Part shown: positions 1-40,293 of the stretch, one piece after another | Numbering within the stretch: position 1 is the first letter of the stretch | How the letters are laid out: the number at the start of each line of letters is the position of its first letter | From: an uncultured Alphaproteobacteria bacterium | Lineage (GTDB): Bacteria > Pseudomonadota > Alphaproteobacteria > Micavibrionales > Micavibrionaceae | Direction of reading: 5' to 3' | NCBI GenBank assembly: GCA_963974945.1 | Contig: CAXBFT010000001.1 | Location: 1 to 40,293 of the forward strand | DNA length: 40,293 bases | The notes under the pieces: generated by a model | Databases searched by the model: none | Told to the model about the DNA's origin: nothing | Seen by the model: the letters and a program-made list of their open reading frames with translations, nothing else | Program-made: the position numbers and the translations under genes

Positions 1-151
1 TTTCCGCGGCTTCGCCTTGTGCAAGGCGGGTGATCCCCCTCCGGCAAGTCCGGGTCATGGTTTAAATCTCCCCCGCTTTCGTGCCGCTACGCGGCTCATA
101 GGAAAGAAGTGCAACACGCACTTTTAACTAAATCAGCGAAAGGAAAAAACT
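1..151 (+). repeat. Structured leader element, copy A (5' part cut by the window edge)
   Basis: Positions 1-40 match the 3' part of the 50-nt core at 2645-2694 and 6222-6271. The 3' closing arm CCGGCAAG (41-48) matches copy C. GGGTCATG and CCGCTTTC follow, then a GCCGC/GCGGC hairpin (83-95). The box TAGGAAAGAAGTGCAACACGCACTTTTAA (99-127) is shared with copy B. The element ends at the RBS of the 152 CDS. Confidence 0.7.
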
Positions 152-1873
152 ATGACTTACACAAAACTACCAATCACGAAAATTCAGGTTTCGGATGCAA
201 ACCCGCGCAAAGCCTTTGATGATGATTCAATTATTGGCTTGGCACAATCTATTAAAACTGACGGATTGCTTCAAAACCTGATTGTCGGAAAAGCCAAGGG
301 CAAAAAGAAATTACACCCTATTATCTGCGGTGAACGCCGTTTTCGGGCTATCAGCCTTTTGGTTGAAAATGGCGATTTGCCGAAAGATTACGAGGTTACT
401 GTTGAAATTAAAGACGACCTCGATGCCGATACGGCTTTGCGAATTGCCACAATGGAAAACATCCAAAGGCAAGACCTTACACCATTGGAGGAAGCACAAG
501 CGCTAACAAAACTGGTTCAGGACGGTGAAAAACTTGATGATATTGTCGCTCAAACAGGATTAAGCGCACATACAGTCAGACGTCGCCTTGTTCTCATGCA
601 GTTAAGTGAGACAGTCAAAGAATGTCTTGAGACAGGTGAAATTACCCTTTCACAGCCAGAAGCATTGAGTGTTGGCACATTTGAGGAGCAGGAACGCTGT
701 CTCAATATGGCTAAATCAGGTTATTGGGATGCCGAAGATATTAAAGACCGTATTCTGGGCGATCTTCCTACCCTCTCTATGGCTATTTTTGAGCGTGAGC
801 TTTACACAGGTGAGTATACAACCGACCTTTTAGGCGAGGATGATAACACCTATTTCAATGATGCAGAGCAATTCTTTGATTTGCAAAAGCAAGCGGCGGA
901 AGAACTAGCAGAATCCTATCGTGAGAAAGCCGATTGGGTGGAATTTGTTGAGAGCTATTTCAGTGCTTGGCAGTATGGCCGCGCCGAAGAAGGTGAGACA
1001 GGAGGCGTTATTGTTTCGTTATCGGCAAGCGGTGCTGTTGAAGTCCATGAAGGGCTTATCAAAACCAAGGCTGATGAAGGTACAGCAAATAGCCTTAAAG
1101 TGAAGCCTAAAGCCACTTACCCTACTCCGCTACGCCGTTATATGGCCATGCATAAAAGTATCGCGGTTCAATCGGCTTTGATTGAAAACCCAAGGGTTGC
1201 GAAACAGCTTGCTGTCGCAAACAAGCTATATCGTTTCAAAAACCATGATTGTCTGTCCTATTTCGAGCAGGAAGAGACAACCTCCCCTGCCCTCGCAATT
1301 ATCAATGAACAGGCAAAGGCTTTATTGGCGCATCTCGGCCATGACTCCGAAGACGCTACATGGCGCGATTTGGGTTATCTTTTCAACTATGACCTAGAAG
1401 ATGCCTATAAAGCTGTCAAAGACTTATCGGATGATGTTTTAGAAAGCCTTTTGGTGACACTGGATGCCTTGGAATTCGGGCAATTATTCTGTGATCAGCT
1501 TGATACTTATGAAGGCAGCATCTTCAATCAGGTTGCCCAGGATTTGCGTGTTGATATGCGGAATTACTGGCGACCAGATGAAGCCTTTTTGAAACGCCGT
1601 AACAAGGTGCAATTACAGCAGATTGTTACCGAGGCAGGGTGCTTTCAGAAATTCGGCAATGTTGCAGGATATAAGAAAAAAGAACTTGTGACCTCAATGA
1701 GCAAACATTTTCAGCACGTTCTTACACTTGAAAGCCCCAGTGAAGACGAATTGAAAGCAACATTCTGGATTCCAGAAGCTATGGCTTTCCCTGCGATTGA
1801 CCCTGATGTGAAGCAGGTCGAGCAGGATGAAACCTTGGACGATACAGCCGAGGATTTCAAAGAGGCCGCTTAA
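152..1873 (+). CDS. ParB-like nuclease (ParB/Srx N-terminal) domain protein; conjugative-element type, not the partition ParB
   Basis: 573-aa ORF. The N-terminus has ParB-box-like motifs (KIQVSDANPRKAFDD, GLLQNLIV, ICGERRFRAI). RBS AAAGGAAAAAAC lies before the ATG. A separate ParA plus small partner occurs at 4.9-6.0 kb. Confidence 0.8.
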   Translation: MTYTKLPITKIQVSDANPRKAFDDDSIIGLAQSIKTDGLLQNLIVGKAKGKKKLHPIICGERRFRAISLLVENGDLPKDYEVTVEIKDDLDADTALRIATMENIQRQDLTPLEEAQALTKLVQDGEKLDDIVAQTGLSAHTVRRRLVLMQLSETVKECLETGEITLSQPEALSVGTFEEQERCLNMAKSGYWDAEDIKDRILGDLPTLSMAIFERELYTGEYTTDLLGEDDNTYFNDAEQFFDLQKQAAEELAESYREKADWVEFVESYFSAWQYGRAEEGETGGVIVSLSASGAVEVHEGLIKTKADEGTANSLKVKPKATYPTPLRRYMAMHKSIAVQSALIENPRVAKQLAVANKLYRFKNHDCLSYFEQEETTSPALAIINEQAKALLAHLGHDSEDATWRDLGYLFNYDLEDAYKAVKDLSDDVLESLLVTLDALEFGQLFCDQLDTYEGSIFNQVAQDLRVDMRNYWRPDEAFLKRRNKVQLQQIVTEAGCFQKFGNVAGYKKKELVTSMSKHFQHVLTLESPSEDELKATFWIPEAMAFPAIDPDVKQVEQDETLDDTAEDFKEAA

Positions 1874-1885
1874 TTCTACCAATTT

Positions 1886-1918
1886 GCCGCCCGAAATATC
1901 GGGCGGCTTTTCTTTTTT
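1886..1918 (+). terminator. Rho-independent terminator
   Basis: GCCGCCCG (1886-1893), loop AAATAT, CGGGCGGC (1900-1907), followed by a T-rich tract TTTTCTTTTTT. Confidence 0.75.
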
Positions 1919-1929
1919 AGGAATTCACC

Positions 1930-2589
1930 ATGAGCATTCAAGAATTTATTAGAGACTTATCACGTTTAGACCCTTCAAAATCTTCATCCGAAAAATTCAG
2001 GGATTTTTGTGAACTGGCCTTTTGCGCCTATGCAAAATTGACAGCATCCCCAGATCGCGCCGAAAACCTTGAAGAGCGTTATATGAATATCGTTCAAACA
2101 TATCGTGATAAAGACACGATTAGAGCATATCCCCGTCTTATGGCTATGGTTTGGCGCGGTGTGATGGACGGACAAGACTTTCTCGGACAGGCCGCTGCTG
2201 AATTAAATGCACTTGATGCTAAAACAGGTCAGTTTTTTACGCCGATGCCTGTCTCTCGAATGATGGCTGTGATTGGATTACAGGGGGCAGAGACCGCCAT
2301 TAAGGAAAAAGGCTTTATAACGCTGAATGAGCCTGCATCAGGCGCAGGCGGGATGATATTAGCGGCGGCTAAGGTTATTGCAGAAATGGGTTATGACCCC
2401 TCCTCCCATTTACTCGTAAGCGCTCAGGATATCAGTCAAATTGCGTATCATATGTGCTTTTTGCAACTGACATTTGCAGGAATCCCCGCCCATGTGGAGC
2501 GTTGCAATAGCCTGTCTATGGAGACTTTCGACGCTTCTTGGACACCGGCCACGCTTGCCTTTCTCAGGCAGCATGGCCGTCTCTTTTAG
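1930..2589 (+). CDS. N6-DNA-methylase-like protein with an AdoMet-binding motif but no visible (D/N)PP(Y/F) catalytic motif
   Basis: 219-aa ORF. QFFTPMPVSRMM and LNEPASGAGGMIL resemble motif X and motif I of N-6 adenine methylases. The protein ends about 60 aa later and no NPPF/NPPY/DPPY is seen. Confidence 0.55.
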   Translation: MSIQEFIRDLSRLDPSKSSSEKFRDFCELAFCAYAKLTASPDRAENLEERYMNIVQTYRDKDTIRAYPRLMAMVWRGVMDGQDFLGQAAAELNALDAKTGQFFTPMPVSRMMAVIGLQGAETAIKEKGFITLNEPASGAGGMILAAAKVIAEMGYDPSSHLLVSAQDISQIAYHMCFLQLTFAGIPAHVERCNSLSMETFDASWTPATLAFLRQHGRLF

Positions 2590-2791
2590 TCTTGGCTGTA
2601 TCCGTCAAGACCTCCCTTCGGGCCGCTAAAGCGCACAAAAACGGTATCCCCACCTTTCCGCGTCTTCGACTTGTGCAAGGTGGGTGATCCCCCTCCGTTT
2701 TTGTGGGTCGTGACCGCTCCAGCCGCTTCCAAAGCCGTTTCACGGCACTTCTAGGAAAGAAGTGCAACACACATTTTAAGGAGAAAAGAAG
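2590..2791 (+). repeat. Structured leader element, copy B
   Basis: The 50-nt core (2645-2694) is closed by perfectly complementary arms CACAAAAACGG (2634-2644) and CCGTTTTTGTG (2695-2705). An inner stem pairs CCCACCTT (2649-2656) with AAGGTGGG (2677-2684). Downstream is a GCCG/CGGC hairpin (2734-2746) and the shared box at 2752-2779. Confidence 0.75.
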
Positions 2792-3664
2792 ATGAAACGC
2801 ACCGATATTTACCAATCTGTTACTGACACAATCATTGAAGCTCTGGAACAAGGCTTATCAGGGGATTTTGAATTGCCTTGGCATGGCTGTTCGATTGTTC
2901 CCCAAAATGCCCGAACTGGAAATTATTATCATGGCATCAATGTGCCATTACTTTGGGCGCACCAGATGAAAAGCGCCTATTCAAGCGGAACATGGGCGAC
3001 TTATAAACAATGGCAGGACATGGGCGCACAGGTCAAAAAGGGCGAGAAAGGCCGCCAGATTGTTTTTTGGAAATCTATTGAAGTCGAGCCAACACAAGAT
3101 AATGAACAGCGCGAACAAGTTATGTTTGCCAAATATTCAACTGTCTTTAATGCCGATCAGGTGGACGGCTTCACCCTACCCCAAGATGATTTTGAACCAA
3201 ACGATATTCAGGCTATTTCAGCCGCAGATCACTTGATTGACGCATCAGGCGCAGATATTCGTTTTGATGAACGCCGCGCCTATTACAGCGTATTAGAGGA
3301 CTTTATCAACCTGCCCAGCCCTGAATTTTTCAAGGATACGTGCGGCTCTACAGCTACGCAGAATTACTACAGCACGGCATTTCACGAGCTTGTCCACTGG
3401 ACAGGAGCGCAGAAACGCCTGAACCGTGAGCAGAAGCATAAATTTGCTTCAAAAGACTATGCTTTCGAGGAATTGGTCGCAGAACTTGGCGCCGCCATGC
3501 TTTGTGCATCTACAGGCGTAGAGTCAAGCACCAGAGAAGACCACGCCATTTATATACAAAACTGGCTGAAAGCCTTGAAGGACGACAAGAAGTTTATCTT
3601 TTCGGCCAGCTCACAGGCACAAAAAGCCGCTGATTATCTCTTTTCTTTCACCAATCAAGATTAA
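2792..3664 (+). CDS. ardC: ArdC-type antirestriction protein (N-terminal ssDNA-binding domain plus C-terminal HExxH metalloprotease)
   Basis: 290 aa. The N-terminus (ITDTIIEALEQG, PW, NARTGNYYHGINVPLLW) is typical of ArdC/DUF1738. The C-terminus has FHELVHWTG (HExxH). Confidence 0.9.
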   Translation: MKRTDIYQSVTDTIIEALEQGLSGDFELPWHGCSIVPQNARTGNYYHGINVPLLWAHQMKSAYSSGTWATYKQWQDMGAQVKKGEKGRQIVFWKSIEVEPTQDNEQREQVMFAKYSTVFNADQVDGFTLPQDDFEPNDIQAISAADHLIDASGADIRFDERRAYYSVLEDFINLPSPEFFKDTCGSTATQNYYSTAFHELVHWTGAQKRLNREQKHKFASKDYAFEELVAELGAAMLCASTGVESSTREDHAIYIQNWLKALKDDKKFIFSASSQAQKAADYLFSFTNQD

Positions 3665-3676
3665 CCCAAGATAGAA

Positions 3677-3700
3677 GGCAGGGAAAAGCCCCCTGCCCCT
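3677..3700 (+). terminator. Weak hairpin after ardC
   Basis: GGCAGGG (3677-3683) pairs with CCCTGCC (3691-3697). Only a short T run follows. Confidence 0.3.
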
Positions 3701-3717
3701 TTAATGAGGAGCAAATT

Positions 3718-3813
3718 ATGACTTATCTCGTATTTATTGACACGCAATCAGGTAAAAAACACATTCAATCTGGAACAACCGCGAAGACTGTAAACACCAA
3801 GTCGATGTATTGA
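3718..3813 (+). CDS. Possible 31-aa small ORF (MTYLVFIDTQSGKKHIQSGTTAKTVNTKSMY)
   Basis: The ATG is preceded by GAGGAG at a 6-nt spacing. It is below the ORF-track length cut-off and has no other support. Confidence 0.2.
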   Translation: MTYLVFIDTQSGKKHIQSGTTAKTVNTKSMY

Positions 3814-3926
3814 ACGGCGCAGGATATCTGGCTTGGTGGGAATTCATACCCGCCGCGCTGAATGCCCCGAATGGCCAATATCTTGTCTAAGCCCCCTACT
3901 CTCAATTTTTAAAAAAGGAATACACT

Positions 3927-4352
3927 ATGCAACAAGCACAAACACTTACATGGGATGAAACTGAGATCGCAAACGCCCGCGCCGCCGAATTCTTGGCCTC
4001 CGAAATTGCTGAAACCGAAGAAGAAGCCTTCTCTATGGCAATATCGGATACGCAAGTCATAGAATGGGAATTCGAAGATTTTAAGGAACAGCTTAAAACC
4101 ATTCTTGACGATATTTCGCCCGAAGGCTTTTTCTATGTAGAAGGCCGGAATATGGGCTGGAGACGATTATCAGGCCATGCGGAGATAAAAGCAGATAGTG
4201 CAGAATCCTATATTAAAAAAGCCTTCCCTAAAACATCGGAATGGACGTTTCGAGGCGTTTACACCCCTTCCAAAAAGTCTTTGGATTATGCGCTTTATCA
4301 CCATGACGCGCCTACTGGAGAGTTTTATACTGTCATTGCAAATTCGGCATAA
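3927..4352 (+). CDS. Hypothetical protein (141 aa, acidic N-terminus)
   Basis: ORF with RBS AAAGGAA. I recognise no family. Its last 130 nt are part of the 272-bp tandem duplication. Confidence 0.55.
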   Translation: MQQAQTLTWDETEIANARAAEFLASEIAETEEEAFSMAISDTQVIEWEFEDFKEQLKTILDDISPEGFFYVEGRNMGWRRLSGHAEIKADSAESYIKKAFPKTSEWTFRGVYTPSKKSLDYALYHHDAPTGEFYTVIANSA

Positions 4353-4766
4353 GGCGTGAAAAGGAGTAAGTAGGGTTTTCTTTACCTTTGCATATATAAA
4401 AGAGTAAGTACGGAAGTAAAGATTTAGCGAAAATAACACAACGGTAAACCCCTACTTACACTTGTTGGTATTTCACTAAGACGGTAAAACCATACTTCCC
4501 TAAAACATCGGAATGGACGTTTTGAGGCGTTTACACCCCTTCCAAAAAGTCTTTGGATTATGCGCTTTATCACCATGACGCGCCTACTGGAGAGTTTTAT
4601 ACTGTCATTGCAAATTCGGCATAAGGCGTGAAAAGGAGTAAGTAGGGTTTTCTTTACCTTTGCATATATAAAAGAGTAAGTACGGAAGTAAAGATTTAGC
4701 GAAAATAACACAACGGTAAACCCCTACTTACACTTGTTGGTATTTCACTAAGACGGTAAAACCATG
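4223..4766. repeat. Tandem duplication, 2 x 272 bp
   Basis: 4223-4494 and 4495-4766 are identical except C4251 versus T4523 and the last base. The unit comprises the 3' end of the 3927 CDS plus the downstream iteron-bearing spacer. Confidence 0.95.
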
Positions 4767-4887
4767 CTTCTCTAAATCGCTAGAATGGTACTTTACGAAG
4801 ATGGTAAGTCACTATATACTCTAAATGGTAAGTCACTATCTCTTCACGAGAACACCTGCCGACTTACTATCAAGAATAAGTCACTAC
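4366..4887. promoter_or_regulatory. Iteron array, putative partition centromere/operator upstream of parA
   Basis: GTAAGTA or its reverse complement occurs at 4366, 4404, 4453(rc), 4638, 4676 and 4725(rc). ATGGTAAGTCACTAT occurs twice (4801-4815, 4825-4839; 24-bp period). GACTTAC is at 4861 (rc) and ATAAGTCACTAC at 4876-4887. GGTAAA motifs are interspersed. Confidence 0.5.
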
Positions 4888-4917
4888 TTCACACCTTTGT
4901 TCAAGGAGCTTAAAAAA

Positions 4918-5601
4918 ATGTCATATATTATCGCTATATCCAGCTCAAAAGGCGGCCCTGGCAAAACCAACACGGTTGCCAACCTTGCCGATTATTGGGC
5001 ATTGAAGGGTAAAAAGGTCGCCTTGCTCGATTCTGACCCGAACAAAAATCTCTCCAAATGGTACAACAAGAAAGCCCTCGATGACGCTTTTGCAGGGGTA
5101 AGCTTGCAAACCTTAGAGGATGAAGAGCAGATTATTGATGCTGCGGAAGCGGCCGCGCAGGAACACGACATTGTTTTAATTGATGTGGCCGGTGTGCGGA
5201 GTAGGGCGCTTTTATATGCGGCCGGTATTGCCGATCTGGTTATTGTTCCTGCACAGCCTTCCGAAGATGATATTGATGAAGCTATCAATACAATCGAGGC
5301 TGTTAAAAGTGCAGGGAAGCTTGCCAAGCGCGATATTAAATACCGCGTCCTGCTGTCTCAAACACGCAAAGGCACGATTGTTCTTGAACACGCAGCCAAG
5401 CAGTTTGAGGAAATCAATAATATTAAAATATTCCGCACGACTATCGGACAGCGCGAAGCCCATAAACAGGCGCGTTTCTACGGTACTACCGTCATGCGCT
5501 CTGACCCGAAAAGTGCTGCCGCCCTGGATTTCACCAATCTAGGGAAAGAGCTGGATAAGCTTTTAAAGGAACAGGCCAAGCTGCAACAGCAAGCCGCATA
5601 A
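4918..5601 (+). CDS. parA: ParA-family partition ATPase (small, type Ib-like)
   Basis: Deviant Walker A SSKGGPGKTN. I place the start at 4918 (MSYIIAISS, RBS AAGGAG) rather than the track start at 4825, which lies inside the iterons. Confidence 0.9.
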   Translation: MSYIIAISSSKGGPGKTNTVANLADYWALKGKKVALLDSDPNKNLSKWYNKKALDDAFAGVSLQTLEDEEQIIDAAEAAAQEHDIVLIDVAGVRSRALLYAAGIADLVIVPAQPSEDDIDEAINTIEAVKSAGKLAKRDIKYRVLLSQTRKGTIVLEHAAKQFEEINNIKIFRTTIGQREAHKQARFYGTTVMRSDPKSAAALDFTNLGKELDKLLKEQAKLQQQAA

Positions 5602-5658
5602 AGGGAGAAGTCTTTACTTCTGTACTTCTCTAATTAGTCATTTATGAAAGGGACTATC

Positions 5659-5964
5659 ATGGCAAAACCAAGTTTAAAGAATCTTCCGAATGTCGGCACG
5701 GAAAACCGTAACGCGGACGAGCTGAAAAAACGCTTATCAGAAGGGGCAAAGGATTATCCAAGCCTGAAAGTCGAGAAAAAGAAGGATGCGACCAAGAAGC
5801 GCAAGAAATCTTCTTTATCGATGCCTGAATATGTTTGGGATCTTCTATGGGATGCGACCAAAGAGAGTAGGGAGCCTCAAGGTGTCATCGTTATGCGCGG
5901 TTTAAAGGCTTTGGGTTTTGATATTGATGAAGCCGATCTGGTAGATGCCCGTAAGACCCGCTAG
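5659..5964 (+). CDS. Small basic partition partner, ParG/RHH-like centromere-binding protein
   Basis: About 101 aa, directly after parA. It has a Lys-rich N-terminal tail. The C-terminus (SLSMPEYVWDLLWDATKES...GVIVMRGLKALG) has a strand-helix-helix pattern. The start could be 5644 or 5659. Confidence 0.55.
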   Translation: MAKPSLKNLPNVGTENRNADELKKRLSEGAKDYPSLKVEKKKDATKKRKKSSLSMPEYVWDLLWDATKESREPQGVIVMRGLKALGFDIDEADLVDARKTR

Positions 5965-6159
5965 GGTCAGGGCGTTTCCTTGTGCTTTGACAAGCCCAAG
6001 GTCAGGCTCTATTCACTAAGCACCCCCAAGCGGCCGAGGCCACTTCGGGCTGCTAAGTTCACCGAACCTCGGATGCCCGAGTTTCGGCCCATAGGGTAAC
6101 GATCCTTAACGCATTCATGGCAAGGCCATTCCTTATAGGAACGGTCTTTTGTTTTTAAA

Positions 6160-6379
6160 GAGGCCGCTTCGGCCCGATTATCAAGACCTTCGCTGACGCT
6201 CACCTTCGGCTGCCTTGCCGGTATCCCCACCTTTCCGCGTCTTCGACTTGTGCAAGGCGGGTGATCCCCCTCCGGCAAGGCCGGGTCATGACAATCTCCT
6301 CCCGCTTCAAGCGACAGATTCCTGTCGCCTCGAAAAAAGTATGTTTCGAGGCGCAATTTAAAAGGAAAAGGAGTTCGCT
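6160..6379 (+). repeat. Structured leader element, copy C
   Basis: The 50-nt core (6222-6271) differs from copy B at one position. It is closed by GCCTTGCCGG (6212-6221) and CCGGCAAGGC (6272-6281), a different sequence from the copy B stem at the same position. Downstream hairpins are GCGACAG/CTGTCGC (6311-6328) and CTCGAAA/TTTCGAG (6329-6350). Confidence 0.75.
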
Positions 6380-6781
6380 ATGACAGACCAACAAACGCAA
6401 TCACTTAACGGCAATCAACGAAAAACGCTGCGCGAGCAGGATTTGTCCAATTTTTACGGCACAGAAGTCTGGTACAGACATCCCGCCTTTAGAACCTATC
6501 TATATACCGAAGGCGTTCAGTATGTTGCAGAACATGGCGAAGCTTATTGGCTTTTGGATAAGATTTTTGCGTGTCAGGCCTGTGTCCCAAAACTATCAGG
6601 TGAAGATTTTTGCAGTTGGGAATTGAAAAAAGACGCAGAAGGGCAGGGGGCAAAGCTTATTTGCACAGATGGCAATTACAACGAGCTATATTCTGAAAGC
6701 ATTCTCTACACTGATTTTCCGCTTGCCAGCATCAAGTTCTATTGTGTGAACAATGTCTTGTTACTCCCCACAGAATATTAA
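6380..6781 (+). CDS. Small conserved conjugative-element protein (resembles the family I recall as DUF6876; unverified)
   Basis: 133 aa with motifs FYGTEVWYRH and YTEGVQYVAEHGEAYWLLDKI. RBS AAAGGAG. Confidence 0.6.
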   Translation: MTDQQTQSLNGNQRKTLREQDLSNFYGTEVWYRHPAFRTYLYTEGVQYVAEHGEAYWLLDKIFACQACVPKLSGEDFCSWELKKDAEGQGAKLICTDGNYNELYSESILYTDFPLASIKFYCVNNVLLLPTEY

Positions 6782-6795
6782 GGGGAGGGCAGGAT

Positions 6796-7737
6796 ATGAC
6801 ACAGCTTGATTATTCAAAATTCAAAACAGAGATAAACCTGACCCAGTATGCCGCGCATCTAGGCTATGAGATAGACCGTAAGAAAAGCACACGCTCATCC
6901 ATAGCCATGCGAAAAGACAGCGATAAAGTAATTATTTCAAGGCGCGGCAATCTTTGGGTTTATTTTTCGGTCACAGACGATAGCGACAACGGCACTATTA
7001 TCGACTTTGCCGAGAAGCGCACTCATAAAAGCATTGGTGAGATTGGGCGTGAACTGCAAAACTGGATAGGGGGTGGTGTTTCGCTCCCCGATGCAATAAG
7101 CTATGTGCGAGAGGTTGCCCCTCAAGAATATGACCCCGCACGTATTGCTGGAATTTTCAAATCTTTAAAACCCGTCTATAAACACCGTTATTTGGCCAGT
7201 AGGGGGCTTACAGATGCCCTTTTGACAGATAAACGGTTTGTAGGGCGCGTTTTTACAGACCGCTATCAGAACGCTGCATTTCCGCATTTTAAGGATGGTC
7301 AGGTTTGTGGCCTTGAGTTAAAAAACCATGACAAAGCCCTGTTTGTCAGAGGAAGCGAAAAAACTCTTTGGCGATCATATGTTTTCAAGGATGACAATAC
7401 GCTGATTTTGGCAGAAGCCGTCATAGATTCTTTAAGTTATCATGCGCTATATCGTAGAGAAAAAGCTGTCTATGCCGCTACAGGCGGCGGGTTATCGCCA
7501 GAGCAGGGGGAAATTATTACGGCTTTTATCCGCGACTTTGACGCTCTGGAGCATATCATCATCATTCCCGACCATGACCAAGGCGGCGATAAGTTTGAAA
7601 AGCGCATCCGTGAAGCCGTCGAGTTATCAGGCTTTGACGGATTGTGTGAAACGCACAGGCCATGCCTAGAAGGGCAGGACTGGAACGATGTCTATAAGGA
7701 CACGCTCGAAAAAACTGGAAAAACTATACAGATATGA
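6796..7737 (+). CDS. DUF3991/Toprim domain protein
   Basis: A Toprim glutamate is in LILAEAVIDSLSY and a DxD motif is in IIIPDHDQGGDKF. I place the start at 6796 (RBS GGGGAGGG) rather than 6742, which overlaps the previous CDS. Confidence 0.8.
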   Translation: MTQLDYSKFKTEINLTQYAAHLGYEIDRKKSTRSSIAMRKDSDKVIISRRGNLWVYFSVTDDSDNGTIIDFAEKRTHKSIGEIGRELQNWIGGGVSLPDAISYVREVAPQEYDPARIAGIFKSLKPVYKHRYLASRGLTDALLTDKRFVGRVFTDRYQNAAFPHFKDGQVCGLELKNHDKALFVRGSEKTLWRSYVFKDDNTLILAEAVIDSLSYHALYRREKAVYAATGGGLSPEQGEIITAFIRDFDALEHIIIIPDHDQGGDKFEKRIREAVELSGFDGLCETHRPCLEGQDWNDVYKDTLEKTGKTIQI

Positions 7738-7786
7738 TACAATAATTGTATTATTTATGCTTTAAAATTGTTTTATGGAGGTAAAA

Positions 7787-8047
7787 ATGCCCAATATTGA
7801 TTTAGGTGATCCTTATGAATCCTACGTCAAAGGTTTAATTGGATCAGGATTATACAGCACTTATGCCGAAGTGGTTAAGGATGCTTTACGCCTTCACATG
7901 AATAATGAAACACCTTCAAAACAAATGGCTTTTATTCATAGCGCTATTGTGGAAGGGGAGGCTGATATTCAAGCAGGCCGAACCAAAAAATATTCGCCCA
8001 AGATGCTGGATAGTATGACAGAGGACGTTTTGAAAGAAGATGTCTGA
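7787..8047 (+). CDS. parD: ParD-family type II antitoxin
   Basis: YSTYAEVVKDALRLH is the typical ParD/COG3609 motif. It overlaps the toxin gene by 8 nt. RBS GGAGG lies before 7787. Confidence 0.8.
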   Translation: MPNIDLGDPYESYVKGLIGSGLYSTYAEVVKDALRLHMNNETPSKQMAFIHSAIVEGEADIQAGRTKKYSPKMLDSMTEDVLKEDV

Positions 8048-8348
8048 TAACTACCAAATCCAATTTTCTGCGCGCGCAGAAAAAGATTTCAAATCTATTC
8101 AGCGATACACGCTCAAGACTTATGGTGAAAAGCAGGTCTGGATTTATACAGGGATGCTGAAAGAAGCTTTACGAAAACTCGAAGAAAATCCGAAATTATA
8201 TGGTCATGTGCGCCCGGATATTCCCCAAATCTATCGCGCTTACAAAGTCGGCGAACACAGTCTGATTTATCGTATCGAAGACCAAACTGTCTATTTGATT
8301 GCGATATTACATGGCAGCATGGACTTTTCCTCTCAACTCAAAACCTAG
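8040..8348 (+). CDS. parE: RelE/ParE-family type II toxin
   Basis: 102 aa with a ParE-like pattern (FSARAEKDFKSI, YRIEDQTVYLIAILHGSMD). It is coupled to the upstream antitoxin. Confidence 0.8.
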   Translation: MSDNYQIQFSARAEKDFKSIQRYTLKTYGEKQVWIYTGMLKEALRKLEENPKLYGHVRPDIPQIYRAYKVGEHSLIYRIEDQTVYLIAILHGSMDFSSQLKT

Positions 8349-8611
8349 ATTTTCCATTTTCCAATAATACTGACGATTTCCTTTTTTGGGAATTATCGAC
8401 CAAACAGCCTTATGCCTTTCAAGATTGGGCAATTTAACTGACCTGCCTTCGCCTATGCTTCAAGAATAAATTTCCCCTTTTCGCATTCGCTCAAATTCCT
8501 CGCGGTGACAAATTTATTCTGTGACGCGTCGAAGCCGGCCAGTGAATTTTATGCCATCGTAAAAGGGCAATATGGTGTTGCTCTAGTGATAAACAACAAA
8601 AGGAAAATACA

Positions 8612-8917
8612 ATGTCAATTATAGCGAATATGAAAAAACAAGAGAATGGAAGTTTTGAAGGAAAACTGAAAACAGCAACCTTGAATCTTCATCTCAAATT
8701 ACAGCCCATCGGTGATGCTGAGGCCAATGATAACAAGCCTGATTTCAGAGCCAAAATCGGAAGCTTCGAAGCAGGGGCAGGGTGGAATAAGATTAGCGAT
8801 AATCAAAATCCATATATCTCCGTTCAGATTGATGCGCCGGAATTTCCAAATCCGATTTACGCCAATCTGGTTCAAAAAGACGACCAGTATATTTTGATCT
8901 GGTCCCGCCAAAACTAA
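8612..8917 (+). CDS. DUF736 domain protein
   Basis: Shows the characteristic DUF736 layout: GSFEGKLKTATLNL, KPDFRA, GAGWNK, YISVQIDAPEFPNPIYANL, ILIWSR. Confidence 0.85.
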   Translation: MSIIANMKKQENGSFEGKLKTATLNLHLKLQPIGDAEANDNKPDFRAKIGSFEAGAGWNKISDNQNPYISVQIDAPEFPNPIYANLVQKDDQYILIWSRQN

Positions 8918-8925
8918 CTCAAATT

Positions 8926-8951
8926 AGCCCCGCTAACTGCGGGGCTTTTTC
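8926..8951 (+). terminator. Rho-independent terminator
   Basis: AGCCCCGC (8926-8933), loop TAACT, GCGGGGCT (8939-8946), then TTTTT. Confidence 0.8.
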
Positions 8952-9236
8952 ATGTTCGAAATACGCTCTTGTCGGAAATGATGGGGGCGTTTTTTGTGCT
9001 TGTAATTTACAGCAATGCACAGCTTGGAGACAGGGTAAAGCGATAGCGGATAGGGCAGAGTTTGTATGAGATAGTGAAGAGGGGTTGTTAGATATAAGAT
9101 TAATATTAATACAAGATAAAAGATATAAATTATATTTATATGAACATACTGTTATTGTTGTATAATTTAGGCGTTAATAATGCTTGTTATAAGTTAAAAT
9201 AAGTTGTATAGTAAGAGGGCGTAAAATTGAGATTTT
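8952..9236. other. Putative oriT region (AT-rich tract upstream of the relaxase gene)
   Basis: This non-coding gap lies between the + strand array and the relaxase gene. Positions 9091-9150 contain only 8 G/C in 60 nt. It has short repeats (GATATAAGAT/AGATATAAAT, GTTGTATA twice) and an imperfect inverted repeat TGTGCTTG..CAATGCACA (8994-9020). No nic site was recognised. Confidence 0.35.
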
Positions 9237-11315
9237 ATGAGGGCTTGGGAAGCGAAGTTGATGTTTTTAGATCGGATCAGGGCTGAGAATTTTACGGGGA
9301 GCGATGGCGTTTCCCGGCCATTGATCGTGACCAGAGATAGCCCAAGAAAAGCGTTCTTCAAAAAGCTCAATCGTCATGGCGAAGTGAAGTCGGGACCGAA
9401 AAAGATTAAACGCAGATCAGGATTGATGCGCGGTAATTCATTTGCAGGTTTGGCATCGGCGCAGCGCGTTGTTGTGAAAATCAATCCGGTAAAGAATAAG
9501 ACCAAAGGTGTTGGATCGGGCGCCAATTCAGGCGGCCAAAATCTCTATCATCATATTCATTACATCAGCCGAAACAGGGCAGGGGAGGATGGTGAAAAAG
9601 CCATCCTGTTTGATGCTAAAAACGAGGGATTGGAGCGTCAAGATTTCTTTGAGTTATGCAAAAATGATCGTCACCATTTTCGGATGATACTCTCACCGGA
9701 GCGGGGTGATGAGATCGAAGATTTCAGAGGCTATGTTCGTGAGGTCATGAAGCGAGTCGAGGGTGATCTCAAGACCAAGCTCTCATGGGTGGCGGCTGTT
9801 CATTACGATACCGATGATGTCCATGCCCATGTGATCATTCGGGGCAAAGGTGCGCGCGGTGAGGATCTGGTGATGGCCCGCGATTATATCGCTTTTGGTA
9901 TTCGCGCAAGAGCGCAGGAGATTGCAACCGAGCTATTGGGTGAGCGCTCGATTGAAGATATTCAAAAGGGCTTGGAGAAGGAAGTGGACGCGCTGCGGGT
10001 CACTTCTTTAGACCGCTTTATTGAAAAGCACGTAGGCGCAGATCAGGTGGTCGATGTCCGCAAAGAAAACAATTTCGGCAAATCAGCGCATTATGAGTCT
10101 GTGCTTAAAGGGCGGTTGCGCTATCTGGCCTCAAGCGGTATGGCTGTCGAAAACCCTCCAGGCGTCTATACACTGAAAGAGGGTTATAGAGATGTCTTGG
10201 CGAGCATTGCCACGCGCAATGATGTCATTAAAAAGCTGTATGAGCGTGTAGAGGGCTTGGATGATCTGGAAGTCTATTCTCTAAAAGCCGGAGAAGGGCA
10301 AGTCATTGAGGGGCGCGTTTTGGATAAGGGGCCAGCCGATGAGCTAACAGATAAGAAATACATCGTTGTTGAATCCTTATCAGGCGGCAAGCATTACGTT
10401 CCGGTAGGTGAAGCCTTTAATTATGATGAGGTAAATAAGCGGGGTTTAGTAAGGGTTCGTCCTTTTGATCAATCAACCGGCAAGGCTGATCATAATATTG
10501 CGATGATTGCAGGGCAGAATGAGGGCATTTACGATATTGAGAAACACCGAGCCTATATATCAGCCGAGCAGTCTTATATTGATGAAGATGTACGAGAGCC
10601 TTACTTACAATCCCATATCAAACGGATTGAGACATTAGTTGCAAATGAGGCTGTCACAGAATTAGGGCAGGGGCGTTATCAAATCCCTGATGATGTGATC
10701 GAAAAGGGCAAAGAGATATCTGCCAAAATCAATGCGCGTGAGAAAAAGCGGTTCTATCCAAAGCTTGATATTCTCTCATCCCATGCGCCGGAAGATATGG
10801 TCGATGCGAAAAAGAAGACCTGGCTTGATAAAGAGCTTTATAAGCGAGGGCGCGGGGATCGCAGTATTACAGACCAATCTCTGGAAACTGCCCTTCAAAA
10901 ACGTCAGCAATGGCTTGTCGATAATAAGTTCGCAATGATCCAGTCTAATGGTGAGTTTGCCATGAAGAAATCAGTGATGCGTGATCTCAGCGTTATGGAA
11001 GTGCATGAAGAGGGTAAATTCTTGGCCACAAAAGCCGGTCTCACTTTTAACGATCATAAAGTCTCATCCGATCAAGCTTATACCTATCTTGGCTATACCG
11101 AGCTTGAGACAGGAAAATGGGCGGTTGCGATGCGCGGAAAAGAGTTGCAAATGGCGCGGATTGACAAAGCCCCCGACCTTGAAAAAGGGCAAAAGGTTCA
11201 ATTTAGCGAGATCGAGCGCGGACTATTCGAAATGCGCGCCGTCGAAAAACAGAAACAGCTAGAACAGCAGCAATCCTCACGCGGGCGTGATGATGATAAT
11301 GAAATGGAGCTATAA
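9237..11315 (+). CDS. Relaxase/mobilization nuclease with a DUF3363-like C-terminus (MOBP/VirD2-like)
   Basis: His-triad motif HYDTDDVHAHVIIRG. DRHHFRMILSPE and DLVMARDYIAFGIRARAQE match my recollection of DUF3363 relaxases. The start codon is uncertain (9237 or the ATG at 9267). Confidence 0.85.
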   Translation: MRAWEAKLMFLDRIRAENFTGSDGVSRPLIVTRDSPRKAFFKKLNRHGEVKSGPKKIKRRSGLMRGNSFAGLASAQRVVVKINPVKNKTKGVGSGANSGGQNLYHHIHYISRNRAGEDGEKAILFDAKNEGLERQDFFELCKNDRHHFRMILSPERGDEIEDFRGYVREVMKRVEGDLKTKLSWVAAVHYDTDDVHAHVIIRGKGARGEDLVMARDYIAFGIRARAQEIATELLGERSIEDIQKGLEKEVDALRVTSLDRFIEKHVGADQVVDVRKENNFGKSAHYESVLKGRLRYLASSGMAVENPPGVYTLKEGYRDVLASIATRNDVIKKLYERVEGLDDLEVYSLKAGEGQVIEGRVLDKGPADELTDKKYIVVESLSGGKHYVPVGEAFNYDEVNKRGLVRVRPFDQSTGKADHNIAMIAGQNEGIYDIEKHRAYISAEQSYIDEDVREPYLQSHIKRIETLVANEAVTELGQGRYQIPDDVIEKGKEISAKINAREKKRFYPKLDILSSHAPEDMVDAKKKTWLDKELYKRGRGDRSITDQSLETALQKRQQWLVDNKFAMIQSNGEFAMKKSVMRDLSVMEVHEEGKFLATKAGLTFNDHKVSSDQAYTYLGYTELETGKWAVAMRGKELQMARIDKAPDLEKGQKVQFSEIERGLFEMRAVEKQKQLEQQQSSRGRDDDNEMEL

Positions 11316-11317
11316 GC

Positions 11318-11737
11318 ATGGCCAAAACCAAACGGGTACAAAAAACAGTATATTTTGATGCGGAAGTCTGGGAAGCATTGGAAAAGCAGATGAAAGTCTC
11401 TCATAATCCCAATGTTTCTGCGATTGTGAATGACGGCCTTCGCTATGCGATGTTTCCTGAACATCGTAATGACCGTGATGCCGATCTGGTAAAGCTCTAT
11501 AACCAGTTTTCTGCGTCTTTGGCGATGCACCGCAAGAAAACAGCGCGAGATCTGGCCTTCATGCAAGAGCTGATCTTGAAATTTAGCCATGAGTTTTTTA
11601 TGCACCATCCTTCCATTCCAGAAGACAGTAAAGCTCCGCGAGAAGCGGAAGCCAATGCGCGGCTTGATGCCTTCATGGAAAATATTGTGCGCAATATGTC
11701 TGAATTAAAGCCTCTATCGGATCGTGAAGAGGTGTAA
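11318..11737 (+). CDS. Hypothetical protein with a possible N-terminal RHH fold (relaxosome accessory candidate)
   Basis: 139 aa, starting 2 nt after the relaxase stop. KTVYFDAEVWEALEKQM...VSAIVNDGLRYAM has a strand-helix-helix pattern. Confidence 0.5.
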   Translation: MAKTKRVQKTVYFDAEVWEALEKQMKVSHNPNVSAIVNDGLRYAMFPEHRNDRDADLVKLYNQFSASLAMHRKKTARDLAFMQELILKFSHEFFMHHPSIPEDSKAPREAEANARLDAFMENIVRNMSELKPLSDREEV

Positions 11738-11740
11738 TTC

Positions 11741-12040
11741 ATGGCATATAGACGCGTCGGCAATGATTTTATGGATGAAGAGGAATATGAATTCCACGCA
11801 ATCGGTGTGTGGAGTTTCTGGGTCTTTATCGCTGCTGCGCTCTTTACCGGCTACAATATTCAGGAGTTTATTCCGGGTGAGTGGCCAAAATGGGCGCGGT
11901 TTGCTTCGACCATTATTCCGGCAGTCATTGTTGGCGGTATTCTTGGCGCTCTTGGTATATTCATCCGCATCGCATTTTTCATTACGCTCACTTGGGGCGT
12001 CATAAGTCTTGTTCTTTATTGGGTTTGGCAGAGTATATAG
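11741..12040 (+). CDS. Small membrane protein (99 aa, 2-3 predicted TM segments)
   Basis: Hydrophobic stretches WSFWVFIAAALFTGY, IIPAVIVGGILGALGIFIRIAFFI and VISLVLYWVW. It is tightly spaced after the previous CDS. Confidence 0.5.
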   Translation: MAYRRVGNDFMDEEEYEFHAIGVWSFWVFIAAALFTGYNIQEFIPGEWPKWARFASTIIPAVIVGGILGALGIFIRIAFFITLTWGVISLVLYWVWQSI

Positions 12041-12115
12041 CTGATCTAATTAGCTCCTCCTTTTTATAAATGTTCGAGATCAATTTTTTGAAGGTTTCGG
12101 AATTAGAAACTGTAT

Positions 12116-12152
12116 TTGATATTTTTGGATAATGATACTATAATATCATTAT
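12116..12152 (+). promoter_or_regulatory. Sigma70-like promoter with an overlapping palindromic operator, upstream of hipB
   Basis: TTGATA (12116-12121), a 17-nt spacer, then TATAAT (12139-12144). The 9-bp inverted repeat ATAATGATA (12129-12137) / TATCATTAT (12144-12152) straddles the -10 box. Confidence 0.5.
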
Positions 12153-12180
12153 GTAGGAAATAAATAATATTGAAGATATA

Positions 12181-12489
12181 ATGGTATCACTTATAACGCC
12201 CGCAAAAGCACAAAAAAAGATCGCAGAACAAGCACGCGCGCGACGTTTACAAATGGAATTAACGCAGGAAGGTCTGGCGGAGCGCTCAGGTGTTGCATTG
12301 CCGACCCTTCGCAAGTTTGAACGCACGGGCGCTCTATCCCTGGAATCATTTCTTAAGCTTCACATGGTGCTTGGCGGATTGGAAGATATCCTTAAAGCTA
12401 CGCAAATTAAAGAAGAGAGCTATTCTTCCATCGATGATGTATTGAAGTCAGATAACGTACCTATCCGCAAGAGAGGGACACGCAAATGA
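12181..12489 (+). CDS. hipB: XRE-family HTH antitoxin (HipB-like)
   Basis: HTH LTQEGLAERSGVALPTLRKFERTG. It overlaps hipA by 4 nt. Confidence 0.8.
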   Translation: MVSLITPAKAQKKIAEQARARRLQMELTQEGLAERSGVALPTLRKFERTGALSLESFLKLHMVLGGLEDILKATQIKEESYSSIDDVLKSDNVPIRKRGTRK

Positions 12490-13730
12490 AGAACTATCTC
12501 TCTGCAACAGAAGTAAGGGTCGGCATTAATTTTGGCGAAGGTGTTCAAACTGTAGGCAGATTAGCTGTACGGGAGCACAAGATTTATTTTGAATATGATA
12601 GCGCCTTTATAAAAAGCGGCATAGAGATATCACCGCTACGCTTATCTTTAAGACCAGGTGTTCAAGGTTTTGATCATGATCTTTTTGAAGGCTTGCCCGG
12701 TGTATTTAACGATAGCTTGCCTGATGGTTGGGGACGGTTATTGTTTGATCGTTTTATAAGATCACAGGGAATATTGCCCTCAGATATAACACCGCTTGAT
12801 CGCTTGGCGCATGTGGGGTCACATGCTCTTGGCGCACTTGTGTTTGAACCTGATCACAGCGCAGATGATACACAAGGCGATATAAACCTTGATAACCTTG
12901 CCTCGCAAGCGCAAGAGGTTTTGGACGGAACGTCGGATGACGTATTGGCGGAACTCATAGCCTTAAACGGATCTTCAGCGGGAGCAAGGCCAAAAGCACT
13001 AATCGGTGTAAACGAGAAAAGGGATCATATCATTCATGGTCTACATGATTTACCCGCAGGTTATGCACCATGGATGGTTAAATTCCCGAATAGTCAAGAT
13101 GGGCTAGATGCCGGTGCAATCGAATTTGTATATGCATTGATGGCAAAAGAGGCTGGCATTACCATGCCTGATGTTCATCTTTTTCAAGCAGAGCGCGGCG
13201 CAGGTTATTTTGCGATTAAGCGCTTTGATCGTGATGGTGACAAACGATACCACATGCACACGGCTTGCGGATTGTTGCATTCAGATTTCCGCACACCTTC
13301 ATTGGATTACGAAGATTTAATTGCGCTCACTGGTATGCTGACTCGCGATGTGCGTGAGGTGGAAAAGCTATATCAGCTGGCCGTGTTTAACGTGTTAGCT
13401 CATAATCGCGATGATCATTCCAAAAATTTCAGTTATTTGATGGATAGCCAAGGGGGATGGAAACTTTCCCCTGCCTATGACCTCACATTCTCATCTGGCC
13501 CACGCGGCGAACAAAGCATGATGGTTATGGGTGAAGGTAAAAACCCTGATACAAGCCATCTGTTAAAGCTGGCAGATGAAGCGAAAATCAAAAAAGACCG
13601 TGCGCTTGAGATTATTGAGAGCACAAAATCCAGCTTGTCCAAATGGTCAGAACTTGCAAAGCAATATGGCGTTAATGATACAAACATTCAGCTGATACAA
13701 AGCAAAATATCGCAGGTGGCCGGCAAATAA
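12486..13730 (+). CDS. hipA: HipA-family serine/threonine kinase toxin
   Basis: 414 aa. Catalytic-loop motif HNRDDHSKNFS, a GSSAGARPK P-loop-like motif, and the N-terminal HipA coupling region. Confidence 0.9.
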   Translation: MKNYLSATEVRVGINFGEGVQTVGRLAVREHKIYFEYDSAFIKSGIEISPLRLSLRPGVQGFDHDLFEGLPGVFNDSLPDGWGRLLFDRFIRSQGILPSDITPLDRLAHVGSHALGALVFEPDHSADDTQGDINLDNLASQAQEVLDGTSDDVLAELIALNGSSAGARPKALIGVNEKRDHIIHGLHDLPAGYAPWMVKFPNSQDGLDAGAIEFVYALMAKEAGITMPDVHLFQAERGAGYFAIKRFDRDGDKRYHMHTACGLLHSDFRTPSLDYEDLIALTGMLTRDVREVEKLYQLAVFNVLAHNRDDHSKNFSYLMDSQGGWKLSPAYDLTFSSGPRGEQSMMVMGEGKNPDTSHLLKLADEAKIKKDRALEIIESTKSSLSKWSELAKQYGVNDTNIQLIQSKISQVAGK

Positions 13731-13791
13731 AATAAGCGCATATTTTAATGTTACAAATTCAAGTAATTTTATTACTTATGGGAATGAAAAA

Positions 13792-14154
13792 ATGAGCAAT
13801 AAACTGATTAAAAATGAGCATGATTATGAAGCAGCGCTTAAGCGTATTGAAGAGCTGTTCGATGCTAAGCAGAATACGCCTGAAGGTGAAGAGCTTGAAG
13901 TGCTGATTACTTTGGTATCTGCTTATGAAGATGTTCACCAAAACCTTGATGTTCCAGACAAGATTGAAGCCAGCAAACGTATAATGGAAGCCAAGGGCTT
14001 TAGAAAGGATCAAAAAATGCGCGAAGTAAGCGAGAGCATTATTAAAGGTATGGAAGAAGCTGTTGGCTTCGCAAAAGGCGAAAAAACGGGATCTGTTGTT
14101 CATAGTGCAGATGAAAACAGTGTCCGCAATGCTCCGGTGAAGAAAAGTGATTAA
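13792..14154 (+). CDS. HigA-antitoxin-like N-terminal region without a recognisable HTH domain (orphan)
   Basis: IKNEHDYEAALKRIEELFDAKQNTPEGEELEVLITLVSAYEDVH resembles the N-terminal dimerisation part of HigA-type antitoxins. The following 60 aa do not look like an XRE HTH, and there is no adjacent toxin ORF. Confidence 0.4.
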   Translation: MSNKLIKNEHDYEAALKRIEELFDAKQNTPEGEELEVLITLVSAYEDVHQNLDVPDKIEASKRIMEAKGFRKDQKMREVSESIIKGMEEAVGFAKGEKTGSVVHSADENSVRNAPVKKSD

Positions 14155-14163
14155 GGCATAGAC

Positions 14164-15978
14164 TTATTCGAGATCGTCGGACAATAAGTCCAATATTTCG
14201 TCTTTCGAATCTTCATCTTCATGATCAGGAATTGTATCAGAGACATTTTCCTGCTTTTTCGCAAACATATCGCTTTGATTAGGGTCTTTGGCTTTTTGCG
14301 CCTTTTTTTCTTCTTCGGTTGGAATATTAAATTTTGGAATATCATTTTCCATGATGTTCAATTTTGGCACAATCGGCGCAGGAACATCGCGGGATTTAAA
14401 ATTCTTATCGCTAAAATACTTAAGCTTATTAGCCTTTATGGGAGAGGAAGACTCCACCAATATAATTTGCTGATTATCTGGAAAGTCACGCATTTCATGT
14501 TTTTCGATCAGAGGCCGGCCACGCTGAGAGACATTATCCATGGGCGCCTCATAGCGCATGGATTTTTTCTTTGATCTTGAAGTGACTTCAACGGTCTGCT
14601 GGCCGCAGCTTTCAGAGACATATTGCGCCGTTGCTAGATCATTTGTCGCAAAAAATACCTGATGGGCGCAGCAAGACAGAATACCGTTCCGTTTTTCACG
14701 GCCATAAGTCACGTCAAGCCAATTTAGAGACTGCACCACTGCCATAACGCGCACATTATAACCAGCCAGAAGTGTGAAGGCAGTTGTCATCGAATCTATG
14801 CGGCCTAACATATGAAATTCATCGAGCAGCATTAAAACCTTGTGCGGTTCATCTTTGCCAGGCTCTTTCATGGAGAGCTTAGTGATGATTTGTTCAAAAA
14901 AGATGCGTAGCAAGGGCGTGAGTGTTTCAATCTGACCAGTTAGAACGCCAACATAAATTGAGAGTTTTTTACGGCGTAAATCCTCGATTTTAAAATCGGT
15001 CTTTGATGTGGCCGCATCAATAAGCGGGTTATCCCACAAGTTTAAGGCCTGATTGAGAGAAGATTTTACACCGGAGCGCTCTTTGGCGGCCTTGTTCGCA
15101 AAATTCATCAGAGATTTTTTTACTGTAGAAGTGAGTTCAGGGTGTGTTTGAACGATATGACGGCAGACATCGCCCAAATCGGCTTCCGTTCCCAAAAGCC
15201 TGTTAATCGCCCCTATTGTTGAAGGCATGGCATTATTATTCATCACATACAGCGCAAGACCGACAAAAAGGGCGCGGGCTTCGGAGGCCCATATCGGATC
15301 ACTTTTAGGTGGGTCTTGTATCAAGATTTTAGCAATGACCTGCAAATCACTGACGCATTGATGTGGGTCTTGGCTGACGGCATCGAGCGGATTATAGCGG
15401 TGCGAGAGGCCATGTTCATCCATTGGCGACCACATAAAGACATCGTGACCATGCTCTTTTCTAAAACCGGCAGTTTTTCTGTAGTTTTCATGCTTCACAT
15501 CAAAGCAAATGATAGAGCCAGGCCAGTTCAAAAGATTAGGAACGACAATGCCAACGCCTTTACCTGATCTGGTCGGTGCTACAATAATGCTGTGTGTGGG
15601 ATGATCGCTGATAAGGTACTGGTTTTTGAATTTTCCCAAGATCACGCCTGTTTTAGCAAAAAGCTTTGCTTTCGTGATTTCTCTTAAGCTTGCCCAGTGC
15701 GCTTTTCCGAAAATATCCTTACCCTTGAAGGCCGTGTCATAAATTTGACCTGCAATAAATATGAGCGCAAGGGCAGGGGCGCCAAAGGCGACAAACAGGC
15801 GTGACCCAGTTTGCTCGTCAATCTCATTTCCAAATGTAAGCCAGATGGAAAGAGGGTTTGCGAGTTCCAAAGGCTGTTTTGAGAGCAGGAAAAACATGAG
15901 TGATGCGGCATAGGAATAGAGAATAAGGCCGAAGATTCCGCCAAAGCCGTATATATATTTCATGTTTGTATCGCTCAT
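14164..15978 (-). CDS. virD4: Type IV coupling protein VirD4/TraG
   Basis: 604 aa with N-terminal TM segments, Walker A VAPTRSGKGVG and an acidic C-terminal tail. An ATGA overlap links it to virB11. Confidence 0.9.
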   Translation of the reverse strand: MSDTNMKYIYGFGGIFGLILYSYAASLMFFLLSKQPLELANPLSIWLTFGNEIDEQTGSRLFVAFGAPALALIFIAGQIYDTAFKGKDIFGKAHWASLREITKAKLFAKTGVILGKFKNQYLISDHPTHSIIVAPTRSGKGVGIVVPNLLNWPGSIICFDVKHENYRKTAGFRKEHGHDVFMWSPMDEHGLSHRYNPLDAVSQDPHQCVSDLQVIAKILIQDPPKSDPIWASEARALFVGLALYVMNNNAMPSTIGAINRLLGTEADLGDVCRHIVQTHPELTSTVKKSLMNFANKAAKERSGVKSSLNQALNLWDNPLIDAATSKTDFKIEDLRRKKLSIYVGVLTGQIETLTPLLRIFFEQIITKLSMKEPGKDEPHKVLMLLDEFHMLGRIDSMTTAFTLLAGYNVRVMAVVQSLNWLDVTYGREKRNGILSCCAHQVFFATNDLATAQYVSESCGQQTVEVTSRSKKKSMRYEAPMDNVSQRGRPLIEKHEMRDFPDNQQIILVESSSPIKANKLKYFSDKNFKSRDVPAPIVPKLNIMENDIPKFNIPTEEEKKAQKAKDPNQSDMFAKKQENVSDTIPDHEDEDSKDEILDLLSDDLE

Positions 15979-17027
15979 GAACCCCCCGGATACCAGATTT
16001 CAGAGATGATGCGCTTGCCCCCAATGCGTTTGAGTTGAATGACAACATCAATAATCGAGCTGATATAGGCCATGATCTGGTCATGGGTGAGGCCGAGATT
16101 GGCTTGCATCACCATCAAACAGATTTGTTCTAATGCCCCTTGCGGCGTATCGGCGTGAATTGTGGTAATTGACCCCGGATGGCCAGTATTTACAGCGCGA
16201 AGAAAGCTATAGGCTTCCTTACCGCGCAGCTCACCGAGCAAAATACGGTCTGGGCGAAAACGAAGACTGGCTTCTAATAAATCCTGAATGGTGACTTTGC
16301 TTTGCCCTTGATCCCCTTTGGATGCAAGAAGAGAGACATGATTTTTCTGGGGCGGCATGACTTCGGGCGTGTCTTCGATTGTGACTATGCGCTCATGCGG
16401 CTCAATCTCTTTTAAAATGGCGTTCAAAAGTGTGGTTTTTCCCGTCGATGTTCCTCCGGAGACAATGATATTTTTCTTTGCTCGAATGGCGGCAGAAATA
16501 AAGTCCTGGTATTCGCCTGCATCAAGATGGGATTGCAGGGTTTGATTAATGTCGGTTTTGCATGCACTACTTTCTTTTAAGCTCTCAAAAGCCCCCATTT
16601 CCCGATAATCATGAAGGCTTAAATCTCGCATGACTTGCTTTCTGATGGAAAGTGTGACGCCAAAACGAGAAACAGGCGGCGTTGCAAACTGAATACGCTC
16701 ACCGCTTGGAAGTGATGCCGATAATAAAGGTTTATTCGCAGCTATGGATTGATCGGTGTAATTGGCAACCAAACGGCCCAAACGCCATAAAATATCATCG
16801 GTGATGTCTTTGTTTTCGATGAACAGCATTTCAGGCTCACCGGCCTTTTCAATCCAAAGCTCCCCTGGTTTATTCACGCAAATCTCAGAAATATCGGGAT
16901 CATTCAGGTACTTCTCGAAAAGCCCCATATATTGTTTGAGATAAACGCCGGACTGCTCGGATTTTGCGCTATCTTTTTGCTCAAAAGATTGGTTGGCGGG
17001 TTTTACGGGTTTTTTGTGTGAACTCAT
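15975..17027 (-). CDS. virB11: VirB11 T4SS ATPase
   Basis: Walker A GGTSTGKTT and the His-box region TGHPGSITTIHA. I place the start at 17027 (MSSHKK), 10 nt after the virB10 stop, rather than the track start at 17123. Confidence 0.9.
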   Translation of the reverse strand: MSSHKKPVKPANQSFEQKDSAKSEQSGVYLKQYMGLFEKYLNDPDISEICVNKPGELWIEKAGEPEMLFIENKDITDDILWRLGRLVANYTDQSIAANKPLLSASLPSGERIQFATPPVSRFGVTLSIRKQVMRDLSLHDYREMGAFESLKESSACKTDINQTLQSHLDAGEYQDFISAAIRAKKNIIVSGGTSTGKTTLLNAILKEIEPHERIVTIEDTPEVMPPQKNHVSLLASKGDQGQSKVTIQDLLEASLRFRPDRILLGELRGKEAYSFLRAVNTGHPGSITTIHADTPQGALEQICLMVMQANLGLTHDQIMAYISSIIDVVIQLKRIGGKRIISEIWYPGGS

Positions 17028-17037
17028 CTCGCGCCTT

Positions 17038-18204
17038 TCAATGTTTCGGGATATTTCCAGCGACTTGCGAAAAATCCAAATCCTTGCCGACAAAGACCTT
17101 GATGCGGGCGCCTTGGTGAACATGCACCGTTGGCGGTATTCCTATTGAGTTATCAAGGGCGATTTCGGCTGATCTTGAAAAATCTGTGCCTGTATCAAGG
17201 GCAACAGTGGCCTGATCGTCATCATCTATGGCATTCACGCCAATCTGGATAGCACCATCAATAAGTGACAGAAGCACCGAAGAGCCAAAGCGTTCAAAGA
17301 AGTGCGTATCAACTTCCCCTGCCAAACCGCTGCGCCCTAAATCATCTGTGCCGTATGAGCCGATATTGATGCTCACACCGTCATTTCTGATAAGGCGGTT
17401 CCAGATCACAAAAACACGTGATTGGCCGCGAACAAGCCCTGAGCGATAACGCCCGATGAGCTTTGATCCTTTGGGAATGATAAGGTGAGAGCCATTAAAG
17501 GAATAGACATCTTCACTGACAATCGCACGCACCAATCCTGGAAGATCGCTTTGAATGGCCGTTTCTAATATTCCATCAATCAATGTGCCTTGTGTCACAA
17601 GCGTATCCAGATTTTGTAACTGTGAAGCCGTTGCTATTTCAACATCGCTATTCGCATATTGATTGGCAAAGGCGATATTAGGGTCTTGTTCACCGCCGCC
17701 AAGAAGTGATCCTTGCCCGCCTTGTGAAGTAGCCCCGCCCGCAACATTGCCTTGCGCTGAACCGCTGTTATCAAAGATTACTTGAGGGGAGCGTCTGCGC
17801 TCTTCCATGCGTTTCTTTTGTTCCCTCGCCAAACGCAAAGCTTCCTGTTGCATTTGCAGCTCGCGCTGCGCTTCTAACGGATCAAATAACTCACGTTCAT
17901 CAATCGGTGGAACAAGCTGTTCGAGCGGCACTTCTGCTTGTTCTTCAATTTCGATATAAGGGCCGGACGGGGTAGGCGTTCTAAACTCGATTTCTTCAGG
18001 TGTTGTCAGCTCACGCGGCGCGGATTGCTCCATACCATCCAAAGCGACAAAGATGATTGCGATAACGCCAACTGCCAGAAATGCGAAAATTCCAAATTTA
18101 GAGGCGTTTGAGCCTTGGGCTATGGTCGGAAATTCACGATCACCATCCAAAGTTCTTGGCTTAGGCTCCTCATCGAAGTTATCAGGCGGGGTTTGATCAT
18201 TCAT
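17038..18204 (-). CDS. virB10: VirB10/TrbI
   Basis: 388 aa with an N-terminal TM segment, a Pro/Glu-rich linker and a conserved C-terminal barrel region (IPKGSKLIGRY, VIWNRLIRNDGVSI). Confidence 0.9.
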   Translation of the reverse strand: MNDQTPPDNFDEEPKPRTLDGDREFPTIAQGSNASKFGIFAFLAVGVIAIIFVALDGMEQSAPRELTTPEEIEFRTPTPSGPYIEIEEQAEVPLEQLVPPIDERELFDPLEAQRELQMQQEALRLAREQKKRMEERRRSPQVIFDNSGSAQGNVAGGATSQGGQGSLLGGGEQDPNIAFANQYANSDVEIATASQLQNLDTLVTQGTLIDGILETAIQSDLPGLVRAIVSEDVYSFNGSHLIIPKGSKLIGRYRSGLVRGQSRVFVIWNRLIRNDGVSINIGSYGTDDLGRSGLAGEVDTHFFERFGSSVLLSLIDGAIQIGVNAIDDDDQATVALDTGTDFSRSAEIALDNSIGIPPTVHVHQGARIKVFVGKDLDFSQVAGNIPKH

Positions 18205-18216
18205 ATCATAATATCC

Positions 18217-19167
18217 TTACTCATTCAGGCTCGCTGTTTTTGGGCTGTCGAAATTGGAAAAGAGCTGCGCCAAAAGGCTTGGCTTTTCTTCTTTTTCAGC
18301 TTGAAGGGCGGCAATATCAGGTTTTTGAGAAGGAACGGGAACAGAAGCAACTTCTATTTCTTTGACCTCTTCCAGCTCTGCGATGGGTTCTGGTTCATAA
18401 GATGCCGGTTCAACTTGCGGGTAGGCATCATTCCAGATGCAAGTCGCTGTATCACCGTCTCTTAATGTGAATTGAGAGCCGACGCCGGAGACAACCAGAT
18501 ATTGACCTTGAAGATTGAAATTGACGAGGCGCTCATTACCGTTTTCATCAACACTAAAGACAGCAGGCATCACATCAAAATCTTCAAACTGGAAGTATGT
18601 GAAAACGCCATCATCAAAAGCGCGGATCGGGCGCAGGCGTTTTGATCCAGCATAGCTATAATCAAAATTTAAATCCGAGGCGCTGACGTTATCTAGCGGA
18701 TTAAAATGGGCTTGGGAGACACTGCCAATAAAGGCAAGCTCTTTGGCGGCTTCATCGGCGTAATGAAATTTTAGCCGGAAGGTTAAGTCCGAAGATCGAG
18801 GCGAATAGGCATCTCCAGCAGTTACCTCGAAGGTATAAATCCTTTTATCTGTAATGACCGTCATATTGGTTTCGGCATCTTCTTCCAAAGGCTTGATGAA
18901 CATGATATTGGGCTGCCCGGGCTTCATGACCTGCCACGCTTCGGTATCGCCTAAAGAAATGGTCTGAATGCGCTCTTTTTCCGAAAACTCAATCACCGTT
19001 GAATAGCCATAGTGTCCTCTTATCTGGTAGACATCATTTTCATGATAGGTGACGACTTTCACACGGGCGTCGGCGCTCGTTGGTCTTGGGTCTTTGCCTG
19101 CGAGGGCAGGGGATATGGATAGGCAGGAAATCAGGGCTGTTCCTAATAATAATTTTTTGAATGTCAT
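18217..19167 (-). CDS. virB9: VirB9
   Basis: 316 aa with a signal peptide. Its position and sequence pattern are VirB9/CagX-like. An ATGA overlap links it to virB8. Confidence 0.85.
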   Translation of the reverse strand: MTFKKLLLGTALISCLSISPALAGKDPRPTSADARVKVVTYHENDVYQIRGHYGYSTVIEFSEKERIQTISLGDTEAWQVMKPGQPNIMFIKPLEEDAETNMTVITDKRIYTFEVTAGDAYSPRSSDLTFRLKFHYADEAAKELAFIGSVSQAHFNPLDNVSASDLNFDYSYAGSKRLRPIRAFDDGVFTYFQFEDFDVMPAVFSVDENGNERLVNFNLQGQYLVVSGVGSQFTLRDGDTATCIWNDAYPQVEPASYEPEPIAELEEVKEIEVASVPVPSQKPDIAALQAEKEEKPSLLAQLFSNFDSPKTASLNE

Positions 19168-19841
19168 CGAACTCTCTCCAATACTTCTGGGTTAATACGG
19201 TAATGCGTGACTTGAAAGCCAAGCGGATTAGAAAATCTGTCTTTCATCTGCATGGGTTTTTGCGAATATTGAAACTGGATAACAGCGTTGAAATGCCCTG
19301 TTTTTATGCGGTCATTTTCTCTGACCTCGCGCATAAAACGCACTGACGCCGTTTTGTCATTGATGAAAGAAACAGACTTGATTTTGATGTCGATCGAGGC
19401 TTTCGCGCCAAGCTTTCGTGAAGGGTTATCGGGATTTGTGCCAGACCAAAGCTCTTGATATTCCTTCAAGGCTTCCCCATCAGACATAAGCTCTACGGCT
19501 TCATAATTTTCTTTTAAAATGGCCGGATTATACTGTTCTCGCAAAGATACGTATTTCACAAGATTGGCCTGTGTTACCGCTTCATCTTGTGTGAGGCTTC
19601 CATCATAAAGTCCTTTGGTGACTTCGAGATAGCCCGTTGTTTGATCAACAGTGACAACATAAGGCTCAAAGGTTTTAAGCGGTAAGATCAGAATAAGCGT
19701 CAAAAGAGAGAGCGCGGCGATGCCCATACAGAAAAAAGCCATGATCCAAGCGCGATTGCGCGATAGCAAGGCATTGGCAATCACTTCCTGATCCCATGTT
19801 TCGCCTTTTTTATAATAATCCGGTGTCTTTGTATTATTCAC
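19164..19841 (-). CDS. virB8: VirB8
   Basis: 225 aa with a single N-terminal TM segment plus a periplasmic domain. Gene order supports the call. Confidence 0.85.
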   Translation of the reverse strand: MNNTKTPDYYKKGETWDQEVIANALLSRNRAWIMAFFCMGIAALSLLTLILILPLKTFEPYVVTVDQTTGYLEVTKGLYDGSLTQDEAVTQANLVKYVSLREQYNPAILKENYEAVELMSDGEALKEYQELWSGTNPDNPSRKLGAKASIDIKIKSVSFINDKTASVRFMREVRENDRIKTGHFNAVIQFQYSQKPMQMKDRFSNPLGFQVTHYRINPEVLERVR

Positions 19842-19844
19842 TTT

Positions 19845-20852
19845 CTAAAATCCTCTGATATTCTTGGCTGCTGTCGTCACGCGCGCGCTCATAGCTTTTC
19901 CTGTTTGAACCGGGTGACGGGCAATGTTGTAGCCCATTACGCCAGTAGTGAATGAGCCTTTGGGCGTTCCCTTGCCAAAGCGTGATGCTAATCGTGATGT
20001 CCATGCTGCCGATCCCATTGTTGATAGGGATAGACCTCCCGTGACCGATGCCGCCATGTTCATAACCTGCATGAGCAGAAGAACCGAGACGATTGAGACA
20101 AAGAAGAACGGGCCGATATAAGAAAGGGTCTGAGCATCCCCGCTTGAATTATTTTCAAGGTTTTGGAGCGGCGGCTCTGCAATCGTTAAGAGCAAGGCGA
20201 GCAGGGCATAGACGAATATTGGTATGATGGCATAATTGAGTAGTGTGCGCAGCCAGCCCTCAAAAAGATTGCGCGTATTTGTAAATATCAAAAGCAATAT
20301 GAAGAGCGGCCCGATTGAAAGCAGAATAGCGACAGCAATCTTAGCCAATATAATCAGCATGGCGGCATAGCCGGTGAGTGCCAAAGCCCCGAACCAGATC
20401 ACTGCGGCATGAAAATATTTCCCTAAATCCGACCAGCCAGCCCCTTCCAAAATATCGCTGACAATATCCATTGCCCTGTCATAAAACTGGGAGAGGATGG
20501 TGTTGGCGGAAGTGTCATCTGTTGCCACCGCATTGGGCGTCGCGTTCGCTGCGCCTGTCATGATTTGGCCAGCCACATCGGAGGGCAGATCAGTCGCCAT
20601 ATTATAAACAAGGAGGAAGAACGTATCCCACTCGGTTGCGATTAACAGGAGAACGATAATCTTTAATGTATTTACGATTAAGTCCGTTGCGGCAAAACGG
20701 CCGGAAATAATGACTTTATATCCGAAGACGGCAATAAAGATGATGAACATCAATCGCCAGAGAAGCTGAACAGTAGGTGTCAGGCTTCCAAACGCACCTT
20801 GGACGAATGCGAGAATGACACTATCAATATTGTTGATGAGAGCCTCGATCAT
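19845..20852 (-). CDS. virB6: VirB6/TrbL polytopic membrane protein
   Basis: Multiple TM segments. The track start at 20870 is a TTG codon. The ATG at 20852 forms an ATGA overlap with the upstream lipoprotein stop, so I prefer it. Confidence 0.85.
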   Translation of the reverse strand: MIEALINNIDSVILAFVQGAFGSLTPTVQLLWRLMFIIFIAVFGYKVIISGRFAATDLIVNTLKIIVLLLIATEWDTFFLLVYNMATDLPSDVAGQIMTGAANATPNAVATDDTSANTILSQFYDRAMDIVSDILEGAGWSDLGKYFHAAVIWFGALALTGYAAMLIILAKIAVAILLSIGPLFILLLIFTNTRNLFEGWLRTLLNYAIIPIFVYALLALLLTIAEPPLQNLENNSSGDAQTLSYIGPFFFVSIVSVLLLMQVMNMAASVTGGLSLSTMGSAAWTSRLASRFGKGTPKGSFTTGVMGYNIARHPVQTGKAMSARVTTAAKNIRGF

Positions 20853-21241
20853 TCTTGTTTCTTGCTCCAATCACCCCAGAGATTTTTGCTGTCATCACGC
20901 GCTTTTTTGCGTGCTTCGTCTTGAAGGCGGTCAATAATCAGATCAATTTCGCTCCAACGCTTAATGGCTTTGACGTTATTGGCAGAAATATCGCCTAATC
21001 CCGCCTCTTTAAGAGAAATGGCAATGAGAGAGGCGCGGTCTTCACATTCTTTATATTTTTGGCCGTCTGCGCTTACAGAGTCAGGATTTGCCCACATCTT
21101 GCCGCAAAAGCTTTTATAGTTTTGGCTTTCGAAGATTTTTTGCGCGAGCGTGTTCGTCTCAACATCCTGCAAGGGATTGTCCTCTTGAATGCAGGCACTC
21201 AAAGATAATGATGTTAAGGCAAGAAGAAGGGTCTTTCTCAT
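20849..21241 (-). CDS. Lipoprotein between virB5 and virB6; entry-exclusion (Eex-like) candidate
   Basis: Lipobox LSLSAC after the signal peptide. 130 aa. It occupies the position held by eex in pKM101-type operons. Confidence 0.55.
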   Translation of the reverse strand: MRKTLLLALTSLSLSACIQEDNPLQDVETNTLAQKIFESQNYKSFCGKMWANPDSVSADGQKYKECEDRASLIAISLKEAGLGDISANNVKAIKRWSEIDLIIDRLQDEARKKARDDSKNLWGDWSKKQE

Positions 21242-21423
21242 GAATGATCCTTCGTTTTGGCCTTGGTGATCTCTGCCACATTGATCGGCAGCGGATCACA
21301 AGGATTGCCGGACAAGCTGGCTGTCTTTTTATTGCCGCAAGGGGCTTTCTTTTCACTGTAATGCGAGCAGCCTGAAACGCTAAAAGCAATCAGTACAAAT
21401 GAGAGGGTGAGTAGTTTTTTCAT
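21238..21423 (-). CDS. Small lipoprotein, VirB7-like candidate
   Basis: I place the start at 21423 (MKKLLTLSFVLIAFSVSGC lipobox), giving 61 aa. APCGN...NPCDPLPIN resembles VirB7 P-C and P-x-N patterns. The longer track ORF (to 21561) overlaps virB5. Confidence 0.5.
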   Translation of the reverse strand: MKKLLTLSFVLIAFSVSGCSHYSEKKAPCGNKKTASLSGNPCDPLPINVAEITKAKTKDHS

Positions 21424-21436
21424 GCGTCTTTTCTCC

Positions 21437-22183
21437 TTAATCTGGGAATTCAATGGCCTGCCTTGCGAGATCAGGGTCATATTGGTTAAAGGTTGCCGCT
21501 CGGCGGTTTTCCATGAGCTGCGTGTTATCAATGGATGAGTTTTGCTGAATTTGAATGGCATTCAGGCGCATAATCTCATTCATCAAAATTCCGTTCTCGG
21601 CGGCAATGCGGGCATTCAGATCAACAGATGCTTTTAAATCATCGCTATTATTCAGCTCGCTGAGGAGAGATTCATAGGTCTGCATCCGCACAGGAATATT
21701 GTTATAAGCCTGCTCACTGGCTGCGATTGCGGCATAGGTCGTGCCGGTTCTGCGGTCAATGGCTTTGGCAACTTGGCCGCTTGGATCAGAAGCCATGATT
21801 GTGGCGCCTGACAAAGGGTCAAACTCATTATAAAGATTGCTATAGATATTTTGTGTTCCCAAAGCGCCATTTGGGATAGGCGCGCCGTTAATCATATTGA
21901 GCGTGTCTTGCCATGTGTTGGGCAGATATTGGCGAAGTTGCTGTTCAAAAACCCCGTTCGCCACATCGCCCATATTGCGCGTTCCGGTAATTGCATCGGC
22001 TTGGCGCACCGCTTCTTCGAGCTGGTCAATCTGATTGGCATAGTCATCGGCCATAGCATCAAGCTGAGCGATAAGCTGCGCGTAGCCAGAGGCATCATAA
22101 ACGGGGATTCCTTGTGCCTTTGAGGTGTTGGGTGTGAAAAGCATCAAGGTCGTAGCAATGACTGCAATAAGGATTTTTTTCAC
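21437..22183 (-). CDS. virB5: VirB5/TrbJ minor pilus component
   Basis: Signal peptide, then QGIPVYDASGYAQLIAQL and coiled-coil-like repeats. An ATGA overlap links it to virB4. Confidence 0.8.
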   Translation of the reverse strand: MKKILIAVIATTLMLFTPNTSKAQGIPVYDASGYAQLIAQLDAMADDYANQIDQLEEAVRQADAITGTRNMGDVANGVFEQQLRQYLPNTWQDTLNMINGAPIPNGALGTQNIYSNLYNEFDPLSGATIMASDPSGQVAKAIDRRTGTTYAAIAASEQAYNNIPVRMQTYESLLSELNNSDDLKASVDLNARIAAENGILMNEIMRLNAIQIQQNSSIDNTQLMENRRAATFNQYDPDLARQAIEFPD

Positions 22184-24588
22184 GTTTGGGTTCTCCTTTG
22201 AATAAAAAGCCCAAGCCAGTCTTCAGGATTTGGGCTGGTTTCAGAGATAATTTGATCCATAAGATTGACGCTTTCGGTGCGCCCTGAAAGCACAGCAATG
22301 AAATCATCCATGCCGCTCAGATCAAGGCGGGCGATAACGGAGTCGCTGCCATGTTTAATGAGAAAGCAGCGTGATTCCGGTGATATTTCACGGATGAGTT
22401 TGAGTTCGTGATGGGTAAGACCAAAGCCTTTACAGTAATCTTCTTCGGAGGCCTTATTATTGGGCAAGAAAACTTGCGTAGGAGATTGTTCGATGATGGT
22501 ATCCCCCACATCGGAATTAAGGGCATCTCGCACCGATTGCGTAGCAAAGCCCAGAATCCCGTTTTGTTTACGGATGGTTTTCATCCAGTCTTTGATACGG
22601 TATGTGAAAACAGGATCATCAAGCATTTTCCAGCCCTCATCGAGCATGATGATGGTTTTTTGCCCATCCATCAGCGCTGAAATCCGGTGAAAAATATACA
22701 TGAGCCAAGGTGCGCGTGAGGTGGCATCATCCAAAATGGAGGTCAGATCAAAGCCTAGTGTGGAATTTCCAAGCAAAAGGGTGTCTTCCTCATTATCAAA
22801 GAGCCATGCTTTTTCGCCTTGGCTGTGCCATTTGGCTATTCTGGCTGATAGGGAATACGCGTCCCCTGAATCATATCCTGCCAAAAGCTCTGAAAAATAG
22901 CGAAGCCGCCTGTGATGGGGCGGTGTTTCAAAGTTGGCTTTGATGGCATCGCTGAGGATATCGCTTTCCTGCGGTGATAATTTTGCGCCGCCATCTGATG
23001 TGATAATCAAATCGAGCCAGTCTTTTAAAAAAGCTCTGTTTGCAGGAGTATCTCCAATTTGCAGAGGGTTCAGGCCAGTTGGCTCACCAGAGATGACATT
23101 TGTATAATCCCCGCCAATCGCGCGGATGAAAATTTCAGCGCCCCGATCCTTATCAAAATAGACTGATCTTGGCTTTACGCGCTGTGCTTGCGCCATGAGG
23201 AAGGTAAGAAGCACTGTTTTACCCGTTCCGGTCGGGCCGATCACTGTAAAATTGCCAACATCGCGCTCATGAAAATTAAACCAGTAAGGAGTACCAGACG
23301 TGGTTTCCAGCCGTGTGATGGCTTCACCCCAATGATTGCCTGTTTTGCTACCTGCCGGAAATGTATGAAGACTGGCAAAGCTGGCAAAATTCTTATTGGA
23401 AATCAGGGAACGCCTAGCAATATAGCTGAAATTCCCCGGCAGATTAGCCCAAAATGCAGGCTCTAAATTTACATCTTCTCGCGCAGAAATCAGGCCGATA
23501 TTGGTAAAAACGCTCAAAATATCGCTGATCCCGAAGTCGAGCCTGTCTTTATTGGGTGCATGGACGGTGAGTGAAATATGATGCTCGCCAAAGGTCGAGA
23601 GGCCGGAGGCCAGATCATTACGCGCATCTTGAATGTCCAGAATAAGGCTTTCTGCTCCTGATTCCGTTGCAATCATTTTTCGCTCAGCCTCATTCATGGC
23701 AGAAAGTGAGGTTTGCCGATCGACAAAGCCGAAACTCTGACACAGAATAAATTCATGGGGCAGGGCAAGAAGATTATCAAGCATTCCTGCGCCTGTGGTG
23801 GAAGCGTACTCTTTTACTGATAAGACGGCGCCGAGCTTGATGTCATTGGGCGCGGCGCCTCTTAATTCAAATGTTTCACGACCAAAGGAAATGCGCTTTT
23901 CAGGTAAATAACTGGCGATTGATTGTTCCGGCAGTCTCACCTTCTTATTCTCAAAATTAATCAGATATGAAAGGAAGGATAGATTTTCCGAATAAAAGCC
24001 GTGATCGTCTTTTTGTACGCTTAAGAGCTTAGGATTGTAAGGTTTAAGGGTGGAAAGGATGTTATTGACCGCTTCATTGAGAGCGCGGAGATTTTCAGCC
24101 TCATTTTGTTTTTGATGGTCTTTATCAACTTTGGAGAACAATGTCCGGCTAAGTTCAGACATCAGGCCAATCTTGCTTTTGGCTGGCCTTCGAATGATGG
24201 TGATATATTGCTCATTCACAAACATCTTCTTCGTGCTGAGCTTCTTTTGATAGGTGCGGTCAAGATCGCCGCAGAATTGATTGTCAAAGTGGGAATCGAG
24301 CTGGTCAAAGACCTGCCTTCGAATAGTATGCTGATAAATGGCAAAGCGGGAATTGCTGATCCCTCTTAATAATGTGGCGCGGATGTTTTTGCGGCTATCC
24401 AAATCAACCTGATCGGACGTTTCAAAAGGAAGACCTTCCACTTTGATGATTTTGAGGAGATAGCCTGCTTTGGTTTTGAGTGTCGTATCATTTATATGAC
24501 GGGAGTAGGGAATGAAGGACTCGATAGAGATCTCACGTTTTGCAACATGACCGTATCTCATATCTTCTTTTCTCGCCGCTTTTAGCAT
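22180..24588 (-). CDS. virB4: VirB4 T4SS ATPase
   Basis: 802 aa with Walker A GPTGTGKTV and Walker B region IIMLDEGW. Confidence 0.95.
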   Translation of the reverse strand: MLKAARKEDMRYGHVAKREISIESFIPYSRHINDTTLKTKAGYLLKIIKVEGLPFETSDQVDLDSRKNIRATLLRGISNSRFAIYQHTIRRQVFDQLDSHFDNQFCGDLDRTYQKKLSTKKMFVNEQYITIIRRPAKSKIGLMSELSRTLFSKVDKDHQKQNEAENLRALNEAVNNILSTLKPYNPKLLSVQKDDHGFYSENLSFLSYLINFENKKVRLPEQSIASYLPEKRISFGRETFELRGAAPNDIKLGAVLSVKEYASTTGAGMLDNLLALPHEFILCQSFGFVDRQTSLSAMNEAERKMIATESGAESLILDIQDARNDLASGLSTFGEHHISLTVHAPNKDRLDFGISDILSVFTNIGLISAREDVNLEPAFWANLPGNFSYIARRSLISNKNFASFASLHTFPAGSKTGNHWGEAITRLETTSGTPYWFNFHERDVGNFTVIGPTGTGKTVLLTFLMAQAQRVKPRSVYFDKDRGAEIFIRAIGGDYTNVISGEPTGLNPLQIGDTPANRAFLKDWLDLIITSDGGAKLSPQESDILSDAIKANFETPPHHRRLRYFSELLAGYDSGDAYSLSARIAKWHSQGEKAWLFDNEEDTLLLGNSTLGFDLTSILDDATSRAPWLMYIFHRISALMDGQKTIIMLDEGWKMLDDPVFTYRIKDWMKTIRKQNGILGFATQSVRDALNSDVGDTIIEQSPTQVFLPNNKASEEDYCKGFGLTHHELKLIREISPESRCFLIKHGSDSVIARLDLSGMDDFIAVLSGRTESVNLMDQIISETSPNPEDWLGLFIQRRTQT

Positions 24589-24603
24589 TGAGGCTCAATC
24601 CTT

Positions 24604-24921
24604 TCATGGTTTATAGCTGTTTGATTTCCAAAACGCTCTGTTCTGTATCGGGCCACACCTCGTTAATTTTGTAATGTATATGCTCATCCAGTGAGGCTCT
24701 TTTTCCGTCAAAATATACGCTGCGATATGGAGCGGAATGCAGACGCTTAAGAAAAAGAGGGCTTTGCCATAGAGCGAAGCAAAGGCAATCATACCGATCC
24801 CAAAGAGGATAAAATTGATCCCGAAAAACTCCATGGGCACGCCCAATACAAGTGGAGGTCTTGTCATACCGACAAATAGGGGATCTAAATCTTGATTGTC
24901 CTTGAACTCCATAAATGCCAA
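24604..24921 (-). CDS. virB3: VirB3
   Basis: 105 aa with DPLFVGMTRPPLVLGVP followed by TM segments. Confidence 0.8.
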   Translation of the reverse strand: MAFMEFKDNQDLDPLFVGMTRPPLVLGVPMEFFGINFILFGIGMIAFASLYGKALFFLSVCIPLHIAAYILTEKEPHWMSIYITKLTRCGPIQNRAFWKSNSYKP

Positions 24922-24925
24922 CTCC

Positions 24926-25216
24926 TTAAAGTGAGCCGGCTATGCTGTCCACAATCGCAGGGGCGCCAAATACGAGAATAATACCGCCGATAACAGAGGC
25001 TGCTATCCCCCAGGCCAAACGTCCTGTCATCCAAAGAATGCCTAGTCCAACAACCGCTATAATTGCAATGATCCGTGCCCAGGTATTGGTCAACAGATTC
25101 ATTAAAGCGTTTAGAAAATTTGTTCCTGAATCAAATAGGGCTTGTGCGTGAGCCGCTTCAGGATATGAGACCAGTATCAATGATATTAATAAAAATAAAA
25201 TATACCGGTTCTTCAT
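24926..25216 (-). CDS. virB2: VirB2/TrbC pilin
   Basis: 96 aa with a signal peptide and two hydrophobic helices. It is the first gene of the operon. Confidence 0.8.
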   Translation of the reverse strand: MKNRYILFLLISLILVSYPEAAHAQALFDSGTNFLNALMNLLTNTWARIIAIIAVVGLGILWMTGRLAWGIAASVIGGIILVFGAPAIVDSIAGSL

Positions 25217-25429
25217 AGTGCATCCTTACTCATAATTGAATTTTTTATAAATTCATAAAAAGGCACTGTGCAGCAATTTCAACGACTTTCACCTCAAAGT
25301 TAATTAATCCAGTAAAATTATACGCATCAGGTTGAATCCCGTTTAGTCAAATGAAAATCCCGATAATGATCTTAACAAAAGCGCGCGCATGTCTTGGTAG
25401 AGCTAAAGATTGGGAGACATGCCAAATAA

Positions 25430-25882
25430 ATGATGGGGTTTGATACTTTGGCTGTGCTTGCAAACCACACGAATGGACTAAAAAAAATGGAGCAAGCAAA
25501 ACCAAAAAATACAGATTTCAATGCGAAATTAGGCAAGAAGCTGAGTTTTCTTCGTCAGAACCGGAGCCTTTCCCAAGGGGAATTGGGAGATTTATTAGGT
25601 GTTCGGGCACAGCAAATACATAAATACGAAACAGGCGAAAACCGATTAACGGTTGAGAGACTCAAAGACTGTGCGGATGTTTTGGGTGTTTCTATGAATT
25701 ATTTTTTCATAGATAAAAATGGCCCTTTTAATACTGATGACAATGAACTTCTTCAGCTTGTAAGCGAATTTTACAGTGTTCCGAAGGACGTCAGGGTTGA
25801 ATTTTTAGCTCTTGTCAGAAAACTTCGGCAGTTTTCTCAGCAGTATCAAAATTCTTACAGTGAAACGGAGGATGCAGATTGA
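25430..25882 (+). CDS. XRE-family HTH regulator, divergent from the virB operon
   Basis: HTH LSQGELGDLLGVRAQQIHKYETGEN. The start is uncertain (25430, 25433 or 25488). Confidence 0.75.
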   Translation: MMGFDTLAVLANHTNGLKKMEQAKPKNTDFNAKLGKKLSFLRQNRSLSQGELGDLLGVRAQQIHKYETGENRLTVERLKDCADVLGVSMNYFFIDKNGPFNTDDNELLQLVSEFYSVPKDVRVEFLALVRKLRQFSQQYQNSYSETEDAD

Positions 25883-26352
25883 TGAATGCCATAAAATTTA
25901 TAATTTTGTCTTTTGTGGCTGTAATCGTTTTAAATCCTAGTCGTGGATATTCTGCCAGCCAAGATGCCTGTGCGATATGGATATGTTTGCCTGGAGGATT
26001 TCCATCTGGATGCGGCGGAGCCTATAGTGAATTTAAAAAGCGTATTAAAAAGGGTAAAGACCCGCTGCCAAGACTTTCATCATGTACGACCGGACCGAAT
26101 GGCGAGAAGATTGATGGTCATTATCAGCTTGGATATGAGAAGTTTGAGCCTTGCGATGATGGCTATGTTCTGCGTGAACGCTCACAAGGATATCGGGCAG
26201 TTGAGGGGGCGTGCTATAAGCAATTTTGTGCGCCGTCACAGTTTCAGGAAAATTCAAACTGTCAAAACTATTCGGCTATTTTGCGGCCAAAGCCTTATTA
26301 CGTGAAGATGTGGGTCAATGGTGATTATTTGGGCCAATATTTTTATCAGTAG
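25882..26352 (+). CDS. Secreted Cys-rich protein (10 Cys), possibly TrbM-like
   Basis: Signal peptide, then ACAIWICLPGGFPSGCGG. The ATG at 25882 shares its A with the regulator's TGA stop. The track start at 25879 is a TTG codon. Confidence 0.6.
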   Translation: MNAIKFIILSFVAVIVLNPSRGYSASQDACAIWICLPGGFPSGCGGAYSEFKKRIKKGKDPLPRLSSCTTGPNGEKIDGHYQLGYEKFEPCDDGYVLRERSQGYRAVEGACYKQFCAPSQFQENSNCQNYSAILRPKPYYVKMWVNGDYLGQYFYQ

Positions 26353-26432
26353 GAGTAACTTTCCAATTGTACTGTTACGGTTGATTTTCTAATATATTGA
26401 TCTTTAATTTAAGTTCTGTTACTTTCAGAATA

Positions 26433-26765
26433 ATGAAAAAGTTTTTGATGATATTATCTGTTTTTGCATTTCTGGCCACATCGATGGCCGGGCTTGCACA
26501 TGCGGAAACCCTCTGTGATCCATCATCAGAAATTTGTGCTCCTCAGCATTTAGATAATGATAACGATACAGACAATAGTGCGCCTAAAGACAGATGTGAT
26601 TTAGCTTGTAGTGGTTGCCATGCCCATTGTCATAGTCATATTGCATCTCAAGCATATAAAACATTATCTTCATTATCTGGCGACAAAGAAAAGAACACTT
26701 TTGGTCAAGAGTTAATCTATCTTTCCGATCTGACCTACGGTCTTAAACGCCCCCCAAAAGCTTAA
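26433..26765 (+). CDS. Small secreted Cys/His-rich protein, CzcI-like candidate
   Basis: I place the start at 26433 (MKKFLMILSVFAFLATSMAGLAHA signal peptide). Metal-ligand cluster CDLACSGCHAHCHSH. It lies immediately upstream of czcCBA. Confidence 0.55.
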   Translation: MKKFLMILSVFAFLATSMAGLAHAETLCDPSSEICAPQHLDNDNDTDNSAPKDRCDLACSGCHAHCHSHIASQAYKTLSSLSGDKEKNTFGQELIYLSDLTYGLKRPPKA

Positions 26766-26796
26766 AAATTGCAGGTGTAGTGCGCCTGCATTTTCT

Positions 26797-26827
26797 ATGC
26801 GCTCATCACTGAGCGCATTGCTTTTTA
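26797..26827 (+). terminator. Rho-independent terminator
   Basis: ATGCGCTCA (26797-26805), loop TCAC, TGAGCGCAT (26810-26818), then TGCTTTTTA. A second weaker hairpin, GCAGG..CCTGC, precedes it (26771-26789). Confidence 0.7.
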
Positions 26828-27137
26828 TTATCTAAAAATCAAAGGAAACGAAGATGTTTAAAAAAAATTACGCGCTTTTTGCGCTTATAGTAATGGCGTT
26901 GTTTACGCCGCAGGCACAGGCGCAAAGCACTTTGACGTTAGAACAGGCTTATGCCAATGTTTTGGCGCAGAACCCACAAGTGCAAAGCTTTAAAGCCCGT
27001 GTTATGGCCGCGGAAGGCCACAGGCTCCAGGAATCTCTCATGCCCAATCCTGAAGCTGTATTTGAAGCAGAGAATTTTGGCGGAGATAGTCCGCGTAACG
27101 GTCTGGATGATCTGGCAACAGTTAACCGGACAATTTT

Positions 27138-27965
27138 TTAAGCGACATTCTGAATTTCTTCAAAACCCGCATTTTCGAAATCCACTGGTGACATATAATT
27201 GTTAGCCGAGTGAATTCTGATGCGGTTATAGAACACTTCGATATATTCAAATATTACATGCTTGGCTTCCTCCCTGTTTTTAAATTTGTGGTGGTGGGTT
27301 AGTTCCGTTTTTAGCGTATGAAAAAAGCTCTCGGCCACCGCATTATCCCAGCAATCCCCCTTGCGGCTCATGCTTTGGATTATGTGATGGTCTTTCAATA
27401 GGCTGCGGTGGCTTTTCGAGGCGTATTGGCTGCCGCGATCGGTGTGCCAGAGCAAACCTTTAGCTGGTTTTCGCTGCCAAATAGCCATCAATAGCGCGTC
27501 GTTAACAAGGCTTGCCTGCATACGGTTACTCATCGACCAGCCTACAACCTGCCGAGAATAAAGGTCAATCACCGTGGCAAGATACAGCCAGCCTTTGCTT
27601 GTCGGGATGTAGGTGATATCACCAACCCAATATTGATCGGGGCTTGAGACGTTAAACTGCCGACGTAAGAGGTTTGGCGATATGGGGTTGTCGTGCCTTG
27701 AGTTGGTTGTAACTTTAAACCTTCGCTTGGTTTTGCAATATAGCTGCGCTGCCTTCATTAACCTTGCAATGCGTTTGCGCCCGACTGTTTTACCGAACTG
27801 TAATAGCCTGCGCCTTATCCGCCGAGTACCGTAAAGGCTTCGGCTTTCCTCGAATATTTGGCAGACCAGAGAGCTTAACTCTTCGTCTTCTTTTTTACGG
27901 TTACTTTTCGATGGATTTAGCCATTGATAATATGAGCTGCGAGATACACTCAAGAAGTGGCACAT
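27138..27965 (-). CDS. IS3 transposase OrfB (DDE integrase core); expected to be expressed as an OrfAB fusion by -1 frameshift
   Basis: DDE residues are in [17 protein letters not shown] and DNAVAESFF. By coordinate arithmetic the frame is -1 relative to orfA. The true coding region extends upstream to the slippery site near 28050. Confidence 0.9.
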
Positions 27966-28012
27966 GCTCGATACTGGAAAAATATGACGGTGCTCCGTGA
28001 TCCAGACGTACT

Positions 28013-28303
28013 TTACAGAACTTCCCTGGCAAAGTACGCCGCCGCTTTTTTTAAGATATCACGCTCCAATTTAACTCTTGAGAGCTCTTTCTTTAAACTC
28101 TTAATCTCTTCAGATGCAGAGTCTTTTGCAGGGCGCAACTTCTCATTTGAACCTGAATATGCGTTAACCCAGCAATACAACCTCTTGGCAGAAATGCCCA
28201 GTTCACGAGCTGTTTGGCTCATCGGCTGGTCAGATTCTAAAGCTAACCTAGCCGATGATTCCCTGAATTCTGCCGGATACTGCTTATATTTTCTTGATGA
28301 CAT
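28013..28303 (-). CDS. IS3 transposase OrfA (HTH)
   Basis: 96 aa: [38 protein letters not shown], with a leucine-zipper-like C-terminus. The A7 slippery run at 28046-28052 lies within ...ILKKAAA. Confidence 0.9.
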
Positions 28304-29394
28304 TGTTCATTATTCCTTCTGTTTAGACTTTTATATATTTTCTGTCCGGAATAGTGTAGCCACATCAGGATGGAGCAGAATATACATTAGGGATTGAACA
28401 GCAAATTGAAATTGCCGGTAAACGTTCCAAGCGTGAACAGGTTGCTTCACTCGAAAAGCAACAAGCCAGTCAAGAGGCACTTGCTGGTATTCAGGCCACG
28501 TTGGCGCAAACCAAGGCTGCCTTTATGCGCGTGGTAATAGCTCAGGAACGTCTGAGCCTTGCTGATAAGCGTGTGATGCTAGCCGATAAAACGCATACGA
28601 CTGTAAAAAATCGTATAAGCGCGGCGAAGTCTGCTGATATTCAGCACACTAAGGCGGACATTGAAATGGCGGCGGCGGAAGTGGAGCAGCGCAAGGCTGT
28701 GAAGGAACTGGATATAGCCAAAACCGAACTTGCAAACTTGATGGGTGTGTACACGTTGGATGCTGTTATTTCATCCGATTTGAGCACTTTGCCAGATGTG
28801 CCGGAACGTGAGGTTCTGATGCAGGCATTGGAGAAAACACCGATGAGCACATTCAGCCAGCTTTTGGTTTTACGAGAAAACTCTGCGCTTGATCTGGCGT
28901 GGGCTAATGGCGTGGCCGATCCGACGTTCGGGCTTGGTGTACGCCGTTATAATGAGGATGATGGTACAGCGTTTTTAGCCAGTGTCTCCATTCCAATCAC
29001 TATTTTTGATCGTAACCAAGGTAATATTGCGCAGGCCAAGGCCAATGTTTTAGCTGCTGAATCTGATCAGAGGGCGCAAACTCTCAATTTGACACGGCAA
29101 GCTGAGGAACTTTTAAAAACCCTGATAAGCGCCAAGGAAGAAGTGCTAGCCTATCAAGATGGTATTTTACCTTCTGCGCAGCGCGCTTATGCACAGGCCG
29201 AGGAAGGCTTTGAGCGGGGCGCGTTTTCTTTTCTCGATCTCCTGGATGCACAGCGCACGTTGTTTGATGTACAGGAGAGCCACCTTGAGGCTTTGGCATC
29301 CTTCCATGAAACAAAATCAAAAATCGACATGCTGACCGGGGAATATGCGCCAGTTGCAGCCTCGGTTTTTAACATCAATGAAAAGGAATAAATT

Positions 29395-30489
29395 ATGAAA
29401 CAGAATGTATTTATATTTTTAATGGCGTTGGCTCTTTTATCATGGCCCGTACAAAACACTTTGGCGCAAGATCATGGCGATCACGCCCATGAGGAAAACC
29501 ATAAACAGCACGACGAAGCCGAAGGCCACGGCCATGATGATGGACATGAGCATAACGATCATGGCGAAGAAATGGACGATCACGATGAACACGGCCATGA
29601 TGACCATAAAGCCGAGGATGCCCATGATGATCACGGTCACGGCGGGCATGGTGATGAACACGGAGAGCATGAGGAAGGTAAAGCTGAAATCTCTTCCGAT
29701 GCTGCCAAGCTGACAGGGGTTGAAATTAAACAGGCTGGCTCTGCCATTGTTGCTATGACCACACCTCTGAATGGCCGGATTACGCTTAACGAAAACACAA
29801 CCGCGAATGTCCGGGCACGGTTTCCAGGCTTTGTAAAAGCCGTGCATGTCAATCTGGGTGATAGTGTAAAAAAAGGTCAAGAACTGGCCACAGTCGAGAG
29901 CAATGAAAGCTTAAAAACATATAGCGTCACAGCGCCGATAGATGGCGTTATTTTGATGCGTGAAACCAATATCGGCGATGTCACAGATGGCAAAGAGCTA
30001 TTTGTAATCGCCGATCTGTCCACTGTTTGGGCAAAATATCATATTTTTCCACGTGATGTTCCCAATGTTAAAAAAGGTCAGGATGTGGTTGTTCATACGC
30101 TCGATGAAAAAAACCGTCAGACAGCGCAAATCTCTATGTTGTTTCCCACGACCGATGCGTTAAGCCAGACGGTCATAGCGATTGCAGAGCTTCCCAATGA
30201 ACAAGGTATATGGCGCCCAGGCATGACAATTGAAGGCGACATCAAGGTTGGTGAAAAACAGGCCGCAATTGCTGTGCCGCGTAATGCCCTTCAATTTATG
30301 GAAGACCAGCAAGTCGTTTTTGTGAAAAGCGGCAACACATATGAGCCGCGACCCGTAAGTGTAGGTATGACGGGAACGGACAACGCCGAGATCACCTCAG
30401 GCCTGAAACGCGGTGAAACCTATGTGAGTGCCGGAAGCTTTGTCATTAAGGCCGATATCCTAAAAGGCACAGCCGCACACGAACATTAA
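29395..30489 (+). CDS. czcB: RND periplasmic adaptor (CzcB-type) with a His/Asp/Glu-rich N-terminal extension
   Basis: 364 aa. After the signal peptide, about 70 aa are dominated by H, D, E and G (HGDHAHEENHKQHDEAEGHGHDDGHEHNDHGEE...). An HlyD-like barrel/lipoyl region follows. Confidence 0.9.
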   Translation: MKQNVFIFLMALALLSWPVQNTLAQDHGDHAHEENHKQHDEAEGHGHDDGHEHNDHGEEMDDHDEHGHDDHKAEDAHDDHGHGGHGDEHGEHEEGKAEISSDAAKLTGVEIKQAGSAIVAMTTPLNGRITLNENTTANVRARFPGFVKAVHVNLGDSVKKGQELATVESNESLKTYSVTAPIDGVILMRETNIGDVTDGKELFVIADLSTVWAKYHIFPRDVPNVKKGQDVVVHTLDEKNRQTAQISMLFPTTDALSQTVIAIAELPNEQGIWRPGMTIEGDIKVGEKQAAIAVPRNALQFMEDQQVVFVKSGNTYEPRPVSVGMTGTDNAEITSGLKRGETYVSAGSFVIKADILKGTAAHEH

Positions 30490-30506
30490 AATTAAAGCGA
30501 TATTAG

Positions 30507-33698
<3,192 letters not shown>

Positions 33699-33768
33699 AA
33701 ATGAAAGCAATCCTCCATACCCTTATAATGCAAAGCAATAAGACATGTTTTTGCAGGAGAATAAATAG

Positions 33769-34278
33769 ATGAAAAGTTTTTTAATCAAATTCCAAATTCA
33801 ATTTTTGGCGATTGTTTTGGCTTCTATGGTGATTGTAATTGACCAAGTCACGGAACAAGTTGTTCTGTCTTATATTCAAGATAACAGTGAGAGTATCAGG
33901 ATTGCGCCTTTTTTTAATCTGGTCTGGGTAGGCAATGAAGGCATTAGTTTCGGGATGTTGCAGGGTCTTCCGTACGGTCAATATCTGATTTCAGTTTTTG
34001 CTTTAATGATTACTGGATTTTTCTTTATGTGGTTATTACGATCACGCTCGCTTTGGATGGGATGTGCTTTAGGATTGATTATAGGCGGAGCAGTGGGGAA
34101 CACCATTGAAAGACTGATGTTTGGTCATGTGATTGATGTTTTGGATTTTCATGTCGCTGGATATCACTGGCCTACCTTTAATTTAACAGACAGCGCGATT
34201 TTTATAGGAGTTGTTCTAATAGTTTTTTACGAGTTATTCAGAAAACCAAATAAACACGCTGGACAAGAGGGCTATTAG
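33769..34278 (+). CDS. lspA: Lipoprotein signal peptidase II paralog
   Basis: NEGISFGM, GGAVGNTIERL and TFNLTDSAIF match LspA conserved blocks. Note Glu114 where E. coli LspA has Asp. Confidence 0.85.
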   Translation: MKSFLIKFQIQFLAIVLASMVIVIDQVTEQVVLSYIQDNSESIRIAPFFNLVWVGNEGISFGMLQGLPYGQYLISVFALMITGFFFMWLLRSRSLWMGCALGLIIGGAVGNTIERLMFGHVIDVLDFHVAGYHWPTFNLTDSAIFIGVVLIVFYELFRKPNKHAGQEGY

Positions 34279-34280
34279 TT

Positions 34281-34904
34281 ATGGCAGGTAATTGTGGAGA
34301 CTCATGTAATGACACGCAATTTGAGGGCGTATCCGAAACCTATAAGAGAATACTGTGGATTATCGTTGCTATTAACTGCCTGATGTTCTTTGTTGAGGTT
34401 TTTGCAGGATTTATAGCTGATTCCACGGCACTTAAAGCCGATGCTTTGGATTTCTTAGGCGACACGGCGACTTATGCAATTACACTTCTGGTTATCGGAA
34501 AATCGTTAGAGTTACGTGCTAAAGCTGCCTTACTAAAAGGACTGAGTTTGGGCGCTATGGCACTCTTTGTTCTTGGATTTACGCTTTACAAAGTAATTGT
34601 AGTTGGACAGCCGGAGTCGATGACTATGGGTATTATCGGACTTTTGGCGTTTACGGCCAACATGGTTAGCGTTTTACTGCTTTTAAAATATCGTGAGGGC
34701 GATTCTAATATTAAATCGGTTTGGCTTTGCAGCCGCAATGATGCCATTGGCAATATCGCTGTGATGATCGCTGGTGCTGGCGTTTTTGCAACGGGAACAG
34801 TATGGCCTGACATCATTGTAGCTTTCATTATTGCGGGCCTATTTTTACATTCTTCTATAAAAATAACACTACAAGCTTTGTCAGAACTAAAGAGAGATCA
34901 TTAA
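34281..34904 (+). CDS. Short cation diffusion facilitator (CDF) transporter (TM domain only)
   Basis: 207 aa with six hydrophobic segments. Motifs FVEVFAGFIADSTALKADALDFLGD and SRNDAIGNIAV. Confidence 0.8.
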   Translation: MAGNCGDSCNDTQFEGVSETYKRILWIIVAINCLMFFVEVFAGFIADSTALKADALDFLGDTATYAITLLVIGKSLELRAKAALLKGLSLGAMALFVLGFTLYKVIVVGQPESMTMGIIGLLAFTANMVSVLLLLKYREGDSNIKSVWLCSRNDAIGNIAVMIAGAGVFATGTVWPDIIVAFIIAGLFLHSSIKITLQALSELKRDH

Positions 34905-34905
34905 T

Positions 34906-35790
34906 ATGGGACACGGACATTCACACGGTGATCCTTCAGAAATTGGAGAGCGCCGCCTTTGGTGGGCGGTGCTGGCCAATATTATGCTTACCTTCGCGCA
35001 AATTATCGGCGGGATCATTTCCGGTTCGCTCTCGCTTATTGCTGATGCGCTGCATAATTTCAGTGATGCAGCCTCGCTTCTTATTGCGCTGGTGGCGATC
35101 CGCATAGGTCGCAAACCGCCCGATCAGTTTAAAACCTTCGGCTATAAACGGGCGGAAACTGTGGCTGCGCTGATCAATCTGACCACGCTTATCATTATCG
35201 GCCTTTATCTTTGCTATGAAGCCGTGATGCGCTTTGTAACACCGGAGCCTGTCGCGGGCTGGACAGTCGTTATTGTGGCCGGAATTGCGCTGGTAGTAGA
35301 TGTTTTTACAGCGGCGCTGACATACAGTCAGTCGAAAAGCAGTATGAATATAAAGGCGGCTTTCCTTCATAATTTGACGGATGCTTTGGCTTCCGTTGGG
35401 GTGATTATCACAGGGACGCTTATTTTACTTTATGGCTGGGTCTGGACAGATGCCGCCATGACGCTGATTATTTCCGGCTATGTTTTGTGGCAAGGCTTTA
35501 CTGAAATTCCGAAAGTTATTCATTTGCTCATGGAAGGTACGCCGGAGGGCATGGACATTCAGCAAGTGGTTGCCGCTATGGAGAACGATAAGGATGTGGC
35601 AGGTGTTCATCATGTTCATATCACCATTTATTTTACAACCCGCCCCGATTGGCGGGTTTTTCTTTGCCTGAAAGGCCAAGTACCGTGCGGTTTTCGCATT
35701 AGTACGCATACTCTTAGAGCGCGTTCAAAGCGCGTTTTCTCTCTCGATTTTCTTGATTTCTCTCGCGCTTTGAGGACGAAGAGCGCGTAA
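34906..35790 (+). CDS. CDF transporter (CzcD/ZitB-like) with a non-native 3' end; likely truncated
   Basis: N-terminal MGHGHSHGD, then SLIADALHNFSDAASL and HNLTDALASVG. The family pattern stops after VHHVHI (about 35622), where W is expected. The remaining 56 codons run through a terminator-like hairpin. Confidence 0.7.
   Translation: MGHGHSHGDPSEIGERRLWWAVLANIMLTFAQIIGGIISGSLSLIADALHNFSDAASLLIALVAIRIGRKPPDQFKTFGYKRAETVAALINLTTLIIIGLYLCYEAVMRFVTPEPVAGWTVVIVAGIALVVDVFTAALTYSQSKSSMNIKAAFLHNLTDALASVGVIITGTLILLYGWVWTDAAMTLIISGYVLWQGFTEIPKVIHLLMEGTPEGMDIQQVVAAMENDKDVAGVHHVHITIYFTTRPDWRVFLCLKGQVPCGFRISTHTLRARSKRVFSLDFLDFSRALRTKSA
35637..35665 (+). terminator. Terminator-like hairpin inside the aberrant tail of the CDF ORF
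   Basis: AACCCGCC (35637-35644), loop CCGATT, GGCGGGTT (35651-35658), then TTTCTTT. Confidence 0.55.
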
Positions 35791-35955
35791 ATGATGCAGG
35801 CTAACTAGCAGAATTTGCGTGTTTTTGCACATACCAGTTCTTCATCCACAACTGTTCATTTGAAGACAGTTTAAAAATTTTTGATTTAGTCCCGTCATTT
35901 TTCCGATGGCCTTTGTACCAGCGTGGAAGAGCAACCAAAAACGGGAGTTTTTCCG

Positions 35956-36171
35956 ATGAACCTGTCAACCAAAGATCCATCTGAAATGACCGCGCAAGAG
36001 CGCGTTCATGAAATAGCCAGCATTCTGGCAACGGCTGTCCTGCGTGGCAGCATTATTGAACAAAATCAATATATTGAGAGAGGTTTGACTGGACTTCGGA
36101 GCGCTTCGAAGCATTCATGCGATGACCAAAAAAGGTCGAGTTTGAGAACGAAGAAAAAGGCTCACGCATGA
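35956..36171 (+). CDS. Small hypothetical protein, first gene of the recombinase operon
   Basis: MNLSTKDPSEMTAQERVHEIASILATAVLRG. I prefer the ATG at 35956 over the GTG at 35923. An ATGA overlap links it to the next gene. Confidence 0.5.
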   Translation: MNLSTKDPSEMTAQERVHEIASILATAVLRGSIIEQNQYIERGLTGLRSASKHSCDDQKRSSLRTKKKAHA

Positions 36172-36662
36172 AAATTGATGTACTGAAACAGTATGCAGCG
36201 CTGGAGGCGATGACGCCAAAGGAGCTGCTGGTTGAATGGGTGAAATATTATGACCAGCCACCCAAAACACGAACAAATAAGACTTACCTCGTCAATCAGA
36301 TCATCTACCGGATTCAGGAGATAGTATATGGAGGTCTTACCAAAAGCACCATTGATCGCTTAGAGGCGCTGGCTGGAGAGAAATCAGTTGATCAGCGAAA
36401 ACACGATCCTGCACGTCTGGCGGTGGGAACGCGATTGGTTCGTGAGGTCAAGGGCGTTGAGCATCACGTTATGGTGATGGATGACGGCTATGAATATCAG
36501 GGCATGAAATACAAATCGTTGTCCGGCGTTGCTTATGCCATCACTGGCACACGCTGGAACGGCAATATATTTTTTGGTTTGGGCTATCAAAAGCCCGATC
36601 ATGAAAAACGACCAACGCCTCGACTGCGCCGGGTGAAACCTGGCGGAAAGGCTAAATCATGA
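36168..36662 (+). CDS. DUF2924-like protein
   Basis: LEAMTPKELLVEWVKYYDQPP...LVNQIIYRIQEIVYGGL matches my recollection of DUF2924, a usual partner of large serine recombinases. ATGA overlaps occur on both sides. Confidence 0.65.
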   Translation: MKIDVLKQYAALEAMTPKELLVEWVKYYDQPPKTRTNKTYLVNQIIYRIQEIVYGGLTKSTIDRLEALAGEKSVDQRKHDPARLAVGTRLVREVKGVEHHVMVMDDGYEYQGMKYKSLSGVAYAITGTRWNGNIFFGLGYQKPDHEKRPTPRLRRVKPGGKAKS

Positions 36663-38029
36663 TCGGGACAGGTATTACAGAAAAACGAAACCTGCGCTGT
36701 GCGATTTACACGCGTGTGTCCGATGATGAAGGTCTGGATCAGGAATTCAACTCGCTGGACGCGCAACGCGAAGCTGGCGAATATCACATCAAAGCACAGG
36801 CACATGAAGGCTGGCGTGTTTTGCCGGAGCGTTATGACGATGGCGGATACTCAGCCAAGGACTTAAACAGGCCCGCTGCAAAACGTCTGTTGCAGGATAT
36901 TAAAGACGGCAAGATCGATGTAGTCGTTGTCTATAAGATTGACCGTATGTCTCGCAACATGGGTGACTTTGTCGAACTCATGAAGCTGTTCGAGCAATAC
37001 AAAGTCACCTTTGTCTCCGTGACCCAGCATTTTAATACGGAAACGGCGATGGGGAAACTCATCCTGAATATCCTGCAGTCTTTTGCGCAATTCGAACGTG
37101 AAATGACGGCAGAGCGTATTCGCGACAAGTTTGCAGCTTCGAAAATGAAAGGGATGTGGATGGGCGGCCCGCCACCGCTGGGCTACGATGTGGTCGACCG
37201 CAAGCTGGTGATAAATTCGCAAGAGGCTAAACTCGTCGGCCATATTTTTGAACGGTTCTTGGCGCTGGGATCGGTCACGATGCTCATTTCGGAATTGAAC
37301 CGGGATGGATACACCACGAAATCCTATATCAGCCGCACCAACAACCCTGTTGGCGGAAAGCCCTTCACGATGAATACAATACTGACCTTGCTGAGAAACC
37401 GGCTATTGGTTGGCGATGTCCATCACAAAGGCAAATATTATCCAGGACAGCATAAGCCCATCGTTAAGCGTGAAGATTTTGAAAAGGTACAGGCCAGTTT
37501 TAGCGAAAACCGATATGAGAAGCGGAAGCGTACCTGGAAGATCAAGTCAAAGGCTCTGCTGAAGGGCATCCTTTATTGCTCGGCTTGCGGTGGAGCTATG
37601 TCACCGGCACACACGCGCAAGAAAAACAAGCATTATCACTATTACCAAGCCAACTCATACCGCAAGCAGTTTTGTGAGCAATGTCCGACAAATCGTATCC
37701 CTGCCGGAGAAATCGAGGCCATTATTATCAGCCAGCTGAAGGCCATCTTTGCCGCTCCCCAGCTGCTCATTGAAGTGTGGCGGAAAATTCGTGCAAACGA
37801 TAGCGGCTACAGCGAACGCGATTTGCATGACAGCCTGCAGCACCTCGGTTCGCTTTGGGATGCCTTATTCCCAGCGGAACAGAAACGTATCATGCATTTG
37901 CTAATCGACCGGGTGATGGTTCGTACCGATGGCATCGATGTCGAATACTTTGCCAATGGCTTCGATAATATCGTGATACAGCTCCAGCAAAGCATTAACG
38001 CGAACACCAAGGAAAGGATCGCCGCATGA
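36659..38029 (+). CDS. Large serine recombinase
   Basis: The resolvase catalytic domain (RCAIYTRVSDDEG, VVVYKIDRMSRN) is followed by a recombinase domain and a Cys-pair zinc-ribbon region (CSACGG...CEQCP). Confidence 0.9.
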   Translation: MIGTGITEKRNLRCAIYTRVSDDEGLDQEFNSLDAQREAGEYHIKAQAHEGWRVLPERYDDGGYSAKDLNRPAAKRLLQDIKDGKIDVVVVYKIDRMSRNMGDFVELMKLFEQYKVTFVSVTQHFNTETAMGKLILNILQSFAQFEREMTAERIRDKFAASKMKGMWMGGPPPLGYDVVDRKLVINSQEAKLVGHIFERFLALGSVTMLISELNRDGYTTKSYISRTNNPVGGKPFTMNTILTLLRNRLLVGDVHHKGKYYPGQHKPIVKREDFEKVQASFSENRYEKRKRTWKIKSKALLKGILYCSACGGAMSPAHTRKKNKHYHYYQANSYRKQFCEQCPTNRIPAGEIEAIIISQLKAIFAAPQLLIEVWRKIRANDSGYSERDLHDSLQHLGSLWDALFPAEQKRIMHLLIDRVMVRTDGIDVEYFANGFDNIVIQLQQSINANTKERIAA

Positions 38030-38445
38030 ATTTTCAACTCGATAACGACACAGGCAAAATCATCGTCCATGTACCGATAAATTTTCGGCGCTGGGGCGGA
38101 AAAAAGGTGTTGATCGGCCCGCAGGGCGAAGATCTGCGGCTTTTGGAAAAAGAAATCCGCAAAGATGAGAAATTGCTCAAGGCTCTGGCGCGGGCATACA
38201 AATGGCAGAAGCTGATCGCCATAGGGAAATATCAAAACTCAGGCGATATTGAAATGGTGGAGCAAATCAACAGATCGTATGTGCAGCGTGTGATGCGGAT
38301 GATGTTGCTGTCGCCACGCATCATCGAGGCTATTTTGAATGGAGAGCAACCCGAAGGCTTTGCCCTGACAGATATCGACAAGACTTTCTCACCGCTTTGG
38401 GACAAGCAGGCCGAGCAGTTCGGCTTTACTTTCCGGCATCAATAA
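38026..38445 (+). CDS. Recombinase-associated small protein (139 aa)
   Basis: It has an ATGA overlap with the recombinase stop. INRSYVQRVMRMMLLSPRIIEAILNGEQPEG resembles a motif I recall from recombinase-linked DNA-binding proteins (unverified). Confidence 0.5.
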   Translation: MNFQLDNDTGKIIVHVPINFRRWGGKKVLIGPQGEDLRLLEKEIRKDEKLLKALARAYKWQKLIAIGKYQNSGDIEMVEQINRSYVQRVMRMMLLSPRIIEAILNGEQPEGFALTDIDKTFSPLWDKQAEQFGFTFRHQ

Positions 38446-38836
38446 AGCGTTTACGCGCCTTTAGGATTTTTGTGTGATTGTCGTTCGCCCAGTTGAAAAC
38501 TTCCCACAAAGGGATCAGGAAAGATTTGCCAAGAAACGTTAAGCTGTATTCCACACTCGGCGGTTTTGTTGGAAAAACCTTTCTGTTTATCAGGCCGTCT
38601 CTTTCAAGATCACGCAATATCTGGGTTAGCACTCGTTGTGAAATTTCAGGAAGTTCTCGCTTTAACTCACCGAAACGTAAAGGGCTTTGGGCCAGCGCGA
38701 TAATAATAAAAGCATTCCATTTACCACTCAACTGACCCAAAGCATCTCTGAATGGATGATGCTTTATTGTTTGAAATTTCTCTCTCCAAGCGCGACACTG
38801 CTCGTCAAGTTTTCTTGCAGCCTCGCGTATTGGCAT
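38426..38836 (-). CDS. HxlR-family winged-helix transcriptional regulator
   Basis: LSGKWNAFIIIALAQSPLRFGELKRELPEISQRVLTQILRDLERDGLINRKVFPTKPPSVEYSLT is a textbook HxlR pattern. Confidence 0.85.
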   Translation of the reverse strand: MPIREAARKLDEQCRAWREKFQTIKHHPFRDALGQLSGKWNAFIIIALAQSPLRFGELKRELPEISQRVLTQILRDLERDGLINRKVFPTKPPSVEYSLTFLGKSFLIPLWEVFNWANDNHTKILKARKRFIDAGK

Positions 38837-38860
38837 TAATGCTCTCCTGCTGGAAATCGA

Positions 38861-39232
38861 TTACTTACCGCGTTTCGACAACCATTCCTGCATCATCTCT
38901 ATCTCGGCTTCTTGAGCTGTGATTACTTCTTTTGCCAATTTGCGGACCTCTGAATCTTTGCCATACTTCAAAGCAACGTGGGCCATGTCGATAGCGCCTT
39001 GGTGGTGTGGGATCATACCGCGCATGAAATCAATATCAGCATCCCCTGTGAAGTTTATCGCCATGTTGGCATGCATTTTATTGTTCGCTTCCTGATAAGC
39101 ACTGATCACCTGATTGTCGGATTTTTCGTTCATGCTCATATTGTGACCAGCGTGACCGGATTCACTCATGGCAGGTTTCTCATAGGCAACAGCAACAGCA
39201 GCAGCGGTTAAAACGGTTCTAACTTGGGACAT
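38861..39232 (-). CDS. DUF305 domain protein (secreted)
   Basis: Signal peptide, then [12 protein letters not shown] and [23 protein letters not shown], which are DUF305 hallmarks. Confidence 0.8.
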
Positions 39233-39271
39233 AGCTTGGCTCCTTGCTTGAAATAACTGAATGTAATTTTG

Positions 39272-39302
39272 AGTGTAATCCTTCCCATCGTTGGAAGGTC
39301 AA
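39272..39302 (-). promoter_or_regulatory. MerR/CueR-type promoter-operator driving the DUF305-HxlR unit
   Basis: The minus strand reads TTGACC, then TTCCAACGATGGGAAGGAT (19 nt), then TACACT. The dyad is CCTTCC-N7-GGAAGG. Confidence 0.65.
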
Positions 39303-39355
39303 GCTCTTTAATGAACGAGTTCATAATCGAATATTAGGCTCAATACTTTAGGCTA

Positions 39356-39386
39356 TTGACCTTCCTGCTATAGGAAGGTGTAAGCT
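39356..39386 (+). promoter_or_regulatory. MerR/CueR-type promoter-operator driving the MFS gene
   Basis: TTGACC (39356-39361), then TTCCTGCTATAGGAAGGTG (19 nt), then TAAGCT (39381-39386). The dyad is ACCTTCC-N7-GGAAGGT. Confidence 0.65.
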
Positions 39387-39410
39387 GGATCAACGTTTAA
39401 AGGTGATCTC

Positions 39411-40293
39411 ATGAATTTCTTTGCAAGCGACATTCTTTCAAATAAAACTTACCGCAATCTATTCTTTGCACAGGTGATCGCGCTAATCGGTACAGGGCTT
39501 GCCACAGTCGCACTGGGGCTTCTTGCCTATGACATTGCGGGCGGTGATGCCGGAACCGTTCTGGGGACGGCGATGGCGATCAAGATGATCGCCTATATTG
39601 GTATCGCCCCGATTGTGGGGGCTTATGCCAACCGCCTGCCGCGCCGTGCTTTTCTTGTGGCGATGGATCTGGTGCGTGCGGGCGTGGCCATATGCCTGCC
39701 GTTTGTCGATCAAGTCTGGCAGATTTATATTCTTATCTTCCTTTTGCAATCGGCGTCAGCCGCTTTCACCCCGACATTCCAGGCAACAATCCCGGACGTG
39801 CTGCCCAAAGAAAAAGACTACACCCGCGCTCTGTCGCTCTCGCGGCTGGCCTACGACATGGAAAGTCTGACCAGCCCGATGCTGGCGGCGGCACTTTTGA
39901 CGATCATTGATTTTCACTGGCTGTTCTCCGGTACGGCGGTTGGTTTTGCCCTCTCGGCGTTGCTGGTGATGGCGACCATCCTGCCTAAAGCGGCAAGCAC
40001 CACGACAATCCGCAAAGAAGGCGTGATTGCGAAAACAACACGCGGCATGCGCTTTTATTTGAAAACACCGCGCCTGCGCGGGCTTTTGGCGATTACGCTG
40101 GCCGCCGCTGCCGCCAGTTCCATGGTCATCGTCAATACGGTCGTGATCGTGCGTGACACGCTGGGATTGTCGCAAACCGATGTGGCGATCACGCTGGCGG
40201 CGTTCGGCGGCGGATCAATCATTGCCGCATTCTTGTTGCCACGTCTTTTGGACCGGATTTCCGACAGGCGCATCATGATATTGTCAGCCATCG
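39411..40293 (+). CDS. MFS transporter (partial; runs off the right edge)
   Basis: This is my own translation, because the ORF has no stop in the window and is absent from the track. MNFFASDILSNKTYRNLFFAQVIALIGTGLATVALGLLAYDIAG... has many TM segments and the loop motif GAYANRLPRR. RBS AAAGGTGA. Confidence 0.8.
   Translation, partial: MNFFASDILSNKTYRNLFFAQVIALIGTGLATVALGLLAYDIAGGDAGTVLGTAMAIKMIAYIGIAPIVGAYANRLPRRAFLVAMDLVRAGVAICLPFVDQVWQIYILIFLLQSASAAFTPTFQATIPDVLPKEKDYTRALSLSRLAYDMESLTSPMLAAALLTIIDFHWLFSGTAVGFALSALLVMATILPKAASTTTIRKEGVIAKTTRGMRFYLKTPRLRGLLAITLAAAAASSMVIVNTVVIVRDTLGLSQTDVAITLAAFGGGSIIAAFLLPRLLDRISDRRIMILSAI

Follow-up and report, generated by a model that had tools for sequence, protein, structure and literature searches.

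In a 40,293-nt stretch of DNA from an uncultured member of the Micavibrionaceae (Alphaproteobacteria; GCA_963974945.1, contig CAXBFT010000001.1, positions 1–40,293 of the + strand; hereafter, the window), a repeated and apparently folded sequence lies ahead of several genes of the early, anti-restriction type. This raises the questions of how far the sequence extends, which of the two strands folds, and what the fold might do. An initial annotation, made from the sequence alone, had described a 50-nt core closed by a covarying stem, and had proposed either a promoter active on single-stranded DNA (ssDNA), comparable to Frpo of plasmid F, or a structured RNA leader.

Three copies of a branched element in the window

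The copies, named A, B and C, lie on one strand at 1–59 (cut by the window edge), 2590–2791 and 6160–6379 (Table 1). The core first seen at 2645–2694 and 6222–6271 was found at both sites, with a single base difference (T/C), and the edge-cut copy, originally placed at 1–40, was recognised as well and extends to position 59. A covariance model derived from homologues and run against the 40-kb window returned exactly these three sites, all of them on the + strand; the next match scored 12 bits (E = 0.7). Since the model recovers only these three sites, the copies are not chance occurrences.

The arms closing the core are, as reported, perfectly complementary in each case (CACAAAAACGG/CCGTTTTTGTG in copy B, GCCTTGCCGG/CCGGCAAGGC in copy C), the two pairs being unrelated in sequence. 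The inner pairing proposed earlier exists but is longer than described (ATCCCCACCTT with AAGGTGGGTGAT, one T being bulged). The string GGGTC(A/G)TG is indeed shared, and was found to pair with an upstream (G)TCAAGACC, forming with it an additional outer stem of which it is the 3′ arm. The core and its stem are thus real, but the element as a whole is branched and about 200 nt long, exceeding the 50-nt core and single stem originally outlined.

Copy B spans the interval between an upstream stop codon (2587–2589) and the start codon of ardC (2792). Its apex, read on the − strand, is a GNA triloop with a C-G closing pair, while the CCCCCT/AGGGGG bulge and its flanking pairs are the best-conserved part across the element family. 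The stretch that separates the hairpin from ardC contains two further hairpins (2734–2746 and 2745–2765) and a Shine-Dalgarno sequence (AAGGAG, 2778–2783). In copy A the outer stem is followed by the C-run/GCT motif, a hairpin and a ribosome-binding site, and then by the start codon of the ParB-like gene. The end of the core lies 111, 97 and 108 nt from the start codon of a + strand gene in copies A, B and C, respectively, in agreement with the 100–110 nt estimated before.

Table 1. Positions of the element copies, their parts and the neighbouring genes in the window
Feature	Position	Strand	Details
Copy A, edge-cut	1–151	− (proposed folding strand)	21.8 bits
Copy A, core (3′ half only)	1–40		
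Copy A, closing stem 3′ arm	41–51		CCGGCAAGTCC
Copy A, outer stem 3′ arm	52–60		GGGTCATGG
Copy B, whole module	2590–2791	− (proposed folding strand; ardC template)	81.9 bits (E = 8e-16)
Copy B, outer stem P1, 5′ arm	2604–2612	−	GTCAAGACC; pairs with 2706–2714 (GGTCGTGAC), one A·G mismatch
Copy B, closing stem P2, 5′ arm	2634–2644	−	CACAAAAACGG; pairs with 2695–2705 (CCGTTTTTGTG)
Copy B, inner stem P3, 5′ arm	2646–2656	−	ATCCCCACCTT; pairs with 2677–2688 (AAGGTGGGTGAT), bulged T
Copy B, apical mini-hairpin	2662–2670	−	+ reads GTCTTCGAC; − reads GTC-GAA-GAC
Copy B, unpaired bulge between P3 and P2	2689–2694	−	CCCCCT on +, AGGGGG on −
Copy B, 3′ arms of P2 and P1	2695–2714	−	CCGTTTTTGTG (2695–2705), GGTCGTGAC (2706–2714)
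Copy B, hairpin-to-gene stretch	2715–2791	+	conserved CAGCCGCTTCC (C-run/GCT motif)
Copy C, whole module	6160–6379	−	86.9 bits (E = 7e-17); DUF6876 start codon at 6380
Copy C, upstream hairpin	6162–6174		
Copy C, P1	6176–6188		pairs with 6283–6296
Copy C, P2	6212–6221		GCCTTGCCGG; pairs with 6272–6281 (CCGGCAAGGC)
Copy C, P3	6223–6233		pairs with 6254–6265
Copy C, apical mini-hairpin	6239–6247		
Copy C, bulge	6266–6271		CCCCCT
ParB-like gene (ParB_N, HTH_ParB)	152–1873	+	first gene behind copy A
ardC (ArdcN, zincin metallopeptidase)	2792–3664	+	first gene behind copy B
Genes behind copy C	6380–8348	+	
DUF6876 gene	6380–6781	+	
Toprim/DUF3991 primase-like gene	6742–7737	+	
ParD/ParE toxin-antitoxin pair	7775–8348	+	
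Relaxase gene (MobA/VirD2 nuclease, DUF3363)	9237–11315	+	downstream of, and co-directional with, all three copies

Covariation and the strand that folds

Searches with nhmmer found about 140 copies of the element (89 of them distinct) at 104 loci, nearly all in alphaproteobacterial plasmids and integrative elements. Over the 89 distinct copies, the three nested stems P1, P2 and P3 are backed by compensatory changes, which bears out the covariation that had been claimed from two copies only. For the closing stem P2, double changes were observed at eight of the ten pairs and 90.9% of the cells were paired; its covariation score was 0.402, as compared with 0.04–0.10 when the partners were slid, and this value was reached in none of 500 shuffles. 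P3 stays paired despite changes from CG to UA (62 and 25 sequences), and in a divergent Roseovarius-type variant P3 still pairs, there by means of CCAACG/CGTTG. The arms of P1 vary among subfamilies with their complementarity preserved (mean duplex energy −14.9 kcal/mol, versus −10.1 kcal/mol for shuffled arms). Covariation together with conserved position strongly supports a functional folded nucleic acid ahead of early and anti-restriction genes. It was also considered whether the G/C runs form a G-quadruplex or an i-motif; this was dropped because the covariation shows these runs to be base-paired.

The mismatches tolerated in the stems indicate which strand folds. Among the element copies, A·C or C·A mismatches occupied 69 cells and G·T or T·G mismatches 12; counted by sequence cluster, the values were 41 and 12 (p = 8e-5). 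An A·C mismatch on the + strand corresponds to a G·T pair on its complement, so the excess of A·C indicates that the folding strand is the one complementary to the mRNA. The apex behaves likewise: on the template strand of the gene it is exactly d(GCGNAGC) in 54 of the 89 copies, with all four bases occurring at N, while on the + strand it reads C(UNCG)G in only nine. The d(GCGNAGC) sequence forms an extraordinarily stable DNA mini-hairpin known from single-strand initiation sites, namely the phage G4 primase site, RSF1010 ssiA and the N4 virion-polymerase promoter (PMC13037366). Judged from these sequence features, the strand that folds is the one serving as template for the downstream genes, the − strand in the window. 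A structured sense RNA leader on the + strand, the second of the two roles initially put forward, is disfavoured, since the stems tolerate A·C far more often than G·T and the DNA mini-hairpin apex lies on the complementary strand. Folding of both strands, a check proposed at the outset, did give a more stable − strand, but this difference is confounded by base composition, the C-richness of the + strand accounting for part of it, and was given little weight. The balance of A·C and G·T mismatches in covarying stems can reveal the functional strand of a structured DNA element.

Carriers, downstream genes and orientation

Each locus carries one to four copies, and in 29 of the 30 multi-copy loci all copies lie on the same strand. 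The PLSDB matches were restricted to alphaproteobacterial plasmids. Cultivable carriers include Sphingobium (pDE2/pMM1), Tardibacter (pHSL1) and Cereibacter sphaeroides 2.4.1, in which a plasmid copy lies near L003:18600. The carrier backbones include MOBP, MOBF and MOBQ relaxases and both T-type and F-type mating-pair systems, yet occur almost solely in Alphaproteobacteria; this diversity combined with such a restriction fits dependence on a host factor. No homologue was detected in E. coli (5,426 complete genomes plus plasmids, blastn in ‘distant’ mode). The element had initially been left unassigned to any Rfam family, and scanning the window against Rfam 15 at gathering thresholds gave no match; a sensitive scan of 2500–2850 yielded only noise (E > 1), and in thirteen loci carrying high-GC copies the only matches were to tRNAs and group II introns. 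No published description of the element emerged from literature searches, whether these used sequence strings or topics.

In 121 of 133 copies a gene on the same strand follows, its start lying mostly 104–120 nt after the GATCCCC sequence. The 84 distinct downstream products included ArdC (26), ParB_N (9), DUF3768 (8), DUF6876 (4) and DUF736 (2) proteins; DUF4942 proteins and N6/N4 methylases were also found behind the element. A dispersed repeat of the REP or MITE type, which the initial annotation had named as the behaviour that would speak against its proposal, was rejected given the fixed distance to same-strand genes, the shared strand and the presence of early genes of conjugative elements downstream.

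In the window, as in loci L002, L003, L037, L093, L120, L123, L124 and L126, the copies point the same way as the relaxase gene. Among the loci in which the arrangement could be read, most had copies lying upstream of the relaxase or at least running in its direction. One pMM1-type copy (L125, L026, L119) and one of the two copies in L106 face against the relaxase, and these exceptions are a point against the ssDNA promoter reading considered below. The transfer origin of the window presumably lies within the AT-rich gap at 8918–9236; the RP4-type nick motif ATCCTGY was not found in 8349–9236, and its counts over the whole window were at chance level. The folding strand is probably the one transferred in conjugation.

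A candidate single-stranded-DNA initiation signal

The element is on balance probably a new family of ssDNA initiation signals of Alphaproteobacteria, comparable to Frpo. An ssDNA promoter on the transferred strand fits the mismatch and mini-hairpin evidence as well as the co-orientation with the relaxase. The branched hairpin would form on one DNA strand, the template of the genes behind it (the − strand in the window), and in conjugation this would be the strand entering the recipient. While single-stranded, each copy would fold into P1, P2 and P3, capped by the GNA mini-hairpin, with the AGGGGG bulge left unpaired. The folded copy might then serve as an entry site for a polymerase, presumably the RNA polymerase of the host, with transcription probably starting in or just past the hairpin. 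The operon behind each copy (encoding ArdC, ParB-like/methylase, or DUF6876, primase and ParDE) would in this way be transcribed ahead of complementary-strand synthesis, and second-strand synthesis would remove the hairpin and turn the genes off. The same transcripts may also prime the complementary strand, as has been shown for those of Frpo in plasmid F.

Several features are shared with Frpo, ssi1–3 and the class 2–3 ssDNA promoters carried by the IncF and IncI1 plasmids F, ColIb-P9 and pESBL: more than one homologous copy stands before early or anti-defence operons, and a large stem-loop lies on the template strand of the downstream gene (here according to the covariation, the 69 versus 12 mismatches and GCGNAGC). 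The copies may also share a location in the leading region and an orientation that makes the incoming strand the template, and they might act in priming as well as in transcription. Plasmids of the IncF and IncI groups have single-strand promoters repeated ahead of ssb, psiB, ardA, klcA and a methylase gene (PMC12672017; PMC11541004). The present element differs, however, in lacking sequence similarity to these promoters (blastn against E. coli genomes and plasmids; PLSDB), in being branched rather than one long stem, in its alphaproteobacterial hosts, and in conserving an internal loop (GG-T-N-TCCCC/GGGYGATCCCCCTCC) and the GNA mini-hairpin instead of −35 and −10 boxes.

Known single-strand promoters are described as rebuilding −35 and −10 boxes. 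A scan of the window modules revealed no sigma-70-type promoter, and no −35/−10 pair was found at any fixed place on either arm across the element copies; the best mean match was 4.95 of 12, with no copy scoring 8 or more at a shared position. The missing pair is a point against the ssDNA promoter reading. TTG is frequent in the 3′ arm of P1, with no −10 partner found, and a sigma-70 promoter using TTGAC of this arm as its −35 was rejected, there being no −10 at 16–18 nt on either arm. A heat-shock sigma-32 promoter was also rejected: CTTGTGC-N12-CCCCCT resembles the groE sequence CTTGAAG-N12-CCCCAT, but the rhizobial, Brevundimonas and Roseovarius subfamilies do not keep the CTTG. The Caulobacter-type motif GCTANAWC matches the element at GCT only. 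It is conceivable, though doubtful, that the signal is mechanistically new, and that an asymmetric internal loop, rather than rebuilt −35 and −10 boxes, recruits the alphaproteobacterial RNA polymerase or a transferred protein. In this loop the AGGGGG of the template arm would stay unpaired, facing an invariant A, with G-C pairs on its flanks and the GNA mini-hairpin holding it in place. Like 6S RNA, the loop might imitate an open promoter and so attract the polymerase, or else it might bind the transferred protein. If so, early expression would be class-specific on plasmid and integrative-element backbones that are unrelated to one another.

The evidence for the folding strand applies equally to a hairpin that merely starts the complementary strand on the incoming DNA, in the manner of ssi or sso sites and with no expression of the downstream genes; it might be recognised by a primase, either DnaG of the host or the Toprim protein of the element, or by an RNA polymerase that synthesises no more than a short primer. 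A GCGNAGC mini-hairpin is a typical feature of primase sites, and the RSF1010 ssiA and ssiB sites (for the RepB′ primase) and the G4 origin are likewise strand-specific folded DNA with ultra-stable GAA/GNA mini-hairpins; ssiA also resembles the element locally, in the short motif CCTTTCC followed by a hairpin and GTGTGCAG, although this likeness is on the + strand and not on the folding strand. The 40-nt ssiA sequence was found 100% identical in IncQ plasmids. When the covariance model was run over the IncQ origin (L127), the best score was 7.4 bits (E = 0.57), elsewhere than at ssiA or ssiB. Moreover, each of those sites is one 40-nt hairpin within an origin of replication, while the element occupies some 200 nt before genes; a priming site needs neither a fixed distance of 104–120 nt to a start codon nor a place before the first gene of an operon. 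A Toprim/DUF3991 gene does stand behind copy C, and another in the leading region of L123, but many carrier plasmids have no primase in common, and scanning the window proteins against Pfam revealed the Toprim protein and no RepB′-type primase. The sso of rolling-circle plasmids and of ICEBs1, whose single-strand origin is known (PMC4595007), are orientation- and host-specific folded ssDNA read by the host RNA polymerase; they have, however, no link to a downstream gene, and their RS-B and CS-6 motifs do not occur in the element (TAGCGW, for the CS-6 motif TAGCGT, was absent from the apex of the window copies). A signal for priming alone is thus unlikely. Similarly unlikely is a cassette working as double-stranded DNA and RNA, like EGeRS1/EGeRS2 and conAn of the pLS20 family, with a repressible ordinary promoter and a structured leader RNA acting, for instance, by antitermination or, through CCUCC-like tracts, in translational control. 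The pLS20 family too has repeated conserved regulatory sequences before establishment operons, ardC included, and the C-rich tracts GAUCCCCCUCC and CCCCCGCU resemble an anti-Shine-Dalgarno sequence; the + strand RNA folds better than shuffled sequences (z = −3.0 and −3.3), and C(UUCG)G occurs in several of the side hairpins on that strand. Against this, the mismatch pattern (69 versus 12) favours the other strand, the + strand apex is neither a UNCG nor a GNRA loop (C(UNCG)G in the nine copies mentioned), no promoter consensus was seen upstream of or within the module, and no Rfam family matches. In the pLS20 family, ordinary promoters operate together with a processive antitermination RNA, and the transferred strand is the non-template one (PMC8708921); going by the described features, the element differs in folding on the template strand and in having no recognisable promoter. 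That the pLS20-family repeats before establishment operons act on double-stranded DNA and RNA (PMC8708921) is nonetheless a point against the ssDNA promoter reading.

An antisense small RNA made from the − strand, pairing with the leaders of all copies and co-repressing the early genes, would agree with the folding of that strand, and the shared core would let one RNA act on several leaders. It is nevertheless quite improbable: no promoter-like site was seen on the − strand downstream of the element, nor a terminator (the upstream GC hairpin is followed on this strand by an A-run, not a U-run), and the stability of GCGNAGC is specific to DNA. The lowest probability falls to a strand-specific site for a DNA enzyme, such as a secondary site of an HUH nuclease or relaxase or an attC-like recombination site, marking gene cassettes. 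A hairpin adjoining a conserved unpaired run on a single strand, a loose likeness to the RSF1010 nick region GCGCCCTCCCC and the movement of each copy with one operon would suit such a site, but the accompanying relaxases belong to unrelated families, no integron integrase lies nearby, the core upstream of the genes is highly conserved, unlike attC, and the flanking genes form a syntenic backbone rather than shuffled cassettes.

Promoters active only on the incoming strand explain how anti-defence genes are expressed within minutes of plasmid entry and, to our knowledge, have so far been established solely for enterobacterial IncF and IncI plasmids. As an ssDNA promoter, the element would extend this principle to a whole bacterial class, in which its carriers are sphingomonad degradative plasmids, plasmids and integrative elements of Rhodobacterales and Rhizobiales, and marine Micavibrio-like elements. 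The family combines unusually clear comparative support with an architecture unlike that of known promoters. It would offer a ready marker of leading regions and of the direction of transfer, and it points to candidate early or anti-defence genes, among them those for DUF3768, DUF6876 and DUF4942 proteins and for small proteins of 80–90 residues.

Copies of the element and their surroundings in the window

The repeat finder returned one three-copy repeat family in the window (1-59, 2655-2713 and 6232-6290), and a covariance model built from homologues found these three sites only, all on the + strand. The coordinates and sequences of the initial annotation were correct on re-check, and the two closing stems it described are each perfectly complementary and unrelated in sequence to each other. 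The same branched fold was obtained from either strand of copies B and C, and was better than that of shuffled sequences (RNA fold of the + strand, z = -3.0 and -3.3, respectively; DNA fold of the - strand, z = -4.9 and -4.1). Its outermost stem (P1) pairs (G)TCAAGACC with GGGTCRTGA(C). The segment GGGTC(A/G)TG, which the initial annotation described as kept after the stem, is therefore an arm of P1. One or two small side hairpins lie on the 5' side between P1 and the closing stem of variable sequence (P2). Inside P2 there is an asymmetric internal loop (T-N opposite (T)CCCCCT), inside which the stem P3 pairs TCCCCACCTT with AAGGTGGG-T-GA; a tiny terminal hairpin (the apex) is innermost.

All genes across 152-13730 are on the + strand. 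The DNA, with a G+C content of ~45% and near-identical copies in marine Micavibrio and Rhodospirillales genome bins, is that of a conjugative plasmid or integrative element.

Features of the window, in order along the + strand
Feature	Position	Strand
Copy A (cut by window edge)	1-59	+
ParB-like gene		+
Methylase fragment (219-aa ORF)	1930-2589	+
Copy B	2590-2791	+
Side hairpins, copies B and C	2614-2622; 6162-6174	
ArdC gene		+
Small ORF		+
272-bp tandem duplication	4223-4776	
ParA/VirC1-like gene	4825	+
Another small ORF		+
Copy C	6160-6379	+
DUF6876 gene		+
Toprim/DUF3991 gene		+
ParD/ParE	7775-8348	+
DUF736 gene		+
Relaxase gene (VirD2-type nuclease + DUF3363)		+
HipB-like/HipA	12181-13730	+
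VirB/Trb-type secretion system and coupling protein	14164-24588	-

The 219-aa ORF directly after the ParB-like gene matches an N6 DNA methylase partially (profile positions 23-120 of 311), and has the appearance of a ParB-methylase arrangement that was truncated or split. The 272-bp duplication (98-99% identity) lies a short way upstream of the ParA/VirC1-like gene. A promoter-like ATGACG/TTTACG-N17-TATACT is present in each unit and at the junction before parA, so that the duplication may have doubled the promoter of parA or a centromere region.

Selection on pairing and extent of the family

Pairing was analysed across 89 distinct copies, aligned with MAFFT without reference to any structure. 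The named structure was paired in 90.8%, versus 74.8% after shuffling, and 297 double-change cells were observed versus 91 expected. The covariation score of the structure was 0.402, versus 0.04-0.10 when partners were slid by 1-3 columns, and the compensatory covariation initially proposed for the closing stem was upheld across these homologues. Single P2 pairs use four Watson-Crick types (for example GC 37, AU 25, CG 14, UA 10, broken 3), while P3 is less variable (pair 45-75: CG 62, UA 25, broken 0), partly because the search pattern fixed some of its bases. Copies that the pattern missed but the models detected added more compensation: CCCCGTTC/GAACGGG, and CCAACG/CGTTG in a Roseovarius/Halocynthiibacter variant. 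The P1 arms vary by subfamily, with complementarity kept (for example CCGTCAAGACC/GGTCTTGACGG, GGGTTCAAGGCC/GCCGTGAACCC, CTGGCGCAAGGGCC/GCCC..TTGCGCCA, CTGCCGCAAGGGCT/GCCC..TTGCGGCA, TTGGCAAGGG/CCCTTGCCAA and GATTTAACAAGACC/GGGTCATGGTTAAATC). The most conserved part is the P2/P3 junction (GG-T-N-TCCCC and GGGYGATCCCCCTCC), much of which the search pattern itself demanded; model-only matches show small changes there (GATTCCCC, GATACCCC). The element is real and under strong selection.

When PLSDB was searched by blastn with the module, the core alone matched, in 22 alphaproteobacterial plasmids at 1-4 places each. When one genome per species was scanned with the pattern, at least 119 loci were obtained, and nhmmer gave at least 140 copies in at least 104 loci; the covariance model supports 105 of the nhmmer copies, within the first 100 loci. 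Hosts among the matches listed were Sphingomonadales, Rhodobacterales, Rhizobiales, Caulobacterales, Acetobacteraceae, Reyranella and Micavibrio, and a few genome bins among them bear other taxon labels. Among carrier plasmids, relaxases are of the MOBP, MOBF or MOBQ class, and the mating systems are T-type or F-type. Complete E. coli genomes and plasmids contained no homologue. That the element is nearly confined to a single class of bacteria, although its backbones are unrelated, speaks for a host partner. Neither Rfam nor the searchable literature describes it: the Rfam search proposed in the initial annotation returned no family matching the window copies or the high-GC copies, and no description was found in that literature.

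Copies on chromosomal contigs of Shinella and of Methylocella have a tRNA gene at a distance of 2-3 kb (L005:4908-4981 and L035:174-264; L-numbers denote collected homologous loci), which suggests that integrative elements have inserted at the tRNA genes and that these copies are close to their ends. In two sphingomonad plasmids, a group II intron that carries a reverse-transcriptase/maturase gene splits ardC behind an element copy (L002:2385-5737, with an Rfam Intron_gpII match at L002:5284-5369, and L123:36586-40548).

Folding strand and orientation relative to transfer

G·T (or G·U) mismatches are tolerated on the strand on which a stem functions, whereas A·C mismatches are not. In P2 and P3, read on the + strand, G·T/T·G occupied 12 cells versus 69 for A·C/C·A; with each 85%-identity cluster contributing a single count per pair, this became 12 versus 41 (binomial p = 8e-5). 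Since a + strand A·C is a - strand G·T, the selected fold is that of the - strand, which is complementary to the downstream mRNA. On this strand the apex is exactly GCGNAGC in 54 of the 89 copies (N = A 15, C 32, G 4, T 3); that of the window, GTC-GAA-GAC, is related. A 2026 review by the motif's discoverers describes GCGNAGC, with any N, as an extraordinarily stable DNA mini-hairpin (Tm 70-76 °C), and gives as natural examples three kinds of site where initiation takes place on single strands, namely the primase site of G4, ssiA of RSF1010 and the N4 virion-polymerase promoters (PMC13037366). Read on the + strand, the apical loop is neither UNCG nor GNRA. The - strand gave the more stable fold in 80 of 88 copies, a count discounted because the + strand is C-rich. 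The side hairpins, in the window and in many homologues, very often read CTTCGG on the + strand (CCGAAG on the - strand). This sequence corresponds to the C(UUCG)G tetraloop as RNA and to the C-GAA-G mini-hairpin as DNA; in contrast to the apex, they are therefore uninformative on the folding strand.

Copies are co-directional with the relaxase gene in the window (three copies), L002 (four), L003, L037, L093, L120, L123 (two), L124 and L126, with two exceptions among the loci containing both. In pMM1-type Sphingobium plasmids, one copy (L125:20001-20055, also L026 and L119) runs against the relaxase, just past the 3' end of its operon and before an 87-aa ORF; one of the two copies in L106 also runs against the relaxase. 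In F, RP4 and R388 the relaxase gene is the last to enter, and genes that run in its direction have the transferred strand as their template; by this rule, the folding strand would be the transferred strand, and the leading end in the window would run from ~9000 downward through copy C, then B, then A. We infer this step rather than observe it, since a search for an RP4-type nick motif (8349-9236) did not locate the nick site and, in pLS20, establishment genes can lie in the opposite orientation (PMC8708921).

The relaxase gene lies between two toxin-antitoxin pairs of its own strand, with ParD/ParE on its presumed leading side and HipB-like/HipA beyond it. An orphan hipB and other toxin-antitoxin genes have been noted in anti-defence islands (Samuel et al., PMC11541004).

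Position before early genes and possible function

A same-strand ORF with a ribosome-binding site lies downstream of 121 of the 133 copies listed. Of these ORFs, 76 begin 110-119 nt past GATCCCC and nearly all 96-126 nt past it (~160 nt in one Brevundimonas subgroup), a spacing kept across subfamilies despite differing spacer sequences. In 29 of 30 multi-copy loci all copies are on one strand. With such spacing and strandedness, the REP/MITE-type scatter against which the initial annotation had set a functional element was not seen. The downstream products (n = 84) included ArdC (26), ParB_N (9), DUF3768 (8), DUF6876 (4) and DUF736 (2), as well as DUF4942, DUF6915, LPD29/30, N6/N4 methylase and several 80-90-residue proteins that lack annotation.

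The closest working model is the Frpo/ssi-type single-stranded-DNA promoter, repeated copies of which precede ssb, psiB, ardA, klcA and a methylase gene (PMC12672017; PMC11541004). Its activity ends once the second strand is made; it acts on DNA synthesis as well, which it primes and can stall. The logic is common to both, but sequence and layout differ. No -35/-10 pair was found in the linear sequence of either strand or, by inspection, on either arm of the fold, although TTG occurs frequently in the 3' arm of P1. Sigma-32-like and Caulobacter-type promoter readings both failed across subfamilies. Polymerase or a primase may be recruited through the conserved internal loop and the GNA cap, which are the evident candidates for this.

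On balance, the element probably represents a new alphaproteobacterial family of putative single-strand-active initiation signals before early/anti-restriction genes. That it serves for priming only is unlikely, as this would leave the fixed distance to start codons unexplained. A shade less probable still is a sense-RNA or double-stranded-DNA cassette, which the strand evidence contradicts, although its C-rich tracts, which are anti-Shine-Dalgarno-like, would allow an additional role at the level of RNA. The element has neither promoter nor terminator for an antisense RNA, making this very improbable, and the relaxase diversity and syntenic backbone fit so poorly with a nuclease or recombination site that we give that reading hardly any credence.

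In sphingomonads, two small protein families with no Pfam match are repeatedly encoded by the first gene past the element (L008, L030, L045, L077 and others; for example L045:4365- and L077:5612-5857). One is of 86 aa, beginning MTDIPLATILRINAAR, and the other of 82 aa, beginning MKIRIYRQTEQ; both are candidates for early or anti-defence functions.

Follow-up and report, generated by a model that had tools for sequence, protein, structure and literature searches.

Divergent promoters of the CueR type on a mobile copper-resistance island: a predicted copper regulon that includes copM-hxlR and an NreB-type exporter gene

Between a DUF305 gene and an MFS transporter gene, near the right end of the window (the whole stretch of 40,293 nt analysed here), lie two back-to-back promoters that look like those of the CueR/HmrR class, and no gene of the MerR family accompanies them within the window. 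This raises the question of which regulator would act on these sites and what it would mean for a DUF305 protein, an HxlR-family regulator and an MFS pump to be under its control. The window is a conjugative element, with ParB, VirB4/B6/B9/B11-like and VirD4-like T4SS genes, HipA and an IS3-family transposase, and its cargo consists of czcCBA, lspA and CDF genes. The genes flanking the two sites are those described originally, i.e., the DUF305 and HxlR genes on the minus strand and the MFS gene that starts at 39411 and runs off the edge. The features of the locus are as follows:

38426-38836, minus strand: hxlR, 136-aa HxlR-family winged-helix regulator (Pfam HxlR PF01638, E = 2.1e-25)
38861-39232, minus strand: copM, 123-aa DUF305/CopM-family metallochaperone (Pfam DUF305, E = 1.5e-18; NCBIfam NF049983)
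39302-39272, minus strand: CueR-type promoter cassette upstream of copM-hxlR (-35/19-nt spacer/-10 architecture)
39302-39297, minus strand: -35 hexamer TTGACC
39296-39278, minus strand: spacer TTCCAACGATGGGAAGGAT, 19 nt
39277-39272, minus strand: -10 hexamer TACACT
39280-39298: perfect dyad CCTTCC-N7-GGAAGG of the minus-strand cassette
39356-39386, plus strand: CueR-type promoter cassette upstream of the NreB-like MFS gene (-35/19-nt spacer/-10 architecture)
39356-39361, plus strand: -35 hexamer TTGACC
39362-39380, plus strand: spacer TTCCTGCTATAGGAAGGTG, 19 nt
39381-39386, plus strand: -10 hexamer TAAGCT
39360-39378: perfect dyad CCTTCC-N7-GGAAGG of the plus-strand cassette
39411-40293, plus strand: NreB/NcrA-type MFS cation exporter, 5' 294 of 450 codons, cut by the window edge (Pfam MFS_1, MFS_3)

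The sequences and positions of both cassettes had been given correctly to the base. Each has exactly 19 nt from TTGACC to the -10 hexamer, the over-long spacer of MerR-type promoters, and the dyad within this spacer reaches with its left arm into the -35 hexamer. A long spacer carrying a dyad had been taken as the hallmark of the MerR family, and rightly, both sites showing the defining CueR/HmrR promoter architecture. The two promoters are divergent and do not overlap, with their dyad centres 80 bp apart, and each one faces a start codon preceded by a Shine-Dalgarno sequence, AGGTGA and the ATG at 39411 on the plus-strand side (24 nt after the -10) and AGGAG and the ATG at 39232 on the minus-strand side (39 nt after the -10). 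The -10 hexamers, TAAGCT and TACACT, are moderate matches to TATAAT, as is typical for activator-dependent promoters. Not surprisingly, a generic sigma-70 scanner called neither site, since it accepts spacers of 16-18 nt only, and this is the expected outcome for MerR-type promoters. No structured RNA was detected by an Rfam scan of positions 38300-40293 (E <= 1).

Could two sigma-70-like hexamer pairs and a palindrome have come together by chance in AT-rich intergenic DNA? The copM-MFS intergenic region does have a lower GC content than the window (39% versus 46%), and several other short palindromes are found in it. However, the dyad CCTTCC-N7-GGAAGG occurs in the 40-kb window twice, only at 39280-39298 and 39360-39378, when the expectation in shuffled sequences is 0.08 even with one mismatch tolerated, and none of 100 shuffles reached two. 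We also scanned for the whole cassette under strict rules (-35 with at most one mismatch, dyad with at most two mismatches in fixed register, 19-nt spacer and -10 of the form xAxxxT). The scan returned these two sites only, compared with a mean of 0.01 in 200 shuffles of the window, and zero cassettes in 79 unrelated loci (ca. 800 kb). Together with the conservation of the cassettes in diverged copies and the presence of the cognate regulator next to them (see below), these statistics effectively refute a chance origin, to which we assign a negligible probability.

The sites correspond closely to well-characterized promoters. The operator of E. coli copA, CTTGACCTTCCCCTTGCTGGAAGGTTTAACCT, lies 32 bp upstream of its gene and was found in 5,423 of 5,426 complete genomes of the species, which confirm the sequence ACCTTCC-N7-GGAAGGT that had been given for it. 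The register of -35, dyad and -10 in the window cassettes is identical to that of E. coli PcopA, as read from the genome sequence. A comparative study described the CueR signal as ACCTTCCC-(5)-TGGAAGGT, found the CueR and HmrR signals to be similar and established that regulation by CueR/HmrR needs 19-bp spacers (Permina et al. 2006, PMC1526738). E. coli PcopA and PcueO, the promoter of the alphaproteobacterial actP(copA)-hmrR operons and the two sites described here share a TTGACC -35 hexamer over the left arm of the dyad, the 19-bp spacer and the register. What differs is the set of targets, which are copA and cueO for the E. coli promoters and copM-hxlR and an NreB-type MFS gene in the window.

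Within the window, the regulator is indeed missing, as had been stated: a tblastn search with a CueR protein against the six reading frames gave a best E value of 1.6, and the Pfam scan assigned no MerR domain to any of the ORFs submitted to it. It had been proposed that a CueR-like activator is encoded elsewhere and that a cueR or hmrR homolog should be sought past the right edge. Two contigs, L002 and L004, match window positions 35622-40293 at 100% identity over 4,672 bp and extend past this edge. They complete the MFS gene (450 aa; full-length gene at L002 9822-8470) and contain, behind it, a copZ-like gene of 64 aa encoding an HMA domain and, convergent to MFS-copZ, a 150-aa MerR-family gene directly behind the gene of an 828-aa copper P-type ATPase. 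The activator gene is therefore there, in second place in a copA-cueR operon ca. 2 kb past the right edge of the window on these contigs; its linkage to the window we infer from their identity over the shared 4.7 kb. Further along are a Csp-like gene, a CusF/cupredoxin-like gene, copB and a multicopper oxidase gene. By all the tests applied, the predicted regulator is CueR. It scores 169.9 bits against the CueR equivalog model (NCBIfam TIGR02044, cut-off 147.4) and below the respective cut-offs of the ZntR, MerR and CadR models, and its best match among solved structures is E. coli CueR (1q05, E = 3.6e-29). In CueR, metal is bound in the loop Cys112-X7-Cys120, and Ser77 selects for ions of charge +1. 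The alignment with 1q05 is ungapped over residues 1-127, which puts Ser77, Cys112 and Cys120 at identical positions in the island protein. The arrangement of the operon is also familiar, since in the actP-hmrR operons the regulator gene comes second after that of the P-type ATPase, as in copA-cueR here (PMC1526738).

It should be noted that CueR, HmrR, GolS and CupR have almost the same operator sequence, and metal preference is unassignable from sequence alone. The dyads could then be real MerR-type operators served by another paralogue, either a CueR/HmrR of the host or a gold- or silver-selective protein similar to GolS or CupR, in which case the inducer would be other than copper or the CueR of the island would be dispensable. 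The regulator gene is absent from the window itself, and the island is found in several genetic contexts (in other copies it lies beside chromosomal genes such as those of the SpoU methylase and polA, or beside prophage tail genes), so host CueR proteins will see the sites too. Nevertheless, an equivalog-grade CueR with the residues of the Cu(I) site is encoded on the island itself, 2 kb away and behind a cassette of its own; all copies inspected (L001-L006, L103 and L107) have cueR along with the cassettes, and the neighbours are all copper genes (copA, copZ, copM, copB and those of the multicopper oxidase and the Csp-like protein). We consider service by another paralogue improbable and favour the island CueR as the activator.

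The contigs beyond the edge revealed two more cassettes. One is located upstream of copA, TTGACC/TTCCCATGATGGGAAGGTG/TACTAT (L002 5192-5222), and the other, TTGACC/TTCCAACGATGGGAAGCCC/CATACT, lies in the 69-bp gap between the stop of the MFS gene and the start of copZ. These two would drive copA-cueR and copZ, respectively, which brings the predicted regulon of the island to four promoters, a difference from the E. coli PcopA/PcueO and actP-hmrR systems used for comparison. A diverged copy of the module (L103/L104), in which the MFS protein is 79% identical, has the same gene order, with the DUF305 gene divergent from MFS-copZ and with cueR and copA convergent. All four cassettes are kept at the corresponding positions in L103, the counterparts of the plus- and minus-strand cassettes being at 4945(+) and 4881(-). 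When the copM-MFS intergenic regions of the window and L103 were aligned, two conserved islands appeared, and they are precisely the two cassettes, the remaining DNA having diverged. Conservation within drifted DNA is the footprint expected of functional sites.

Taken together, we estimate at about 85% the probability that CueR activates both sites in response to Cu(I), as working sigma-70 promoters, and that the island around them is a mobile one for copper resistance, carried by a large serine recombinase. The mechanism, which we take to be that derived from the CueR crystal and cryo-EM entries 1q05, 4wlw, 6ldi and 6xh7 and from what is known of the family, would be the following. By analogy with E. 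coli CueR, a dimer of the island protein would bind each ACCTTCC-N7-GGAAGGT dyad in the 19-bp spacer; with no metal, the -35 and -10 hexamers would be out of phase and transcription low. Binding of Cu(I), and probably also of Ag(I) or Au(I), at Cys112 and Cys120 would make CueR kink and undertwist the spacer, and the distortion would realign the hexamers for initiation by sigma-70 RNA polymerase, with transcription predicted to start in accordance with these -10 boxes. The leftward output would be copM, for a probably periplasmic copper binder, with read-through into hxlR, and the rightward output would be the NreB-type MFS cation exporter. Joint induction of the four promoters would supply CopA for export of cytoplasmic copper together with more CueR, the cytoplasmic chaperone CopZ, CopM, the NreB-type pump and HxlR. 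The view that both operons belong to one metal-responsive regulon is thus supported, as a predicted Cu(I) regulon together with copA-cueR and copZ. At its core, the finding is what textbooks describe for CueR: the promoters belong to a familiar class, and their layout recurs elsewhere. It provides a clean example of a mobile resistance island that has its own sensor and several operons wired by one type of cassette. Overall, the original prediction was right about CueR-type promoters and about a regulator outside the window, and its claim of novelty was largely unsupported: CopM is known, the pairing of CueR with DUF305 genes recurs in other loci and hxlR belongs to the backbone of the island. 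Two points are unusual, the NreB-type pump under CueR and the predicted CueR-driven transcription of an HxlR regulator from the island backbone.

The product of copM scores 125.5 bits against the CopM model NF049983 (cut-off 90) and contains the His-His motif PHHQ (in MIPHHQGAI) described for CopM (PMC4335983), together with a His/Met-rich N-terminal region. In Synechocystis, CopM is induced by copper, binds copper, occurs both in the periplasm and outside the cell and is required for copper resistance, so the link of the DUF305/CopM family to copper was already established (PMC4335983). Hence, the assertion that copper control of a DUF305 protein had not been described does not stand, all the more since loci pairing CueR with DUF305 genes are common (see below). 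The protein of the window and CopM of Synechocystis sp. PCC 6803 belong to the same family and share the His-His motif, a probable export signal and copper-linked expression (predicted here). They differ in that the cyanobacterial protein contains a pair of DUF305 domains and is under the two-component system CopRS, whereas the one in the window (123 aa) contains a single domain and is predicted to be under CueR. The N-terminus of the latter resembles a Sec signal peptide (by eye only), and the protein is probably periplasmic. Its identical sequence was found in 340 blocks of the assembly collection. Salmonella has another periplasmic protein under CueR, CueP, and CueP and CopM are distinct protein families. 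The logic is the same in both, with the cytoplasmic sensor CueR controlling a periplasmic copper-handling protein, in the case of copM as a prediction and in that of cueP according to the work cited in the CopM study (PMC4335983).

Homologues of CopM are present in 2,568 plasmids. In a sample of 12 taxonomically diverse plasmid CopM loci (L087-L099 minus L089), a CueR cassette was found ahead of the DUF305 gene or its operon in seven, and the other five had none. Four of these loci, from Sphingobium yanoikuyae, Mesorhizobium, Agrobacterium tumefaciens and Neotabrizicola, have back-to-back sites of the CueR type between copA-cueR and copZ-DUF305. In the three others, from Ralstonia, Acinetobacter and Paraburkholderia, the cassette precedes the DUF305 gene or an operon that ends with it; cueR is adjacent in the Acinetobacter locus, and in Paraburkholderia a perfect cassette stands ahead of an HMA-lactonase-permease-DUF305 operon. 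The sil-linked locus of Klebsiella (L089), inspected separately, had no CueR cassette. Predicted CueR cassettes at DUF305 genes or copZ-DUF305 operons are therefore common in Alpha-, Beta- and Gammaproteobacteria, and these plasmid loci indicate that both back-to-back CueR promoters and the pairing of CueR with DUF305 are recurrent genomic patterns. DUF305/CopM genes would thus be frequent members of CueR regulons in Proteobacteria. The four loci with paired sites share with the window a pair of oppositely oriented CueR cassettes, one of which would control a DUF305/CopM gene. However, the divergent partner in the plasmids is copA-cueR, the DUF305 gene comes behind copZ and 52-64 bp separate the dyad centres, whereas in the window the partner is the MFS gene, copM comes first with hxlR behind it and the distance between the centres is 80 bp. 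In the literature searched, copper control of DUF305 genes is reported via two-component systems and no paper ties DUF305 to control by CueR; the sole paper found that names both is the Synechocystis CopM study, in which CueR appears only with regard to cueP (PMC4335983).

The MFS protein belongs to a family otherwise associated with nickel, and its placement in a copper regulon counts against the CueR reading. It is 66% identical to the product of the MFS gene located after nccA on pMOL30, a cluster named nccCBA-nreB in the CH34 genome paper (PMC2864759), and 57-60% identical to plasmid genes annotated as "putative NreB," "NirA nickel efflux" or "ncrA." Considering NreB of Achromobacter xylosoxidans 31A and of C. 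metallidurans pMOL30, NcrA and NirA together, identity to the window protein is 57-73% over the full length. They share with it the setting in metal-resistance islands and a conserved His-rich C-terminal tail, invariant across the family (H414, H416, H425, H430, H436 and H444). A homologue in Sphingobium is induced by nickel and adjoins the gene of the CsoR-family repressor NreA (PMC5557971). Similarly, an NreA-like gene was found in 44 of 80 species-level orthologue loci, nearly always directly upstream of the transporter. While members of this group are usually located beside the gene of an NreA (CsoR/RcnR-type) repressor, here a CueR cassette occupies the place of nreA and copZ comes after; the linkage to NreA or nickel genes that characterizes the nickel family is absent. 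The best hit to NreA in the window had E = 0.49, and the sibling contigs L001-L005 had none at E <= 1.

We had expected a conserved CueR box ahead of the MFS orthologues, and this idea was rejected: it was found in one of the 80 species-level loci, and that one (L006) is the same element. Nor were there CueR cassettes in three plasmid contexts from marine alphaproteobacteria. Predicted control of an NreB-type pump by CueR is then unusual, this element being alone among the 80 loci, and for NreB and CueR together the titles and abstracts returned were of genome surveys only, with no such regulatory link in them. The identity of the protein as an NreB/NcrA/NirA-type nickel/cobalt exporter had been missed originally. 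We also considered a copper-specific remodelling of the protein. Compared with the 90% consensus of the other orthologues, it differs at three positions only (R12K, H16N and A360S, of which A360S alone is common to L103), which lends no support to an altered substrate site. With so few differences, an unchanged Ni(II)/Co(II) specificity would be the default expectation, and the situation looks like the regulatory rewiring of an ordinary NreB-type pump rather than a remodelled protein. We give about even odds to a nickel/cobalt exporter that would be co-induced by copper. A contribution of the pump itself to copper or silver efflux is a considerably weaker candidate, and other roles, or none, take up what is left. 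If the pump does aid tolerance to copper or silver, the range of known copper exporters would grow, and by a transporter class not known to export copper. The adjacency of a CueR cassette and copZ to the MFS gene, kept in two modules whose MFS proteins are 79% identical, is the basis for the exporter idea.

The remaining gene, hxlR, leads to the mobile part of the island, whose features to the left of it are as follows:

35622-38445, plus strand: island backbone and left boundary (the 100% match to L002 and L004 begins at 35622)
within 35622-38445, plus strand: ORF of ca. 70 aa, island backbone
36168-36662, plus strand: DUF2924 (Pfam)
36659-38029, plus strand: large serine recombinase (Pfam)
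38026-38445, plus strand: ORF of 139 aa

The identity begins inside a CDF ORF without its C-terminal dimerisation domain, which suggests that the island was probably inserted into that gene. A megablast search of positions 38400-40293 against the plasmid collection found no near-identical DNA. The HxlR protein scores 88.8 bits against PF01638 (cut-off 20.8) and below the cut-offs of the closest curated models, RrpA and RrpB. Its gene starts 24 nt past the stop of copM, with a Shine-Dalgarno sequence of its own (AGGAGAG), and no terminator-like site was predicted in the gap, so it is probably co-transcribed with copM. At the other end, the 3' ends of hxlR and of the convergent 139-aa ORF overlap by 20 nt (38426-38445). 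The whole block (ORF of ca. 70 aa, DUF2924, large serine recombinase, ORF of 138 or 139 aa and hxlR convergent on it) is conserved, and we found it with other cargo in three loci: copA-cueR-copZ only in L107 (HxlR 76% identical), RND plus CDF in L109 (HxlR 63%) and a multidrug-type RND cluster in L113 (HxlR 63%). Judging from these neighbourhoods, hxlR is a backbone gene of a family of serine-recombinase islands and not copper cargo, which removes it as a copper gene in its own right from the novelty claimed originally. The usual partner of an HxlR regulator is a target gene transcribed divergently from it, e.g., that of an oxidoreductase. No such partner exists here, where hxlR converges on the recombinase operon, and likewise in L107, L109 and L113. 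The palindrome ATGAAC-GA-GTTCAT (39311-39324, between both -35 hexamers) was considered as a conserved HxlR operator and dropped. It is missing in L103, which has no hxlR, but also in the hxlR-bearing L107, and in L109 and L113.

Locus L107, with neither copM nor the MFS gene, is informative. Its copZ-hxlR intergenic region also has two back-to-back cassettes, one of which, TTGACC/TTACAACGGTGGGAAGGTC/TACAGT, is aimed directly at hxlR. Predicted CueR-driven transcription of hxlR thus recurs in two variants of the island with copper cargo, the one in the window and L107. This bears on whether the cassettes might be relics of island assembly that no longer provide useful regulation of the MFS gene or hxlR, their linkage being a matter of hitch-hiking. 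The link between CueR and the MFS gene is missing in 79 of the 80 species-level NreB-like loci, hxlR comes with the recombinase backbone rather than with the copper cargo and the MFS protein, with its three departures from the 90% consensus, shows no copper-specific remodelling, all of which would fit such relics. However, both cassettes match the consensus perfectly and are in the same places in L103, despite an MFS identity of 79% and diverged spacer DNA, NreA is absent in every copy and a cassette is predicted to drive hxlR independently in L107. We regard relics as very improbable and retain functional CueR-dependent promoters as the preferred reading.

For HxlR, CueR and copper, the literature returned consisted of genome surveys only, and no such regulatory link appears in their titles or abstracts. 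From the conserved convergent overlap of hxlR with the recombinase operon, one may speculate that transcription from the cargo side influences the mobility module. Were a copper-induced hxlR to act on the recombinase module, metal stress could influence the mobility of a resistance island. That at least one of two extensions holds, i.e., that the pump is a copper or silver exporter, maybe fed by CopZ, or that copper-driven hxlR couples stress to excision, stability or transfer of the island, seems doubtful to us. The coupling idea has its basis in the direction of the predicted CueR-driven transcription of hxlR, which would run convergently into the serine-recombinase operon.

The backbone was kept across islands and consists of an ORF of ~70 aa, a DUF2924 gene, the gene of a large serine recombinase and an ORF of 138 or 139 aa; it converges on hxlR, the HxlR-family regulator gene. 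It was located in the window and in three islands at these positions:

Backbone blocks
35956-38836, window
4001-6881, L107
4001-6883, L109
4001-8180, L113

Cargo differs from contig to contig, being made up of copper genes, of RND plus CDF genes, or of a multidrug-type RND system. The convergence is so tight in the window that the 139-aa ORF and hxlR share 20 nt at their 3' ends (38426-38445). This ORF had no family match in Pfam or NCBIfam.

Two other island contigs (L002 and L004) are 100% identical to the window from 35622 onward, a position that falls within a CDF (Cation_efflux) ORF at 34906-35790. This ORF has no ZT_dimer domain at its C-terminus, and its last stretch is of apparently unrelated sequence. 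Judging from these features, a czcD-like gene on the conjugative element was probably interrupted in its 3' part by the serine-recombinase island. In some island contigs (L001, L005 and L006), the recombinase gene is cut to 333 aa:

Truncated recombinase genes
11204-12205, L001
5402-6403, L005

In contigs with this shortened gene, identity to the window begins at 37169, and the truncated gene adjoins prophage tail genes (tape measure, Phage-tail_3 and NlpC/P60). Thus, the copper island also appears to occur as an immobilised remnant beside a prophage.

A fourth CueR cassette, i.e., a promoter with a dyad-bearing 19-nt spacer (TTGACC/TTCCAACGATGGGAAGCCC/CATACT), was found within the 69-bp gap that separates the stop codon of the MFS gene from the start codon of copZ:

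Fourth CueR cassette
8432-8462, minus strand, L002 (~1.4 kb past the right edge of the window)
6361-6391, L006

Given this location, copZ has a predicted copper-responsive promoter of its own and would not need read-through from the MFS gene. The sister island L107, without copM (the DUF305 gene) and without the MFS gene, has two CueR cassettes back-to-back (3818-3963), which would drive copZ in one direction and hxlR in the other; one of them (TTGACC/TTACAACGGTGGGAAGGTC/TACAGT) points directly at hxlR, whose ATG is at 4001. Between the -35 hexamers of the two window promoters there is a perfect palindrome, ATGAAC-GA-GTTCAT (39311-39324), which is probably not a conserved operator because it is not kept in L103 (a diverged copper module without hxlR), L107, L109 or L113.

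Outside the island, a Paraburkholderia fungorum plasmid (NZ_CP099626.1; L088, 3398-6297) carries a perfect CueR cassette (TTGACC/TTCCTGCCATGGGAAGGTT/CATGCT) upstream of an operon with, in this order, genes for an HMA-domain protein, a beta-propeller lactonase-like protein, a permease and a DUF305 protein, adjoining a heavy-metal two-component system. It is a candidate for another DUF305-containing CueR regulon of different composition. The sphingomonad NreB loci (L008-L014) have in common a CueR-like dyad with 1-2 mismatches (~10,650-10,725). It lies at a conserved distance of ~4.4 kb downstream from the MFS gene and may represent the promoter of copA, located where the DNA examined ends.

Elsewhere in the window, a CzcC-like outer-membrane factor ORF (28501-29391) has only 296 aa and a TTG start. 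It is preceded, ~500 bp away, by an IS3-family transposase gene (27138-27965), and its 5' end may have been lost through IS insertion. A HipA-family toxin gene (12486-13730) follows an overlapping ORF of 102 aa (12181-12489), and the two are probably a toxin-antitoxin pair of the hipBA type, carried by the conjugative element.
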